Source of the DNA: Ylistrum balloti | Lineage: Eukaryota | NCBI RefSeq assembly: GCF_031769215.1 | Contig: NW_026781899.1 | Location: 310,001-374,000 of the forward strand | Direction: 5' to 3' | Length of the DNA stretch: 64,000 nucleotides | Shown here: piece after piece, positions 1 through 64,000 of the stretch | Position numbering within the stretch: position 1 is the first letter of the stretch | Layout: each line of letters opens with the position of its first letter | Translations under genes and position numbers: made by a program | The notes under the pieces: model-generated | What the model saw: the letters and a program-made list of their open reading frames with translations, nothing else | Told to the model about the DNA's origin: nothing | Databases searched by the model: none

Positions 1-733
1 GTATGAGATCTAATAAGACCTACCATTATTTTTATTGAGTTACATTTAAACCTATAGGAATTTCTCAAAGGAAACCAACAACCATGAGAAATCACACATT
101 TAAAGAAACAGAAAACCTTGTATATCAACATAATGTGGCATTTTATATTAAATGAATTCAATAATTTGATATGTTACAAAATTAGAAAAATCGTTCAATC
201 AATCCAATAATATATTGACAAGAGTGTAAGATTAAATTTATCATATAATCTGTATTTCTGAAAAAAGCAGCAGACTCTCACATTAATTTCCCTAAAAGAA
301 ATCTTATTTTGATGCAGATAGGATGTTTTTCTCTCTCTGAGCCAAATATGTGATGTCATCAAGCTGTTGTAAAAAGAACCTCACAGCAATTATATTCAAT
401 ACATGTGTGTCTGAGAATATTCACGACATGGTCATATGACATGACACAGGGGTGGGGACCATGCATTCCACGACGACATATGACATTAGGTAAAGAATTT
501 ATCTCTCAATAAACCACAGACATTGTTAACAAAATATCTAAATCATGGGATGGTCTTATCAAAGGAGTATAAAATAGCACTTTTTCGAAAATTCTGTTAT
601 TTGGCAATGGATGATGGCAGACTAATTTCTTTGCATGGGATTGTCATCGGATCGAAGCGGTCTTCGATGTTGATGTTAAAGCACATGTATTAGCCCTGTA
701 ACATGTAGACTGTCTACTTATGTTGGTACCTAC

Positions 734-848
734 TTGTGACTCTCTTGTAACATGGCCGCCAGCTCCTGCATCTGTGAGTACTGTTTTAGTCGGATTTGTA
801 ACATCTCCACCTCATTCCTCAGGATATCATTCTGTCGCTTAATTTCTT
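734..848 (-). CDS. CEP72: CEP72 exon 14 (coiled coil)
   Basis: EEIKRQNDILRNEVEMLQIRLKQYSQMQELAAMLQESH; 115 nt. Confidence 0.85.
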
Positions 849-924
849 CTGTAACAGAAAAGGCATCAAAAAACATCATCTACAAATTCATCATCATCAT
901 CCTGGAGAACATCATCACAAAAAG

Positions 925-972
<48 letters not shown>

Positions 973-1133
973 AATCATCTAATCATCATCATCATCTAAT
1001 CATCATCATCATAATCATCATCATAATCATCATCATTATCATCTAATCATCATAATCATCATCATAATCATCATCATCATCTAATCATCATCATCATCTA
1101 ATCATCATCATCATCTAATCATCATCATAATCT

Positions 1134-1167
<34 letters not shown>

Positions 1168-1211
1168 TAATCATCATCATTATCATCTAATCATCATCAT
1201 CATAATCATCT

Positions 1212-1242
<31 letters not shown>

Positions 1243-1368
1243 TAATCATCATCATCATCATCATCTAATCATCATCATTATCATCTAATCATCATCATCA
1301 TAATCATCTAATCATCATCATCATCATCTAATCATCATCATCTAATCATCATCTAATCATCATCATCT

Positions 1369-1425
<57 letters not shown>

Positions 1426-1745
1426 TATAATCTAATCATCATCATCATCATCATCATCATCTAATCATCATCATTATCATCTAATCATCATCATCATAAT
1501 CATCTAATCATCATCATCATCATCTAATCATCATCATCTAATCATCATCTAATCATCATCATCTAATCATCATCATCATCATCATCATCATCTACTCATC
1601 ATCATTATAATCTAATCATCATAATCATCATCATAATCTAATCATCATCATCTAATCATCATCATCATCTAATCATCATCATCATCATCATCTAATCATC
1701 ATCATCATCTAATCATCATAATCATAATCATCATCGTCGTCGTCG

Positions 1746-1794
<49 letters not shown>

Positions 1795-4700
1795 TATCAT
1801 CATCATCATCATCATCATCATCACAAATTTGATAATGCATTACAAATTGTACAATTTCTGTTGCTAGTATTAAACTTTTTTATTAACATTCACTTGCATC
1901 GTACAAAGGCAACCCATATTGAGTGCATTTTTTATTAACAAGTAACAGAATCATTATTGTAAGATGATGGTCAAACAAAGGAATTCCTATATGTCTAATT
2001 CTGAATACTGTCCACCACAATCCTTAGTGGTGGGAATATTGATCACACACTGGTTAATGACATCTCATGATGACAAATGAAATGAAAATTTTTATTTTTC
2101 ATATGTGAACCCATCATTTCAGCATAGGGACTGACCTAGGTGTGACTGGTTGACGGAAGACATGGACGTGGCTGCTGTGGAAAGTTGACCATTCTGTTGC
2201 TCCTTCAGTTTCATTTGTAGTTTACGATTTTCCCTGACAGTGTTCTGCAGCTCGTCCTTCAGGGCCTCCTAAAACAATATTTCTTCACGTTTTACAATTA
2301 GCAGTCCATAAAATCAAATTTAAATTAAATCATAACATTGTTGAATTCATATTATTGCGAAACAGATAGCAGGCAGGTTTTCCTTTAAGGAATAAACTAT
2401 TATATCTTAGGAATTTGGACACACAATGAAATGAATCCGATTGGTAATGGGGCCCTACAGAGCCAGCAGAAAGTCTGAATATTTCCAATATGAAATAAAA
2501 TATATATTTTAAAACCTTGTATGATGATAAAAATATTAATAATAACTTTTAAACATGGATTTCAACTCATATATTTTTGTCATTAACAACAGAAAAATGT
2601 TTACATGTAAAAGTCATACATGTGATAATAGGCATCAGGCTACCTGTCGGTGATCACAGAGAGACAGTGTGGGTGTATGATCTAACACAGTGTTGCATGC
2701 TTCTGTATACTTACCACAATCTTTATCCCATAAAAGGAAATGTAAAATTTTAAACTTATTGTAAATATTTTTTTTTCTTAAAATTGGTATTGTTATATAA
2801 TAAATTCACTGTGGCATGTAAAACTGTACAAGTTGAAAGTATGCAGATGAGAAAAGTTGCCGAAAAACACCATCAATTTTGTGAATACTGTGAACTTGTG
2901 TTGTTACAAGTGATTCATATATGTATTAAATTTTTCTAAATAGTTCCAAAATCCATATATCCTATCTATGGTTCAAATATTTCATTCTACGCTCGACAGT
3001 TTACAGGGTACTTTGGATTGAGAGAAGAGAGAAGTTTTGTTCTAACAAGTGTACAGATTAAAACATCAAAGTCTGAAATAATCCATATTAGCTTAATGCA
3101 TTGTTACAAAATTTTGTAAGAATATTTCTTTTTCTCCATTTGTATGGAAAGCATGGAAAGCGCTTAAATTTTTTACTTCTGCAAAAAGAAAAAAAATATC
3201 AAAATTCTCTTTCGTTCAAAGAATCACTTCAGACTATAATATATATTGTGCTGGCCTAAGAGCAGAATTGTGTAGCAATCTAGCTGAAGAAAACAAATAC
3301 AATCTAATAGAACTCTGTTTACAACAAATATACTCAATACACATGCATTATTATACCAAAAATAGCACAAAAGTCTCAGTGAGCCTGCTACTGACAATCA
3401 ATAAACTCTTGGGAAAATTATAAAATTTTGTTTTGTCCTCAACTGACAAAATGAAACAATGGATGCATACTGATATTACGCCATACACAGCATTTGAATC
3501 TTGTCTTCATTACTTAACAATTCAATAAATCTGTAGAAAAAACAGCATTTTTTATCCAAAATGTCTATTTCTATAACAACACAATCTTACTAAATTTATC
3601 CTGCGATGAGCCAAGGGACCAACACAAAACCTGCTGACTCAAAAGCCGAGGGAGTGGAATTTATAGGACAATGAAATAGCAGTGGCTTGTGGTTCTACTG
3701 AACAGCTGGCAATATATAAGGGCGGGCTTATTACCAGGAATGGGTGTAAAACTGGATAAATACAGTAATAAAAAAAATCATGCTGTGCAGAAGAAAAAGG
3801 TTGTAATAATGGTCATAATGATTAAAACATGATGGTCTATTCAATAATAGCTCATATCTGATCATGTAAACAAACAAACAAATCGCATTTGATGATACCA
3901 AAATAAAAAAAAATCAATTGAACACTGTAGCTTTGAATTTCTTTCAGGATGCTTTGAATTATGCAGATAAAGTGTAAAACAATATGTATGTAAGTAAACT
4001 CATCATGTTTTAAGACGACCAGGATCCAGTTTCTTGAAAAAACGAAACTCAGCAAAAGGCTAAAGTAGATTTTCTCAGTTTTTCCGCTATCGTAAACAAT
4101 GTTAGCACTTCCAGATCAACTAGGTTTTAACTTTTCTATTCCAATTTAAAGTATCTAATGATCATTCACAAGTTCAGAAATTTTAATGTAAATGTGAGTC
4201 AAAAGTTGAGTTGAAATTTTCTGAAAATATTTTTCCAGATTAAATGTGAGCTGAAATTTCTATGATATTGTTTAAGAAAGTGTCATAAGATTAACCGACA
4301 AAAATAGCCTTACGATGATTCAACGTTTTTGCTAAGTTTGTTTTACCAAGAATTGGATAAGACTAGAGAGTAAGACAACATACATTGTCTTTGTAAGCTT
4401 GATGCAAAGAGGTTTTTAGTTGACTCTCATTCACCGTGCTGTCTGCGAGTGTGTTGCGGGTGATTTCTTCTCTTTTTCTCAACTTAAAGTTCTCTTCACG
4501 GATGTGTGCTAAATCACTTTCCACCTTACTCAAATCATCACCATAATTTCTGGCAAAGTTGTCTATAAGTTCATATGCAAGACCTTGAAAATATGAAAAC
4601 ATTACATTCTTAATTATTACCTTGATGTGATTGGTAGATGTAAAACACAGATTTTAAAAGTATCTTTGCATTAACATAAAACCACCTTAAGAGTCATATA

Positions 4701-7700
4701 TTAAAAATGAAATTTAAACAAATTTACTTTGCAAACGAAACTTTTCTGAAGAAGTTTTGACAATCAAATCAATTTTTCTTTGCTCCTTTGTAACGATAAA
4801 ACTCTAACCTTCTATTTCTTTGAGAACACTTCTGTTTGTTTGTATTTCTACATCTAATAAAATGCAGATCCTCAAAGCTCACCTCTAAATTTGATATTTT
4901 TATGTAGTGACTTTGATCCATTCCAATATCTATCAACAATGTCAAGTAATTTTGAAAGTAATTCTTTTGATCTAGAGTTCTCTCCCTTCATGGTTCCATT
5001 TGAGACATGTTGTTCGTTTGACCTCAATGACCTGAGGTCATCCACTGACCGATCTGCTCGTCTCATCCCTAAATCTTCCATTGAATCATGATGCTGGGAA
5101 AAAAACAAACAAGTCTATTATCTGACAGCTAATAACCTGTCAAAGTCAAAATAATAATTTTGAATTTTGAAAAATATCTACAAGAAGACAATATGGCGAA
5201 TTACAGTATTTCACCAACAAACCATCTTATCAAGGTGAATCCATATCCCAAGTTTGAAGTTCCAGTGACCAGCTTTGTAGAATATAGAGCTGGGACAAAC
5301 TTTTCCATGGATGTTGGTCAAAGGCTAAAATGTAGATCAGCATGATCTACTTTTGATTTATGACAAACAATCTCACATTTGCTAAATATGAAGTTCCAAT
5401 GAAGAGTAGAGTCGGAGAGCCCTGACAAGATAGCGTATGGACAAACACAACAGGAAACTATAGTCCCCTCTCCTTCCCCTGATTGCCAGTGGATGACTAA
5501 TAAGGATTATTTTGTAAATATCAAATGACTGTTTGAAAAAAACAAAATTACTATACACAAGATTTTTGCTTCAGTGTTATATTTGTGGTTTTCTGTCAGA
5601 AAATAATTTGGGAGACAGATTTATGTCGCTAACTTATCCTAATATTTCATTCTTGTTTATTGGTTATTTAAAATACAATTTGGAATGAAAATAAAATTTC
5701 TATGAAATAATTTTCCGATTCGCTCTTGCAGAATCTTACACTGCAAATTTGTCACTACACAAACTTTAGTTTTGTTAATGTTGATATGATCGCCTACAAC
5801 ACCAATACTTTACCTGGTAGAAAAAAACATCTGACAGATTGAGAAACACATTGCTTTGTTTTCAAGGAATCAATGCAAATACCATCAAAATTTTCCCAAC
5901 ACATTATGGAAGAATTTTTCTGATTTCTATATGCAGATCATATAAATCTAGGATAAAACAAATTGTTCTGTCTAATTTTCACTGATGTATTCCAAACCGT
6001 CAACAGCAATCTACATTATAAATTGAATTTTTGTTATGAGCCGATACCTCCTTTCTAGGTGATGGCTGACTATTTGACCTCTGATGACCTTGTGGTGACT
6101 CCTCCTCCCCAAATGATCTTCGCCTTTCTGTGGGCACCCGAGGGGGTCCTGGGTAGGGATCTCGCTCTGTCTGGACCTGGGAGGTATTGCCATTTCCATT
6201 TCTTGCTTGTTCTGTAGAAGAGGATATTTCTTTACTATACAACGTAACAATATATTTCCATGGGGCACAAATTCCTTACTTTTCCAAAAAAAAAAAAAAA
6301 AACCCGCAATAAATCCACTAAAAACCCCACAATAAATCCACTTTTGCACAATTTTATAGTTCATAGACATGTATGTATTTATGGATTTAGAGAATCAATG
6401 AAATCAACAAAAATGAATTCCACATTAAAATGACTTTTCAGTACTCACACTTCAATCTTCAATAATCCCCAGGGGCCAAAACATAACTCCAATTCCAAGA
6501 GTGAACTTAACACAGGTTAACAAGATATCATTTGTTGTTAAAACACTAAATTAGATTGGGCTTATTGCCAGAAAAAACATGTTTTTTTTCTTTATTTTTA
6601 AGTAAAATTATTCATATGTATCGATTTTGAATAAAATTCCCAATCAAGCAGGTGAGGATTAAATATATCATTCATCTTGTTGCGTTAAAAAGTTTTGACC
6701 AATTTTACCAGAAATAAAATGAAGGACTAAATTGATGAAATGCTTTCACGGTACTAGAGATATAAAAAAAAGTCTTACCTTGATTTGGGTTGGCTGTGAA
6801 GTAGCCATGGCTTTTGAATTTACTGTAGGCATCTACTTCATCCTGATATTGTAGGTTCTCATCCTTCCTAGAGTTGTAAACAGAAAAACATATGACATAC
6901 ATTAATAAAAGCATCAAAATATCGGTCATCCTGCTACAATTTCTACTTGTTTCACTGCATATTTGTAAGAAACATTCATACAACTGGACAAATTGTAGGA
7001 TGAATATTCTTGATCAAATTCAATGTCAGTATATTCTCAAATCAAAAATTCAAATAAAAGTTTGACTATTGTACACATATATATCTAAGTTCTTGGTAAT
7101 CTTATCTAAAGCAACATGGTTGCACTAATTTCAGCTTTTGTTCGTTGTTAATATAGCAATTATTGTGAATGTGAAAACTGATATTCAGCTAAAATTCGAA
7201 CACGCTTACACCCCAAAATAAGTACTTTTACAGCATATCCAAACAGAAGCCGAGACCTAATTCATAATTGATGAATATTGATCTGACAGCTATCACTGTC
7301 TAACCTCTCACGATGTCTATCTTCTGTCCCAGTCACCGTCAGTGAAGGAATATTCGGGTATTTCATCCTATAGGCTTCCTCCATGCTTCCTGGGCGAGGC
7401 TTGGGAGCAGGTTCCTCCTGTGAACCAACAGACAGGTATTGCATAACCACATGTTTTCATGAACTTAAGCTATTCTAACCCTATTTCTAACATGATTTCA
7501 TAAGTGTTATATTTCATTGTTAATTTATTTGCAAGGAAAAATTTATTTAGAAAAATCAAGATTCAATTTCCTTGAATATTAACTAACCTCCCTTTTATCG
7601 TCTGTTGGTCCACCATCCAAGCTTTTCAACACTGAAATCAAGAGAGGCAGAATGTGTACGAGACCAAGTCTTATGGAACATGTATACAGACATAAGTTTA

Positions 7701-7771
7701 TGATCATTCATTTAGTTAGCATGTTTTACATCTACTATTCCGGCCTTTTGACTTTTCAGCAGATGAGAGGT

Positions 7772-7807
<36 letters not shown>

Positions 7808-10800
7808 CGGAATACATTTGTCGTGTTGATTTCATTTTTTCAACTATTTAATCGATACACAAAGCATCTTTAAGTTACATCTATATATATATCAGTACCT
7901 ACCCCTAGTATATTTTACACTCAAAATGTCAAGTCCAAATACGTACAGTAATCTGTATGTGTTCATTTCTATAAATAGTACTTGTAATGTACTATTGAAC
8001 ACCAAGTGTCTACTGTAATCCACTATTAATGCTATTTTGATTACATCAGCAACTGTCCATTATATGTGAGTAAATGTCTTTTACCCACTGAATTTATTAT
8101 CATATTAAATTTAGTATACAGTGCATAATAGGTTAGACATTAATGCCGAGTCTAATTTTAGTGTTTTATGCCTGTTTTTGTAGAGTTCAACTATCAGTTT
8201 GTTTTAAGATGTCGCCTGTGTAATAAATAAAACAGTCACCTGAACTCCCAGATTGTTTCGGGCATTTTTTCTATAAAGAATTATCATGCTGCCTCAGAGC
8301 CTCAGTGACAACTGAACTCATGACTGCTTGCTCATAGTGCTATTTCATGCTTGTTAAAACTTATCTCTGTTAACCAAAGCCTTCCAGTGTCATGTTATAA
8401 TGTATTACTCCGTTAAAGGTATAATGTCACTGTATCATTACATTAGGTAAGTCTCTTGTAGTATAAACATGCATCTTACATTTTGTTTGGTCAGTGAACC
8501 AAGATAAATGTAAAACCTGTCAATCAAGCAATTTTATCTCTGTCTTTATTCTAGAAAATATGCATTTGATACATTACAGGCAAATTAATCATTAATTTGT
8601 ATATTTTTGAAATCTTATATACCTTGTACCGATCCTCTACCTGAAAAGTACAATACTTTGGTAAATTAACCTGTAACTAGGCCTACAATTAGATCAGAGG
8701 AGATTTTCATTCTGAACCAACCATTCCTGTCTAATGGAGACTTCACAACCAAACAAGACTACATGTACTTAAATACCTTGTGTTAAAGGGGAGACAATTT
8801 CTATCATTTATCAATGAAAGATGTACATTTGTACATTTCACTAGCCAGCTAGCTCAGGAAATGTTCCAACATTGTAACATTAAAGTTTGCAATTTTATTT
8901 AATAGCAACATTATGAAAACAGTCTTTTGTAAAATTTTGGGTTCACCTATAACTTTGCATTAAACTAAAAAAATAGGTGTGATTGTTTAGGAGAGTGTAT
9001 TTCCTATTAATAAAGTTCAGTTATTTTATGATCAGCAACCAATCTGTGAAGTTTCCCAGGTCTTAACAGCTTGTTTTATTGTAACTGATGAATCAGTGAT
9101 ACCTTCTAGAGAGTAGTCCTCTGCCGTGGGTTCCCTGGCAGCCGAACCAGTTACGGTTCGAGGTCTACTAAGATCACCGCCTGTCCTGGCAATCAGGTCC
9201 AGCACTGCCACATCATCATCATCTAGGGCTAGGATAGAAATCAATCAACAAACCTTACTATATATTCACTGACTAATAGTCTCTATCATTTTACATCTCA
9301 ATATTAACATTTTGACCTGCCTCCTTCCTTCAGAGAATGCATTATACTGCATGCATGATCTCATTTACCAGTAAAGAATATTAACCTTTGAATCAAAACC
9401 TTCATAAACAGACGTCTCAAAAGATGCTGGGGAAACAAAGACTTCAAATTATGGTACAAAGACACTGAAAATGTCTTGTCTTGAAAACAGTTCAGCTAGA
9501 AATGTTATGAAAATCACCTGAGGCTTACAATAAATAAACATTTATGTCTTTTAGTTATTTGACATCCACTTAAGTTTTTACCTTTGAAAGGATGCATTAA
9601 ACCACAAAAAAAATACCCACCAATATTTCATGTTATACAGTATAACTTATACTACAATGATCCATAATACTGATTGCAATGGATGGCAGACAAATGAAAA
9701 ACTCATCAAATGATTTCAATACTCCACTAATGAAATTCTTTTTATAGACAGAATTATAACACAGCATAATTTGAATTTTAAATTGGCTTTCGAATTTGAA
9801 AATGAAGCAAACTTTCAGTTTATATATGAAAAGTATTTGTGTGAAGTATCAGCAATTTCCATGGGGCTCATTTGTTTTTTTTTTTAACAAAATAAAACTG
9901 TTTGATTTCGTAAATAGAGTTCAATTAAAACTGTTTGTTTGATTTTAACAGTTCCTTAACAAATGAATTTTTGGATTAAGAGCATCCATGAAATCCATGA
10001 CTTTAAAACTCCCTCAAAAATCCAGGCTTTCATAGTATAAAATACATATTTATAAAGGGCTTACCGGTCATCCCCTTTCCCATGCCCCGTACCATCTCTG
10101 CCCGAGGATGGGGTGGTTTTGGTGGAGGTTCTCCATTACTTGGCTGGACTGATATCTCTACTGCCTGGCTGGAGCTGAAGTGGACGAGGGCTGCATTTCT
10201 TTCTCTGTCTCTCACTCCGCGGTCATCTGGACAAAACACAACAAGCTAATCTAAGATTCCATTCCACATGACTTTCAGAAGCAAGCTTCACTAAATATCA
10301 TATGAAATGGGCAAATAATAAAGAAATTTAATCAGAAAAAAAGGGAAATAATCTTTATTTCACAACAATTTTTTAAAACTTTTTCCAACTAATAATAAAC
10401 ACGTTTGTTGGCCCCAATGGAATTGCATGAGGGGGTCTTACTATGAGAGGAAACTAGAGTACCCAGAGAAAACCTGCATGGTCAGGCAGGAGACTTTGCC
10501 ATGTATGCTAATTACTTCCATCAAAACTGACCTAGTTTCTGAAGGTTGGGGAGCATGTGTATGAGGTATAGTCGGTAGTCAGGTTCCGTGCGAGTGACAG
10601 GATTCAGTCTTAGATCGAGTTCCTTGAGGCCAGTGTTGAATCTTAAGCGCTTCAGCTCGTCCATGGTTTCTATCCCGTTGTAGTAGCTTGTGGTTTGTGT
10701 CAAGGATGTTTTTTTAATGATGAAGTTCACAGAAAAACAGGCAACACTTGACCACAATCAGGTCATTCTCAATACACCAGAGAACAAAATATTATCATAA

Positions 10801-13079
10801 TAGCTCTATATCTAAATATTTCTGGAATGAACAGCATTTGTCAAGCTGGTTAAACAGTTCACACCACTATAAAAGAAAGGAAACAGACCAGGAGAGTACT
10901 CACTCAATTTCTCAAATGTGTAGCATGTATATGCCAAGGGGAGATAACCCAAGTAAAGGACTGGAAAGAATGACACTTATGTATAAAGCCTATTAACTTT
11001 ACACTCTTTCTGACAATTTACAAGTAAAGATCAGTGATTATTTCTATAACTTTAACATGTGTACTTTAAACTTGATTATATGAGGGCACATATGTATTCA
11101 CAAGTTACATTATAACTATAATAACTAAAACATAACTATAGCTATATTATATATAGTACCGGACAAGGATACAGATTCAGTCTCTCCAACAACTTCAGAT
11201 GTTCCATTCCCTGTTGGGTGTAAATATCAGGCAAATTATCATCAAAATGTTCTAAACATTGTGTCTATAGAATATATATATCACAAGTGAACTCAACTTA
11301 AGCACCATATTCCCAGTTCTTAAAATCATATACAAAATATGGTGTTCAGTTTCAATTGAATCCTGTGAGAAAATAACACAGCAATATATTTGAAAAGTGA
11401 ATACTGATTTTTATTTTTTAGAATGTCTCAAATGAACCATATACAAAGTTTTTAATTTAAAAATAGTGTTATGTTTAAATATTCACCAGCACATCGATAT
11501 AATATAAAATTATCTACTATATATATATATAAAAAAAATACAAGACATGTTTCTATCATCCTTAATCTGAAAACATTTATGTACCTGTAAGCATGTTAAG
11601 GCGTTCCTGGAGAGATCAAGACTTTTCAGACGAGAAAACTTCCTTAGCGAGTTCCCTAGACTGACAACTTTCTCATGGTAGGTTCCCGGGAGTGACAGAG
11701 CCTTCACATCCTCTGTAATATATACAATTCACTGTATTTTCTGCAGGTTTTAGAAATGACACAAATCAATATATTATGTTTAATAATTGACATTATAAAT
11801 AACTCAATTAACAGTAATTAGAATATTATGAATAAAAGATGATCAGATATCAGCATTGGTCATTTTGAGTACCTGAGGCTGATGGTGTTCATTTAGCAAT
11901 ATTGTGTAAACAAAACTTTAAGCCCAATTAGATGTACTACAGCAGTAGATTGGTTAAATCAACATTTGAAAAGTCTGTTTATAATACTGGAAAAGTACTC
12001 ATCATGACCTATTTATAATTGTTGGCCCGAGTGGAAGTGTGTGAGGTGTCTTTTTGGGGAGGAAAGTAGAGTACCTGAAGAAATCTATGTGGTTGGAAAG
12101 GTAACCCCCATACTTTTTCATGTCTGTTCCTGGAATCAAATCGCGCCCTCCGACCATCTGGTCCCATATAATATTACTGGGATGATCCTATTATATATGT
12201 CTATATCAATGTCAAAATCAATCATTCCCCACAAATGCTCTGTCATATCAGAGCTCAGCTGGGAATCCATAATGTACCAATATTGATACAAAGATTTGAA
12301 AGTGAGTAAAATTCATTCTCCATGTCATGTGTATCAGGGGAGATAATCTGAATATTTTTTTTGTACATGTGACAAAGAATATTTACATTCTTCATGATCA
12401 ATGAGTGTTAGCCATTTTAAATATAACATTTTCTAACATGATTTGTACTTCAAGCTGTTATCTAATGAGTAAGGCTGGTCTTTATTTCAGATGTCTATCC
12501 ACTATCATGAATTCATCTACAAGTCCACCGGAGAAAATTGGTTGAATTTATAACTGAAAGTTAATGAAGATAAGGATAAAGCTCGATAACGTATCCATTG
12601 CTCACATAATAAACCCTTTGAAGATCATATCATATATACTGGTCAATGTGATTTACGATGTAGCACTGTCAGTAACCTGACATCCACGCGCTAAACATGT
12701 TTCGACTTGCAAATTTCCTCCAACTGTCAAAGTCAGTGACAAGGGTTCCAGCATGAAGCATTCGCAACGAAAACTAACGAGTGATCCAAAAAAATTTTTT
12801 TCAAGTAGAATAAAATCAAAACATGCTAAAAATTAATTAATTTGCCATTGATCGATGAAAAAGCACTTGCAATGCAAACTTATTCTGCAAAGCACTCGTT
12901 CGAACATGATTTCAAACATGACCAAATGAGAGTTTTCAAATCCTTGATAAATGTGACAAGTTATTCATGAGCTAAATAAACTAATGTGAATTACTTTCTA
13001 CATTACCTAGATTATCATGTTGCAGATTCACTCGATTTCGGATGATTTCCTCCGTCAAAGTGAGTGCTTCGTTAGCCAT
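734..13079 (-). CDS. CEP72: Centrosomal protein of 72 kDa (CEP72/LRRC36 family), multi-exon gene span; 3' end not resolved in window
   Basis: 14 phase-compatible GT-AG exons. N-terminal LRR region (LSLPGTYHEKVVSLGNSL..LKSLDLSRNAL; LDLRLNPVTRTEPDYRLYLIHMLPNLQKLDDR), LLDIVDRYWNGSKSLH and C-terminal coiled coil MLQESH match my recollection of CEP72. Confidence 0.92.
864..1824. repeat. Compound (ATC)n microsatellite, about 950 bp
   Basis: ATC runs with TAATC/ATAATC interruptions. Confidence 0.97.
2136..2268 (-). CDS. CEP72: CEP72 exon 13 (coiled coil)
   Basis: EALKDELQNTVRENRKLQMKLKEQQ...; 133 nt, phase 0 to 1. Confidence 0.8.
4384..4583 (-). CDS. CEP72: CEP72 exon 12 (coiled coil)
   Basis: GLAYELIDNFARNYGDDLSKVESDLAHIREENFKLRK...; 200 nt, donor GTATGT. 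Confidence 0.82.
4883..5093 (-). CDS. CEP72: CEP72 exon 11
   Basis: HHDSMEDL...LLSKLLDIVDRYWNGSKSLHKNIKFR; donor GTGAG. Confidence 0.85.
6048..6211 (-). CDS. CEP72: CEP72 exon 10
   Basis: EQARNGNGNTSQVQ...RSNSQPSPRKE; 164 nt; the acceptor choice is inferred. Confidence 0.65.
6779..6867 (-). CDS. CEP72: CEP72 exon 9
   Basis: KDENLQYQDEVDAYSKFKSHGYFTANPNQ; donor GTAAG, 89 nt. Confidence 0.8.
7305..7417 (-). CDS. CEP72: CEP72 exon 8
   Basis: EEPAPKPRPGSMEEAYRMKYPNIPSL...; 113 nt. Confidence 0.75.
7588..7631 (-). CDS. CEP72: CEP72 exon 7
   Basis: VLKSLDGGPTDDKRE; 44 nt, phase fits both neighbours. Confidence 0.7.
9103..9228 (-). CDS. CEP72: CEP72 exon 6
   Basis: ALDDDDVAVLDLIARTGGDLSRPR...; 126 nt, phase 1-1. 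Confidence 0.8.
10065..10226 (-). CDS. CEP72: CEP72 exon 5
   Basis: DDRGVRDRERNAALVHFSSSQ...; 162 nt, donor GTAAG. Confidence 0.88.
10532..10686 (-). CDS. CEP72: CEP72 exon 4 (LRR cap)
   Basis: YYNGIETMDELKRLRFNTGLKELDLRLNPVTRTEPDYRLYLIHMLPNLQKL; 155 nt. Confidence 0.92.
11173..11210 (-). CDS. CEP72: CEP72 exon 3
   Basis: GMEHLKLLERLNL; 38 nt, phase 0 to 2. Confidence 0.85.
11585..11712 (-). CDS. CEP72: CEP72 exon 2 (LRR)
   Basis: EDVKALSLPGTYHEKVVSLGNSLRKFSRLKSLDLSRNALTCLQ; AG/GT bounded, 128 nt. Confidence 0.9.
13007..13079 (-). CDS. CEP72: CEP72 exon 1 (MANEALTLTEEIIRNRVNLQHDNL)
   Basis: ATG at 13079, donor G|GTAATG, 73 nt, phase 1. Confidence 0.85.
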
Positions 13080-13417
13080 GTTTGTTTTCAAAACACCCGG
13101 ACAGAAATGTACTGAACACGAGCTGATTCGCATAGAGGTATGTGAACGAGGCTGTATCAGCTGTATTGGCTGCATCTAAACTCATTAACGGATTCGATCA
13201 TGAATGAAACGATTTTGCATAAATAACTTTTTTTTTTACTTTTGAAATATTTTACATAAATAAACAGTCACATTATTTAAACATGTGTACATTTCCATTC
13301 AGACTATCATACATTCATCATTATTTTTATAGTCATCAGCATACTTGATCGTCATCTCAATTGCATGAAACATCATCGTCGTCATTATGCATTTGTGGCC
13401 ATAACACTACTGTCCAC

Positions 13418-13448
13418 TAGAGACTTATATATCACATATACGTCTCTG
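13418..13448. mobile_element. 31-bp palindromic TIR remnant with 7-bp TSD TGTCCAC
   Basis: TGTCCAC-TAGAGACTTATATATCACATATACGTCTCTG-TGTCCAC. Confidence 0.7.
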
Positions 13449-13934
13449 TGTCCACTAACCTTTTCTCGATCCCTCTGAAATCAATTGCAGACATGGATGA
13501 CAAAATCGAAAATTTTCATATTCTTGGTCTAAAATGTTGAAGGCGTGTCCAATTGTTTGTTTGCAATCTATTCTTCTTTAAGTCCAAATTGCGATACCAA
13601 ATAAATGTATCTGAAATCGACATTTTTGCTTTTATATGTTAATAAAACGTTAACAACACGTCATTGAGTCAAACATTCGGGTCATCTCGGCATTTAATAA
13701 GAGATCCAAGGGCATCATAATTCGCCGCCATCTATATATGTCCCCTCCGGAAAACATGATAATACACAAAAATAATAAAATAAATTAAAGAACGCTCAAT
13801 CCCGCTGGTGGAACTTGAGAAGAAGTTTGAAATGTCAAAAGTTTACGCACGATGGACGGCGCACGATAAAACAAAACAAAACAAACAAATTATGCTTTAA
13901 ATGCTCTTAAGTTTTCAAAATTTATTGGAGTAAT

Positions 13935-13968
13935 CAGAGACGTATATAACGTGTTATATACGTCTCTG
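13935..13968. mobile_element. 34-bp palindromic TIR remnant with 7-bp TSD GAGTAAT
   Basis: 16-bp perfect inverted repeat CAGAGACGTATATAAC around a GT centre. Confidence 0.78.
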
Positions 13969-14433
13969 GAGTAATATTGGAAGAGAGTGATTTCAACTAT
14001 GAAAAACTCGATTCGGACTAATTTATGAAAAGGTGTGTTCATACGTGATATAACAGAAATAGATCTTTTAAATAGTGAATTTTTCACATTTTAGTTCAAC
14101 CAGTATCAAGTGCCTGTATGTATCATAATCCGTATCTAAAAATAAACTTTTACTTTAAAATTATAACAACCTTCAAATTGTACAAAATTTGTTACAAATA
14201 CATGTTTTTCATTCCTTCATTCGTTCATTTATTTAATATACGTGTCAATGATTGTATGGATTCACCAGCTGTTCCTTCGTATAGATTTGTTCAATTACAG
14301 AAACGTGTACCGTGTTGTGTCGAGTACAATCACTATAAACAATATGGCTGTTTATTGTCAAATTGACGATAGGTACTGATTCATTATTCAGTGTTTAGAC
14401 CTAGATTGATAGGTTGTTTGTGATGTATACACA

Positions 14434-14516
14434 ATGAATCAACATAAAAATCTTATGGTAAACTATTTATCAAGTCACAAGTCTACGCCACCAATCTCAG
14501 GAGATCGCAGGACGAG
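14434..14516 (+). CDS. FBXO15: FBXO15 exon 1
   Basis: MNQHKNLMVNYLSSHKSTPPISGDRRT; donor GTAAAA, phase 2 fits exon 2. Confidence 0.6.
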
Positions 14517-17500
14517 GTAAAATTTTAAGTGTTTTTTTTTTTTTGCTAGGCCTGACTACAACTTAGTACAGGGTTCAGTGCGACGTATCTCATATATCCA
14601 TCATTTGTTACGAACCCTGTGATGTAACTGACAAATATAGTTAATGAAATAATTCTGATTGAGAATAGGCCGAAGCTTACTGGTTGTCAGAAAAGTTTGA
14701 CCATCTATCAGCGATTTTATTTTTCGACCTGTATTCGGACCAGCCTGCTTGGAATTGGTGACCAGTACATATCGTCTCGACATGAGACCAAGACCGTTAT
14801 GTATATAGTGAGCTGCAGATTGACAAATGAAAAGATAACTTTATTTCAATACTTAGTGTTATAAAAAAAAGAAACTTGCCAAGAAATATGCCTCATTTGA
14901 GAAAAAAGGATCGGGCAATGAAAGCTTAACCATTTAATAGGTGCACACATCAACACAGATATCCACCATTTTTACACCATGATTTTAGCTTGATTTATAT
15001 TTTCATCAAAATGTCAATCCCGTTCCATAGGTGATTTGATGTAATACATGTTTCTTCTGGGCCACTGTAGGCTAACTCAAGTGTTGCTGTGATTTAGTGA
15101 TGTCATCATAAATGAAAACGCTATCATGTTTCTGATACAAATATCAGCCAATTCAAGGTAGCGAATCTGAGATCAAATTTTTAAAATGTTTTAGAAAAAT
15201 ACTGGTTTATCATCGGTCAGTTTTTTAATGAATCTTATTGTATGAACACATTTCAGTTTATTTATGTATTAGTTTAGTTGCAATTCATCAATGGAACATA
15301 ACTCGCAAGATATAATTCTAAACAGGTTCAAAACTTATGTGTCAAAGATGTGCCTACAGTATGCTTATTTCATGATGTATATACATGTACTTATTGATGG
15401 GCAGCAGAACCTTTTCATGATTTCAGAAACATGACTGATGCATGCAAAATATTTAAAATGTGGAAAATAAATTCCATTGAAATACACTGTTAACCACCAA
15501 TCATGTTTTTGTTTTTGTTTTTGTTTTTTTTTAAATACATTGAATACCAATGCAGGGAATAGTCTTCAATTTATTGATGTGCTTTATCAATAGAAGTGAT
15601 ATTTATTTTTCTGCTCCTCCAATTTTAGATGAAAACAAGGATAGATATTGTTTAGAAAATTGACATTTGTCATGTGAAATGCACAAGGATTCCCCTGGAT
15701 CCCAAAATCAGATGTTTGATATTTTGATGTCAGGTGATTTACCAGTCAACTTTCAAAATGTATAATAGCAAGTAGTTCTTAATTTAAATAGCAACATTGA
15801 AGAAAGACATATTTTTAAGCATCAGATAAACGTATATATGCAATTATGCATGTTTTCCCTATTCATCAGTATTGTTGGAATATCAGATTTATTGATATTT
15901 TTTTCCTCTTCTTTGTTTCCTAAGAAGAACACCAAGTGACACAAGTTCAAATATTAGGAGACCAGCTAACCGTCCTCGGCAGGGGTTACAAAACTCATCA
16001 AAACATTTGTCAAGGACACCACAAAGGAAGGCAACTATTCATGAGTATGTAATACCAATATCTTGATTAAGATAAAACTCGTAAGAATTAAATCTGATTA
16101 ATGCAAAATATTTTCAGAATTAAAAAAAGAAAAAGATAATAGACAAAGTTTTATTCTGTTGTTTCAAAAACAAAAAGTGTATTTAGCAGATCAATTCGTA
16201 AATAATCAGATTCAATGCTATTTATCATGATTGTCACAAAATGAAAACGGATGCTTTAAACAAAGTATAGTACTGTTACGAAAATAAAGCTTTTTATGTT
16301 GTTGTTTTGAAGGATTCCAGATGAAGTACTTTTGAAAGTATTCAGTTTCTTTGGCGCCCAAGACTTGATTTTAGTATCACAAGTTTGTCAGCGATGGAGG
16401 AACTTAGCCAATGATAAGTATGGCAATCATTTGATTAAATACTTGTCTTATGTATCATGGCATGATGAATTGATTCACATCTACAAATTTAATGAAATTC
16501 CAAAACATGTATGTTTGTCATTTGAAAAATCCAGAATTTTTGTCTGAACTCCACCTCAGCCCAAGAGACCAAAGTACATTAATTTTGGTATGTACCATTA
16601 GGAATTAAATTTTTTCTATTTTCCATCGTCATTTCCTAAAGTCTTCAAGATTAGAAATGTATATAATATTGAAAGGTAATCGTTTGCTTTCAGTTCCTTA
16701 TGGAGGCCAATATTTTTGAAGTATGCTCCGAAAAGTGGAACTGAAGCTTCAGGAACTGGAAGTTTAAACTCTCTGTCTCAACTCAAGACAGCGTGCATCA
16801 GGAGGTGACTAATTCTTAATTCATTTTGTTCTCTGTTATAAATGACTGAGTTACGTTCAATTGTGTTATAATGTGTCCAAGAGATTTTGAAAAGATGATT
16901 TTTTTGAAAACAAACTGTGATTGAAAACTTTATTGTTAAGATTTTTTTAATTTTAGCTTCTTTTATAAAGCACAGAGTGCAAATGACTGACTCTTGATGA
17001 CTTTTGTTCACTATTCGACGATTTGTGAAAAAAAAAAAAGTCAGCTTTCAAATTGTCACTATACTTTTTCGTCACTATGGCACTTCTATGCTGCAGGCAG
17101 TTAGTAAAGGACAGAATAGATGAAATATCAACAGTTCCTCAAACTATCACTAAGAGATTTTATCATTGTAGTTTTGGAAACAGATTTAGGTCAAAACACT
17201 GATAAATACATCAACATTGAAATTTAGATATATTGTTCAAATCTTTGAAAGATTGAGAAAAATGGATAATTAAGTTCCATTGGAAATGATTCTAACCCAT
17301 CCAACACCTGTAGATCTTAGGAGCCTTATTAATACTGTATTTCTGATGTATACAGATTATTTCTCATGTTTCTGAAACTGCATCAGTTAAAGTTTTAAAA
17401 TGTCTGCGTTAAGAACTCTCAAGCAGACAACAGAACATGGTTAAGATTCCTCTTTCTTTTCTATTAATGTTCAATGGTTCAGTTGTATTCTGTTAAAAGG

Positions 17501-20500
17501 AATTGTATAAATACCTGAAATTCACTTTTCTTGGGTTTTCTAGATGCATTGAACAGAGGAACAAGCGAGTGTTCAGGTATCTGCGAAAGAAAAGTCCATA
17601 CACAGGAATTGCCCAGCAGCGAGATGTGGAGAAAGCCTTGACGTGAGTTGACAACGAGGACAAAACTCATATCTCAGGGTTATAAAAGGAATACACTCAC
17701 ATCTCACAGTTACTAGGAGACAACACTCATATCTCAGGGTCACTCAGGGTCACTAGGTGATATCACCCATATATCAGGGTTACAAGGGGAAAACACATCC
17801 CTAGGAATCAACATTCATATCTCAGGGTTATTAGGGGATATCATTCATATCTCAGGGTAACTCAGGGTCGCTAGAAGATATCATTGGTAAATCAAGGTTA
17901 CAAGGGGGAAACACTCATATCTCAGTGTCACAAGGAGACATCATTTATATCTCAGTATCACAAGGAGACATCACTCATATCTCAGTGTCACAAGGAGACA
18001 TCACTCATATCTCAGTGTCACAAGGAGACATCACTCATATCTCAGTGTCACAAGGAGACATCATTCATATCTCAGTGTCACAAGGAGACATCATTCATAT
18101 CTTAATGTCACAAGGAGACATCATTCATGTCTCAGTGTCACAAAGAGATATCATTCATCTCTGTGTCACAAGGAGATATCATTCATGTCTCTGTGTCACA
18201 AGGTGACATCATTCATATCTCAGTGTCACAAGGAGACATCACTCATCTCTCAGTGTCACAAGGAGACATCACTCATCTCTCAGTATTACGGTGGCCATTA
18301 TGGTTGCGTGATTATGACGTCTGACCATCTTGATCACTAGCCCTCCACAGGTTTCAGGCCTGTGTGGGGCAGTCGCAAGGTACTGGCTGCAGTTCAGTGG
18401 TTTTTCTCTGGGAACTCCGGCTTCCCTCTACCATCTAATCCTGATACATCCTTAAATGACCTTGACTGTTAATAGGATGTAAAGCAACAATAAATCAAAC
18501 TAAACCGAATCTCCTAGTGTTACCAAGGGACATAACTCAAATCTCAGGGTTTCCATGGGACACCACTCATATCTTAGGGTTACTTATAAGGGGACATTAC
18601 ATAATATCATTTATGGCAATTGGGATAGTATATTTATACTGGTCTGCTAGGCAAGAACAACCATAAGGTCATCAGTTGATAGAAGAAAGCACCTGAAAAT
18701 TTGAACAGGACAGCACCTGCTGTAAAATGATTATTTTTTGTGAGGGATTTATTTTTGCTGATGATATGGATGTATTTGTTCCGCAAAGTTAAATGTCCAC
18801 AAACTGTCATAATAAGTATATTTATGTGGATTTATTGACATATCTTTATCTACAAAATCATGCGACCAACAAAATATTAATCTTTTGAAAAACCATGAAA
18901 ATTTGGTGCTACGAAAATATGCCGTTTTACAGTATTCCAAGCACAATGGATTCCATTCATCTTTTGTGGATATAAATTCAGCATTCTAAGAATTCATGAG
19001 CGTCATCTGTGTAGAGATGTCTGTTGTTTCCTCCCATTTCTCTTCATTTTTCTACATTATCCAAATCACATCCTTTATCTACATGTACTGTAAAATTCCG
19101 TGCATATCTTCCAGAGACTCCTGTGTATTCTGGCAGCTGGCATTTGTGGATGCCAGTAACAATGAAGTATGTATACAGAGTCGTGACTTGTCCATCCACA
19201 CCATGGCTGCCTCCGTCCGTTGGTACAATTTTGACAGCCAGTCACTACAGTCCACTAAGGCCATCAGGATATACTCATGCAATCCAATTTTCTTTGATAC
19301 AAAGAAAGGCTGTGCTGTCAAGGACAGGTAATTTTTTAAAATTCTTCTAGATTTATTCATTTATTTATTTTGGAGGTATGCTTTGTGTGTTACTATGGAA
19401 GAAAGTCATAGTTCCTGGAGAAATTACCAACATGGTCAGGCAGGTGACCAAAGTCCTTTTCACCTCCAATTTTAATTGCAGGGAGTTGAAACAAGATGGA
19501 GTCAATGAAAGGGAAACTCTTTACCACTTCACGAACAAAATGCCGGATTTAGTAAATCTGATATAATGCACGAAAAAAAAAAAAAATAAATAAATAAATA
19601 ACTCAAATGGAAAATTGAGATTTGTGTTCATTATGTTGCAACCAAATTTTTTCTTAAAACATGTATATTTATCAATTCTGTAAATCGCTCTCTAATGATT
19701 TCAGTAATTTGTCTTTCTCATCACATACTATTTCATACTATTTTTTACCTGCTTTTGACCTTGACCTTTTAGTCCTTACCAGAGGTCATTGTTAATGACC
19801 TTTCAGTTGAAATGGAGTTCCTGGGTGGGAACCAACAAACCAGTAGGAGAAAATGACACTATCAATATCTATTCTCTCCCAAGAGGATTGGCGATAGCAG
19901 TTTGGAAGGTAAAAAAATTCTGTTTATTCTTCTCTACTGATATGTAAATATGCTTCAAAGGTTTTTTTTTCTGGGCATGTTGCCCAGTGAACAATCAAGG
20001 TAATTTTCAAGCAGGTTCTCTTTGTAGTAGCTTTTAGTGACCTCACTGAACAACATACAGGAGGCCCATCACACACCATATGTGAAAAAAAAAAAATTGT
20101 CATGCCCAGGGACACATTCAATCAGTTTCTCGGCTTCCTGAAAAACACATTTCTCCAAAGGGATGCCAACACTCAAACTGACTGAGCTATCACAGCTAAA
20201 TGGAAATGAAATACATGTATATTGTATGTGGAAAGTATAAAGATATCTGAATTTGTATAATAAAACTATCTCTTGCCAAAGAAACAAAAATATATATGTC
20301 CAGGCGATATTTATATGCATAAATGGTATTTATGCACAAAACATGGTCTCTACAGTGGAGACTTTTATATTTTTATATCACAGGCCATCTTATAACATCA
20401 AAAACAGATGAGCATCCACTCAACATGTAAAATAGGAATTATTTAAATAATTTTTCTTTTAAATTACTAATTACTTAATATATATTACAGTGTATTTTGT

Positions 20501-23500
20501 ATAATTTCAATTTTCTCCTCTGAATACAGGATGGAGGAGAAGTGGCCTTTGTTTGTGTTAGTTTTCACTTACACCACCTGGTGGACAGATGTTTGAGAGG
20601 GAACTCTGTCGAGTAAGTTATCAAACTCTGTCAAACTGGCTGTAGCAGTGTAGAATTAAATGGTTATACATTGTACATACAATGTGAATAGGACGTTTAC
20701 AGGATAAAATTTATTTGTTGTTCTGTATCAACATCTCTCTAAACTATAACTGTCAGATATCAGTCATATCAGAATCTTGTTCTTTACATATGTTAGTATA
20801 TCTACTCTCTCTTAATATTTTATTACTTTCAGACCATTCTGTCCCCCACTGCCTCCTGTTATTACAGACGATATTGATTCCGCTTTCGGTAAGTATGATT
20901 ATCCATGTACCTTAATTAACTCCTGCAAAAATATTCAAATTTTTGTGGTGATAATATTTTAGTCTTTTTCTCACAAAAACAAAATAAAGTAATGAAAACA
21001 GAAAGATATTACCATTTATTGTCAGACTTTATAGAGTATGGTAGTGCTGAATTATTAGAGTTACAGACAATTCTTGTTATCAATAGGACAGTATTCAGTT
21101 CAGGATATAGAAATATGAGAGTTCAATCTTCATAAGCAGCATTTTGCATAAACTGTGTTATTCCATACATGTTTTATAATAAAAACAAGAAAACAAGGAG
21201 AAGACCAGGTGTTCTGGAAGAGTGTGCATCTTTTGCTTCATTGTCGGAACATGTCATGTAAATTTTGTTCAGGTGAATTACCAACAATTAGGCAAACTAA
21301 TAAGCATGAAACAATGAGATGACTATGATGTCCATAAAACCTTATAACTTTCATCAACATGCACCTTCCCAAATCCTGTGCCATCAGTTTGTCTGTCAGT
21401 TGATAATCTTGCACAAAAACTGTTATATTGAGAACAGGCCCTTAAATATAGGCCCTTGAATACTGAATCAACTGCAACTTGTAAAGGCCATAGGTTGGGG
21501 ATGCAATATGTAGCTTTCCAGAGCTGGAAAATTCACAATAGAGGAATTATGATCACCAGGCTTATCATACAGTTTGGTGGAAAGCTGGCCATATTGATCT
21601 TGTTGTAGAAAAAGATCGTGATAGGTAGCTGATGTAGAATAAGCCCATCCACATTTTTTTTTTGTTCCAGTAGAAATACCATTAAATGCTTTATTTGTCA
21701 TCCTTACTTTCAGTTAAGAAAGTGTGTGTTGGCCCCTTGGACTTATTGTCGTAAATGTCTGTTATTTATCATTATGTTAGGTCTGCATGGTTACAATTGT
21801 ACTGTCCAGCTGAGGACGATGAAGCAACAGATTTGGGATCAACAGTTCAGAGGTCTAAATTGTCGCAGTAACCATGGTAACTGTCTTCAAATTATTAAAA
21901 AAGGAATACCTGATGACGGGATAAACATGAAAAATTTAAATTTTTACCTATCTCTTATACAATTTAACATGGGTACAATTACATTTACAGTATATATTGT
22001 GTTAAATTTCATTTTCATATTAAATAAACCAAAAATAATTTCTGATTCAATCAGGGTGTTTAAATAGAGTTATTGCCCTTTGATTATTTTCATTTTTTCA
22101 TCTTAATCTGCCCTCTACACAACAGGTGGTGGCTATGCACAGTTTGTCCTGATTGAACCCCATGAACGTCAGATCATAAATAAGGAAATAGTGTTTCCCT
22201 GGAAAACAGAGGCATTCAAAGGGAAAGTTCAGGTTTGTTTGATCTACAACTAGTTGTTCAAAGGAAAAGAGCTGATTTGTTTGACACGTAATAGCTGAAC
22301 AGTTATCCAATTTATCGTTACTGTAATTCTTGTGCTATAAGAAGATACAAAATAAATCTTTTTCAAATACTGTAACATATAAATTATATATAAAAAATTT
22401 AACTTCTGTCAAGACACGTACTTTAATGGTTATCTTATATTAGAGCTTTTCATGCTCAAACTATCAAGCTAAAATATGGCTGCACTTCTTGTGGTTTCCA
22501 TTATCTATGCAACAATTGTTACGAATGGGCATATTTATCATTGTGTTTATTTGTTAAAAGTAAATAATGCTCTAAAATTGCATTTCCGAACAAGTATGTT
22601 TATATCATAGAAGTGTATCTCTTCATCAGTGACCTTGATTTCAATTTACTAAACAAAAGGTGATGCTAACATAGAATAGTTCTTATAACACAACCAGTAG
22701 GAGATTAAAGTGTGATGTTTTGATGACACGGTCACCTTTATCGTATAACACAACCAGTAGGAGATTAAAGTGTGACGTTTTGATGACACGGTCACTTTCA
22801 TGAGACTATTTTTCATCTTTGTTACATAGGATCATAGCACAGCCAAAAATATTGGTCAATTCCTTACATCAGGGCTAGTATGCTCCACACTGGTTATTTG
22901 TCTGATAAAGGTGATCGTGCAGTCATCGAAACGTCACACTCTAATAAATTTTCTACTGGCTGTGTTATAAGAACTAGTTACTATGCTAATGACATTACTA
23001 ACTAGAAGAAAATATTTTGAAAGACCCTTTGATATTTGTGCTTGATCCCTTTGTAAGCGTTTTTTTTATCAGAAAATGTAATAAAATATATCTATGTCCT
23101 CAGAATGCTTGCTGGCTTGACATCACCGTGATAGACGAGACTGGGGACGTGTTCTGGGCTGCCAGGTAGGTTAGCACCATTCAGGATTTTTATCCACCAC
23201 TTTGCTGATGACTCAAAAGTTATGTTCAGAAATGCTTGAATTTCATATAAGAAAGAAAATGAAAAATACTTAAAAATCTTCTTCTTCAGACAATTTAACT
23301 GATGAATTACATTAACCAACGACCTTCAGAAAACAACATCAAATAATTTTCTAAATTTTTTTGTTTCAATTTATCCTATACATACCACCAAACTTTAAGC
23401 AAAGCATTTTTCTTCAGAAATTTTACTCTTTGCTTTTAAGTTGATCCCTTATAAATATATACAGGAAATTACTTCTGGAAAAATTGATAAAGCTATGCTG

Positions 23501-24703
23501 GTGATTAAACATTGACTATCTGGGATGGATATTTTTATTTGTTCTTTTCATACATGAATAAAAATATTTTTTTCTTAGTATTTATTTCATTCATAGATAT
23601 ATATATACATATATATATATACCACTATATACAAGAACCATGATCGTATTTGAATCAGATTCTGAAACTAGTTTCTTAAACTTGTAAATCTGTTCCTGTT
23701 TCTTTAGTTTGATAATAAAAGCCAGTTAACATTTGAATTCCCTTTTTTTATTTTAGTGCCCTGGTGAATTCCAAGGCAACCTCTAGAGTTGGAGCCAGCT
23801 GTAAGTAAATGATGAATTATGTTTTGTTTCGTGTGATCAAAGGTTGAATGGAAAATATGCATGCAATATTAAAAAAATCTTATGCGTTAGTGTGAAAGAG
23901 ACATTTCGCTTTCAGACAAAGGTTCCTCTTTCTGATGTTCAAGAAAACTTCCCATAAAACATGAAATTTTCTGAAATGTTTTTTATGTTACTGTACACCA
24001 GGATATTTTCTCCTCCGGTTATTTTTCGCCTTTGTACCACTATACACAAATTCACCTCATCTTCATTTCACCCTCTGAGGATTAATATAACAGGGTTATA
24101 AAAGTGTAACAAATTTCACCCCTCCCCTATCTTGAATTCAGCCTCCCTGTTCATAGACATTAAGGGTGAAAATTAAATGGGGATGAAAATATCCAAGTAA
24201 AGAGAGCATTTTTTGAAGTGAAATATGAATTTTAATTCACTTATAGTGTTACAGAATGGCGTTGGCGCCTATACAGAACATTAAAGTTATCTGTTTATGT
24301 GATTGTAGCTCTTGACTTCGAGTACTGTGATGATGGTGCACGCTCCATTGATCTGATCGATGAGGTGGGGAAATTTCACATGGAATTTAGTCAGGTGAGT
24401 AAGATAAACACTATAATGAAGGATTGCAACTGCTCTATCAACATGTACTTAGTCAATTTACCAGATTTAAATATTTTCAAACATCATTGGTAAATTATTC
24501 CGATCTGCTAACAGAGGGATAACTTAATTCCCCAGGTTTATAATTTAAAAAAATGTTTTGGGATATGAAATAATAGCACATGTATGATAAATTGTTGGTA
24601 TTTTTGTTTACAGACAGACGACCGTGATATCTACATTACTCAAGCCATATTAGGCCTCACATTAAAGGCAATAAATGCACGATTTAGCTCCAGCTACAGG
24701 TGA
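14434..24703 (+). CDS. FBXO15: F-box only protein 15, complete 15-exon gene span
   Basis: All 15 exons join in phase from ATG to TGA. F-box (IPDEVLLKVFSFF..DLILVSQVCQRWRNLAND) plus motifs I recall from FBXO15: PYTG, SPYQRSLL, HLHHLVDR, GLHGY, WKTEAF, C-terminal INARFSSSY. Confidence 0.9.
15925..16044 (+). CDS. FBXO15: FBXO15 exon 2
   Basis: 120 nt, phase 2-2, donor GTATGT. Confidence 0.7.
16313..16417 (+). CDS. FBXO15: FBXO15 exon 3 (F-box)
   Basis: IPDEVLLKVFSFFGAQDLILVSQVCQRWRNLAND. Confidence 0.92.
16694..16804 (+). CDS. FBXO15: FBXO15 exon 4
   Basis: SLWRPIFLKYAPK...; 111 nt. Confidence 0.8.
17544..17642 (+). CDS. FBXO15: FBXO15 exon 5
   Basis: CIEQRNKRVFRYLRKKSPYTGIAQ; donor GTGAGT. 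Confidence 0.85.
17690..18287. repeat. 30-bp minisatellite
   Basis: Unit TCACTCATATCTCAGTGTCACAAGGAGACA; degenerate 5' part. Confidence 0.93.
18288..18505 (+). mobile_element. SINE copy
   Basis: Degenerate tRNA-like head, GTGGTTTTTCTCTGGGAACTCCGGCTTCCCTC core, A-rich tail; homologous to 54631-54728. Confidence 0.65.
18720..18932. mobile_element. MITE with CTGTAAAA ends
   Basis: CTGTAAAATGATTATTTT...GTTTTACAG-TA. Confidence 0.55.
19115..19327 (+). CDS. FBXO15: FBXO15 exon 6
   Basis: DSCVFWQLAFVDASNNEV...CNPIFFD; 213 nt. Confidence 0.85.
19773..19908 (+). CDS. FBXO15: FBXO15 exon 7
   Basis: SPYQRSLL...IYSLPRGLAIAVWK. Confidence 0.88.
20530..20612 (+). CDS. FBXO15: FBXO15 exon 8
   Basis: DGGEVAFVCVSFHLHHLVDRCLRG; donor GTAAGT. 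Confidence 0.88.
20833..20888 (+). CDS. FBXO15: FBXO15 exon 9
   Basis: PFCPPLPPVITDDIDSAF; donor GTAAGT. Confidence 0.85.
21781..21876 (+). CDS. FBXO15: FBXO15 exon 10
   Basis: GLHGYNCTVQLRTMKQQIWDQQFRGL. Confidence 0.88.
22126..22232 (+). CDS. FBXO15: FBXO15 exon 11
   Basis: GGGYAQFVLIEPHERQIINKEIVFPWKTEAFKGKVQ. Confidence 0.85.
22677..22976. mobile_element. MITE in FBXO15 intron 11
   Basis: About 60-bp imperfect TIRs starting TAGTTCTTATAACACA; left arm tandemly duplicated (period 60). Confidence 0.7.
23104..23165 (+). CDS. FBXO15: FBXO15 exon 12
   Basis: NACWLDITVIDETGDVFWAA. Confidence 0.85.
23757..23800 (+). CDS. FBXO15: FBXO15 exon 13
   Basis: 44 nt, phase 2 to 1, donor GTAAGT. Confidence 0.78.
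24309..24394 (+). CDS. FBXO15: FBXO15 exon 14
   Basis: LDFEYCDDGARSIDLIDEVGKFHMEFSQ; donor GTGAGT. Confidence 0.85.
24614..24703 (+). CDS. FBXO15: FBXO15 exon 15 (last)
   Basis: TDDRDIYITQAILGLTLKAINARFSSSYR*. Confidence 0.85.
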   Translation, partial: TDDRDIYITQAILGLTLKAINARFSSSYR

Positions 24704-24754
24704 CAGATCCATATCTAGAGGTCAAACTGCAGAGTCTTTCATCAGAAACTAAGA

Positions 24755-25043
24755 GATGTCTTCCCTTGGGCGAAAGATGCCACTTATACAGACATATCTA
24801 CATGTATGACATACCTTGTATGAGGTGTCTACCCTGGGGTGAAAGATGCCACTTTTACAGACATATCTACATGTATGACATAAATTGTATGAGGTATCTT
24901 CCCTTGGGTGAAAGATGCCACTTATACAGACATATCTACATGTATGACATAAATTGTATGAGGTGTCTGACCTTGGGTGAAAGATGCCACTTATACAGAC
25001 ATATCTACATGTATGACATAAATTGTATGAGGTGTCTACCCTG
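24755..25043. repeat. 69-bp tandem repeat, about 4 copies
   Basis: GAAAGATGCC at 24772, 24841, 24910, 24979. Confidence 0.95.
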
Positions 25044-25286
25044 GAATGGTCATTTTAAAACTCATGTCCAGCTCTAGAATTGATATCAAGTTAGCATGGG
25101 TGGAATGAAAATCTAAGGCAAGCTGCAGGCTGCTTTCTTACAGTGGTAATTGAACAGCAGATGTCCAGCTATTGAGTGGATATCTACAAAATGTACAAGG
25201 TGCTCGCCCTCCTAGTTTGATTATTGAACAGATGATGTCTAGCTGTGGAGTCCTTATCCACAACACAACTTGAGGGGATTGTCGCC

Positions 25287-27130
25287 ACTAGTGTGATAAT
25301 GTACAACACAAACTGTAGGTGTCCCCCCCCCACAACTAGTGTGATAATGTACAACACACACTGTAGGTGTCCCCCCCCCCAACTAGTGTGATAATGTACA
25401 ACACAAACTGTAGGCGTCTCCCACCCCCCCAACTAGTGTGATAATGTACAACACAAACTGTAGGTGTCCCCCCCACCAACTAGTGTGATAATGTACAACA
25501 CAAACTGTAGGTGTCCCCCACCCCCCCCCCCCCCAACTAGTGTGATAATGTACAACACAAACTGTAGGTGTCCCCCCCACCAACTAGTGTGATAATGTAC
25601 AACACAAACTGTAGGTGTCCCCCCCAACTAGTGTGATAATGTACAACACAAACTGTAGGTGTCCCCCCCCCAACTAGTGTGATAATGTACAACACAAACT
25701 GTAGGCGTCCCCCACCCCCCCAACTAGTGTGATAATGTACAACACAAACTGTAGGTGTCCCCCCCACCAACTAGTGTGATAATGTACAACACAAACTGTA
25801 GGTGTCCCCCCCCCCCCCCCCCCCCAACTAGTGTGATAATGTACAACACAAACTGTAGGTGTCCCCCCCACCAACTAGTGTGATAATGTACAACACAAAC
25901 TGTAGGTGTCCCCCCCCAACTAGTGTGATAATGTACAACACAAACTGTAGGTGTCCCCCCTCCAACTAGTGTGATAATGTACAACACAAACTGTAGGTGT
26001 CCCCCCCAGCTAGTGTGATAATGTACAACACAAACTGTAGGTGTCCCCCCCCAACTAGTGTGATAATGTACAACACAAACTGTAGGTGTCCCCCCCAGCT
26101 AGTGTGATAATGTACAACACAAACTGTAGGTGTCCCCCCCAACTAGTGTGATAATGTACAACACAAACTGTAGGTGTCCCCCCTCCAACTAGTGTGATAA
26201 TGTACAACACAAACTGTAGGTGTCCCCCCCAACTAGTGTGATAATGTACAACACAAACTGTAGGTGTGCCCCCAACTAGTGTGATAATGTGCAACACAAA
26301 CTGTAGGTGTCCCCCCCCAACTAGTGTGGTAATGTACAACACAAACTGTAGGTGTCCCCTCCCCCCAACTAGTGTGATAATGTACAACACAAACTGTAGG
26401 TGTCCCAGCCCACCAACTAGTGTGATAATGTACAACACAAACTGTAAGTGTCCCCCCCAACTAGTGTGATAATGTACAACACAAACTGTAGGTGTCCCCC
26501 ACCCCCCAACTAGTGTGATAATGTACAACACAAACTGTAGGTGTCCCTCCCCCCCAACTAGTGTGATAATGTACAACACAAACTGTAGGTGTCCCCCCCC
26601 AACTAGTGTGATAATGTACAACACAAACTGTAGGTGTCCCCCCCCCAACTAGTGTGATAATGTACAACACAAACTGTAGGTGTGCCCCCAACTAGTGTGA
26701 TAATGTACAACAAAAACTGTAGGTGTCCCCCCCCAACTAGTGTGATAATGTACAACACAAACTGTAGGTGTCCCCCCCAACTAGTGTGATAATGTACAAC
26801 ACAAACTGTAGGTGTGCCCCCCAACTAGTGTGATAATGTACAACACAAACTTAGGTGTCCCCCCCCAACTAGTGTGGTAATGTACAACACAAACTGTAGG
26901 TGTCCCCTCCCCCCCCCAACTAGTGTGATAATGTACAACACAAACTGTAGATGTCCCCCATCCCCCCAACTAGTGTGATAATGTGCAACACAAACTGTAG
27001 GTGTCCCCCCCCCCAACTAGTGGGGTAATGTACAACACAAACTGTAGGTGTCCCCTCCCCCCCCCCAACTAGTGTGATCATTTACAACACAAACTGTAGG
27101 TGTCCCCTCCCCCACCCCCCCACCCCCCAT
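25287..27130. repeat. Minisatellite: 37-bp constant core plus variable C tract, about 40 units
   Basis: AACTAGTGTGATAATGTACAACACAAACTGTAGGTGT followed by C-rich tracts of about 5-20 nt. Confidence 0.97.
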
Positions 27131-28838
27131 GTTAAATCATGTAAAACATCAACTTTGCTTGGTTTTTCTCTTGATTACTCTTAAGGTTATATATTAATGT
27201 ACATACAGTGTAGTTACACTTGGATATTGTTGTCACTGGATTATGACATCTCTACCTTGGAGCAGTCAGCTTGATAATTCCGACCAGAAACAAATAATAG
27301 ATACATGTATCATAATGAATGCTTTTGTTAAGACAGTGCATTATCTCCCTTGGTTAGAGTATGAATGGTCACACTTTCGAGAGATGGAATAGCAACGTCT
27401 AATTTAGGTCCACTTTGTGGTTGATTTTTTTCTGTATGTATATACATGGAGTGATTCAAATATTGTTAAAAGAAATATATTGAATGAAAATCTAAATATG
27501 CTGAAAAAATTGTTGATCTCAAACCAATCGTCTTTGTTTTCACGTAATATATATGTTATTTTTTACTTATCAATAAATTTACATTTGTTGCCATACAACT
27601 ATTTTGTTATATATATATATCTTTTCAATTTCTGACTTCCTGGAATTTATTAGATGTAACTGTAATATTATACAGTTGCCACACTACATGTATGTAGTGG
27701 CTCTTTGTTGCATAGACATTAAACAAACTTCTTTAAAAATTACTTTTATGTAATCCATGTCTACTACGTGTCCAACATGATTTGAGAACTTCCACTTGGA
27801 AAACCTTATTAATTGGGTTCATCAGTACATGTACATTTTATTGAAAACAAAAATTCATTTCATCGGTTTTTAAGATTTATTTTACAAATCGGTCAATAGT
27901 GATGACATTACCAGTAAATTGAATTTATTACGAATCTCATGATACCTTGGTACATGTACAATGTACACCTAGGACTTGAACTTCAATATTTGATCAACAT
28001 TCATACATGGACAGGAGAATGCTGTAGCAAGGATATGATTTGAAAACCAAATTAACAAGAATTCAAGAACTACTTGACAAAAAGCAGCTACTTCTGTCTT
28101 GGTGTTTTACAGAAATAAAGACTCAATGCAAGATTAAAATTAATCTTTAAGGCTAACAAGTAGTTTTCTATCACATACAAAATACATGTCATAGAAAGCT
28201 ATTTTCCTGTAAATCAACTTAACAAAATGAAACTAGAAAATGTCTTATAGACATGAGTGCCCCCAATCCCATGCATATAAGTATCAGTGTTTGAGGACTT
28301 TGCAGAAATTTGACCTTTAACCCTTTAACCTTGACTGTTGACCGCTTTTTCTTCCCTCTTCTCTAATAAAATGGAGGCAGAGGCATGAAATAGTTTGAAG
28401 CCTTCTCTAAGTTTTAGAATAACTTTCAGAAAATTATTCAGAAAAATATTAGTACAATAAATGTCATTCCCATGCATTAACAGGAATAAGCCACCGTCTC
28501 CTCGGTTCTTCAGTTCTTTAATTATTTTCAAAGTAATAAATATTTCAAATAAATAAATAAAGTTAAAATTCAACACAATCATTCATCAACAATGGTAAAA
28601 ATAATCAATTTATCAAAGAGTTAAATGAAAGTAGGTTAGTACTTTCAAAGTTAAGATTTCATGTGTACAATGACATGATCAAAAATACTTCTTCAACACA
28701 AGACAGACTAACTTCTAGTAACATACATGTATGTTAAGAAACTACAATTGCCAATTAAATGCCATCCTGCAGCAGTATGATTGTAAGAAACAGTTTAAAA
28801 TACATATCTTAACTCCATAACTTTGTTTAAGAGATATA

Positions 28839-29044
28839 CTGCAAAATCATAAATTTTCATGAGGCTCAAATTTTGTGGTTTTCCAAAATTATACATTTTT
28901 GTTGACACTTGACTTTAATTTGCTCACAAAATCAATTGGTACTATATTGCATGTCAAGCTTCTATCTGTATACGATTTCATGGATTTAGAGTACCTACAG
29001 ATTAAACAAAAATAAATCCCCCACAAAAAATAATCATTTTACAG
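28839..29044. mobile_element. TA-flanked MITE (CTGYAAAAT ends)
   Basis: TA-CTGCAAAATCAT...ATCATTTTACAG-TA; related pieces at about 6250-6440 and 49450. Confidence 0.6.
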
Positions 29045-29481
29045 TATACATACATGTAATACACAGGATATGTTTAAAATAGTATGGAGACAGCCAGATG
29101 AAATGTTTTTAACAGTATGTGTGTTTATATTGATCAGTCACCCTGTCAACAATGGTCATTTTAAACTGATATAATTTGCTGGTAGACAGGAAAATGTTAA
29201 GCCCTAGTAAAGTGAACTGGTGGTTTTATTTTCACAACTTTGCTGGGTAATATTAATCCACAAATCCATATTTGTACAAAATGATAAAAAGTTGAAATTA
29301 ACATTACTTTTGAACTGGAGGATTTTGGGTAGAAGTTGAAAACACAAGGTGCTCCTATTTACTGCTGTCGAATTGCAAACTGTCATTGAAAAAAAAAAAC
29401 TTTAAACTTTTAGCTCTATGGAAATATCTGATACTCCAGACCAATTTTGGCAGGCAATGAACTTTACACACACTATCATAT

Positions 29482-29734
29482 CAACAACTGGGGGGTAAAG
29501 ACACAACATCCCGCAATCAGTGAAATCAGGAAATTCCTTTCGGGAACAGTCATGGATCCAAAAGGATACAGGGTATCCACTATAAATAAGTAGAATAGAC
29601 ATCGAGAGATTTATTCCTGCTAAGAGTCATCAGATGACGGATCACTTAGATCCGAAACATGTAAACAACTCTTAGTATGAATAAATCGTGCATTGGACCG
29701 GAACTGCTTCGTGTTGTGCCTACTCTCGACGTCT
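29482..29734 (+). mobile_element. 253-bp hammerhead-bearing insert (retrozyme/Penelope-derived candidate)
   Basis: Flanked by exact 14-bp direct repeats ACACACTATCATAT (29468-29481, 29735-29748). Confidence 0.6.
29608..29687 (+). ncRNA. Minimal type I hammerhead ribozyme-like motif (U4A variant)
   Basis: CAGATGA-C-GGATC/GATCC-GAAAC-AT-GT-A core closed by a long stem I (GATTTATTC/GAATAAATC; TGCTAAGAGT/ACTCTTAGTA). Confidence 0.7.
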
Positions 29735-31192
29735 ACACACTATCATATGTATAATAGGCCCTCACCTAGAAATTCTTCAAAAATATCTACGTACATGTAC
29801 ACATCATTAATTCCATATACAACATATCATCCGGCACAATGTTACACATATATATAAGTAAAAATAGTTGAAATTATTTAGCAAAATGACCAAATACAAG
29901 GAAAATGTGAGGTCCAAAAATATTGCTTTGGATATTGGATCAGCAACTGTTTTTGTTACTAATTTAAAGTTAGCTGTCTGTTAGTTCAATCTAACTCAAT
30001 GTAGGTCATTATACTATTACATGATGGCAATGGCAAGTATATTTAATATCAAATGTCAATCCAGGTCGTTATACATTGTTGAATATCTTTTTATATTGAT
30101 GCCCAATATGCTGATGAATTAATTTGATGCAAGTATTTACTGGTAATAAGATTTTGAATGTAAAATGACATTTTGTTATTATGCAATCAGTATAAACATC
30201 GGAATTTTAAGTAGATGCTTTCACACTTTCACATTCCTTTCCTAATTAACTTTTCCAGGTCTGCAGGAGGTAGTTTCACATCTTTCTACTTCAATCATAG
30301 GATTTCATCTGAAGACAATGTCCCAATTCAAGAACCAGCTCTGGGAATGACAAGATTTTACTTGACAGATCCACAAAATGCATCAGGGGTGTTGAAGCTG
30401 GAAATGAAAACGGAAAATTATTCCTACTACTTTCAGAACATTTTAACAATTTTAAGTGTCGACAAATTTTACTGTCAGATTGTGTATATCTCTTTTTTCC
30501 TTTTTATCAAATTTTATCAAAGTTATTCATAAATGTAGAAAACATCTGCAAATGAGTCAAGATGTCTCTTATTTCATAAAAATTGCATGTAGCATCGAAA
30601 AATATAAATGCCTTTATATGTCATCTATTTAGAAGTTGGAATAAGTACAAAAAGTGACTTGAGTACTAGTCTATCAAATTTATGCATAGTTCAGACAACC
30701 AAAACATGTTACTAAAGGGGAAAAACTAAAACCGTTTCCATCTGCAATTCAATCTTACCTTTCATTATAACAGATTGCTGATCAAGAGCTGCTACCAATG
30801 TATGCATAGTGTGTTTGTAGTTCATGGACACAAGCATCAACATCCATGAACTTGTACATGTAGTTCTTCAGTCGGTGGCCTTTTTTTCTGTCGCAAATTA
30901 AACTGGCAGTAGGTTAGATCTGTTAACTTGAAATTCCTGGTTAAGTATAAATGTCAGACTTTCTGGACAAACAATTTTTTTTATTCTACAGCCTTCCAAA
31001 CTTTCTGAATCATGTTACATTCTAGACATCTGAGATTTACTTTGATTTCAAGTTATCATAAATCAAATTTTTCTGAGTTATTGGTGATTTTTAAGGCTTG
31101 TATCAAAACAAGTATGAAGTCATTTACATGTAAAATTTGTAATTGTGATATTGTCATTTGTTTCCATGTCAACGTAAAACGCACGATAAATC

Positions 31193-32754
31193 TTAATCAG
31201 AATCTATTTCTTTCTTGACGTAAACTTCGGTGTCCAAAACTGGAATTACAGCTACACAATGATCAGGAGAATCATAATTTTTAACTTCTGGAACAGGTTT
31301 AGGTACTGGAGTATCTTCTTCTTTAGAAAGATAAATGTAAGCAAGATTTTGGGACTGTGAAGGCTGTTCTTTTACTGACTCACGATTAATATCTGTTTGA
31401 TGTGAATGTTCTCTTGAACAAGGATCTTTTTCAGAAACTTCAAACGCATGGTCAATATTGCCAGTCATTCCGGCATTGTCCTCATTCACAAACTGACTCT
31501 GTGCAGACTGCTCTGCCAGTGAACCATGATTGACATAAGCCTGATGACTAAAACGTTCATATTCTGAGTCAACACTTTCTATTTTGACATCAGTCTCAGG
31601 ATTTGTCTGATGCTGTGAATTTGAGTGCAGAAGATCAAATTCTGGGTCAACTGGTTCACTCTTTATTTCATTTCCTGGGTAGTTATCAAACTCTTGATCA
31701 CTGATGTCGCATGCCATATCTTGGTGTTTCCTTAAAGCTGCTGAAGATTGTGAAATTAAACAACTTTTCCCTGATTTGACTCGTTTTCCAATCTTGACAT
31801 ACATCTTTCCACTTGAGTGGTTTTCTACTCGTTCATCACAATCATCATGTTCATCTTCCTCCTCCTCATTAGAATCATCGTCATCTTCATTGTAATTTGA
31901 ATGGGTGTCAAATCTTAACTTGTATTGTGACTGGCCTATATGCATTGTGGTTGGTGATGAATGATTACTGTTATATGTATTTCTATAGGAGCTAGAAGCC
32001 TCTCCTCCTAAACCTCCTACACCTGTAAAATCAAAGGAAGTTGGCTCAAAGTTGTCATTATTTGGTAGCTTTGATGGTGTACGCCTTTTCTTATAAACTC
32101 TTGGCTTTTTAACAATGAGTTTGTCATGTTCACTGGGTGGCCGTACTATATACACAACCTTTGTTACAGGTTTAATTGATCCTGGCATTGACTCATTCAA
32201 TTGCTCTAATTTCTCATATGTGTTCTGTGAAGGTTTCGTTTTCTGAGCTAACGAATCCACATCAGAAGTTTTTTCGCATGATGAGCAGATAACATTATCT
32301 TTTTCAAAGTGCTTGTGTCGTTTAAAGACTTTTTGCCCATTACAGCCAAACAACAGGTTCCTAAAGCACAAACAACATTGTACAACATTTGGATTAGGTT
32401 CCTTTGGTGTTCCGTTATCTTTTTCCCATTCTATATGGTACTTTGAAGGTCTCCCCCGAGTTCGCTTTTTTTCGTGGCTAGTGCTTACAGTCTGGTATGC
32501 TTTTGGTGTGCTGTTTAGCTTTGAAGCAATTTCAAAACCTATAAGTCCTGGTCCCATATGATCATAATCCTCCTTCATTAAATTCATGTCAGCATTGTAA
32601 CAACCTGAAGACTTATATTGATCAGATGTTGATCCTGTATGTTGGTTGTAATTTGGTGTTGATTCCACATGCTGATTATTGTCATATGTTGATCCAGCCA
32701 GTTCCTCTTTTTCAGATTTTGCTCTTATTTGTTCATGAACTGGCTGATCCAGAG
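31193..32754 (-). CDS. Uncharacterised AT-hook/C4-motif nuclear protein (paralog B), large terminal exon
   Basis: About 520-codon open frame after acceptor TTTACAG; RGRP motif, CxxC..CxxC motif, acidic tract. Confidence 0.85.
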
Positions 32755-33334
32755 CTGTAAATAAAACATAAAAAAAATTAATATCGTACAACTGAGGAAT
32801 ATAAAAAAATAATCCAGCTACAACTTCATAAGAAATAAACTGACATAACTAAAATGTATGAATCAAAAAAGATATGTGTCATTGTTGTGCTTAAAGTCAT
32901 AAATATCACTTGTAATTATGATGATTGGATCATTTCTATTTAAAGAAAAGATGGTACAACTTGATAAACGTCTTGTAAAATATGCATGTGTGGTTCAACA
33001 GTTTTGTGAACTGCATGCTATCTAGAACTACTGACATCAGACACTTTTCATGTGTAACCACATATAGAATACTACCTGTTGGAGGAGACCCGACTTTCTC
33101 TCTGCGATTGACATATGCAGATTGATAGCAGGAATCCTTCTCAACATCATAGGCTTCTAAAGTAGTTGGAATCAGTTCTGATGTTCTGTCAGAATATCAG
33201 CGTCACCACAGTCAGATATCTGGAGTGTGCATACACCACAGATAGTCCTTCAAAAGGACTAATGCAATGTATTGTTAGAAGTAAAAAAGGGAATACAAAT
33301 TAGTTTGTGAAAGAACATGAAAAATACTAATTCC

Positions 33335-33545
33335 TTCCGCGCGTCCCGAACAGGAATCGAACCCTTAGTTTCCGACATGATAATCCACGGCTCTACCAGG
33401 CAGAGTAAAATGCTTTCCACGCTCAGTGACAACTCGACCTATTTTGTGGTACATGTACAAGCCACAACGATCCGCTATGTAAATAACATGAACTCCTGAC
33501 TATTTTGAACTTCATTTTTCGCCATACACGTCAATGGACCTAGAT
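33335..33545 (-). mobile_element. Repeat with degenerate tRNA-like segment in paralog B intron
   Basis: TGGTAGAGC A-box-like and GGTTCGATTCC B-box on minus; no intact cloverleaf. Confidence 0.45.
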
Positions 33546-33629
33546 GATCATATTATTTCTACCGGGGAATTAGCGACCGGATCACTCAGGACGCGTCCCT
33601 TTCAATTACATTAATACTAAAGTCCTTAC

Positions 33630-33735
33630 CTAGAATTTCATTGCGTTTTCTTCTGTTTTTGGCTGTCCTTACTTTGTCCTTTTCTTTACGCACACGATAG
33701 GGTTGCTGTTTTATTTTCCGTGGCATTGTGGACAT
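33630..33735 (-). CDS. Paralog B exon 1 (MSTMPRKIKQQPYRVRKEKDKVRTAKNRRKRNEIL)
   Basis: ATG, 106 nt, donor G|GTAAG, phase 1 matches the terminal exon; ends EIL like paralog A. Confidence 0.75.
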
Positions 33736-33908
33736 CAGAAAAACGGAAGAGAACGCCAATTTACATGGAATATAAGTTGAAAATCCTCTTCTTCAGTCAT
33801 TCAGACAAAATTTAACCGGAAACAGCACTTCAATTATAAACTTCAGTCGTGACTCAGTCCGGTGTGAAAAATCCGGATGCGGTGGAAACCAACACTTCTC
33901 GCCCAAAT

Positions 33909-34144
33909 CAGGGACGTATAAGAATTAAACTAGGCCCGGGGTTGATTTCTCTTGCTTTAACTTTTAGATCACTACACCATGAATTAGCGAAGTCACCACT
34001 TCTTACTGATGCCAATGAGTTAGCACTGACCAGCCTAACCAGGGCCATTTTGACCACCAGTGAGATGTGAATTTAATTTATTTTAATAAATTAAAGTAAC
34101 TTATCACAAACCGTATAGGAGTCAGTCTGTAATATACGTCCCTG
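33909..34144. mobile_element. 236-bp MITE-like element with 12-bp TIR CAGGGACGTATA
   Basis: Perfect 12-bp inverted ends, one base different from the footprint family; 7-bp flanks match only 4/7. Confidence 0.45.
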
Positions 34145-34334
34145 GCTAAACCCAGAAAATAATATCAATCTAGCGCATGGAAATTATGTTGGTATGGATT
34201 AGTGCAAGTTAATAATAGCCACATGAACATTCTCTCTGTGACGTATTGTAGCTTTATCTAGATCTGTGGTGTAAAATAAACGTTGCTTTTTTCGTATGTA
34301 ATTGGAAGAACTAACGACAAACACCCTGTCATCA

Positions 34335-34532
34335 CTCGGGTTCGAACTAGTAACTCTTCGGTCTCTAGCCGGACACTCTAGCGCTCGACTAATGAGAAGC
34401 AACTTGACTGGGGCTCGAACTAGCAACCTTTACGCGGTCTCTAGGCGGACACTCTTGCGCTCGGCTAAAGAGAAGCAACTTTGCTGGGGTTCGAACTAGC
34501 AACCTTTCCGCGGTCTCCAGGCGGACACTCTA
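34335..34532 (-). repeat. Tandem tRNA-like units (73-76 bp, about 2.7 copies)
   Basis: TCGAAC at 34342, 34415, 34491; A/B-box-like motifs on minus. Confidence 0.7.
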
Positions 34533-35379
34533 CATACTTTTTTTAATTTACAGTGTGATCATTTTTGGCTATGTTGATCAGGTATATGGATATAAACAGA
34601 ACAAAACCTTATCTTCAACGATGGAGTAAGTCCAGTCATGGGAACAGCCAAAAAAGAAGCAATCTGACTTTACACTACATATATATGGACACACTGGGTG
34701 TTTGTAGGTTAGCACTGTTGTATTAAACTGGAGACGACCAAACGTAGATATTTGTGAAAAAAATCATTTTCAACAGATGACATTATTTTTTCTCAGTCCT
34801 GTGTATAATATATAGAGATGTACAAGACTGACTGTACAGACTTTCAGCGAGGGTTTTTACCAATGAATTACCAGAAAACAATGTAGCCTAGAGGAATTAG
34901 AAAGTAAAACAAGCAGTTGCTTTTTGATTGAGTTTCTTTCAAATTCCAATATTCCTAACAATTTCAGTAACCCAATAAAAAACAAAAAACCTGGGGACAA
35001 AACCCTACTTATGTATGACTTGGGGCCTTTATCTTACCAAGAATATGTTTATTATTCTTATATTTGCCAGTAAAAAAACCCAAAAAAGCCAGACCTCAGT
35101 TTTATTAATCTTCCCTAACTTCAGAAGTTGATGCCCAGGGGAAAGCGTTGCATACGTTAAAGAAATTTCCTTAAATTCTTTCTCTTTCTTAAACTTACGT
35201 AATGCTTTTCTGTGGTAGTTACGGTCTATTTAAAGGTTAAGATTTGTGAAATTGGGACCGGGCTTTTGATATTTGAACCATATGTCTTGACCTATGGCAA
35301 TACCTTAACAAATTATTTAAAGACAGTTAAGAGATAAATTAAGACGAAAATTAGCCACGGATTTAAATTTCTTTCCATA

Positions 35380-36670
35380 AGGTCATCAAGTATATACCAG
35401 TATGACTGAAAATTCGACATTGACCTCTGACCTGACGACCTTAGTACAGGTGACCTGCCTATAATTGGGTCATATTTGCCTCGTGAAGTCGTATTTATCA
35501 GAATATACATGCTATTAATATCAGTATACCACCATTATCTCAAGGTCATCGTAATTTTTCATTTTCGGAACATATTTCAAATGTAATGAATGCTGACCAC
35601 TGGTGATGTGTGGACCTTTTCAGCACAATTTGGTAAAACATTATAATAAAATTGTATACTTATATATACATTTGACCTTGAAGTTAAGATCATAGTGACC
35701 TAATCAGTAATATCAGTGCATGGCATATACCTATGTTTAATGAAATACTAAGGTAAACTTTCATTCGGTTTCATTTTTCATCCAGAAAAATTGCCAACAT
35801 GTACTATAAATATCCAATTATCGGACCTTTATCCTTAATCTTTCCATAAATATCTCAATCCTAGACTTTCTGGGCTATAGCAACTTGTATTGACTTTTGA
35901 CCATAACATTACGCCAAGCTTTAGCAGTTGACCAATAAACAAATTTGTACAATCGAGATTCCAATGTGGCTATTTCTGTGACGAAGTACAAAAGTCCGTA
36001 ACACAGTGACCATACTCTACGACATGACAAAGCCATTTCAAAGTGCACCCTTGGAGGAATATCAGCACTATAGGTTTACCAGCATGGGAAATATGGCTTG
36101 AATAAATGGTTGCCATGACCGGGGTAAAGGTCAAGGTCACTGTGAACTACACGTACTTCTAATATACTACACACTGCCACCCACAGGTGTACCCCAAGTT
36201 GCCACATTTGGTATGAAAAGATAGTATAATGAAATTTGGCCCTAAAAATATATATTTCTGGAATGGTCCATGTCAAGGTCACAACAACCTAATTTTAAGA
36301 CACAGCAACCAAAGGAACCACCCTGGCAACTTTGGTATTATAAGGTTAAATTGTATAGGAAATATGATCAAAATAGGCTCTTTGTATGATTGAAGTCAAA
36401 GATCTATATCAAGGTCAAAGCTTCATGTTCTGTCATAGCACACCAGCATCCCAAGGAGGTGTAAAATTTATACTGTAGTACTAGGTTGTATGGTAGTGGC
36501 AACATGGTCAAAGTCAGGTATTTCCATAATTGAGGTCAAAGGTCAATGCCAAGGTCAAATGATGTGTCCATATGCAACAAAGGTAGCTTTACAAAAATAA
36601 AATGGTATATGAAATATAGTATATAGAGGTTAAGGTCAAACTGAGGTGAGATTAATGTCAAAATCACATG
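35380..36670. repeat. Degenerate interspersed repeats rich in TGACCT(T)/AAGGTCA motifs
   Basis: Many TGACC/GGTCA motif copies; family not assigned. Confidence 0.4.
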
Positions 36671-37717
36671 AAGTGTTTCAAGTGGTGTTACACAGATGTT
36701 TCATGTTATCTATCCCTGTGACACAAAATGCAGATCAAGGTCATTTACAAACACTCCGTTTTGAGTGCCTTCAGTATACTTGAAAGAAGATAGGTTCTTC
36801 AATGAAGGATATCCTTGGATGCTGAATTTTAAAGCTGCCGAAGCCAGGACAATGCTAGGGTCACCTGATTGGAATCTCTTCGATCCTTTGGAAGTTCTTC
36901 CATTTTTCAGACATGCCTCTCTCCAAATTTTGGAAACTTTATGGCTCTGCATGAATTTAACACATATTTCAATAACTTATGTCATGTATTTCCAAGATGC
37001 TTTATCAGTTTTCTATGAATGACTTTGAGGTAATTTCAAGTATGCATGTGTTTCAACATAGAGACTATACAAGGGGAGGTATATGCTGATCAAAATTCTT
37101 CACAGGTAAAAAATATCGAAACAACACACCTGGTGTTGTCTTATAATTTCTGAGCTGGGGTGTTGTGTATCAAATAAACTTATCAGATGTAAATATATAT
37201 ATCTGAATGGTTGAAATGTGAGTTACAGTACACCTTTTCATGGTAATAATAGTATAAAGTTTCAGAGATTGAAATTACATACACCACAGGCAGAAGATAC
37301 ATGTACCTGTGCATAAACTAAACAGGAACTGTTCTTAAATTACTGAAGTTAGACGACTGAATGCCCCATTTTTATCATAAGATCAGTTTTAGAATGAACA
37401 AAGGGCCAGAATTCTGTTTATACAAATGTAGTCAGATGACAATCTAGGTGATTCCAGTATGCAACACTAATATGTTCATAGAAGTACATAATATTGTTAA
37501 TTCAACAGGATCTCCTTCAGTACAGTATTAATGAATAGTGAAACTTCTCATTTAATAAAATATTGATGTTTTGTTGGTTATCATGTATGAGACATTTGCA
37601 GTAGAATTTTTTTCAAATCACTTACAGTTTTTGAAGGTCCTAGGGGCATTGTTTAATGTTCTCTGACCAATGGCAGTTTGTGTTTCTCAGTAAGTTGAGA
37701 AAGTGATCAGTCTGTGC

Positions 37718-37875
37718 AGACGTGGTCCTTGGTAAAGGCACTTTACCCTAATTGCTCTAGACAGCATGCTACGAGCCTTGTGTAGGTTGTTCTATGGGAT
37801 ACAATATCTTAAGGAGTCCCCACCTCAAAACGACCTGGCTGTTCACGGGGCGATAAACGCAGCATACAAACAAAA
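37718..37875 (+). mobile_element. SINE-like fragment
   Basis: GTCCTTGGTAAAGGCACTTTACCC core and ...GATAAACGCAGCATACAAACAAAAC tail. Confidence 0.45.
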
Positions 37876-38061
37876 CTGATACAATATGTCTATATAGATT
37901 CAGGAATATCTAAATGCACCTGTAATATTTATTGGATCTTGACAAGCCTTTATTTCCATATATTATGATCACCTGTAATATTTAAGCCAATCTTTTTAAA
38001 TGTTAACAAACAATCAAACACCGTTATATTTTACATTTTATTAGCTGTTATTACATCTAAA

Positions 38062-38580
38062 ATAAGACAATGACTTACTCAGTATATCTGATAATGACTT
38101 ACTCAGTATATCTGTATTCATGACTAAGATAATGACTCAGTATATCTGTATTCATGACTAAGATAATGACTCAGTATATCTGTATTCATGACTAAGATAA
38201 TGACTCAGTATATCTGTATTCATGACTAAGATAATGACTTACTCAGTATATCTGTATTCAGTGTATCTGTATTCATGACTAAGACAATGACTTACTCAGT
38301 GTATCTGTATTCATGACTAAGATAATGACTTACTCAGTGTATCTATTCATGACTATGATAATGACTTACTCAGTATATCTGTATTCATGACTAAGACAAT
38401 GACTTACTCAGTGTATCTGTATTCATGACTAAGACAATGACTTACTCAGTGTATCTGTATTCATGACTAAGATAATGACTCAGTATATCAGTATATCTGT
38501 ACTCATGACTAAGATAATGACTTACTCAGTATATCTGTATTCATGACTAAGATAATAACTTAATCAGTATATCTGTATTG
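38062..38580. repeat. 34/38-bp minisatellite
   Basis: GACTAAGATAATGAC(TTAC)TCAGTATATCTGTATTCAT units. Confidence 0.93.
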
Positions 38581-39272
38581 CCTGTTTATTGCTGAGGTAT
38601 GTTCCTTTATGTTCCTTTGTCCAAACAACAGCTGTGTAGAGTTGAGCCAAGTCTGGATCTGGCATGGTCTTGACATGAACTTCTGGTTTTTATATATGGC
38701 TGCTAAGACTTCAAGCTTGTTAACTTTTTACAGACTTGTTGTCACAAGAAGTCTCTATCATAAGATCCTATTATGTTGTTTAGTTTAGATATTAAGTTTT
38801 CTTGTATAGGCAATAAAAATCAGTACAGATTTAACAATATACCATACTATTGTCTTTAACAATTATCTTTATAAAAAAAGATTCATTCATGATACTTAGA
38901 ATACAGACTTTAGGTTTAAAAACCAATAGTGAAACTGTCTCCACATGTAGATTTCAGAATTTAAAATAACTGTATGAAATTATGTCAACATTTGTAACAG
39001 TATGGTAAAACTTAACAAATAGATAATCAGATACCAAGATACAATGATCTTGATAACAGCCTTACAAAATTCAATTCATCTACATTTTGTAGGATTCTTA
39101 AAACATTTGGTACATTTTCATTTCATAGGTGGTATAAATGTATATGAAATAGTTTCTCTCAGAAATCATACAAAACCATACACATAAATATTCACATACA
39201 ACAGCAATACCTTCACAACATTGAAACTTAACAAGTATGAAATGTTTGTCATGATTTGGCTTCATCACCCTA

Positions 39273-40963
39273 TCAAAAGTCAATAGGTTCGTGTTTAATT
39301 GATCGTACATCTAGAATGATAGGAAGACCTGATGTTGTAGCATCCTCTCCAGCAATGTTTGTGTTGTCTTGCACCAAGTTTGGTTCTGGACCCAGATCCT
39401 GCACAATTTTTTCATTTTGCTGAACGCCAGACTCAGACAAATGATAAACAGGGAGAGGTTTGACATCAGTCAAGACGACAACTGTAGCAGTATCCATTTC
39501 TGCCTCTTGGACCACTGATAGCAATCCATCTTTAGATGAATGGATTACAGGGTCTTCTACTAAATCGGGAATTTCACTGTTTATGTCCTCTTTTTCCTTT
39601 TTAACTTCGCAACCGAGGTAATTTGCAACTGCAATGTTCTCTGCCTGTCCGTTTATCAGCATAGTGTCATTCCCGAGATCTTCCATTACAGTTTTCACAC
39701 AGGGATCACTCCACATTCCATCATTCTGTCCTTGGTTTTCCTGCCCTGTAGTGGATCTCATGACTGCAACATCATCACTATACACATACACCTTTTGATT
39801 TTCATTATCCCACTCTACACAGACCTCCTTAGAAGTGCCAGCTTTGATTGTCACTGGATTTGTAATGCTGTCCGATGTACCAACATTATTATCATTAGAG
39901 TTACTATTGACCTCTTGTAGCGAACCTGTACACAAGTACGAGTATCTTAATTTGGCATTCTCATCATCATCGATAATGTTCTGTTCAAGACATTCTGATG
40001 TTTCATTTGTGCGGATGTGAAGCGGATAATGGTGAAATACAACATTATCTTCACCTCCTCCAACCTCGTTTTGACATTGTCTATCAATCTCCTTCTTCAC
40101 ATGTGGATACCCCCTCGTAATATCAAAATTAGAGGTGTTTGTTGTGACTGTTTCTAGCTGAGGTATTGTCACATGGTTTCCTTGACTGCTGACATGGACT
40201 TGGATATCTAATGATTCTAGGTTTGGTTTTATATCTGTTGATACTTGTGATTCATAGGGTGCACTACAAGGTACAATTTTTATAGCATCACCTTCGTTGT
40301 TCCTTACAGAACTTATTCTTCCCACATCTTCTGTAACTTGTAAAGACTTTGTAATTTCATCTGAGAAACCTTCTCCAACATTTTGTCTCGTATTAGTCAA
40401 TTCATAGGATACCGCCTTATTAATTTCCTTTGACACAACATATGTTTTAACATGTCCAACCTTTGGTTTGATATAAACATTACTGCGTTTTACAACAGTT
40501 TGTATGACTTCCTTGTCGGCTGGTGGCATTACCACATACACATTCTTTGAAAAGAGCTTGCCATCCTCACTTTCGTCACTATCACTTCCTAAGTCAATCT
40601 TTTCATATCTGTTTTTGGCCCTGTTTTTTTCAAACTCTGAAGAGAATTGAAGGTCTAGTTCACAGAAAGGACAGGTAACATTTTCTAAACTTCTGTCCAC
40701 ATTATCCTTACCAAAAAGTAAATCTCTCATACAAACTGGGCACTGCTGTGTCTTCTTGTTTTTGTCACTGCAACGAGTTTTTGCTTTGTTTCTCACTTGT
40801 CTCTGTTTTATTTTCTCCTGAAGTTTCAATAGAACAGATCCTTCTGTTTGCATTTTAACATCAGTTATGTTTGGTTTTTTCTTTAGGGAATCTGCATTTA
40901 TTTCAGATTTTTTTCTTCTGAGAGGCCGTCCAGGTCCACGCTTCACAACAGGAACTTCACATT
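39273..40963 (-). CDS. Uncharacterised AT-hook/C4-motif nuclear protein (paralog A), large terminal exon
   Basis: About 563-codon open frame after acceptor TTTTTGCAG; GRP motif, CPVC..CPFC. Confidence 0.85.
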
Positions 40964-42265
40964 CTGCAAAAACAGAACAAAAAAAAATTAATAAGAAATT
41001 GTACAACCCTCCTCTGAGCCCAACTTGGCCATCAATTAATGTACAAAGGGCAATAACTCTGTACATAACAAAACTTGCAAACAAAGAATTTTGAAACATA
41101 TACATACTTTATGTAAGGCACTTAAAGCTTCTCTTAACAGTAAATTTATGAAATCTTTTGAAGATAAAACAGGTTAACTTTATGGCATGTTCAAATGAAA
41201 TATAGATCATAAATATATGGTTTTAGGAGCCTTATCCACAATCCAAGTTTATGACAATTTTAATTTAGTTAACAGTTCACCTTCAGATTTCTTGCCAATG
41301 GCTTGCATTGGATTCAACAAAGTATTGTGAGACTGGAACAAGTAAATTTTCTAGCCAATTATAGTAATTTAACCAATATGAAAGTATGGCCCACACTTTT
41401 TCATTTTCCAGAGAAGTCTTTGTGGGATTCTGAAGATAATAGATATTATGTCTCTTTAAAAGGTAGAAACTTTGAGATTAAGGATGCCCAGACAATATCT
41501 TTTTGTTCATGTGGATAAATGCCTTTTATTCAGCATTGTCTCAAAGAAGTGACCTGTAACTTGAGATGTCTCTGGAGCACATGACATGAATAAGTACTGA
41601 TAACATGTAGGAATCTTATGTGTAAACTTTAAAAGGAAAAAATACAATTATTTTTTTAACATTCACTAGATAACATTGATTAGTTACAAAAATGCATGTA
41701 TATTTGTAACCATATTAATTTCAAGTAGAATTAATTTCATTTTGCTCTGTTTTGTATTTTAGATCTGAACCTAAAAAATTGTATATACAAATTCATCTGA
41801 TCAATGAATAATTTACCTTATTTCTGTTTAGTGTTAATGTGATAAGAGAAGTAACTCATTTGCCAGCAAAACCATTTTTCATGAATGATTTGTACTTAGA
41901 AAACATATTCAGAGAAAGAGGATCAAAATGGATATAACTTCTAGAAATGTACATCTTTTCCGATATAAAACTTGAAAAAAAATATAGACACGTACAAAAC
42001 AGCACACCAAGACAAAGCATGACCAGTTCACTAAGTAATGTGAACCGCATCGTACGTAGATCACAGCTGCTAGCTGTGTTCTGGAACATAAATGCAAGCT
42101 CAAGAAGAAAAATACCCCTATTTATTAGTAAATACTATTTGTTATTTACTTTCTTCTATTTCTGAAACACGTACGTATGCTAAAGAATGATTTACTCTTT
42201 TTTTTCTTTCGTTATAATGAAAGTGCTGTAGATTGTGCAAAAACTGCTATTTTGTTTTCAGTTAC

Positions 42266-42317
42266 CTAGGATTTCTTGCGACCGTTTTCCAGTCCGACTC
42301 CTTGTACTTGTAGACAT
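42266..42317 (-). CDS. Paralog A exon 1 (MSTSTRSRTGKRSQEIL)
   Basis: ATG, 52 nt, donor G|GTAAC, phase 1 matches; about 110 bp from an ETS/YY1-like motif. Confidence 0.72.
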
Positions 42318-42426
42318 TGCTATTACAACTGAGATTCCAGTTCTTCAAATTTGCATAATAACAATACAAAACAACGTAACAAGTTTACTACAATGTAGCG
42401 TGTGCTGATAGATGCAGATTGACAAC

Positions 42427-42438
42427 CCGGAAATGGCG
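42427..42438. promoter_or_regulatory. Overlapping ETS/YY1-like motif CCGGAAATGGCG upstream of paralog A
   Basis: Motif about 110 bp upstream of the inferred ATG; ACCGGAAA is similarly placed (about 33816) upstream of paralog B. Confidence 0.45.
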
Positions 42439-42524
42439 CATTGTTAGTAATTGTAAATTCGGAAAACGTGATAACAGTTCCGAAATGATGCGGCATCGAT
42501 TATGTAGCGGGCATTTGGTCAAAC

Positions 42525-42544
42525 CAGAGATATATACGTCTCTG
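42525..42544. mobile_element. 20-bp TIR remnant with 7-bp TSD GTCAAAC
   Basis: GTCAAAC-CAGAGATATATACGTCTCTG-GTCAAAC. Confidence 0.7.
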
Positions 42545-43679
42545 GTCAAACCGATATCAAATGATGAATAAGTTTATTAAATTCATATTTTATGTGTTTT
42601 AATTACAGAAATAAATTATAAATAATATTACTGGTCACTTTTGGACAGAGCGCTCAGAGCTTCAACATCGTCGAAGTATGATAACAGCCAGTCTAGCGAC
42701 CATGAGAGGTAGCGGCACTAGAGCCTAGAATTGTACACGTAAGTACTATGTGTAGAATTAGCAACTAGTAACTAGTAACTATTTAATAATATATTTGATT
42801 AAAGGCATATTTTTGTTTAAAAATAAAGTTGATATTTTGACAGTGTGTTAATTCAAATATCGGGCGTGGTCGATTTAACAGACAGGTGGATCCGAGAAAA
42901 CCCTCTTCACACTGACGAGGAGGATATTTTTTATATATGTAGTATAATTGGATACCAACTGTTATTTCTATATAATTTATAGATTGATTTTACAGTTGTA
43001 ATGAATATGTATATGTGGTTATATTATATGATTATCTTATCGTAAGATTGTGTTTGTATTGTAGTAATATGATGTATTTCATGTTACAGGTTTTTTGTTA
43101 TTGTATTAATAAAACTTTGAAGAAAAAGAACTCAGCAGTTGTTTTGATGACATTAAAGACAACTTTTACCCTTTATGCAATCTTATGACACATATATGCA
43201 ACATGAACACCTCCAATATGCAACATGCAATTGGCCAGATCAATACTGATTTTTCAAATTAGGAAAGTTTTTCATGTATTTTTCCTATAAAGGTGACCGA
43301 GTCCAACATTACATAATTACAGAATTGGAAGCTGCGGCAGAGTTGCATGTAAATACCTTTTTTTAGTACCTAAAACTACGAACAAGATGACGGTATGTGC
43401 CGTATTAGCCATATATATGCGTGCTGCGCCCCCGCATGGTTGCCACTGTATTGATTGTTTCTGTAGTTGAGTGCATTTAATGAAATACTGTAGATTTGAC
43501 AGCAACAGTCAGTCTATCATATATATAGTTTGAACAAGCAAGAAGGAAAACAGAAATAACTACTTAGATGTATTATATTGGAGTGTATAGCTGTGTAGAA
43601 CAGTCTATGAACTAAACTTTGATGTTTCAAATGATATACTTCTGTAATTTTGGTTTACTCTTTCTAAATAATTTTCATG

Positions 43680-46600
43680 TTATATGTACTTAATGTTACC
43701 TTTTGTGTTTGTCCTTTTAATTCCAGGCTTTCTCATTGTCGTCTTCCTTAAAATTGCTTTCTTTTTTATAGTCCTCTTTTCATGCTTTACCCCATGGTCA
43801 TGTTTATTCTTTTTTGTCCCTGTAACCCGATCTTTTCTGTTAAATGCTTCATTGATCGTTTCTTTCTGTTTCCCTGCTCTGTCACCCAGTGCTTTATCAT
43901 CTCGTGACTCATTTTCCGTGTTGACTCCGCCTTTCTGTGTAACTCCCTTATGACCCGTTTCCTTTCTGACTGATACGTTTTTGTCTGTTGCTTTTTCAAT
44001 GGGGTAATTCTCCTTTGGGTTGATACAATGTCCATCCAAACCGACTTCTAACTTAATGTATTTCTTTTTGAAAGGTAGTCGTCTGGATGTCATAGAGATG
44101 CCTTTCACTTTTTGCATACATGACTCAGAAACCTCATCTGACACGATAGCTAGTTTGGGTTTCAGCATGGTGCCTTCACTTTTGTTCAGTTTGAACAAAT
44201 CCTCTTTGGAGACCTTTTCGCCATCCAGTTTGCTTGTATACTGCCTGCGAGCAGGACCCACTTCGGAAAATTTACCACAATTCCGAGGCTCTGTGGTCTC
44301 TCTCGACTCTCCATGAAAATTCTTTTTTGCCAGAGTTGTCCCTTCTGTGTGTTTTCTTGGAGATTTATTGTTGCCCTTCATTCGATCGGTGGATAAAAGT
44401 TTCTTTTTTCTCCTCATATGTGTCGATAATGATGCTTGTCTCATTTTTCTCTGCCTTTGAACAGCTGACATCATGCTTGATTTCCTGCGCAAGTACTGAA
44501 GCTGACGTCTCTTGGCCTCGTCATGCATAGCATCTAGATCCATAAACCAACATTTTGGTTTTTTCCCGCTTTTCTGGAAGTTAAAGCGGAAACCCTTTGT
44601 GGCAAGAGGTAGCCTGAAGTTATCATCAAATCTGGTCCATGTAGAATGGGAGGTGGCATCACGAACAAAGGACAGGTTTTGCTTTGCTGGTAATTCACCA
44701 CTTTCAGGGTCTTGATTTTCAGGATTTTGTGTGTTTTTACTAGCATCACTGTGGTCTATTCTAGTGTTCCCACCTGTTTGCCCTAAACTTACTTGATCTG
44801 CGCCAATTTGAGGTGAAGCAGATTGCATTATTTCATCTTCATTCTCTTCAGATTGTAATGGTTGATTTGCTTCCATACCAAGAGTATCACAATCAATTTG
44901 AATGTCGTTTTTCTGTTGATCTTTGTTGTCATGACAACTATGATCAGGATTGCTAACAAGATTATCTTCTTCATCTCCACTTTTCTGCTGTTCTTGTCGA
45001 TATTCCTCTTTTATAGATTGTAACTGCGTGTCTTCACTCATCAAAAAGACGCAGCTGGTTACAGTTACATTCTCCTCGTCTTTTGATATCTTAATAGTGT
45101 CCTCCTTAGGATCTTTTTCCTCGAAGCAATTTCTTTGTCTATCAACTCCAGAATCTTCACAATCAGCTTGATCATCAGACCTTATTTCGTTCTCAGCATT
45201 TCCAGATGGCATCGGGTCATTTTCTTCAACACTTGGCTCCTTAACCGCATTGCTTGCGACAGAAGATAGTTGGGCATTGATAGTATCGCCAAGTGCTTTA
45301 TCCTGTACACAGTACTCCATCTCGTTAATACCCTCGTGCATTTCTGTTGTGTCATCTTTGGTATCTTCCAGATGTCTATGACTCCTGTTTTCTTTTATGT
45401 TTCCACTTGAGCTGTTGTCTTCTAAAATAACCACTGACTGACCACTTGGAAAGTTGCCAGTAGAATGTACACCGTTACAATTATCTACGGAGTGCCGTCT
45501 TTGACCATTGTCTGTTTTTTGCGTATCAATACCTTTGTCTTCCAAGTGCCTACTGATGCCAGTGTCTTTATCGACCCTACTACGACTTTGCTCACTTTGA
45601 CCTTTGTTTAAGGAAGGCCCACTTTGGTAAATGTCTATTGTGTGCCCTCTTTGATCACTGTCACCTGAAAGTTCACTTTGAATATTTTCTGTTAAAAGCT
45701 GACTTTGACAAATGTCAACAGACTGTAGATGTTCACTGTCATCAGCTAACCTTTCACTTTGACTGTTTTCTGTTGAGTGTTCATCAGCTGATTGTCTACT
45801 GTTACCCTTTTCTGCAGAGATCTCCATTTGTCTATAACCAGCTGACTGTCCATCGTCATTCATTTTTGTAGAGTGATCAGTTTGACTCTTGTCACTGGAC
45901 TGTCCACCTTTTTCTGTTGTGTTCCCCATTTGACTGTCGCTGCCAACCGATTGCTCACTTTGACTGTCCTTATCACGATGTCCACTACGACCATTTATTA
46001 TACTTGTTCCGCTGTCTAGTGAACGTCCACATTGACTTAAGTCTGTTAAGTGTTCAGTTTTAAAGTTCTGTCTGCTATCACTACCTTTCTGTCCATTATC
46101 AGTCGAGTCACTTTCAACTGTAACTTGCTTCTCACTCCGACGATTCTTTTTCGGTCTTCCCCTTCCCCTTTTTTGAGACTGCTTGTTATTTTGATTTTTT
46201 TCTGTTGTACGCTCACTTTGGACGTCTTCAGTTGACTGTTCACTGCGCCACTTACCTGTGGACTGTTCAACTTGAAAAACGTCCACGGATTGTCCTCTTT
46301 CAATGTCCTCAGCTAACCGTCCACTTTGATAGCCATTTGACGGTCCATTTTGTGTCGTTTCTGTCGAGTCCTCAATTTGAATATCGTTACTTGGCTGTTT
46401 ATCTTCACTATTTTCTGTTACATTCCCAATATGACCTCTAATGTCTTCTGAGTGCTCGCCATAACTGTCTTTACCTCGCTGTCCACTGTGATTATTTAAT
46501 GTGCAGTGCCTAACACATTTTGGATCCCTTAAATCTGTTCCTTGCTTCTCACCGTGATGATTCTTTTTCGGCCGTCCCCTTTTCTTCTTTTGAGGTTCCT

Positions 46601-49094
46601 TATCTGTGGTCTCTACTGCAATCCCATTATCTATGTTCTGTTTTTTCCCTGATTTTTTACTTGAGGTCAAATTAGTCTTCGCCTTTTTCCTTGGTCTTCC
46701 CCTTCTCTTCCTCTCAGGGTTATGCTGTTGTTCACGGGCAGCCAAGGGCGACTCACTTTTCATTTCCGAACTTTCAGTGTATGACTGAGATGCGTTTGTG
46801 TCTTCATCACTGTTGCCTTCTTGTTTAATTTGTTTCATGAGATGATTTAAACCCGTTTGATTCTCGGATGTGTCTTCATCTTCATCTATCTCCCCTTTGA
46901 TCAATGTCATGTCTAATTTATCCAAGCTCTTTAATTTTTCGATCTCCTTCTTGGTATGCATTCGTTTGTAATGCAGCTGTAACTGACTGTGCCTTTTATA
47001 TGGCTTCTTGCATAATTCACAAAAGAAAGCATAGTTCCCATGCATTGTACCCACATGAGCCAAGAGGTTTTGTTGAGATCTACCTCCATATGGACAAAGA
47101 GGACAGCGATAGGGACGGTTTGTGAGGTCATGAGTTACCATATGCGCTTGCTTATTTGACTTGCTAGCAAAGGTCCGACCACAAACTTCACAGGAGAATG
47201 GTCTTATACCATTATGTAGCTGCATATGCTTTCCAAGAGACGACTTGACCTTGAAAGTCTTTTCACAAATGTCACACTTAAATGGTCTTTCGGTAGTGTG
47301 CCTTTGGGTGTGCTTGTTCCTTGCTGATGGCGATTTGAAACATTTTCCACATAAAGGACACGGGAACTTCCTTTCTTCTGAGTGAACATGCATGTGTTTT
47401 GATAAATCTGATTTAGTTTTACAGGCTTGTTGACAACCAGGATGTGTACATGGAAATGATCTAACATCACTGTGCTTAAACTTGTGGAGATTCAGTTCAT
47501 AATTTGTTTTACATCGAAAATCACACTCTTCACATGAAAGTGGTTTTAATGAAGTATGACGATAGATGTGATATTTCAGGTCACACGATCTCTTAAAAGA
47601 ATGTCCACAAATTTCACAATGGAATGGACGGTCATCCACATGGCTCAAAAGATGACTTGAAACATTTCTCCTCCATTTTGTAGTGAAGTCGCAATAAGGG
47701 CATTTGTAATTTTTGACTTTTGAATGTTTAGCCTGATGACGCTGCAGGTCAATTCGAGATCTGGAAGCGTAAGGGCACAGTTCACACTTAAATGGTTTAG
47801 CTTTGGTGTGTTTTGATTCATGTTCCAAAAATGATCCTCTACTTCTAGCTTTGAAGTCACAGTATGAACAGTATATAAATGGCATGACATGTGTTTTCCT
47901 ATGTTTTATCAGCTTAGGACGTTCCTGGAACACCAAGTCACAACGATCACATTTGAAATTTCCAATCACAGGGGGCCTGCCTATTCTATGTTTTTTCCTC
48001 CTCAATTTTTTCTGCCGACCATGTATACCTTTACTTTTTGCTAGTGAACTTGATGTAAGTTCTTGGTTATTGTCACGAGAAAAGGAAGTGTCTTGCTCAA
48101 CTTTGATTTGTTTCAAAGCTGGTTTAGAATTACTCTTGTAATTCTTTGGAGGCATGCTTAAATGTCCTGTACTTTCACATTCTGTCGGTGATTGGGTATT
48201 GATATCAGCAACACGAAATCCAATTATTCTTTGCTGGTCTTGCTCTGACACACTGGTGTAGGAATCTTCGTTATCTGCTGATATAGAACTTGTTGAAGCT
48301 GTTGCTGTCTTGGTTGCTGTTTTCAGCGGCCTACCTCTTTTTCGTTGTGGAGCGATTTCAAAAGGAAGAGTTGATTGAAGCTTATTACTCTCTGCCGATT
48401 TTCCAAGATTAGCTAACTTCACGCTCTGTTCATCAAACACGTTACAGTTGCTTTCAAGTATATTCTCTGTAGCATTAACCCTAGATTCTCCTGTTTCTGT
48501 TCCGTCTCCTCCAACAAATACATAATCGGCTTCCTCTGTATCGTTTGCAATTTCAAACACAAAGGATTCTGACTGTCTCTTCTTTTTTGATTTTTTAGGT
48601 GTCACCCTTGCATGTGTTTTGTTCTTTTTGCGGCGTTTCTTACGAGCTGGACTTTCTCCGTAAGCTTTAATCATGGGAGACACTTCTTCAGTTGTGCCGT
48701 CTGAAAGGCTGCTACTTTGTGGTTCTGGCAAACAGACATTTTGTAGTGCTAGGTTACATTCATTGGCACTATCAACATCTGACAGGGTTGGGAGTATACT
48801 CCAACAAACATCTACTGTTTTCTCAGAATCTTTACTGCTCTGTTCACAATCAGTCTCTTTCTTGGATATCTGAACAGGGATGTGTGCTATATTGTAGATA
48901 TTTGCAGATGGTGCCACACTGGTGTTGAATTGTGGTAAATTCATTGGAGTAACAGCCTCTGTTCCAGTTTTCATTGTCAATGAGTCATTTGTTGTACTAT
49001 TTAACACCTGGAAAGGTTTCGTTTCCATTTCGTCGTCATCTGAGATGTTCTCGTACACAAATCCACTTATCTTCTGTGAATCATAACACTCCAT
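43680..49094 (-). CDS. Large C2H2 zinc-finger protein (1804 aa; 12 fingers, several AT-hooks), single coding exon
   Basis: 12 tandem CxxC..HxxxH fingers counted at about 46955-47955, some with linkers like TERPF/GIRPF; GRP AT-hook-like motifs; acceptor TTCCAG three bases before the ATG. Confidence 0.93.
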   Translation of the reverse strand: MECYDSQKISGFVYENISDDDEMETKPFQVLNSTTNDSLTMKTGTEAVTPMNLPQFNTSVAPSANIYNIAHIPVQISKKETDCEQSSKDSEKTVDVCWSILPTLSDVDSANECNLALQNVCLPEPQSSSLSDGTTEEVSPMIKAYGESPARKKRRKKNKTHARVTPKKSKKKRQSESFVFEIANDTEEADYVFVGGDGTETGESRVNATENILESNCNVFDEQSVKLANLGKSAESNKLQSTLPFEIAPQRKRGRPLKTATKTATASTSSISADNEDSYTSVSEQDQQRIIGFRVADINTQSPTECESTGHLSMPPKNYKSNSKPALKQIKVEQDTSFSRDNNQELTSSSLAKSKGIHGRQKKLRRKKHRIGRPPVIGNFKCDRCDLVFQERPKLIKHRKTHVMPFIYCSYCDFKARSRGSFLEHESKHTKAKPFKCELCPYASRSRIDLQRHQAKHSKVKNYKCPYCDFTTKWRRNVSSHLLSHVDDRPFHCEICGHSFKRSCDLKYHIYRHTSLKPLSCEECDFRCKTNYELNLHKFKHSDVRSFPCTHPGCQQACKTKSDLSKHMHVHSEERKFPCPLCGKCFKSPSARNKHTQRHTTERPFKCDICEKTFKVKSSLGKHMQLHNGIRPFSCEVCGRTFASKSNKQAHMVTHDLTNRPYRCPLCPYGGRSQQNLLAHVGTMHGNYAFFCELCKKPYKRHSQLQLHYKRMHTKKEIEKLKSLDKLDMTLIKGEIDEDEDTSENQTGLNHLMKQIKQEGNSDEDTNASQSYTESSEMKSESPLAAREQQHNPERKRRGRPRKKAKTNLTSSKKSGKKQNIDNGIAVETTDKEPQKKKRGRPKKNHHGEKQGTDLRDPKCVRHCTLNNHSGQRGKDSYGEHSEDIRGHIGNVTENSEDKQPSNDIQIEDSTETTQNGPSNGYQSGRLAEDIERGQSVDVFQVEQSTGKWRSEQSTEDVQSERTTEKNQNNKQSQKRGRGRPKKNRRSEKQVTVESDSTDNGQKGSDSRQNFKTEHLTDLSQCGRSLDSGTSIINGRSGHRDKDSQSEQSVGSDSQMGNTTEKGGQSSDKSQTDHSTKMNDDGQSAGYRQMEISAEKGNSRQSADEHSTENSQSERLADDSEHLQSVDICQSQLLTENIQSELSGDSDQRGHTIDIYQSGPSLNKGQSEQSRSRVDKDTGISRHLEDKGIDTQKTDNGQRRHSVDNCNGVHSTGNFPSGQSVVILEDNSSSGNIKENRSHRHLEDTKDDTTEMHEGINEMEYCVQDKALGDTINAQLSSVASNAVKEPSVEENDPMPSGNAENEIRSDDQADCEDSGVDRQRNCFEEKDPKEDTIKISKDEENVTVTSCVFLMSEDTQLQSIKEEYRQEQQKSGDEEDNLVSNPDHSCHDNKDQQKNDIQIDCDTLGMEANQPLQSEENEDEIMQSASPQIGADQVSLGQTGGNTRIDHSDASKNTQNPENQDPESGELPAKQNLSFVRDATSHSTWTRFDDNFRLPLATKGFRFNFQKSGKKPKCWFMDLDAMHDEAKRRQLQYLRRKSSMMSAVQRQRKMRQASLSTHMRRKKKLLSTDRMKGNNKSPRKHTEGTTLAKKNFHGESRETTEPRNCGKFSEVGPARRQYTSKLDGEKVSKEDLFKLNKSEGTMLKPKLAIVSDEVSESCMQKVKGISMTSRRLPFKKKYIKLEVGLDGHCINPKENYPIEKATDKNVSVRKETGHKGVTQKGGVNTENESRDDKALGDRAGKQKETINEAFNRKDRVTGTKKNKHDHGVKHEKRTIKKKAILRKTTMRKPGIKRTNTKGNIKYI

Positions 49095-50327
49095 GATCTG
49101 GAAAATTCATAAGAAATTTTTTATACATAGATGATGTTGTTTCTTATTTGGACAGCGATGCAAAAACTAATAAGGGGATTTAACATCCAAATTTTAGTTA
49201 ATTTGAAATATATGAAACAAATATGAGAGGTGAAAAAGAAATGACCAGTTACATGAATATCATAATGAATTGAAATGAATGTGAAATTCTGTGTATAACT
49301 TACATACTCTTATTGAACTGACACAAAATCTTAACTGGTGATTTTCATTCCTAGATTTCTTTCCTTAGTGACATCACAATGCTAATGATTTGAAGAGATC
49401 ATGGCGTCACATCTAAAACCTTACATCAGTCACAGGTCGGCTAGTAATATACTGTAAAATCACACATTTTCCTGTAGCTCAAATTTTGTGGTTTTACAAA
49501 ACTGTGCAATCTGGTTGACAATTGGTTTTGTGATGATATCTGGATCACTAAATCCACTAATAATATAGTCCACGTCTTTTTTCTATTTATAGTTTAGTGG
49601 ACCAAAATAAAACCAACTAAAAGCTTTTACACTAGTCTGTTTTGCATGTTTAAATGCTTTTACTGAGTGCAACACCTTGATATTTACTACACTTATGTAT
49701 ACAAGTTAAGATAGCTTAATACAGGTCACTTATTTCTAACACCTCAACCTAATGCAATGTAATATGTAGACACAGTATAGAATTGAAAAATTATAGGCTG
49801 GCCTTTCGTCAGGATGAGGTCACCTCGGCCTGCATGTTAAGATCTCATACAATTGTCTATCCAGACAAATAAGAATCATTAATATAAAAGATTAGGTATA
49901 GTTCTGTAATTGTTGTGAAATAGAGGCAAAGTCCGAGAAGGTTTACACACAGATACAGATATATCCTAAACAGGAGATTATACTGATATGAAATAACTCT
50001 TCAGGGTGGTCAAGTGTGACTTTTGACCTTAAATATCATAATCTGGTCAATTAATGAGCATTTCAAACTATTCAAAGGTGACTACAAAAACACATTCACG
50101 TGCATACTGTATTTACTGTGGGACAGCTCAGGGGCCAAAATCATACACCCTGGCTTGAATCAGGGCAGTGGGTTTAAACACAAAAGTTGTGAAGCTTTTT
50201 TTTTGTCTAATTTCTACAGAAAAATCAGGTGTGTTTGTTGCTAGGTAGCTATGTGGTCACATAATTATCCAGCAATAATCAATTTTGCTACAGATGGATA
50301 CATGTATGCACACATTCAGACACTGAA

Positions 50328-52245
50328 TGTTTAATACCACTGACCTAACCTCTGTGATTTCAATACCACTGACCTAACCTCTGTGAGTTTAATACCACTG
50401 ACCTAACCTCTGTAAGTTTAATACAACTGACTTAACTTCTGTGAGTTTAATACCACTGACCTAACCACTGTAAGTTTAATACCACTGACCTAACCTCTGT
50501 AGTTTAATACCACTGACCTAACCTCTGTGAGTTTAATACCACTGACCTAACCACTGTGAGTTTAATACCACTGACCTAACCACTGTAAGTTTAATACCAC
50601 TAACCTAACCTCTGTAAGTTTAATACCACTGACCTAACCTCTGTGATTTCAATACCACTGACCTAACCTCTGTAAGTTTAATACCACTGACCTAACCACT
50701 GTAAGTTTAATACCACTGACCTAACCACTGTAAGTTTAATACCACTAACCTAACCTCTGTAAGTTTAATACCACTGACCTAACCTCTGTAAGTTTAATAC
50801 CACTGACCTAACCTCTGTAAGTTTAATACCACTGACCTAACCTCTGTAAGTTTAATACCACTGACCTAACCTCTGTAAGTTTAATACCACTGACCTTTAA
50901 TACCACTGACCTAACCTCTGTGAGTTTGATACCACTGACCTAACCTCTGTAAGTTTAATACCACTGACCTAACCACTGTAAGTTTAATACCACTGACCTA
51001 ACCTCTGTAAGTTTAATACCACTGACCTAACCTCTGTAAGTTTGATACCACTGACCTAACCACTGTAAGTTTGATACCACTGACCTAACCTCTGTGAGTT
51101 TAATACCACTGACCTAACCTCTGTGATTTCAATACCACTGACCTAACCACTGTAAGTTTAATACCACTGACCTAACCACTGTAAGTTTAATACCACTGAC
51201 CTAACCTCTGTAAGTTTGATACCACTGACCTAACCACTGTGAGTTTAATACCACTGACCTAACCTCTGTGATTTCAATACCACTGACCTAACCTCTGTGA
51301 GTTTGATACCACTGACCTAACCTCTGTAAGTTTAATACCACTGACCTAACCTCTGTGAGTTTAATACCACTGACCTAACCTCTGTAAGTTTAATACCACT
51401 GACCTAACCACTGTGAGTTTAATACCACTGACCTAACCTCTGTAAGTTTAATACCACTGACCTAACCTCTGTAAGTTTAATACCACTGACCTAACCTCTG
51501 TAAGTTTAATACCACTGACCTAACCTCTGTAAGTTTAATACCACTGACCTAACCTCTGTAAGTTTAATACCACTGACCTAACCTCTGTGATTTCAATACC
51601 ACTGACCTAACCACTGTAAGTTTAATACCACTGACCTAACCTCTGTAAGTTTAATACCACTGACCTAACCTCTGTAAGTTTGATACCACTGACCTAACCT
51701 CTGTGATTTCAATACCACTGACCTAACCACTGTAAGTTTAATACCACTGACCAAACCACTGTAAGTTTAATACCACTGACCTAACCACTGTAAGTTTAAT
51801 ACCACTGACCTAACCTCTGTAAGTTTAATACCACTGACCTAACCTCTGTAAGTTTAATACCACTGACCTAACCTCTGTAAGTTTAATACCACTGACCCAA
51901 CCTCTGTAAGTTTAATACCACTGACCTAACCTCTGTAAGTTTAATACCACTGACCTAACCTCTGTGAGTTTAATACCACTGACCTAACCTCTGTAAGTTT
52001 AATACCACTGACCTAACCTCTGTGAGTTTAATACCACTGACCTAACCACTGTAAGTTTAATACCACTGACCTAACCACTGTAAGTTTGATACCACTAACC
52101 TAACCTCTGTAAGTTTAATACCACTGACCTAACCTCTGTAAGTTTAATACCACTGACCTAACCTCTGTGAGTTTAATACCACTGACCTAACCTCTGTAAG
52201 TTTAATACAATTGACTTAACCTCTGTGAGTTTGACACCACTGACT
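50328..52245. repeat. 29-bp minisatellite, about 65 copies
   Basis: TTTAATACCACTGACCTAACCTCTGTAAG. Confidence 0.97.
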
Positions 52246-52333
52246 CGGACAAGTATCTCGCTTTTTTTTGTTTTTTGTTTTGTTTTTGTTTGTTTGTTTG
52301 TTTGAATATCAAACTAGCTATCATACACTTTAC

Positions 52334-52393
52334 CTGAATTCTGTTGACTTCTTGAAGACTTTTGTCAATTTCACCAACTTCCTATGGTACAAT
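52334..52393 (-). other. Candidate 5'UTR exon of the zinc-finger gene
   Basis: Bounded by TTTGCAG and CAG|GTAA; contains no ATG. Confidence 0.4.
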
Positions 52394-52997
52394 CTGCAAA
52401 TATATGACAAAAGTCAAAATGATACTACATGTACTATTAGCAATTAACTTGATTAAGTAAAATATCTCAAACTTCTTGCTATGTTAAAACACAAGAGGCC
52501 CATGGTCCTTAATGGTCACCTGAGTTCTAGAAATGCTAGAAATTATCTTGTTAACAAAGGACGATGTAAAAGCTGTGTAATGATATTAAATGATATCCCA
52601 TCTGAAAGGGACCTCACGGTAAAAACATTGACTTTGTTATTGATTGTATGTATACATTTCCACGTTTGATATTGTTATGTTTATTTTAGCCCGATCTTCA
52701 GTCCATATCAAATGTCCAGCTTCACCACTTCTATGGTTTGGAAATCCCGTCACATTAGGAAATAGTTTGAAAATGAGCACGTTAATTTTGTACACACGAA
52801 TATATGATGTTGAGTACAAATGACAGCGACAGTGGTGACAGAGTAAGCAAAATCGTGATCATATATGACGAAAAAAATTTACATATCCAGACTGTTGATC
52901 AACAGATAAGCCTTTCCTTTTCATAACCTCTTTATCAGCGAAAAACCAACTGTCATTGTTCAGAAGGTGATACACTTGATAAATATATACAATTATA

Positions 52998-53574
52998 AAA
53001 ACAAATCTGTTAAAAAAAATAGTTTTACAAAATCTGTTAAAAAAAATAGTTTTACAAAATCTGTTAAAAAAAAAAAAAATAGTTTTACAAAATCTGTTAA
53101 AAAAAATAGTTTTACAAAATCTGTTAAAAAAAATAGTTTTACAAAATCTGTTAAAAAAAATAGTTTTACAAAATCTGTTAAAAAAAATAGTTTTACAAAA
53201 TCTGTTAAAAAAAATAGTTTTACAAAATCTGTTAAAAAAAATAGTTTTACAAAATCTGTTAAAAAAAATAGTTTTACAAAATCTGTTAAAAAAAATAGTT
53301 TTACAAAATCTGTTAAAAAAAAGTTTTACAAAATCTGTTAAAAAAAATAGTTTTACAAAATCTGTTAAAAAAAATAGTTTTACAAAATCTGTTAAAAAAA
53401 ATAGTTTTACAAAATCTGTTAAAAAAAATAGTTTTACAAAATCTGTTAAAAAAAATAGTTTTACAAAATCTGTTAAAAAAAATAGTTTTACAAAATCTGT
53501 TAAAAAAAATAGTTTTACAAAATCTGTTAAAAAAAAATAGTTTTACAAAATCTGTTAAAAAAATAGTTTTACAA
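52998..53574. repeat. 27-bp minisatellite, about 21 copies
   Basis: AAATCTGTTAAAAAAAATAGTTTTACA. Confidence 0.97.
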
Positions 53575-54630
53575 TGATGTCACTTTAAGGATTCTAAGCG
53601 AGACTGAATTTGATACAAAATGTATTTATCCTATAAACTTAAGATACTGCAGTCTCTCCCCAGAGGCCAAATGTGAGCATTTTTTGTCTATCATATGTGA
53701 CCCTTGAGAAAAGGATTTGTGAAATTTGAGGCAACTTGACCCCATTATTCCCCCGCCCCTCAAGCCCCTCGCGATTGAGAACCACATACATCACAGTTTG
53801 GGTTAACCTTTGACCTCAGGTTTCATTACAATTGGTGCAGGAGTTGAAAATGTTACAACGATGCACAACACATGTTGTACAATGCTGGACATATGGCAAT
53901 TGTAATGGGTCGCCATGAGAAATATTTCAGGCCATATAAAAATCTAGTTCATTACATGTTTATCTGCATTTTATCTTTTATAAACTGTATGGAACAAGCT
54001 CTAGGTGTTAACAAATATCTTCTAACTCATGGTCAGGGGGCGGGCTTATTACAAGACAATGAAATGTTTAGGTGATTACTAGGCATGGGGTTACTGCTAT
54101 GGTAAGACCAACATCTTATCTAACACAACATTTTATCATCTTTTATAATGTCCTTACATAATTGCACTTTATACAAGTTATGGAACCTTAATGCCACACA
54201 ATACTGTCTCATCCTTTACAAATATCATTTTTGTGCATACATTTGGACATTCCTGCATTTGGTTTAATATGGAAACAGTGCAAAGGAAAATGTGAAATTT
54301 TAAGCCAAACGCTAAATGAAACGCTAGTCTTTGTTTCTGTGAGTGATAATCTTCAGTAACTTGAATACATAGAAAAGTATCATTCTGATCTGTACCATAG
54401 TGAAATCACAGCTAAAATTAACTTTCCTGTTGCCTAGCTGCTAAATATAGATGTTAAACAATAGCTAATAATAAATAATAAATTTTATTTATTTTACAAC
54501 AAGAAATGTATCTGTATCTGCACAGTACATGGTTCAAACTTTTTTAGGAGCTGTTTAAAGACTATTTTTGCTACTGAAATATGACAAATGCCATTTCTTA
54601 ATGACAACCCTGAAGAAAGTTATCAACCAA

Positions 54631-54728
54631 TTTTGGATGGTGGAGGAAAGCTGGGAGTTCCCAGCAAACCTGCAGTCAGTACCTGACAACTGCCCCACAT
54701 TAGCCTTGAACCTGCGACCCAGGGGTTG
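54631..54728 (-). mobile_element. SINE fragment, same family as the 18.3-kb copy
   Basis: Reverse complement aligns (TGTGGGGCAGT..AGGTACTG..CTGGGAACTCC..CCATC). Confidence 0.6.
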
Positions 54729-57700
54729 AATTATTGAAAAAAAGTTCTAAATAAACGAACTCATGGACACTCCTTTCTTTAATGCTATTAAACTACAGAG
54801 AAGTATAATTTTGTTTACAACTTTGTATATTGATGAAAATTAAAACATAACAAAAGGAAAAAATAATGATCATTTGATAATTACATTAAATTGTAAGACA
54901 TGACCTTAGATATATATCATAAAATCTATAATTAATTCATTTCAAAGAATTAATATATATATTTTTTTTCTTTAAAGATCAAATTAGAGAATTAAAAGAA
55001 AATTCAATATCATTTTAAGTTAATATATTGTGTATTTCAGTGGGGGCGTATCTATCATTAATATGTGTATTCCTTAATGGTAAAAATTTCAAACAGTTAA
55101 TCATGAGTTACAATGTAATACATGATAAGACTTAGAAACAAACCACTGCATTCCTTTTTCACATCAACAAACCCACAATGTTATACAAAGTAATACAGCA
55201 AATGTGCATTACCTCATTTGATATGTTAAATTATAACTGTGTATGAAGATTGAAATTAGCAAATGCAATTTTCATATAAGTTTAATGTGTATGATAAATT
55301 TCCTGGCATATGTAGCTTAAAAGGAAAGTTACAGACGCACATAAGACAAAGAACAGTTTTAAAATCGATAGATCCTTTAAACGATACACACAGAGCAGGC
55401 TACTGCAAGCATCATCTGCATTCTAATTAATATGCGAGAGAGTGCATCCAATGTATATGAAATATAAGCCGGATAAAGCGGTCTTATTCACTTTAACACG
55501 TCGTGTATGACTGCGTTGCAGTCGGTCGACTATCATTCAGATCTAGTTGTTGATTTTTTTAAATGACGAAACATGTATTCTGTCGGTCTTCTGGTTAAAC
55601 TGCATTAAGTATAAGATCGCTGTCTGTTCTATTTTTAGCTCACACTGCAGTAGCAACATTAGATTTCATTCACATAAATATATTTTGAATACCAAGAACT
55701 ACTTACCTAAAAGGAGACTATCATTTAGATACACATCTTGTAAATATTGGAACAACAGTTGATTTTAGAGACCGGTACTTCCATAAAACATGACAAACAC
55801 AGACAGCGGCAGTGATAATGCGAGTCCTTGCCGTCTGCCTCGTTTCCACCGTTCAATCCTGTATTTTTACGCATAAATTATGATGACAACCTATGTTTGT
55901 GCATATGAAACATGTATAGTATGCGATTCCTTGTGCTTTTATGGATGGTTGACTTTTCTTACCATGCTTATGAACAGAAAACACTACTGAGGTCCAGGTT
56001 GAGAACGGACGATGCACTGGCCAGCCGCCGAGTCCGCTGGTCATACTGTCGTTGACGGCATGCTCAGCGGTCGAAGGGAGGTAACTCGCAATAAGCTCAT
56101 ATTTGCTTCTAGGTTTTTTTGTTTTTTTTTTCCACTGTTATGTAAATTTTCAGATTTTAATATATCACAATATTTACATTACCATATACAAAGATAAAAC
56201 AAGGAACATAGATATAAAATAACGTTTCTGTCGTTGTGTTTGGTTCTTCACAGGAAAAAATGTTTTGTATAAAACTTTGACGTAGTTTTAACGACAGACG
56301 TCCAAACATTAGAATATCAGTATGTAAACCTTATCGTCATGAAAACTTTATCGGCGTCTTTCAAAAACGTAATAATTAGAGACAGATTTACTTAACGAAA
56401 TAATGTATACACGTTGTGTATCATTTTGAGAATTCTTGATGGCAAGAATTTAAATACAGTAAAACAATGCACATAAGGTCATTTTGTGACACAAGTTTGA
56501 ATAATGACGACACTGGGCTGGCTTTGTTTCCTGATATTTCGTATCGATTTCATAAAATTCTTATGAGAAGAAAATTAACATTCCAGAGAAATTCACAAAA
56601 TATGTCTTGATACCTACTTACTGCTAAGCGACTCATCAAACGGTATTGAAGATTGCTCAGTATACAAATTAAAACGTGTTTATCAAAGACGAAGAATAGG
56701 AATTGAGTGAAATAACATTAGAGACTTTAATGGTATATATTTTTTATCAACTAAAGTCATACTATTGGGCCACTACTGACCCTATTATAGTGCTATCACA
56801 CTGAAATGCCATAAACTGGACAGATTCTGGGTGATGCTGGTCGATAGCATGCATAAAGCGATATATACCTTTGTAAGTAATAGCTTGTGGATAGGACCTA
56901 AAGCCTTTCTCATAGTGTACTCAACACAGAAACTAAAGTCAGGCAATATCAAGGCTCGAAAAGGAATTAAATAACGATGATAAAATAAGAAAAAAAAGTT
57001 TTTTCTGTAACCAGTAAAGAGATAAATGTGCCAATCGCTACCACGAGCTTCACTTGTCCGACATTTGTAGAAACAGAGACGAGAAAATCACATCTTTATT
57101 AAGTTAGAAATGCGATCCGTGTACAGGTTTTACTACTATTCTAAACAGGAGTCATTACAATGTCTCTCAGATTTACAGCTCAATATATAGCACATTGACA
57201 AAGAATACCTGTGTTCTAATCCATCTAGGGAAAATCAAAAGATGGCAAACGATGTACGATCGTAGGCATTGTCAAACTCGAAAATTTTGGACTGAATACT
57301 ATTTATTTATTTGTTTATTTGTTTATTTTTATTTTATTTATTTATTTATTTGTTTTTTTTTGTTTATTTACCTTTTTCCTTCAGTAGAAATTACCTTTCT
57401 TTTGATGATTTTTTTAGAAATTACATACAATTAACGTTTTTAAGAAAAAATACTTTTTTCCGCCGTCGCTCTGAGATGCACCATACAATGTACATCTCTG
57501 ATACAACAATCAGTAAACGAGAGTTCCACATTTCATATGCAAGGTTAAAACATCGATTTTTACAGGAGTTATTTCCCTTGGTGCATAGTTCACTCAGTAA
57601 TACGTGTTCAAAATCATATTTCTAATAAAATCAATGAGACTTTATCAAGACTAAAATATTGAAAATCAACGGAAAATTAATTAAACATTCAAATGTAAAA

Positions 57701-58414
57701 CTATTTTGTATATAGGACATTGACAGTAACGTATCATAAACCTCCTTTTTTGTTATAAAATGGCAGCGTTGCGGGTAGACACGTAAAGTTGGGTATCGAT
57801 GCTGTACACTATATAAGCCATAGTTTTTATTTTCTCGTGTAGATTGTCTGTTTGCTTGATTGTCTGTTTGTTGTTTGTGATTTTTTTTACCACTAGTAAG
57901 AACATATTGAACAAATAATACTTACGTTACTTCATTTTCTCTCTTTCCTTTTTTATGCGGTAAATCCAAAATTATTCCTAAGTTTTAACATATTTGATCA
58001 AGACACATTAGTATGTATATAGTATGTACATTAATAACAAGTAACAATACCAGTTCAACAAAAAAATATTTAGAAAATCTATTAACATTATGTGAATGAA
58101 AAACAGTGTCGGATTCCAAAGTTTTACACAATGGGGAAATAAAAAAAAAAATTTCATTTTCAAAATGCATCATTCAAATTGTGTTTCATGCATAACATTT
58201 GAATTAATTTAATAAATTGATCAATTAATTAATATACGGAAACATTTCTCTATATTGATTATAGCATTTTTAGAAAGAGTGAAATTTTTAATATCGATTA
58301 AAAAGTTTGTATAGATCGCCCATATGTAAATATATCGCTTTCTGAATGTACCAAATGCTCATATCTGTTATCATACCTTGTGCTGAGAAGTTAATTTACA
58401 AATGTGTGTATGGC

Positions 58415-58497
58415 AGTACGGTGGCCGAGTGGTTAAGGCGTTGGACTTAAGTTCCAATGGAGTTATCTCCGCGTGGGTTCGAACCCCACCCGTACTA
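58415..58497 (+). tRNA. tRNA-Leu(TAA)
   Basis: Acceptor stem AGTACGG/CCGTACT, A box TGGCCGAGTGG, anticodon arm TTGGA-CTTAAGT-TCCAA, long variable arm, GGTTCGAACCC. Confidence 0.95.
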
Positions 58498-58500
58498 GTG

Positions 58501-58506
58501 TTTTTT
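58501..58506 (+). terminator. Pol III T6 terminator
   Basis: TTTTTT 3 nt after the tRNA 3' end. Confidence 0.8.
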
Positions 58507-58664
58507 ACCAAAGAAAATTAAACAAAAACTTCTCTGTATGATATTAGCCCTCAAGCCGTATATATTCTTTTCATATGTAGAATAGAAATAGTTTTCACGT
58601 TAACAGTAGACTATAAAAATCTATGTGTCGGTCTCCGTTCATTTCTAGTATTATTTACCGACTA

Positions 58665-61590
58665 TGATCTGTGTGTTCGTCCCTGGTCTGACCTTGTAAC
58701 ATGGATTATGATTTGTATGGCCATCCTTGGACAGGCCAAGTGACGCGGACTAGAATTTTTGTGACCGTTCCTGGTATGACCCAGTAACACGGACTGTTCT
58801 GTGTGATCGCCACTGGTCTGATCCAGTAACGCGGACTGATATGTGTGACCATCACTGGTCTGACCTAGTAACACAGTCTGATCTGTGTGACCGTCACTGA
58901 TCTGACCCAGTAACACAGACTGATCTGTGTGACCGTCACTGGTCTGACCTAGTAGCACGGACTGATCTGTGTGACCGTCACTGATCTGACCCAGTAACAC
59001 AGACTGATATGTGTGACCATCACTGGTCTGACCTAGTAACACAGTCTGATCTGTGTGGCCGTCCCTGCTCTGGCCCAGTAACACAGACTGATCTGTGTGA
59101 CCGTCACTGGTCTGATCCAGTAACACAGACTGATCTGTGTGACCGTCACTGGTCTGACCCAGTAACACAGACTGATCTGTGTGACCGTCACTGGTCTGAC
59201 CCAGTAACACAGACTGATCTGTGTGACCGTCACTGGTCTTACCCAGTAACACGGACTGATCTGTGTGGCCGTCCCTAGTCTGTGTGACCATCACTGGTCT
59301 GACCCAGTAACACAAACTGATCTGTGTGACCTTCACTGGTCTGATCCAGTAACACGGACTGATCTGTGTGGCCGTCCCTAGTCTGTGTGACCATCACTGG
59401 TCTGACCCAGTAACACAAACTGATCTGTGTGACCATCACTTGTCTGATCCAGTAACGCGGACTGATCTGTGTGACCATCACTGGTCTGACCTAGTAACAC
59501 AGTCTGATCTGTGTGACCGTCACTGGTCTGACCCAGTAACACAGACTGATCTGTGTGACCGTCACTGGTCTGACCTAGTAGCACGGACTGATCTGTGTGA
59601 CCGTCACTGGTCTGACCCAGTAACACAGACTGATCTGTGTGGCCGTCCCTGCTCTGGCCCAGTAACACAGACTGATCTGTGTGACCGTCACTGGTCTGAT
59701 CCAGTAACACAGACTGATCTGTGTGACCGTCACTGGTCTGACCCAGTAACACAGACTGATCTGTGTGACCGTCACTGGTCTGACCCAGTAACACGGACTG
59801 ATATGTGTGGCCGTCCCTAGTCTGTGTGACCATCACTGGTCTGACCCAGTAACGCGGACTGATCTGTGTGACCATCACTGGTCTGACCTAGTAACACAGT
59901 CTGATCTGTGTGACCGTCACTGGTCTGACCCAGTAACACAGACTGATCTGTGTGACCGTCACTGGTCTGACCTAGTAGCACGGACTGATCTGTGTGACCG
60001 TCACTGGTCTGACCCAGTAACACAGACTGATATGTGTGACCATCACTGGTCTGTGTGACCATCACTGGTCTGACCTAGTAACACGGACTGATCTGTGTGG
60101 CCGTCCCTGCTCTGGCCTAGTAACACAGACTGATCTGTGTGGCCGTCACTGGTCTGACCTAGTAACACGGACTGATCTGTGTGGCCGTCCCTGCTCTGGC
60201 CCAGTAACACAGTCTGATCTGTGTGGCCGTCACTGGTCAGATCCAGTAACACAGACTGATCTGTGTGACCGTCACTGGTCTGACCCAGTAACACAGACTG
60301 ATCTGTGTGACCGTCACTGGTCTGACCCAGTAACACGGACTGATCTGTGTGGCCGTCACTGGTCTGATCCAGTAACACAGACTGATCTGTGTGACCGTCA
60401 CTGGTCTGATCCAGTAACACAGACTGATCTGTGTGACCGTCACTGGTCTGATCCAGTAACACAGACTGATCTGTGTGACCGTCACTGGTCTGATCCAGTA
60501 ACACAGACTGATCTGTGTGACCGTCACTGGTCTGATCCAGTAACACAGACTGATCTGTGTGACCGTCACTGGTCTGACCCAGTAACACAGACTGATCTGT
60601 GTGACCGTCACTGGTCTGACCCAGTAACACGGACTGATCTGTGTGGCCGTCCCTAGTCTGTGTGACCATCACTGGTCTGACCCAGTAACACAAACTGATC
60701 TGTGTGACCAACACTTGTCTGACCCAGTAACTTGGACTTAGCTAGTCCCGTTTTCAGAATCAAAGACGTTGAAAAAATTGAGGGAGTGCAGAGGAGGGCG
60801 ACAAAACAGCTTCCAGGACTAAAAAACTTAACTGATGAAGATAGACTTAAGGATCTAGGATTGCCAACACTCGCATTTCGCAGCTTAAAAGGAGACATGA
60901 TTGAGGCATACAAGATAATGAGTGTTACATACGAAAAGTATACAACAGCATTCTTACACCATGGAATGGTGTTACAAAAAGAAGTAGTTCAAGGACAAAC
61001 TCGAACAAAATCTATCCGCAAAGAGCCAAAACTAGTCTTTGACATTTTTTTTTCTCCCATAGAGTATGGAAAGTTTGGAACAAACGAAAACGTATTCAAA
61101 TCCGTCTGGATAGATTATGGAAACAGCAGGAAATGTACTACAACTGTGTGGCCGTCCCTAGTCTGTGTGACCATCACTGATCTGATCCAGTAACACGGAC
61201 TGATCTGTGTGGCCGTCCCTAGTTTGTGTGACCATCACTGGTCTGACCCAGTAACACGGACTGATCTGTGTGACCGTCACTGGTCTGACCTAGTAACACG
61301 GACTGATCTGTGTGAACGTCACTGGTCTGTGTGACCATCACTGATCTGATCCAGTAACACGGACTGATCTGTGTGGCCGTCCCTAGTCTGTGTGACCATC
61401 ACTGGTCTGACCCAGTAACACAGACTGATCTGTGTGACCGTCACTGGTCTGACCTAGTAACAGGGACTGATCTGTGTGGCCGTCCCTGGTCTGTGTGACC
61501 ATCACTGGTCTGACCCAGTAACACGGACTGATCTGTGTGGCCGTCCCTGGTCTGTGTAACCGTCACTGGTCTGACCCAGTAACACCGTCT
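58665..61590. repeat. 42-bp satellite interrupted by a LINE fragment
   Basis: CTGATCTGTGTGACCGTCACTGGTCTGACCCAGTAACACAGA and variants. Confidence 0.97.
60732..61143 (+). mobile_element. 5'-truncated CR1/L2-clade LINE fragment (C-terminal end of ORF2)
   Basis: ASPV..KDVEKIEGVQRRATKQLPGLKNLTDEDRLKDLGLPTLAFRSLKGDMIEAYKIM. Confidence 0.88.
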
Positions 61591-62694
61591 ACTCCAGTAA
61601 CATTGACTCTGTTACCCGCCTCCACCCCTTTTCTCCGTACTAGGACTATAATATGAAAGATGTACCGCGGTGCTCTCTGCCACTAATTTAATATCGCAAT
61701 TTGATGACGTAGCTCTTATTTATGCCCATAAATCACTCTTGACTTGACAAGCACGCTAGATTACACATGCGTCTGCCCGTAAAACTGACTATTATCGTCA
61801 TCGCGTTTGCTAGCATATACATAGAGATATACGTAAAATTAAAGACCGTTCTTATTCCCTGCACTATCCCGTAGAGATACGTTTATATGTAGCCCAGTTT
61901 TTGACCCGTGCGTACGTAGTGGAAACTGGAGATTGCGTATACAAATATTGACTGGTTCCGACGGCCTTGTCCGAAACCTTTTTCCAAACGACCTGATAAA
62001 GCCAGGAAGCCATTGATATGTGTTAGGTAGATTTGCACCGTGTCCAAGTCCGGACGATATGTAACCCAGCGCATATAGATAAATCATCACTAGAGGTAAG
62101 ATATATATACACATATATCTACTTTCTATTGTGTGGACGTCGAGCAGTGTTTTCTTGTATCTTCAGGTTTTTGTAATAGTTTAATTATCAATACGGAATT
62201 ATATCACCGTTTAAACACAGGTAGGTAGTACTTCAAAACCATTAATTGACTTCTATAATCTATTACGTAAAATTTAGTAACATTTTTTTTCTCTTTGCAA
62301 ACACAGGTGTGTCTGCTTATATTTCCGCAAAAAAACCACCCTTTATATCACATTTCCTAAATATGAAATTAAGATCATGTGAAAAACACGATAACAAAAC
62401 ATTTTCTAGCATGACTAAACCAATTTTTAAACCATTTAAAATTTCCAAATAATAGTAAACAAAGTCAGTAAAGCGGATAGAAGCGCTGTAGTGCACGCTC
62501 CGGTAGAGACAATTAAAATGGGTTTATCAACTAGGTTATGCAAATTAGATGTCCCCTTTCTTGACACCAGAGGGAAGTACAACTGTAACCGACAATAGAA
62601 CAAGGTATATTGATAAGGCTACCGACCTCGAAATGAGATTACACACTACTACGCTGGAATGTCAAATATTGGGAGCACTTAAAAATACGCTTAC

Positions 62695-63240
62695 CAAGTG
62701 ATGGAGGTGAGAGGTGGTGATCCCTTGTGAATGAGGTAAGGGGTGACGGTCCACGGTAATTAAGGTAAGGGGGAATTTGGTTAATGTTGAAAAACAATTC
62801 CAAGTGATGGAGGTAGGGGTGAAGGTCACTTGCGACAATTCCAGGTGATGTTTAAGGTTAGAGGTGACGGTCATTTGTGATGAAGGTGAGAGGTGACGGT
62901 CCCTAATGATTGAGGTAAGGGATGACGGTCCTTGGTTATTGAGGTAATTTCCATAAGATGAAGGTGAGAGGAGATGATGATTTTTTAGTTATGGAGGTGA
63001 GAGATGACGGTCCCTAGTTATAAGATGAAAAGTGACGGTTCCTGGTGATGGAGGTGAAAGGTGAAGGTTCTCTAGTTATGGAGTCCCTCGTGGAGGTGAG
63101 AGGTGGCAGTTTCTAATGATGGAAGTGGGAATTGAGGGTCCCTGTTTACGGAGGTGAGAGGTGGCGTTCTGTAGTGGTGGAGGTGAGAGTTAGTCCTTGG
63201 TGTTTAAGGTTAGAGGTGGCGGTCTCTCGTTCCAGAGGTG
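62695..63240. repeat. Degenerate GA-rich tandem repeat
   Basis: Recurrent GATGGAGGTGAGAGGTGACGGTCC. Confidence 0.75.
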
Positions 63241-64000
63241 ACACGCCTCGGTTATATTGAATGATGAAAGAATGATAAAGCAGATAGTTCACATCACTGT
63301 TGTTAACATACTGGTGTTTTTTTTTTCGATTATTCGATCGAACCAATCAACAATGACTCTTATAAATATATTAGCGGAACGCTATTTCGTTCATGTTGTT
63401 TGACGATGATTCATGAACGGCCAATTCGGTGTTCAAAAATATCGGAAATTTACGACCAATTTCCTACAAAAATCTCAATACTTCTTTTTGAACCGTGACC
63501 CATAGACGTTAGCCGTTATTAGAGCAGGACGACGGCTTTATGTATTGTGTACATTCGAGTCACGTGGATGGAACAAAGTTTAAAAGATTATTTACAAAAT
63601 TGACCGCATTAATAGGTCGCAGTACACGGTCCATAGTATACCTTTACTAAACTGTGGGCACACAGACAGGATAGGATGAACAAGATTTATGCTTAAGAAG
63701 TTAGCGAACGTAAAAAAATTTTAATAATAATAATGATAATGATGATGATAATAACTTTTTGTATTAACACGTAATTGATAATTATATTACCACTATGGAT
63801 TTTGATATGCCTCGTGAGAATTTAAGGCAGACGGGGAATTCATTATTTTATTCAAAATGTTGTGGTACTTTTTATTTCTTATTATCGCGGGGAAAATATC
63901 GTCATTAAATTCGCGATTTAAAATAATATTTATCGTTGTCAAATAAATAAATAAATAAATAAGAATTTCAAGTCAAGTGATTTTATGTTTGTTTATCAAT

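What the first reader, a model, noticed from the sequence alone, without database searches (positions are those of the whole stretch)
13928..13975. Tiny palindromic inserts with 7-bp TSDs: candidate P-element-type excision footprints concentrated in promoters
Seen: GAGTAAT-CAGAGACGTATATAAC-GT-GTTATATACGTCTCTG-GAGTAAT, i.e. 34 bp (17+17) of near-perfect inverted repeat inside an exact 7-bp duplication. Two more copies with different exact 7-bp duplications lie at 13418 and 42525, and all three sit within about 0.5 kb of an inferred start codon. Established: P-superfamily elements start CA and end TG and make 7-8 bp TSDs (7 bp in Galileo). Drosophila P transposase cuts with a 17-nt stagger, so repaired donor sites often keep about 16-17 bp of each end, and P elements favour gene 5' ends. 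Inference: these are excision scars, or ultra-short MITEs, of a P-like family that targeted promoters here and left AT-rich palindromes in them.
Basis: partly seen in the sequence, partly recalled or inferred. Interest (0 to 1): 0.8.

Follow-up and report, generated by a model that had tools for sequence, protein, structure and literature searches.

The report
Scallop P-transposon excision scars
The tiny palindromes are real. They are most likely scars left when a P-type cut-and-paste transposon jumped out of about a thousand sites in a scallop genome, which suggests the unusually long staggered cut known from the fruit-fly P element also occurs in molluscs.

Summary
Observation confirmed. Window 13935-13968 (34 bp), 13418-13448 (31 bp) and 42525-42544 (20 bp) are palindromic inserts ending CAGAG...CTCTG, each inside an exact 7-bp duplication.

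The genome is Ylistrum balloti (saucer scallop). The 14-nt end occurs 1341 times against 4 for the control. 279 loci have both ends intact and 0-30 nt between them; only 2 have 31-60 nt.

In 67 copies read, neither side clearly keeps more than 19 nt of the end, although full-type ends run on (about 23 nt here, 28 nt in Pecten maximus). The junctions vary, with microhomology and filler. This fits repair scars and not an amplified MITE.

The end is tied to P-type transposase genes. It abuts internal transposase DNA in deleted copies at C244 and C461, and closes a near-complete element at C1316. In P. maximus a 13.7-kb element has a related 28-bp inverted repeat, an exact 7-bp duplication and a 950-aa P-type transposase.

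The target motif (GTAATAT-like, palindromic) resembles Galileo's GTANTAC.

Not supported: the promoter claim (only one copy lies within 0.5 kb of a plausible ATG; no genome-wide test). No empty allele was seen in four samples. No two-ended autonomous copy was recovered in this genome.

The parts
13928..13934 (.). left copy of the 7-bp target-site duplication GAGTAAT
13935..13968 (.). 34-bp footprint: 16 nt of one transposon end joined to 18 nt of the other (orientation ambiguous), no mutations
   Evidence: (listed as C42:323935-323968)
13969..13975 (.). right copy of the duplication GAGTAAT
13411..13417 (.). left copy of the duplication TGTCCAC
13418..13448 (.). 31-bp older footprint: 19 nt of one end (two substitutions) joined to 12-13 nt of the other; present in contigs of all four samples laid
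13449..13455 (.). right copy of the duplication TGTCCAC
42518..42524 (.). left copy of the duplication GTCAAAC
42525..42544 (.). 20-bp footprint: 6 nt of one end joined to 14 nt of the other
42545..42551 (.). right copy of the duplication GTCAAAC
33909..34144 (.). possibly related 236-bp insert: 12-nt inverted ends of a CAGGG variant of the same end, single-copy interior, no duplication; perhaps a scar with captured filler DNA (uncertain)
   Evidence: the CAGGG variant end is also seen at C112:78297

Best explanation
The inserts are donor-site scars of a P-superfamily cut-and-paste transposon of scallops. The proposed sequence of events is as follows. The element inserted at a GTAATAT-like, roughly palindromic target and duplicated 7 bp. 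On excision the transposase cut one strand at the element tip and the other strand about 17-19 nt inside the inverted repeat. Each flank therefore kept a 3' overhang carrying up to 19 nt of the end. End joining then fused the two overhangs with trimming, microhomology or filler. The result is a 20-46-bp palindrome still bracketed by both copies of the 7-bp duplication. Because the element moves without copying itself, each jump on the lineage adds one scar, so scars (about 10^3) vastly outnumber elements. Shown here: the inserts, the duplications, the target motif, the 19-nt ceiling, the variety of junctions, and the physical link of the end to P-type transposase genes. Inferred: the staggered cut itself, its exact length, and end joining as the repair route.
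For: Abundance: the 14-mer end has 1341 hits against 4 for the control, and 279 loci have both ends intact with 0-30 nt between. 17 of 20 apparently single ends are also short inserts with a decayed or trimmed partner. Duplications: 14 of 20 are exact 7/7 and 5 are 6/7. Ceiling: only 2 loci have 31-60 nt between the ends, and both are compound. My hand tally of 47 independent loci gives lengths of 24-46 bp with a mode at 38 (19+19), then 35 and 36 (18+18). Everything above 38 bp is two ends of at most 19 nt plus filler, sometimes templated (C64:1491657). Identical microhomology junctions recur at unrelated sites. The end continues beyond nt 19 in full-type ends...CACAGATT at C38, C339 and C441...CAGAGATT at C1316, a 20-nt inverted repeat in L014, and 28 nt in P. 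maximus. The ceiling is therefore not simply the repeat length. Link to transposase: 5 of 13 P-type transposase loci have the exact end within a few kb. At C244:175383 and at C461:174234/187783, 17-21 nt of the end abut internal transposase DNA. C1316:10335 closes an element with the same gene layout as P. maximus. The domains PF21787, PF21788 and PF21789 are present. The P. maximus element L047:6285-19955 has a perfect 28-bp inverted repeat that shares 13 of its first 14 nt with this end, an exact duplication ATTCACT and a 950-aa P-type transposase. A second P. maximus transposase locus has a T-type end. Target motif: symmetric T-n-n-[R-T-t-n-a-A-Y]-n-n-A. 720 ends are followed by a 7-mer within 3 mismatches of GTAATAT, against 31 for the control. 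This resembles Galileo's GTANTAC (PMC4168063). The Drosophila P element's 17-nt staggered cut is established (PMC7776569).
Against: No copy with two inverted repeats, a duplication and an intact transposase was recovered in Y. balloti itself. No site with empty, full and scar alleles was seen; the 13418 copy, and the right junction of the 13935 copy, are present in contigs of all four samples. Some junction forms recur (the 24-mer and the 31-mer, three times each), as a mobile mini-element would also give. Blunt 19+19 joins have no terminal microhomology, so the repair chemistry is not obvious. The per-side tally was made by hand on 67 copies, not on all loci. The transposases lack a detectable THAP domain, so this lineage differs from the biochemically studied P element and its cut geometry is untested.
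Confidence: 0.78

Rival explanations
1. They are ultra-short MITEs. On this reading, mini-elements made only of two fused ends were themselves mobilised by the P-type transposase and amplified. Each copy would then be an insertion, not a scar.
For: About a thousand copies with clean 7-bp duplications and a transposase-type target motif. Some identical forms occur at several loci. Full-length elements are very rare, as is often the case for MITE families.
Against: There is no dominant form. My hand tally of 47 loci gives 13 length classes and many different junctions, including one-sided truncations (6+14 at 42525; L008 has lost one end entirely) and templated fillers. The inserts lack nt 20 onward of the inverted repeat, which full-type ends carry. 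Drosophila P needs more than 100 bp at each end, and Anopheles P-MITEs keep somewhat under 100 bp (PMC1562414). Sizes drop abruptly, 279 against 2 loci, rather than forming a family of fixed length.
Confidence: 0.13
2. They are remnants of a hAT-family element. Ends beginning CAGAG are typical of hobo, Hermes and Tol2 (from my own knowledge).
For: The first five bases resemble hAT ends.
Against: The duplications are 7 bp, not 8; the base outside the 7-mer usually does not match. hAT excision leaves flank-derived hairpin scars and not 19 nt of each end (established knowledge). The end is physically joined to P-type transposase DNA and not to hAT.
Confidence: 0.02
3. They are ordinary internal-deletion derivatives made by aborted gap repair or replication slippage. 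On this reading the staggered cut plays no special role.
For: Internally deleted copies do exist (C244, C461). P elements are known to produce them (PMC4168063).
Against: Deletions with random breakpoints should give a broad spread of retained lengths. Instead both sides stop at or below 19 nt in 67 copies, and only 2 loci have 31-60 nt between the ends. Even the deleted copies keep just 17-21 nt of the end on the deleted side.
Confidence: 0.05
4. They are a conserved host regulatory palindrome (a TATA / ACGT-core motif) and not transposon debris.
For: AT-rich palindromes with ACGT or CACGTG cores resemble factor-binding sites. Two copies lie between divergently oriented genes.
Against: Each copy is flanked by a different 7-bp direct duplication. 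The centres vary. The flanks are unrelated, with loose-end agreement of about 0.45. The same end closes transposase-bearing elements.
Confidence: 0.02

Closest known systems
Drosophila melanogaster P element and its excision footprints
   Same: Cut-and-paste element with ends CA...TG. Its transposase has an RNase H fold interrupted by a GTP-binding insertion domain. It makes a long staggered cut (17 nt) inside the inverted repeat (PMC7776569). From my own knowledge of the older literature, repaired donor sites keep both duplications plus up to about 17 nt of each end. It also produces internally deleted derivatives.
   Different: Drosophila P has 8-bp duplications, a 31-bp inverted repeat and a THAP domain. 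The scallop family has 7-bp duplications, retention up to 19 nt, no detectable THAP and a second, convergent ORF. Its scars are fixed and number about 10^3 in a wild genome, whereas the fly footprints are laboratory events.
Galileo (P superfamily, Drosophila)
   Same: 7-bp duplications with a palindromic target consensus, GTANTAC or GTATTAC (PMC4168063). The scallop sites are GTAATAT-like, R-T-t-n-a-A-Y.
   Different: Galileo has very long, foldback-like inverted repeats and a THAP domain. No comparable catalogue of footprints was found for it in the paper read.
Zebrafish Pdre / THAP9 elements
   Same: P-type transposase outside insects, with short inverted repeats (13 bp) (PMC7776569; PMC10983969).
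   Different: They have 8-bp duplications and a THAP domain. The preprint I read mentions a staggered cut only for the Drosophila enzyme.
P-MITEs of Anopheles gambiae
   Same: Short non-autonomous relatives of P elements that share only their ends with the autonomous copies (PMC1562414).
   Different: Those keep somewhat under 100 bp of each end and form families of fixed structure. The scallop inserts keep at most 19 nt per side and have variable junctions.

Membership tests
P superfamily of DNA transposons | Transposase with RNase H-like catalytic domain split by a GTP-binding insertion domain | tested here: met
   PF21787, PF21788 and PF21789 are all above cut-off in the Y. balloti ORFs and in P0002/P0006. 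These genes are physically linked to the end.
P superfamily of DNA transposons | 7-8-bp target-site duplication | tested here: met
   14 of 20 short inserts have an exact 7/7 duplication and 5 have 6/7. The full P. maximus element has an exact 7-bp ATTCACT.
P superfamily of DNA transposons | Terminal inverted repeats beginning CA and ending TG | tested here: met
   CAGAG...CTCTG in all copies. A perfect 28-bp inverted repeat in P. maximus.
P superfamily of DNA transposons | N-terminal THAP (C2CH) DNA-binding domain | tested here: not met
   No PF05485 hit in P0002, P0006 or the C1316 N-terminal frame. No C2CH pattern in the first 300 residues of five molluscan homologues. The N-terminus is basic and then acidic, low-complexity. 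A divergent domain cannot be excluded.
P superfamily of DNA transposons | Palindromic target-site motif centred on the duplication | tested here: met
   Symmetrised matrix of 20 sites (T at duplication position 2 / A at position 6 in 28 of 40, p about 1e-6). 720 against 31 control hits for the end followed by a GTAATAT-like 7-mer.
P superfamily of DNA transposons | Long (about 17-nt) staggered donor cleavage | tested here: inconclusive
   Indirect only. Retention is capped at 19 nt per side although the repeat is longer. Biochemistry is needed.
Transposon excision footprint | Both copies of the duplication kept, with only terminal nucleotides of the element between them | tested here: met
Transposon excision footprint | Independent, heterogeneous repair junctions (trimming, microhomology, filler) | tested here: met
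   My hand tally gives 13 length classes among 47 loci, with fillers of 1-16 nt, some templated. One-sided losses are seen.
Transposon excision footprint | A longer element with the same ends exists | tested here: inconclusive
   Met in the sister genus (L047). In Y. balloti only one-ended or internally deleted copies were reached (C1316, C244, C461), and one 1296-bp non-coding copy with 20-nt inverted repeats (L014).
Transposon excision footprint | Occupied or empty alleles at the same site in other individuals or species | tested here: not met
   Contigs of four samples span the 13418 scar and carry the right junction of the 13935 scar; no empty allele appears. Contigs drop rare variants, and the left junction of the 13935 scar falls in a contig break.
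MITE | Family of near-uniform length and internal sequence amplified by transposition | tested here: not met
   Lengths of 20-46 bp with many junction types. Abrupt absence above about 46 bp.
hAT superfamily | 8-bp target-site duplication | tested here: not met
   The duplications are 7 bp; the eighth base usually differs.

The most novel reading that the evidence does not exclude
The roughly 10^3 scars are a natural record of individual jumps of a THAP-less, two-gene branch of the P superfamily. They would show that the long staggered donor cut, so far measured only for the Drosophila enzyme, is ancestral to the superfamily and is about 19 nt here. Each scar also deposits a TATA-rich palindrome, and some junction classes create an ACGT or CACGTG (E-box-like) core. 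The family may therefore have seeded regulatory motifs at hot spots such as the divergent intergenic region at 13.4-14.0 kb.
Probability: 0.3. Interest if true: 0.75.

Novelty: new variant of a known kind. Interest (0 to 1): 0.6.

Why it matters
Cut-and-paste transposons usually leave scars too small to recognise, so their past activity cannot be seen once the elements are lost. Here the scars are long enough to count, date and map. They give a direct tally of jumps, a target-site logo that does not depend on surviving elements, and a readout of how a mollusc germ line repaired double-strand breaks (trimming, microhomology, templated filler). They also predict a testable biochemical property, a cut 17-19 nt inside the inverted repeat, for a P-type transposase that lacks the THAP domain and travels with a second gene. 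That bears on how the P/THAP9 family's unusual chemistry evolved.

Tried and rejected
1. PF12017 (the classic P-transposase model) found nothing, and nothing in the control genomes either, so the result is uninformative. PF21787 worked instead.

I could not read beyond C1316:15597 or C915:28501 to find the left end.

3. A pattern for the expected left end of C1316 plus its flank GTAATAT did not list C1316 at 0-1 mismatch. The list was truncated at 2 mismatches. The search revealed the target preference instead.

4. The 1296-bp two-ended copy L014 has a unique interior apart from a 176-bp high-copy repeat. It is not a propagated non-autonomous family.

5. The 236-bp CAGGG-ended insert in the window also has a unique interior and no duplication.

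6. The group B2 transposase copies (C512, C1081, C510), which include the intact annotated gene, show no such end in the DNA I held.

7. The look-up of encoding contigs would not return the window's own genome.

8. No inverted repeat was found around the Argopecten irradians copy.

9. The reads test for empty alleles was negative or uninformative.

10. Local clustering: three copies in 64 kb against about 0.1 expected looks striking but is post hoc. In the listed samples, pairs within 30 kb are at most mildly enriched. Very tight clusters of 200 bp or less do recur (C247, C168, C188).

11. Four literature searches found no earlier description of genome-wide P-type footprints. That is no proof that none exists.

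Full report
**The observation.** At 13928-13975 a 34-bp palindrome ending CAGAG...CTCTG sits between two copies of GAGTAAT. At 13411-13455 a 31-bp copy with two substitutions sits between two copies of TGTCCAC. At 42518-42551 a 20-bp copy sits between two copies of GTCAAAC. A relaxed scan of the window finds no further clear copies. It does find a 236-bp insert at 33909-34144 whose 12-nt inverted ends are a CAGGG variant of the same end.

**Host genome.** The genome is 648.5 Mb in 1372 contigs. A protein annotated in Ylistrum balloti (P0006) is 100% identical to an ORF on contig C512, and the record length matches the contig length.

**Abundance.**
- The 14-nt end occurs 1341 times on the two strands, against 4 for the reversed control.
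- 279 loci have both 12-nt ends intact with 0-30 nt between them.
- I fetched 20 ends that looked single. 17 of them were also short inserts whose partner end was trimmed or had decayed, often by CpG-to-TpG change.
- A rough estimate from these figures is 1000-1500 such loci.

**Duplications and target.**
- Of 20 short inserts, 14 have an exact 7-bp duplication, 5 have 6/7 and one has none. A displaced control 7-mer never exceeds 5/7. The base outside the 7-mer usually does not match, so the duplication is 7 bp and not 8.
- The reconstructed targets show a symmetric motif, T-n-n-[R-T-t-n-a-A-Y]-n-n-A.
- I searched for one end followed by GTAATAT, intending to find the partner end of a particular copy. 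It returned 720 hits within three mismatches against 31 for the control. Five were exact, and the 34 one-mismatch hits were mostly single-base variants of the 7-mer such as GTTATAT, GTATTAT and GTAAAAT.
- This is close to the GTANTAC target of Galileo, the P-superfamily element with 7-bp duplications (PMC4168063).

**Anatomy of the inserts.** I tallied by hand the 47 independent loci listed.
- Lengths run from 24 to 46 bp. The mode is 38 bp (19+19), followed by 35 bp, then 31, 33 and 36 bp (36 bp being mostly 18+18).
- Every insert longer than 38 bp is two ends of at most 19 nt plus 1-16 nt of filler. In some the filler repeats a piece of the end, as at C64:1491657 and C108:2086467.
- Shorter inserts are trimmed on one or both sides. 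They are often joined at small palindromic microhomologies (TATATA, ACG), which explains why some junctions recur at unrelated sites.
- Only two loci in the genome have 31-60 nt between intact ends. Both are two scars lying side by side.

**The ceiling is not the repeat length.** Full-type ends continue past nt 19:
- ...CACAGATT at C38, C339 and C441, and ...CAGAGATT at C1316;
- a 20-nt inverted repeat in the 1296-bp copy L014;
- a 28-nt inverted repeat in Pecten maximus.

**What element owns the end.** The genome has 13 loci matching the P-type transposase RNase H domain, and 27 fragments by protein search, in several subfamilies. Five of the 13 have the exact 14-mer within a few kb, where about 2% each would be expected by chance.
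- At C244:175383, 17-21 nt of the end abut DNA from the N-terminal coding region of a group A transposase.
- At C461:174234, and at its duplicate at 187783, about 17 nt abut the middle of the RNase H domain of a C770-type transposase. Both cases are internally deleted copies that keep just the tip on the deleted side.
- At C1316:10335 the end continues as a full-type repeat. It is followed 444 bp inside by a second ORF and then by a convergent transposase carrying PF21787, PF21788 and PF21789.

**The full element in Pecten maximus.** The homologous gene in P. maximus (P0002, 950 aa) lies in a 13,671-bp element, L047:6285-19955.
- Its inverted repeats are perfect over 28 bp and share 13 of their first 14 nt with the Y. 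balloti end, CAGAGAC(A/G)TATATA.
- Its duplication, ATTCACT, is an exact 7 bp.
- It has the same two-gene layout, including the position of the first exon of ORF2 near the right end.
- A second P. maximus transposase locus has a T-type end next to a GTATAAC flank.

**Mechanism.** The Drosophila P transposase cuts the 3' strand at the tip and the 5' strand 17 nt inside the inverted repeat (PMC7776569). Each donor flank is therefore left with a 17-nt 3' overhang of end sequence. The scallop inserts look like such overhangs joined by end joining. Both duplications are kept, each side has at most 19 nt of the end, the junctions vary, and there is little beyond that size. The internally deleted copies fit a one-sided version of the same repair. 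I infer a stagger of 17-19 nt; its exact length is not fixed by these data. A non-replicative element adds one scar per jump on the lineage. This explains why scars outnumber full-type ends by about two orders of magnitude (about five full-type ends).

**Rivals.**
- A mobile TIR-only mini-MITE would share the duplications and the target motif. It predicts a dominant form and needs the transposase to act on ends that lack nt 20 onward. Neither fits the data, but static data cannot exclude some remobilisation. I give it 0.13.
- hAT origin is contradicted by the 7-bp duplications and by the linked transposase.
- Random internal deletion is contradicted by the sharp ceiling.
- A host regulatory motif is contradicted by the duplications and the unrelated flanks.

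**What is not supported.**
- Promoter preference. The 13418 copy is about 0.25-0.35 kb upstream of candidate ATGs of a minus-strand exon, and an exon with weak, sub-threshold LRR similarity lies further down that strand. The 13935 copy is about 0.8 kb from those ATGs, and an unknown distance from the start of a plus-strand F-box gene whose first recognisable exon is at 16332. The 42525 copy lies in a 2.6-kb spacer between two minus-strand ORFs, about 1.4 kb from the nearer ATG. There was no annotation or RNA data to test this genome-wide. The strong target motif is an alternative driver.
- Polymorphism. Contigs of four samples from two studies span the 13418 scar and begin inside the 13935 scar, running through its right junction. 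No empty allele is seen. These scars are therefore old or fixed.
- THAP. The predicted THAP domain was not found.

**Literature.** Four full-text searches found no description of a genome-wide set of P-type footprints. In the zebrafish THAP9 preprint I read, a staggered cut is mentioned only for the Drosophila enzyme. That laboratory excisions of Drosophila P elements retain about 16-17 nt of each end is from my own knowledge of the older literature; I did not check it here.

**Earlier notes of this scan.** That note is unchecked, but it matches the 36-bp class seen.

**Verdict.** The excision-scar reading is well supported (0.78). The promoter-targeting part is unsupported. This is a new variant of a known kind: a THAP-less, two-gene, Galileo-like P-superfamily transposon of scallops, whose jumps left about a thousand recognisable scars.

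Noticed in passing
G000:C35:519196-520489 and G000:C110:126352-126843 (not in the window): Tandem arrays built from the transposon end: at least 45 copies of the 14-mer at a 27-bp period on C35, and a roughly 43-bp-period array of end-tip repeats on C110.
   Followed up: no
L047:10001-19955 (Pecten maximus), L048:10001-16874 (Argopecten irradians), G000:C1316:10335-15597: The scallop P-type elements carry two convergent genes. One is a transposase of about 930-950 aa with no detectable THAP domain. The other, ORF2, has a single weak C2H2-like finger near its N-terminus in all three genera. A precomputed annotation gives ORF2 a THAP9_C domain, which my own scan of the ORF pieces did not reproduce.
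   Followed up: partly
window 13794-13860: A fragment of a very high-copy repeat ending in an (AAAAC)n-like tail, with contig word depth about 200 times the single-copy level. It lies 75 bp from the 13935 scar and breaks the contigs of all four samples there.
   Followed up: no
window 33909-34144: A 236-bp insert with 12-nt inverted ends of a CAGGG variant of the transposon end. The interior is single-copy in the genome and there is no duplication. It may be a scar with captured filler DNA.
   Followed up: partly
L014:101-1396 (G000:C19:456270-457565): A 1296-bp copy with 20-nt inverted repeats and a 5/7 duplication. Its interior is unique except for a 176-bp repeat that has hundreds of copies at 93-98% identity (SINE-like).
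   Followed up: partly
G000:C247:80825-80920, C168:835759-835827, C188:1115692-1115861: Two or three scars within 70-170 bp of each other, some sharing the same GTAATAT target. These may be insertion hot spots or repeated local reinsertion.
   Followed up: no
G000:C461:172559-176755 and 186110-190300: A 4.2-kb segmental duplication at 99% identity that includes an internally deleted transposon copy together with its flanks.
   Followed up: no
G000:C488:1042339-1048626: A satellite of at least 6 kb with a 32-bp period. Its unit partly resembles the inner part of the inverted repeat (…TTACACAGATTGGAAGC).
   Followed up: no
window 43680-49094 (-) and 39273-41105 (-): Uninterrupted ORFs of 1804 aa (with multiple C2H2 zinc fingers visible in the translation) and 610 aa flank the 42525 scar.
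   Followed up: no

What the first reader, a model, noticed from the sequence alone, without database searches (positions are those of the whole stretch)
29608..29687. Minimal type I hammerhead ribozyme fold with palindromic stem III
Seen: CAGATGA (C3-A9, with A at the normally U4 position), one extra C, stem II GGATC/GATCC with a 5-nt loop, GAAA, then self-complementary ACATGT and a GUA cleavage triplet (A29663). A long stem I closes it (GATTTATTC/GAATAAATC plus TGCTAAGAGT/ACTCTTAGTA). Established: minimal type I hammerheads with an insertion after A9 and a palindromic stem III that allows dimer cleavage are typical of Penelope-like elements and animal retrozymes. The variant base is the centre of a palindrome GTCATC-A-GATGAC, so a micro-inversion alone could have changed T to A (speculative).
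Basis: partly seen in the sequence, partly recalled or inferred. Interest (0 to 1): 0.75.

Follow-up and report, generated by a model that had tools for sequence, protein, structure and literature searches.

The report
Broken Penelope-element hammerhead ribozyme relic
The hammerhead-like fold is real but broken: two front-truncated copies of the tail of a Penelope-like retrotransposon landed head to head, so about four fifths of a ribozyme is fused to a mirror-image fragment that only imitates its closing stem. This is ordinary for this genome.

Summary
The window copy itself is not an intact ribozyme.

- **Family:** it belongs to a small repeat family of at least 22 core copies. Other members read GUUGUU-CUGAUGA-C-GGAUC-loop-GAUCC-GAAAC-AUGU-A|AACAAC, a canonical Penelope-type minimal type I hammerhead.
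- **Origin:** in three loci the family continues upstream into a GIY-YIG endonuclease ORF. Related full-length elements (RT + GIY-YIG + zinc-finger ORF2) carry the same ribozyme architecture with covarying stems I and II.
- **Window copy:** homology to the family begins at G5 (29633), one base past the centre of the palindrome. The "C3" and "A4" are the complement of G5-U4 of an opposite-strand copy. The "long stem I" is what remains of that inverted copy after two deletions.
- **Insertion:** the whole 253-bp insert (29482-29734) has a 14-bp target duplication. It shows the known Penelope signature of inverted 5'-truncated arms with a one-sided extension.
- **Model score:** a covariance model built from this genome's hammerheads gives the window copy 36.9 bits with no stem I. 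Intact family copies score 52-63 bits.
- **Not tested:** no RNA data exist, so cleavage was not tested.

Earlier notes of this scan reached the same kind of conclusion on other DNA of this genome. Low interest.

The parts
29468..29481 (.). left copy of the 14-bp target-site duplication ACACACTATCATAT
   Evidence: identical 14-mer at 29735-29748
29482..29603 (-). module A: the ~120-nt extension ('tail') that follows the element's usual 3' end. It belongs to the minus-strand arm.
   Evidence: 20 genomic matches, nearly all joined to module B in the order B(+)-A(-); aligned end to end with the C7 unit
29604..29634 (-). remnant of the minus-strand arm of module B. It keeps UCUGAUG(A) (minus strand of 29626-29634) and ACUCUUAGCAGGAAUAAAU. 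It has lost 31 nt (stem II, GAAA, helix III, cleavage site) and about 33 nt further on.
   Evidence: alignment of the window's minus strand to the intact unit of locus L016
29633..29734 (+). plus-strand arm of module B, 5'-truncated at hammerhead position G5, running to the element's usual 3' end ...CTCGACGTCT(A)
   Evidence: homology to 20+ copies starts at 29630-29633 and ends at 29735
29631..29664 (+). partial hammerhead. G5-A9, extra C, stem II, G12-A14, palindromic helix III, GUA site (cleavage would fall after A29663) and A1.1 are authentic. C29631 and A29632 are junction letters.
   Evidence: R1 model positions 8-44 only, 36.9 bits
29735..29748 (.). right copy of the 14-bp target-site duplication

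Best explanation
Window 29482-29734 is one old insertion made by a Penelope-like retrotransposon (PLE). It consists of two 5'-truncated copies of the element's 3' end joined head to head, with their 3' ends facing outward.

- The minus-strand arm carries a ~120-nt extension (module A) and later lost two internal pieces.
- The plus-strand arm starts at G5 of the element's hammerhead and runs to the usual 3' end.
- The parent family has a canonical PLE-type minimal type I hammerhead about 70 nt before its usual 3' end: GUUGUU / CUGAUGA / extra C / 5-bp stem II / GAAAC / AUGU / A | AACAAC.
- By published work, ribozymes of this kind are thought to cleave tandem PLE transcripts as dimers through the palindromic helix III.
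- The window copy keeps stem II, G5-A9, GAAA, helix III and the GUA site. It lacks its own C3, U4 and 5' strand of stem I.
- The apparent C-A and the long closing helix are by-products of the inverted junction.
- I infer that the copy is catalytically dead or nearly so and has no function of its own.

Shown: homology, junction position, target duplication, link to PLE genes, covariation among families. Inferred: the double-strand priming mechanism and the loss of activity.
For: 1. Other copies read ..TTGTTGTT-CTGATGA-C-GGATC-GCTTG-GATCC-GAAAC-ATGT-A-AACAAC... Of 22 pattern matches, 14 keep CUGANGA. Seven of the other eight, the window's among them, are copies that start inside the core; the eighth is a point change (CTGGTGA).
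2. Homology of the window copy to more than 20 copies starts at 29630-29633 and ends at 29735.
3. The window's minus strand aligns with the intact unit of L016 from UCUGAUG through the whole of module A, with two deletions.
4. A 14-bp target duplication flanks the composite here. Duplications of 10-16 bp flank the family's insertions in seven other loci, composite or single-arm.
5. The architecture B(-)/B(+)/A(-), with different breakpoints in each locus, recurs in about 15 loci.
6. Upstream of the ribozyme, loci C799, C7 and C495 continue into an ORF that hits Pfam GIY-YIG at E 2.5e-4 to 4.7e-4.
7. That ORF's relatives in the genome sit in long frames with RVT_1 plus GIY-YIG above the Pfam cut-offs. 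A C2H2 ORF2 follows, then a hammerhead of the same architecture.
8. Across 19 hammerheads from several families, 84.6% of cells pair against at most 51.5% for slid controls. All 6 stem II pairs show two-sided changes, and 0 of 500 shuffles reach the observed score.
9. Model R1 scores intact B copies at 52-63 bits over their full length. The window copy scores 36.9 bits over model positions 8-44 only.
10. Published descriptions fit. PLE min-HHRs have an extra nucleotide between 9 and 10.1, a G10.1-C11.1 pair, palindromic 15.2-16.2 and a short helix I (PMC4209133). PLE insertions often have an adjacent inverted 5'-truncated copy and a one-sided tail (PMC8557442). A PLE protein extends both target strands and starts reverse transcription at two internal RNA sites (PMC11167929).
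Against: - The GIY-YIG hits in the B-family loci themselves are just below Pfam's cut-off (20.8 and 21.7 against 22.6 bits).
- No full-length parent with this exact ribozyme was found.
- Module A is about 120 nt, three to four times longer than the published 30-40-bp tail. Calling it a tail is therefore an inference.
- No RNA run holds the stretch, so neither transcription nor absence of cleavage was observed.
- Inactivity of an A4 core rests on established mutational knowledge of the hammerhead, not on a test here.
- Within the B family alone there are no compensatory changes. Covariation is seen only between families.
Confidence: 0.85

Rival explanations
1. The window copy is a working, atypical hammerhead. 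The long inverted-repeat helix serves as stem I and the core tolerates A at position 4, perhaps cleaving as a dimer through ACAUGU.
For: Every core position except 4 is present. Stem II, helix III and a GUA site are intact. A very stable closing helix exists.
Against: - U4 is invariant in all 19 aligned hammerheads of this genome, although the search pattern allowed A. It is one of the conserved core nucleotides of the uridine turn (PMC6155905; mutational data from general knowledge).
- Next to the core the pseudo-stem has a single pair followed by a 2x3 internal loop.
- The model aligns no stem I.
- The helix is explained by an inverted duplication.
- Even intact PLE min-HHRs cleave poorly in vitro (PMC4209133).
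Confidence: 0.04
2. The element is a non-LTR retrozyme: a non-autonomous tandem repeat that is transcribed, cut out by two hammerheads and circularised.
For: The copies are short and non-coding, carry a type I hammerhead and a target duplication. Animal retrozymes are proposed to derive from PLE pLTRs (bioRxiv 10.64898/2026.07.22.740005).
Against: - No locus of this family has two ribozymes in the same orientation. Pairs are head to head or are segmental duplicates tens of kb apart.
- Copies are 5'-truncated series sharing a common 3' end.
- Three loci run upstream into a PLE endonuclease ORF.
- The family has few copies, roughly 20-60.
Confidence: 0.07
3. The 80-nt hairpin is a source of small RNAs (a hairpin siRNA or miRNA-like precursor), and the ribozyme likeness is beside the point.
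For: Both strands fold at about -31 kcal/mol with z near -7.
Against: - The hairpin is a by-product of the insertion mechanism.
- Other loci have palindromes with different breakpoints, so nothing conserves this one.
- Rfam finds no miRNA family.
- No RNA data are available.
Confidence: 0.03
4. It is a cut-and-paste miniature DNA transposon (MITE), because it has inverted repeats and a target duplication.
For: An internal inverted repeat and a 14-bp flanking duplication are present.
Against: - The two termini of the insert are not inverted repeats of each other.
- Duplication length varies from 10 to 16 bp between loci.
- Copies form a 5'-truncation series with a fixed 3' end.
- The family is linked to RT/GIY-YIG elements.
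Confidence: 0.01

Closest known systems
Minimal hammerhead ribozymes of metazoan Penelope-like elements (Cervera & de la Pena 2014, PMC4209133)
   Same: The family consensus has:
- type I topology
- a CUGAUGA...GAAA core
- an unpaired nucleotide between A9 and G10.1
- a G10.1-C11.1 pair
- a short helix I
- helix III reduced to the palindrome ACAUGU (ACGUGU or ACUAGU in relatives)
- a position in the PLE's terminal repeat region, 3' of the RT-EN gene
- many covarying families within one genome
   Different: The window copy lacks C3, U4 and the 5' strand of helix I. Stem II is 5 bp here, against 6-8 bp in the schistosome examples.
Penelope-like element insertion architecture: inverted 5'-truncated copy plus one-sided tail (Craig et al. 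2021, PMC8557442; Frangieh et al. 2024, PMC11167929)
   Same: - Two arms with 3' ends facing outward and 5'-truncated ends meeting in the middle.
- An extension on one arm only.
- Target duplications of variable length.
- Strong 5' truncation.
   Different: The extension is about 115-125 nt rather than 30-40 bp. Both arms here are only about 100-230 nt, so no coding part is present.
Animal non-LTR retrozymes (de la Pena and co-workers 2020, PMC7229834)
   Same: Type I hammerhead in short non-coding repeats of an invertebrate genome, probably mobilised by PLE machinery.
   Different: No tandem direct arrangement, hence no way to excise a unit-length RNA. There is no evidence of circular RNA.
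Newt/salamander satellite hammerheads that act as dimers (Forster et al. 1988, cited in PMC4209133 and PMC7229834)
   Same: A weak helix III with a palindromic loop that can form an extended helix between two ribozymes.
   Different: Those sit in long tandem satellites and have conserved loop 1-loop 2 contacts. Neither is seen here.

Membership tests
Hammerhead ribozyme, type I (this window copy) | Complete conserved core: C3 U4 G5 A6 N7 G8 A9 ... G12 A13 A14, A15.1-U16.1, H17 | tested here: not met
   Position 4 is A (29632). C3 and A4 are junction letters from the opposite-strand copy. All other core positions are present.
Hammerhead ribozyme, type I (this window copy) | Helix I formed by the sequences directly flanking C3 and H17, homologous to the family's helix I | tested here: not met
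   The family's helix I is GUUGUU/AACAAC. The window has the 3' strand AACAAC but not the 5' strand. R1 aligns model positions 8-44 only.
Hammerhead ribozyme, type I (this window copy) | Helix II and helix III present with covariation support | tested here: met
   GGAUC/GAUCC and ACAUGU are present. Across 19 hammerheads of the genome all 6 stem II pairs show two-sided changes.
Hammerhead ribozyme, type I (this window copy) | Self-cleavage 3' of H17 | not testable with these tools
   No RNA run holds the stretch. The only run is contigs, not on record as RNA.
PLE minimal hammerhead (the repeat family as a whole) | Extra nucleotide between 9 and 10.1; G10.1-C11.1; palindromic 15.2-16.2; short helix I (PMC4209133) | tested here: met
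   a C or U follows A9 in 18 of 19 aligned sequences and G-C closes stem II in 13 of 19. The six letters from A15.1 to U16.1 are ACAUGU, ACGUGU or ACUAGU in 18 of 19 and helix I has 3-7 pairs.
PLE minimal hammerhead (the repeat family as a whole) | Lies in the terminal repeat region of an element encoding RT and a GIY-YIG endonuclease | tested here: met
   B-family loci C799/C495 have a GIY-YIG ORF about 460-900 nt upstream at E 2.5e-4 to 4.7e-4, just under Pfam's cut-off. Relatives L075 and L069 have RVT_1 plus GIY-YIG above the cut-offs and the same ribozyme downstream.
Penelope-like element insertion (this window insert) | Inverted 5'-truncated copy adjacent to the direct copy, with an extension at one end only, flanked by a target duplication | tested here: met
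   The caveat is that the extension is about 120 nt, longer than described.
Penelope-like element insertion (this window insert) | RT/EN coding sequence within the insert | tested here: not met
   The insert is 253 bp and both arms are truncated far 3' of the genes. It is a fragment, not an element.
Non-LTR retrozyme | Tandem direct repeats of about 170-400 bp, each with a hammerhead, giving unit-length linear and circular RNA | tested here: not met
   No same-orientation ribozyme pairs at unit spacing in this family. RNA could not be tested.

The most novel reading that the evidence does not exclude
The family may record how this mollusc PLE lineage integrates.
- In every composite locus one arm starts at the usual 3' end and the other about 120 nt further downstream. 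This would fit priming on both target strands from two reverse-transcription start sites, set much further apart than the 30-40 nt known from Anolis and Drosophila elements.
- The inner (5') ends of the arms cluster at two places that bracket the ribozyme. About 15 arms end at the CUGAUGA edge. About 13 arms end 6-28 nt 3' of the predicted cleavage site.
- This would mean that the folded or cleaved hammerhead, or a transcription start beside it, decides where cDNAs end.
Probability: 0.2. Interest if true: 0.4.

Novelty: already known. Interest (0 to 1): 0.12.

Why it matters
It matters little in itself. This is one decayed fragment among hundreds to thousands of Penelope-type hammerhead motifs in this genome. 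Its value is as a caution: head-to-head PLE insertions place half a ribozyme next to its own mirror image, which creates convincing but false "stem I" helices and false core variants. The family gives a small, clean data set (about 28 independent insertions with mapped breakpoints and target duplications) that bears on the still poorly understood PLE integration mechanism.

Tried and rejected
- **Rfam:** tried at gathering score on the window and at E <= 10 on 29400-29900. No hammerhead hit. It also misses the intact copy in L008, so it is uninformative for this minimal architecture.
- **Micro-inversion or point mutation for A4:** rejected, because homology to all other copies stops at the palindrome centre and the left arm is the reverse complement of the element.
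- **RNA evidence:** only one public run holds the stretch, and it is contigs not on record as RNA. It shows that the insertion is present in that sample (a contig spans 28875-29721), and nothing on expression or cleavage. No empty-site allele was seen.
- **Thermodynamic monomer and dimer folds of intact copies:** stems I and II are predicted, but nearest-neighbour folding cannot judge a hammerhead core or the helix III dimer, so I did not use it.
- **Genome-wide head-to-head junctions GTCATCAG..CTGATGAC:** 12 sites against 2 in the control. This is too few to claim a general hot spot.
- **Full-length parent:** a search for one with exactly this ribozyme found only 5'-truncated copies.
- **Organism:** earlier notes of this scan call the genome a scallop's. 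I did not verify this.

Full report
**1. The observation.**

- CAGATGA at 29631-29637, with A in place of U4 at 29632
- an extra C at 29638
- stem II GGATC/GATCC at 29639-29653
- GAAA at 29654-29657
- the self-complementary ACATGT at 29657-29662
- A17 at 29663
- two outer helices, 29608-29627 against 29668-29687

The 80 nt fold at -31 kcal/mol, z = -7.2. The complementary strand folds just as well, which is what a DNA inverted repeat gives.

Rfam reports no hammerhead at its gathering scores or at E <= 10. It also fails on an intact family copy, so this says nothing.

**2. The stretch is one copy of a repeat family, and other copies have the canonical core.**

A search of the window's own 648-Mb assembly gave 59 matches. 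The pattern CTGATGACGGATCNNNNNGATCCGAAAC with up to 2 mismatches occurs 22 times, against 0 for the reversed control.

Laid side by side, the other copies read TTGTTGTT-CTGATGA-C-GGATC-GCTTG-GATCC-GAAAC-ATGT-A-AACAAC. That is CUGAUGA with a 6-bp helix I, GUUGUU/AACAAC. A subfamily has GAAAC-GUGU-U, which is still self-complementary through G-U pairs and keeps a permitted GUU site.

**3. Where the window copy departs.**

Homology of the window to more than 20 copies begins at 29630-29633 and ends at 29735. It therefore begins at or within three bases of the centre (29632) of the palindrome GTCATC-A-GATGAC.

The window's minus strand aligns with an intact unit (L016) as follows:
- it starts at UCUGAUG;
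- it skips 31 nt (stem II, GAAA, helix III, cleavage site);
- it resumes with ACUCUUAGCAGGAAUAAAU;
- it skips about 33 nt;
- it then runs through the element's end ..CUCGAUGUCUA and the whole of a further module A, down to 29482.

C29631-A29632 are the complement of G5-U4 of that minus-strand copy. The plus-strand ribozyme starts only at G5 (29633), and the two arms share 2 nt (29633-29634).

**4. One insertion event.**

The composite 29482-29734 (253 bp) is flanked by a perfect 14-bp duplication, ACACACTATCATAT, at 29468-29481 and 29735-29748.

Seven other loci of the family, composite or single-arm, have flanking duplications of 10-16 bp.

The module map of about 28 independent loci shows a recurrent architecture B(-)/B(+)/A(-):
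- two arms of module B with their common 3' end (B106, ..CTCGACGTCTA) outward;
- truncated 5' ends meeting in the middle, at different positions in each locus (1/1, 1/3, 1/74, 44/44, 49/49, 41/50, 47/57 and others);
- module A (115-125 nt) on one arm only.

**5. The parent is a Penelope-like element.**

In loci C799 and C7 the homology runs at least 660 bp upstream of the ribozyme, and C495 shares the stretch further up. The ORFs there hit Pfam GIY-YIG at E 4.7e-4 and 2.5e-4, just under the curated cut-off.

Searching the genome with that ORF found more than 100 relatives, several inside long open frames.

All the relatives examined carry, 3' of the genes, a hammerhead of the same build. Examples are AUUGUC-CUGAUGA-C-GGCCGC-AUA-GCGGUC-GAAAC-AUGU-A|GACAAU and CUGAGGA-Y-GGCAUAC-CUA-GUGUGCC-GAAAC-UAGU-C.

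**6. The fold is supported between families.**

An alignment of 19 hammerheads from several families, with the window copy excluded, gave the following on the hammerhead structure:
- 84.6% paired cells, against at most 51.5% when the partners are slid;
- two-sided changes in all 6 stem II pairs and in 3 of 6 helix I pairs;
- 0 of 500 shuffles reaching the observed covariation score.

Within the B family alone the changes are one-sided only.

A covariance model from this alignment (R1) scores intact B copies at 52-63 bits end to end. The window copy scores 36.9 bits, E = 2e-8, over model positions 8-44 only, with no helix I. In the whole genome 147 of the 150 candidates scored matched at E <= 0.001.

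**7. Comparison with what is known.**

Cervera and de la Pena (PMC4209133) list the marks of metazoan PLE min-HHRs:
- a nucleotide between 9 and 10.1;
- the G10.1-C11.1 pair;
- palindromic 15.2-16.2;
- a short helix I and a long helix II;
- a likely dimeric mode of action, with low activity in vitro.

The family consensus meets these marks.

Craig et al. (PMC8557442) describe PLE insertions as strongly 5'-truncated, often with an inverted 5'-truncated copy adjacent and a 30-40-bp tail at one end only. Frangieh et al. (PMC11167929) show that a PLE protein cuts and extends both target strands. They also show that it starts reverse transcription at two internal RNA sites, which explains the tail, and that ribozyme cleavage is not needed for insertion in vitro.

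The window insert fits this picture, except that the one-sided extension is about 120 nt.

**8. How it most likely works.**

*Shown:* the insert is a PLE-made composite of two truncated 3' ends.

*Inferred:*
- It arose by reverse transcription primed on both target strands, one from the usual start (B106) and one from a start about 120 nt further downstream.
- The two cDNAs were joined at a 2-nt overlap inside the ribozyme core.
- The minus arm later lost two pieces, as palindromes tend to do.
- In the parent element the ribozyme would act on tandem transcripts as a dimer.
- In this copy the core lacks U4 and a true helix I, so I expect no meaningful cleavage. The role of U4 in the uridine turn and the conserved core are in PMC6155905. 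The strong loss of activity on mutating it is established knowledge that I did not test.

**9. What could not be done.**

Only one public run holds the stretch, and it is kept as contigs and is not on record as RNA. It confirms that the insertion is present in that sample but gives no information on transcription or cleavage.

**10. Verdict.**

The stretch is a true relative of a PLE hammerhead, but a broken one whose "stem I" and "U4A" are artefacts of a head-to-head insertion. It is an ordinary feature of this genome, already explained by published PLE biology. Earlier notes of this scan reached the same kind of conclusion on other pieces of the same genome.

The only mildly new points are the long one-sided extension and the two clusters of arm breakpoints that bracket the ribozyme. 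I leave both unexplained.

Noticed in passing
loci L001-L050 (module B positions; window 29630 = B1): The inner 5' ends of the arms cluster at B1-5, the CUGAUGA edge (about 15 arms), and at B41-63, just 3' of helix I and the predicted cleavage site (about 13 arms). Only 6 copies run on upstream. The cause could be a barrier to reverse transcriptase at the folded ribozyme, a transcription start, or cleaved templates.
   Followed up: partly
window 29482-29603 and loci: Module A, a 115-125-nt extension, is always on one arm only of composite insertions. It also follows the ribozyme region of a longer PLE fragment in C7. It behaves like the PLE 'tail' but is three to four times longer than described.
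   Followed up: partly
L075:707-1372 (-) and L064:3447-4136 (-): This PLE lineage has a second ORF with C2H2 zinc fingers between the RT-EN gene and the hammerhead.
   Followed up: partly
window 25275-27100: A satellite of about 44-48-nt units, more than 30 copies at 60-99% identity to the reference copy.
   Followed up: no
window 34335-34532: Three tandem 76-nt units containing GGTTCGAACT-like motifs, possibly tRNA- or SINE-derived. They lie inside the region another note assigns to a zinc-finger gene.
   Followed up: no
window 58415-58497: A tRNA gene (Rfam RF00005, 63 bits). At 83 nt it may have a long variable arm or an intron.
   Followed up: no
window 55876-55921 and 43136-43165: Weak hits of the genome-specific hammerhead model (12.6 and 14 bits, E 0.35 and 0.14). 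The first reads AUGAUGAC...UGAAACAUGUA. They are possibly decayed relics, possibly chance.
   Followed up: partly
L064:4541-6029 (-), contig C495: Integrase domains of an LTR retrotransposon (rve and others) lie directly upstream of the truncated PLE fragment. This is a nested insertion.
   Followed up: no

What the first reader, a model, noticed from the sequence alone, without database searches (positions are those of the whole stretch)
32080..40950. Two tandem paralogs share an unrecognised AT-hook plus four-cysteine domain
Paralog A: QQCPVCMRDLLFGKDNVD-RSLENVTCPFCE..NRYEKI..KNVYVVMPP..VVKRSNVYIK. Paralog B: VQCCLCFRNLLFGCNGQK..EKDNVICSSCE..NTYEKL..KVVYIVRPP..IVKKPRVYKK. Shared pattern: QCxxCxRxLLFG-x(11-18)-NVxCxxCE, then YEK and VY(V/I)VxPP..VY, preceded in both by a GRP AT-hook-like motif. 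The rest is divergent and disordered-looking. I cannot assign this module to a named family. Inference: a lineage-specific zinc-binding chromatin or DNA-binding domain.
Basis: partly seen in the sequence, partly recalled or inferred. Interest (0 to 1): 0.72.

Follow-up and report, generated by a model that had tools for sequence, protein, structure and literature searches.

The report
Scallop-only four-cysteine module, duplicated gene
Two neighbouring scallop genes, a giant zinc-finger chromatin protein and a short copy of its last exon, share a conserved four-cysteine module of about 100 residues that matches no described domain family and was found only in scallops; it is a real but modest case of lineage-specific domain birth.

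Summary
The window comes from the scallop Ylistrum balloti.

- **Paralog A** (39273-40963, minus strand) is the last exon of a 2361-aa protein with C2H2 zinc fingers and AT-hooks (XP_060073493.1).
- **Paralog B** (31193-32754, plus a short first exon at 33630-33735) is a separate 555-aa gene (XP_060073310.1), a duplicate of that last exon.
- **Shared module:** QCxxCxRxxL[FY]...CxxC[EQ], then NxYEK, then VY[VI]VxPP. BLASTP gives E 1e-8.
- **Conservation:** the four cysteines are invariant in all eight aligned proteins (four scallop genera, both paralogs) and the pattern recurs in all 12 family proteins retrieved. Against Pecten, dN/dS in the core is 0.12 (B) and 0.25 (A), lower than in the tails.
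- **Range:** an exhaustive HMMER search of 1.84 billion proteins found only scallop proteins. The genome has two copies. Oyster and other bivalve orthologues of the giant protein lack the module.
- **Known families:** Pfam, PDB sequences and profile comparisons with BED and GATA fingers gave nothing. Genome scans for BED, FCS, GATA and ZAD did not hit either locus.
- **Structure:** AlphaFold2 confidence was low (pLDDT about 50), so the fold and zinc binding remain inferred.
- **AT-hook:** invariant in B, but present in only two of four genera in A.

Best reading: a scallop-specific single-zinc module in a SUMO-site-rich regulatory tail, more likely binding protein than DNA. Interest is modest.

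This same stretch is logged in the scan as s1-246951; my one look-up (near this place) showed no note of it on other DNA.

The parts
43700..49094 (-). Large first coding exon of the giant gene (LOC132553272, XP_060073493.1). It runs from ATG at 49094 to donor G|GTAACA after 43700 and encodes 1798 aa plus the first base of a split codon. It carries about 12 C2H2 fingers (roughly 46956-47957) and four canonical AT-hooks.
   Evidence: The translation equals P0001 residues 1-1798 exactly. Pfam zf-C2H2 scores E 2e-30. Donor sequence read.
40964..43699 (-). Phase-1 intron of the giant gene, 2736 nt, GT...AG.
   Evidence: Sequence read. Boundaries GTAACA ... TTTTTGCAG confirmed.
39273..40963 (-). Last exon of the giant gene, which is 'paralog A'. 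It encodes 562 aa plus the stop codon.
   Evidence: The translation equals P0001 residues 1800-2361. The split codon G+AA gives E1799.
40923..40943 (-). Degenerate AT-hook-like KRGPGRP in exon A. It is canonical RGRGRP in Pecten and absent in Argopecten and Mizuhopecten.
   Evidence: Pfam AT_hook did not match the A ORF.
40461..40745 (-). Module A. QCPVC...(19 residues)...CPFCE occupies 40659-40745, followed by a predicted helix, NRYEKI, an acidic linker, VYVVMPP and VVKRSNVYIKPK.
   Evidence: dN/dS against Pecten is 0.25. The second individual shows no SNP in this stretch.
33630..33735 (-). First coding exon of the short gene (LOC132553112, XP_060073310.1). It encodes 35 basic residues, MSTMPRKIKQQ...RNEIL, with donor G|GTAAGG.
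   Evidence: The translation equals P0002 residues 1-35. Homologous basic MPRK... N-termini occur in the Mizuhopecten, Pecten and Argopecten B proteins.
32755..33629 (-). Phase-1 intron of the short gene, 875 nt, GT...AG.
31193..32754 (-). Second and last exon of the short gene, which is 'paralog B'. It encodes 519 aa plus the stop codon.
   Evidence: The translation equals P0002 residues 37-555. The split codon G+CT gives A36.
32441..32470 (-). AT-hook KKRTRGRPSK of B. RGRP is invariant in the four B orthologues. It is followed by the conserved KY..EWE.
   Evidence: invariant R135 G136 R137 P138. Pfam AT_hook scores 12-12.7 bits, below the 17.4 cut-off.
32081..32380 (-). Module B. QCCLC...(26 residues, including the invariant VFKxHxHFE)...CSSCE occupies 32273-32380, followed by NTYEKL, KVVYIVRPP and VKKPRVYKKRR.
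   Evidence: dN/dS against Pecten is 0.12.

Best explanation
**Shown**
- The stretch holds the last exon of a giant nuclear protein with C2H2 fingers and AT-hooks.
- About 6.5 kb downstream on the same strand lies a two-exon gene. It is an old duplicate of that last exon, joined to a new short basic first exon.
- Both carry a module of about 100 residues found only in scallops. Four cysteines in two CxxC pairs, 19-26 residues apart, are invariant. Conserved NxYEK and VY[VI]VxPP segments follow.
- The module is under stronger purifying selection than the tails around it.

**Inferred**
- The four cysteines hold one zinc ion. In both models the second CxxC is followed by a predicted helix, as in treble-clef fingers. 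The YEK and VYVV segments are predicted to pair as a beta-hairpin.
- The module is a small zinc-stabilised docking surface for another protein, in a tail dense with conserved SUMO-type sites (psi-K-x-E followed by acidic residues) and with a hydrophobic C-terminal stretch (ILDV in A, VIPV in B). It is less likely a DNA reader.
- The short paralogue lacks the whole C2H2 array but keeps an AT-hook, the module and the SUMO-type sites. It would therefore bind the same partner without the giant protein's sequence-specific targeting, acting as a competitor or adaptor.
For: - **Gene models:** each exon matches the RefSeq proteins exactly.
- **Similarity and conservation:** BLASTP E 1e-8; 16 invariant columns, including 4 Cys, across 8 sequences, 4 genera and 2 paralogues.
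- **Selection:** core dN/dS is 0.12 (B) and 0.25 (A), against 0.59 and 0.39 in the tails. A second individual shows 9 SNPs in exon A, none in the module.
- **Age of the duplication:** A and B separate with 100/100 support, one sequence per genus in each clade. Pecten maximus has the same gene order.
- **Range:** only scallop proteins appear among 1.84 billion representatives. The genome has only two copies.
- **Absent in outgroups:** oyster and other bivalve orthologues share upstream modules (E 1e-24) but have no CxxC pair in their C-terminal 400-800 residues. One of them is a single uninterrupted ORF, so no exon is missing.
- **Predicted elements:** both AlphaFold2 runs independently predict a helix after the second CxxC and a YEK/VYVV hairpin.
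- **Charge:** the A-type core and linker are neutral to acidic.
- **SUMO-type sites:** invariant psi-K-x-E motifs in both lineages.
Against: - No metal-binding or structural evidence. AlphaFold2 mean pLDDT is 49-50 and fold searches are null.
- The A+B+Zn complex prediction gave no verdict.
- No partner is known.
- The B-type core is basic (+1 to +4), sits 22 residues after an invariant AT-hook, and is followed by KKPRVYKKRR. Nucleic-acid contact is therefore not excluded for B.
- No RNA data were available, so the two transcripts rest on RefSeq models and cross-species conservation.
- dS is about 0.9-1.3, near saturation, so the dN/dS values are approximate.
Confidence: 0.5

Rival explanations
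1. One reading: the module is a DNA- or chromatin-binding finger that works together with the preceding AT-hook, perhaps as a remote BED-like finger whose His pair has been replaced by CxxC.
For: - The host is a chromatin-type protein.
- The AT-hook 22 residues upstream is invariant in B.
- The B core and the segment after PP are basic.
- The language-model search of the ESM Atlas put zf-BED clusters first, with scores 0.83 and 0.80.
- hhalign aligns the first knuckle, vvQCclCfRnLLfG, with BED a.CklC...l.ys, P 0.0085.
Against: - Atlas scores under 0.9 are reached by a third of shuffled proteins.
- hhalign probability is only 4.7% and 1.9%, over 20-22 columns.
- The Pfam BED model matches none of the 8 members, and the genome scan found 29 BED fingers but not these loci.
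- A-type has no His ligands and is neutral to acidic.
- The AT-hook is missing in 2 of 4 A orthologues.
Confidence: 0.25
2. A and B are mutually exclusive alternative last exons of one gene, as in mod(mdg4) or lola, rather than two genes.
For: - Same strand and same order.
- Both acceptors are phase 1.
- Both upstream exons end with G in the same phase, so the large exon could be spliced in frame to exon B.
Against: - B has its own coding first exon with an ATG and a good donor. Its basic N-terminus is conserved in other genera.
- RefSeq annotates separate genes in Ylistrum and Pecten, GenBank gives Mizuhopecten two adjacent locus tags, and Argopecten has separate protein records.
- Minus-strand AATAAA signals lie downstream of both stop codons.
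- No RNA run was available to test this.
Confidence: 0.1
3. This is not a folded zinc domain. It is a cluster of short linear motifs in a disordered tail, with the cysteines conserved for another reason such as redox, disulphide or lipid modification.
For: - AlphaFold2 gives low confidence in both paralogues.
- The Atlas's own model of B has pLDDT 0.39.
- Loop length differs between A (19-21) and B (26).
Against: - Two CxxC pairs invariant over a deep duplication, with conserved hydrophobic positions around them (L, F/Y, V, Y), is the usual signature of a structural zinc site in a nuclear protein.
- Shallow alignments (8 rows) often give poor models.
Confidence: 0.1

Closest known systems
zf-BED finger (Pfam PF02892; BEAF, DREF, ZBED proteins)
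   Same: Both are small fingers in chromatin and insulator-type proteins. The first knuckle and the strand after it look alike (xxVxxC-x2-C-xxxLxYxG). It was the top, though weak, language-model neighbour.
   Different: The BED ligands are C2H2 with a conserved upstream W..F. Here the second pair is CxxC, A-type has no His, and neither HMM nor profile comparison supports homology.
GATA-type and other treble-clef C4 fingers (PF00320)
   Same: Both have C-x2-C, a loop of about 17-20 residues, then C-x2-C, with a helix predicted after the second pair.
   Different: None of the GATA signature is present (TPLWR, CNACGLY). hhalign probability is under 1%. The loop is 19-21 residues in A and 26 in B. 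There is no basic tail in A.
ZAD (zf-AD, PF07776), the lineage-restricted C4 dimerisation domain of arthropod C2H2 proteins
   Same: The concept is the same: a clade-specific C4 zinc module attached to C2H2 zinc-finger proteins and used for protein contacts rather than DNA reading. The second pair also resembles ZAD in being preceded by a hydrophobic residue (VIC..C in B). The function and layout of ZAD are my own knowledge.
   Different: ZAD is N-terminal, about 75 residues long, with about 45-50 residues between the pairs (own knowledge). No HMM match was found here. Dimerisation is not supported here (one search gave no verdict).
mod(mdg4)/lola-type loci with serial alternative zinc-finger last exons
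   Same: Tandem, same-strand, same-phase terminal exons, each carrying a finger.
   Different: There are only two units. The second has its own conserved first exon and is annotated as a separate gene in four species. No BTB domain is present.

Membership tests
zf-BED (PF02892) | Match to the family HMM above its 20.6-bit cut-off | tested here: not met
   No BED hit for either ORF or any of the 8 members at E up to 10. The six-frame scan of the whole genome found 29 BED fingers, none at C42:342xxx or C42:350xxx.
zf-BED (PF02892) | C-x2-C ... H-x3-5-H/C ligand set with an upstream W..F motif | tested here: not met
   A-type has no His between or after the pairs. B has H-x-H (invariant H182, H184) and IEWE upstream. 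hhalign against 8 BED fingers from this genome gave probability 4.7% and 1.9%, covering the first knuckle only.
GATA zinc finger (PF00320) | C-x2-C-x17-18-C-x2-C with TPLWR and CNACGLY, and an HMM match | tested here: not met
   Spacing is 19-21 (A) and 26 (B). No HMM hit. hhalign probability is 0.5-0.8%.
zf-FCS / MYM-type (PF06467) | HMM match; C-x2-C ... F-C-S-x2-C | tested here: not met
   No hit in any member. The genome scan found one FCS finger, elsewhere. Only B has a loosely similar ICSSC.
ZAD / zf-AD (PF07776) | HMM match; about 75-residue N-terminal C4 domain | tested here: not met
   No hit in members or genome. The control genomes also had none, so the genome scan alone is weak evidence. 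The module is C-terminal and shorter.
AT-hook (PF02178) | R-G-R-P core flanked by basic residues | tested here: inconclusive
   B: KKRTRGRPSK with RGRP invariant in 4 genera, but the Pfam score of 12-12.7 bits is below the 17.4 cut-off. A: RGPGRP is degenerate, has no Pfam hit, and is absent in 2 of 4 genera.
Structural C4 zinc site (generic zinc knuckle, ribbon or treble clef) | Four invariant Cys in two CxxC pairs | tested here: met
   Invariant in all 8 aligned sequences, and the pattern is present in all 12 family proteins retrieved.
Structural C4 zinc site (generic zinc knuckle, ribbon or treble clef) | Tetrahedral zinc coordination | not testable with these tools
   AlphaFold2 models have pLDDT of about 50 and their coordinates cannot be read. 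This needs metal analysis or a solved structure.

The most novel reading that the evidence does not exclude
A new zinc-binding fold arose inside a disordered regulatory tail in the scallop stem lineage. It was then copied, by duplication of the last exon, into a free-standing 'headless' regulator that has been kept beside its parent since before four scallop genera diverged. That would be a traceable example of de novo domain birth followed by parent-and-decoy subfunctionalisation.
Probability: 0.2. Interest if true: 0.6.

Novelty: new variant of a known kind. Interest (0 to 1): 0.33.

Why it matters
The module is well bounded and datable. It is absent in oyster and other bivalve orthologues of the same protein and present in both paralogues of every scallop genus sampled. 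That makes it a tractable case of how small zinc modules appear in transcription-factor tails, and of how a terminal-exon duplicate can become a short partner of a giant DNA-binding protein. It also gives a handle on two 'uncharacterized' RefSeq loci found in four scallop genera, most of them fished or farmed commercially (own knowledge). It does not bear on a long-standing open question, and the function remains inferred.

Tried and rejected
- **Word search, module A:** none. The length filter excluded the true 2361-aa protein.
- **Pfam, both ORFs and all 8 module sequences:** only scattered, inconsistent sub-threshold zinc-ribbon and RING hits.
- **PDB sequence profiles:** best E 0.049 (CcmH) and 0.26 (AN1), not credible.
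- **ESM Atlas:** nothing for A. For B, a weak BED lead at 0.83.
- **AlphaFold2 on A-first and B-first alignments:** mean pLDDT 49 and 50.
- **Fold searches:** VIA-align wide, best Z 2.6; Foldseek PDB, no E below 2.7. Neither is usable.
- **Complex prediction, module A + module B + 2 Zn:** no verdict, score 0.00. This is evidence neither for nor against binding.
- **RNA evidence:** the only run holding the stretch (X1) covers the intron and the intergenic DNA continuously, so it is DNA. No splice or expression data were obtained.
- **B-type HMM against oyster and other orthologues:** no significant match. The oyster motif KRGRRSKGDFVIEWE resembles B's TRGRPSKYHIEWE by eye only.
- **Transposon or transposase origin:** rejected, because no relatives outside the two scallop gene lineages were found.
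Full report
**What is in the window.** The window is AT-rich (about 33-35% G+C) with sparse long ORFs, so it is eukaryotic. It is contig C42:310001-374000 of a 648-Mb assembly. The proteins it encodes are RefSeq records of the scallop Ylistrum balloti.

On the minus strand there are three long open frames:
- 43680-49094 (1804 aa), with about 12 C2H2 fingers (Pfam zf-C2H2, E 2e-30) and four canonical AT-hooks;

**The observation.** BLASTP of A against B gives a single significant segment: 34% identity over 103 columns, E 1e-8. The coordinates are right. The similarity is far beyond chance.

**Gene structure.** Both ORFs begin with intron sequence. A polypyrimidine tract and AG place the exon starts at 40963 (A) and 32754 (B), both in phase 1.

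The exhaustive profile search returned a 2361-aa protein, P0001 (XP_060073493.1). It consists of the 1804-aa frame up to a G|GTAACA donor after 43700, joined to exon A. It also returned a 555-aa protein, P0002 (XP_060073310.1). That one consists of a 35-residue basic first exon (33735-33630, donor G|GTAAGG) joined to exon B.

I checked this exon by exon without joining anything. Each exon's translation is identical to the matching part of the record, and the split codons are G+AA (E) and G+CT (A). So A is the C-terminal exon of a giant protein with C2H2 fingers and AT-hooks. B is a short gene built from a duplicate of that exon plus a new first exon.

**Distribution and age.** A profile of the two modules, run by HMMER against 1.84 billion representative proteins, found eight clusters. 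All are Pectinidae: Ylistrum, Pecten maximus, Mizuhopecten yessoensis and Argopecten irradians. Each species has one giant A-type and one short B-type protein, all annotated 'uncharacterized' or 'hypothetical'.
- The own genome has just the two copies, even when searched with an 8-sequence profile.
- In Pecten the two genes are adjacent, on the same strand and in the same order.
- A maximum-likelihood tree splits A from B with 100/100 support, with one sequence per genus on each side. The duplication therefore predates the split of these genera.
- A profile of the full-length A proteins found clear orthologues of the giant protein outside scallops: Saccostrea oysters (627 bits, one named 'suppressor of hairy wing-like' by NCBI) and two unnamed assemblies.
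- These share an upstream module, GFRLPLATKGF..KKPK.WFM (E 1e-24). Two of them also share the CDDVAVM and C-terminal motifs. None has a CxxC pair in the last 400-800 residues.
- One of them is a single 5.9-kb ORF, so no exon is missing.
- A further word search with the B profile found only the four scallop B proteins.

By parsimony, the module arose in the scallop lineage.

**Conservation.** In the 8-sequence alignment, 16 columns are invariant: Q, four C, R, L, N, YEK, V, Y, V, PP. The loop between the Cys pairs is 19-21 residues in A and 26 in B. The extra residues in B include an invariant VFKxHxHFE.

Codon comparison of Ylistrum with Pecten gives dN/dS of 0.12 (B core) and 0.25 (A core). 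The tails give 0.59 and 0.39. dS is about 0.9-1.3, so these values are approximate.

The one public run that holds the stretch is DNA of another individual. Of its nine SNPs in exon A, six are synonymous, three are replacements in the tail, and none falls in the module.

**The AT-hook.** In B, KK(R/K)(T/A)RGRP is invariant and sits 22 residues before the first Cys, though Pfam scores it below threshold. In A, the Ylistrum motif is RGPGRP, 60 residues upstream. Pecten has RGRGRP. Argopecten and Mizuhopecten have none. The AT-hook is therefore not part of the shared module.

**Comparison with known families.**
- Pfam on the ORFs and on all eight module sequences gave only scattered sub-threshold hits to unrelated zinc ribbons and RINGs.
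- PDB sequence profiles gave nothing credible.
- The ESM Atlas gave nothing for A. For B it gave a weak lead to zf-BED clusters (0.83, a level that a third of shuffled proteins reach).
- I tested that lead by collecting BED fingers from this same genome and aligning eight of them. hhalign gave 4.7% and 1.9% probability, aligning only the first knuckle.
- The same test with eight GATA fingers gave under 1%.
- Six-frame scans of the genome with zf-BED, zf-FCS, GATA and zf-AD never hit the two loci.

**Structure.** AlphaFold2 with the 8-row alignment gave mean pLDDT 49 (A first) and 50 (B first). Both runs predict a helix starting at the second CxxC and a hairpin pairing the YEK and VYVV segments. 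Fold searches were null. Coordinates could not be read, so the Cys geometry is untested. An A+B+Zn complex prediction gave no verdict.

**Mechanism (inferred).** Two CxxC pairs, invariant across a deep duplication and surrounded by conserved hydrophobic residues, are the usual mark of a structural zinc site. A helix after the second pair suggests a treble-clef-like knuckle.

The A-type core and linker are neutral to acidic, while the B-type is basic. No basic surface is shared, which argues against a common DNA-reading role and for a protein-contact role.

Both tails carry invariant psi-K-x-E sites followed by acidic residues:
- B: EIKxEPVD, VKIExVD, (V/I)K(K/Q)E;
- A: VKxEKED, LPIILDVRSIKxEP.

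Each also has a hydrophobic C-terminal stretch. Motifs of this kind are typical of SUMO-regulated transcription cofactors (own knowledge).

The short paralogue keeps the module, an AT-hook and these sites but lacks the C2H2 array. The simplest model is that it engages the same partner without the giant protein's targeting.

**Rivals.**
- A BED-like DNA finger acting with the AT-hook, mainly for B.
- Alternative last exons of one gene. The phases are compatible, but B has its own conserved first exon.
- A non-zinc cluster of linear motifs.

**Verdict.** The finding is real and correctly described, and the module is unassigned and restricted to scallops. It is a new variant of a familiar kind of element, a small Cys4 module in a zinc-finger protein. 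It has an unusually clean evolutionary history but no experimental or structural support for function yet. Interest is modest.

Noticed in passing
window 44532-44651 and 44046-44210 (minus strand; P0001 residues 1482-1521 and 1629-1683): Two further strongly conserved modules with no Pfam match lie in the giant protein: STWTKFDDNFRLPLATKGFRFNFxKxGKKPKCWFMDLD and SKEDLFKLNKSEGTMLKPKL...LPFKKKYIKLE. The first is shared with oyster and other bivalve orthologues (E 1e-24), so it is older than the C4 module.
   Followed up: partly
P0013 and P0014 (Saccostrea), C-terminal region: The oyster orthologues have KRG(R/K)R(S/P)KGDFVIEWETG, which resembles the B-type AT-hook context TRGRPSKYHIEWEKD. This suggests B preserves an ancestral AT-hook-IEWE motif that scallop A lost. 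An HMM search gave no statistical support.
   Followed up: partly
window 38062-38612: A tandem array of about 14 copies of a 34-38-nt unit (…CTCAGTATATCTGTATTCATGACTAAGATAATGACTTA…) lies just downstream of exon A's stop codon, probably in or after the 3' UTR of the giant gene.
   Followed up: no
window 34359-34510: Two tandem 76-nt copies (89% identical) contain GGTTCGAACTAGCAACC-like tRNA-type sequence. This may be a tRNA-derived SINE fragment, upstream of gene B's first exon.
   Followed up: no
window 58415-58497 (+): A tRNA gene (Rfam RF00005, 63 bits) sits next to about 2 kb of G+C-richer minisatellite at 58662-60714, which gives long spurious ORFs in several frames.
   Followed up: no
window 60732-61193 (+): An ORF with a ...LPGLKNLTDEDRLKDLGLPTLAFRSLKGDMIEAYKI... 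motif, typical of the C-terminal part of LINE-type reverse transcriptases (from memory, not tested).
   Followed up: no
window 24700-26648 and 52967-53341: Further minisatellite arrays produce repetitive pseudo-ORFs.
   Followed up: no
L004 24670-27701 (Pecten maximus): In Pecten, an F-box gene lies on the opposite strand downstream of the B gene. I did not check whether the Ylistrum window has the same neighbour below 31193.
   Followed up: no
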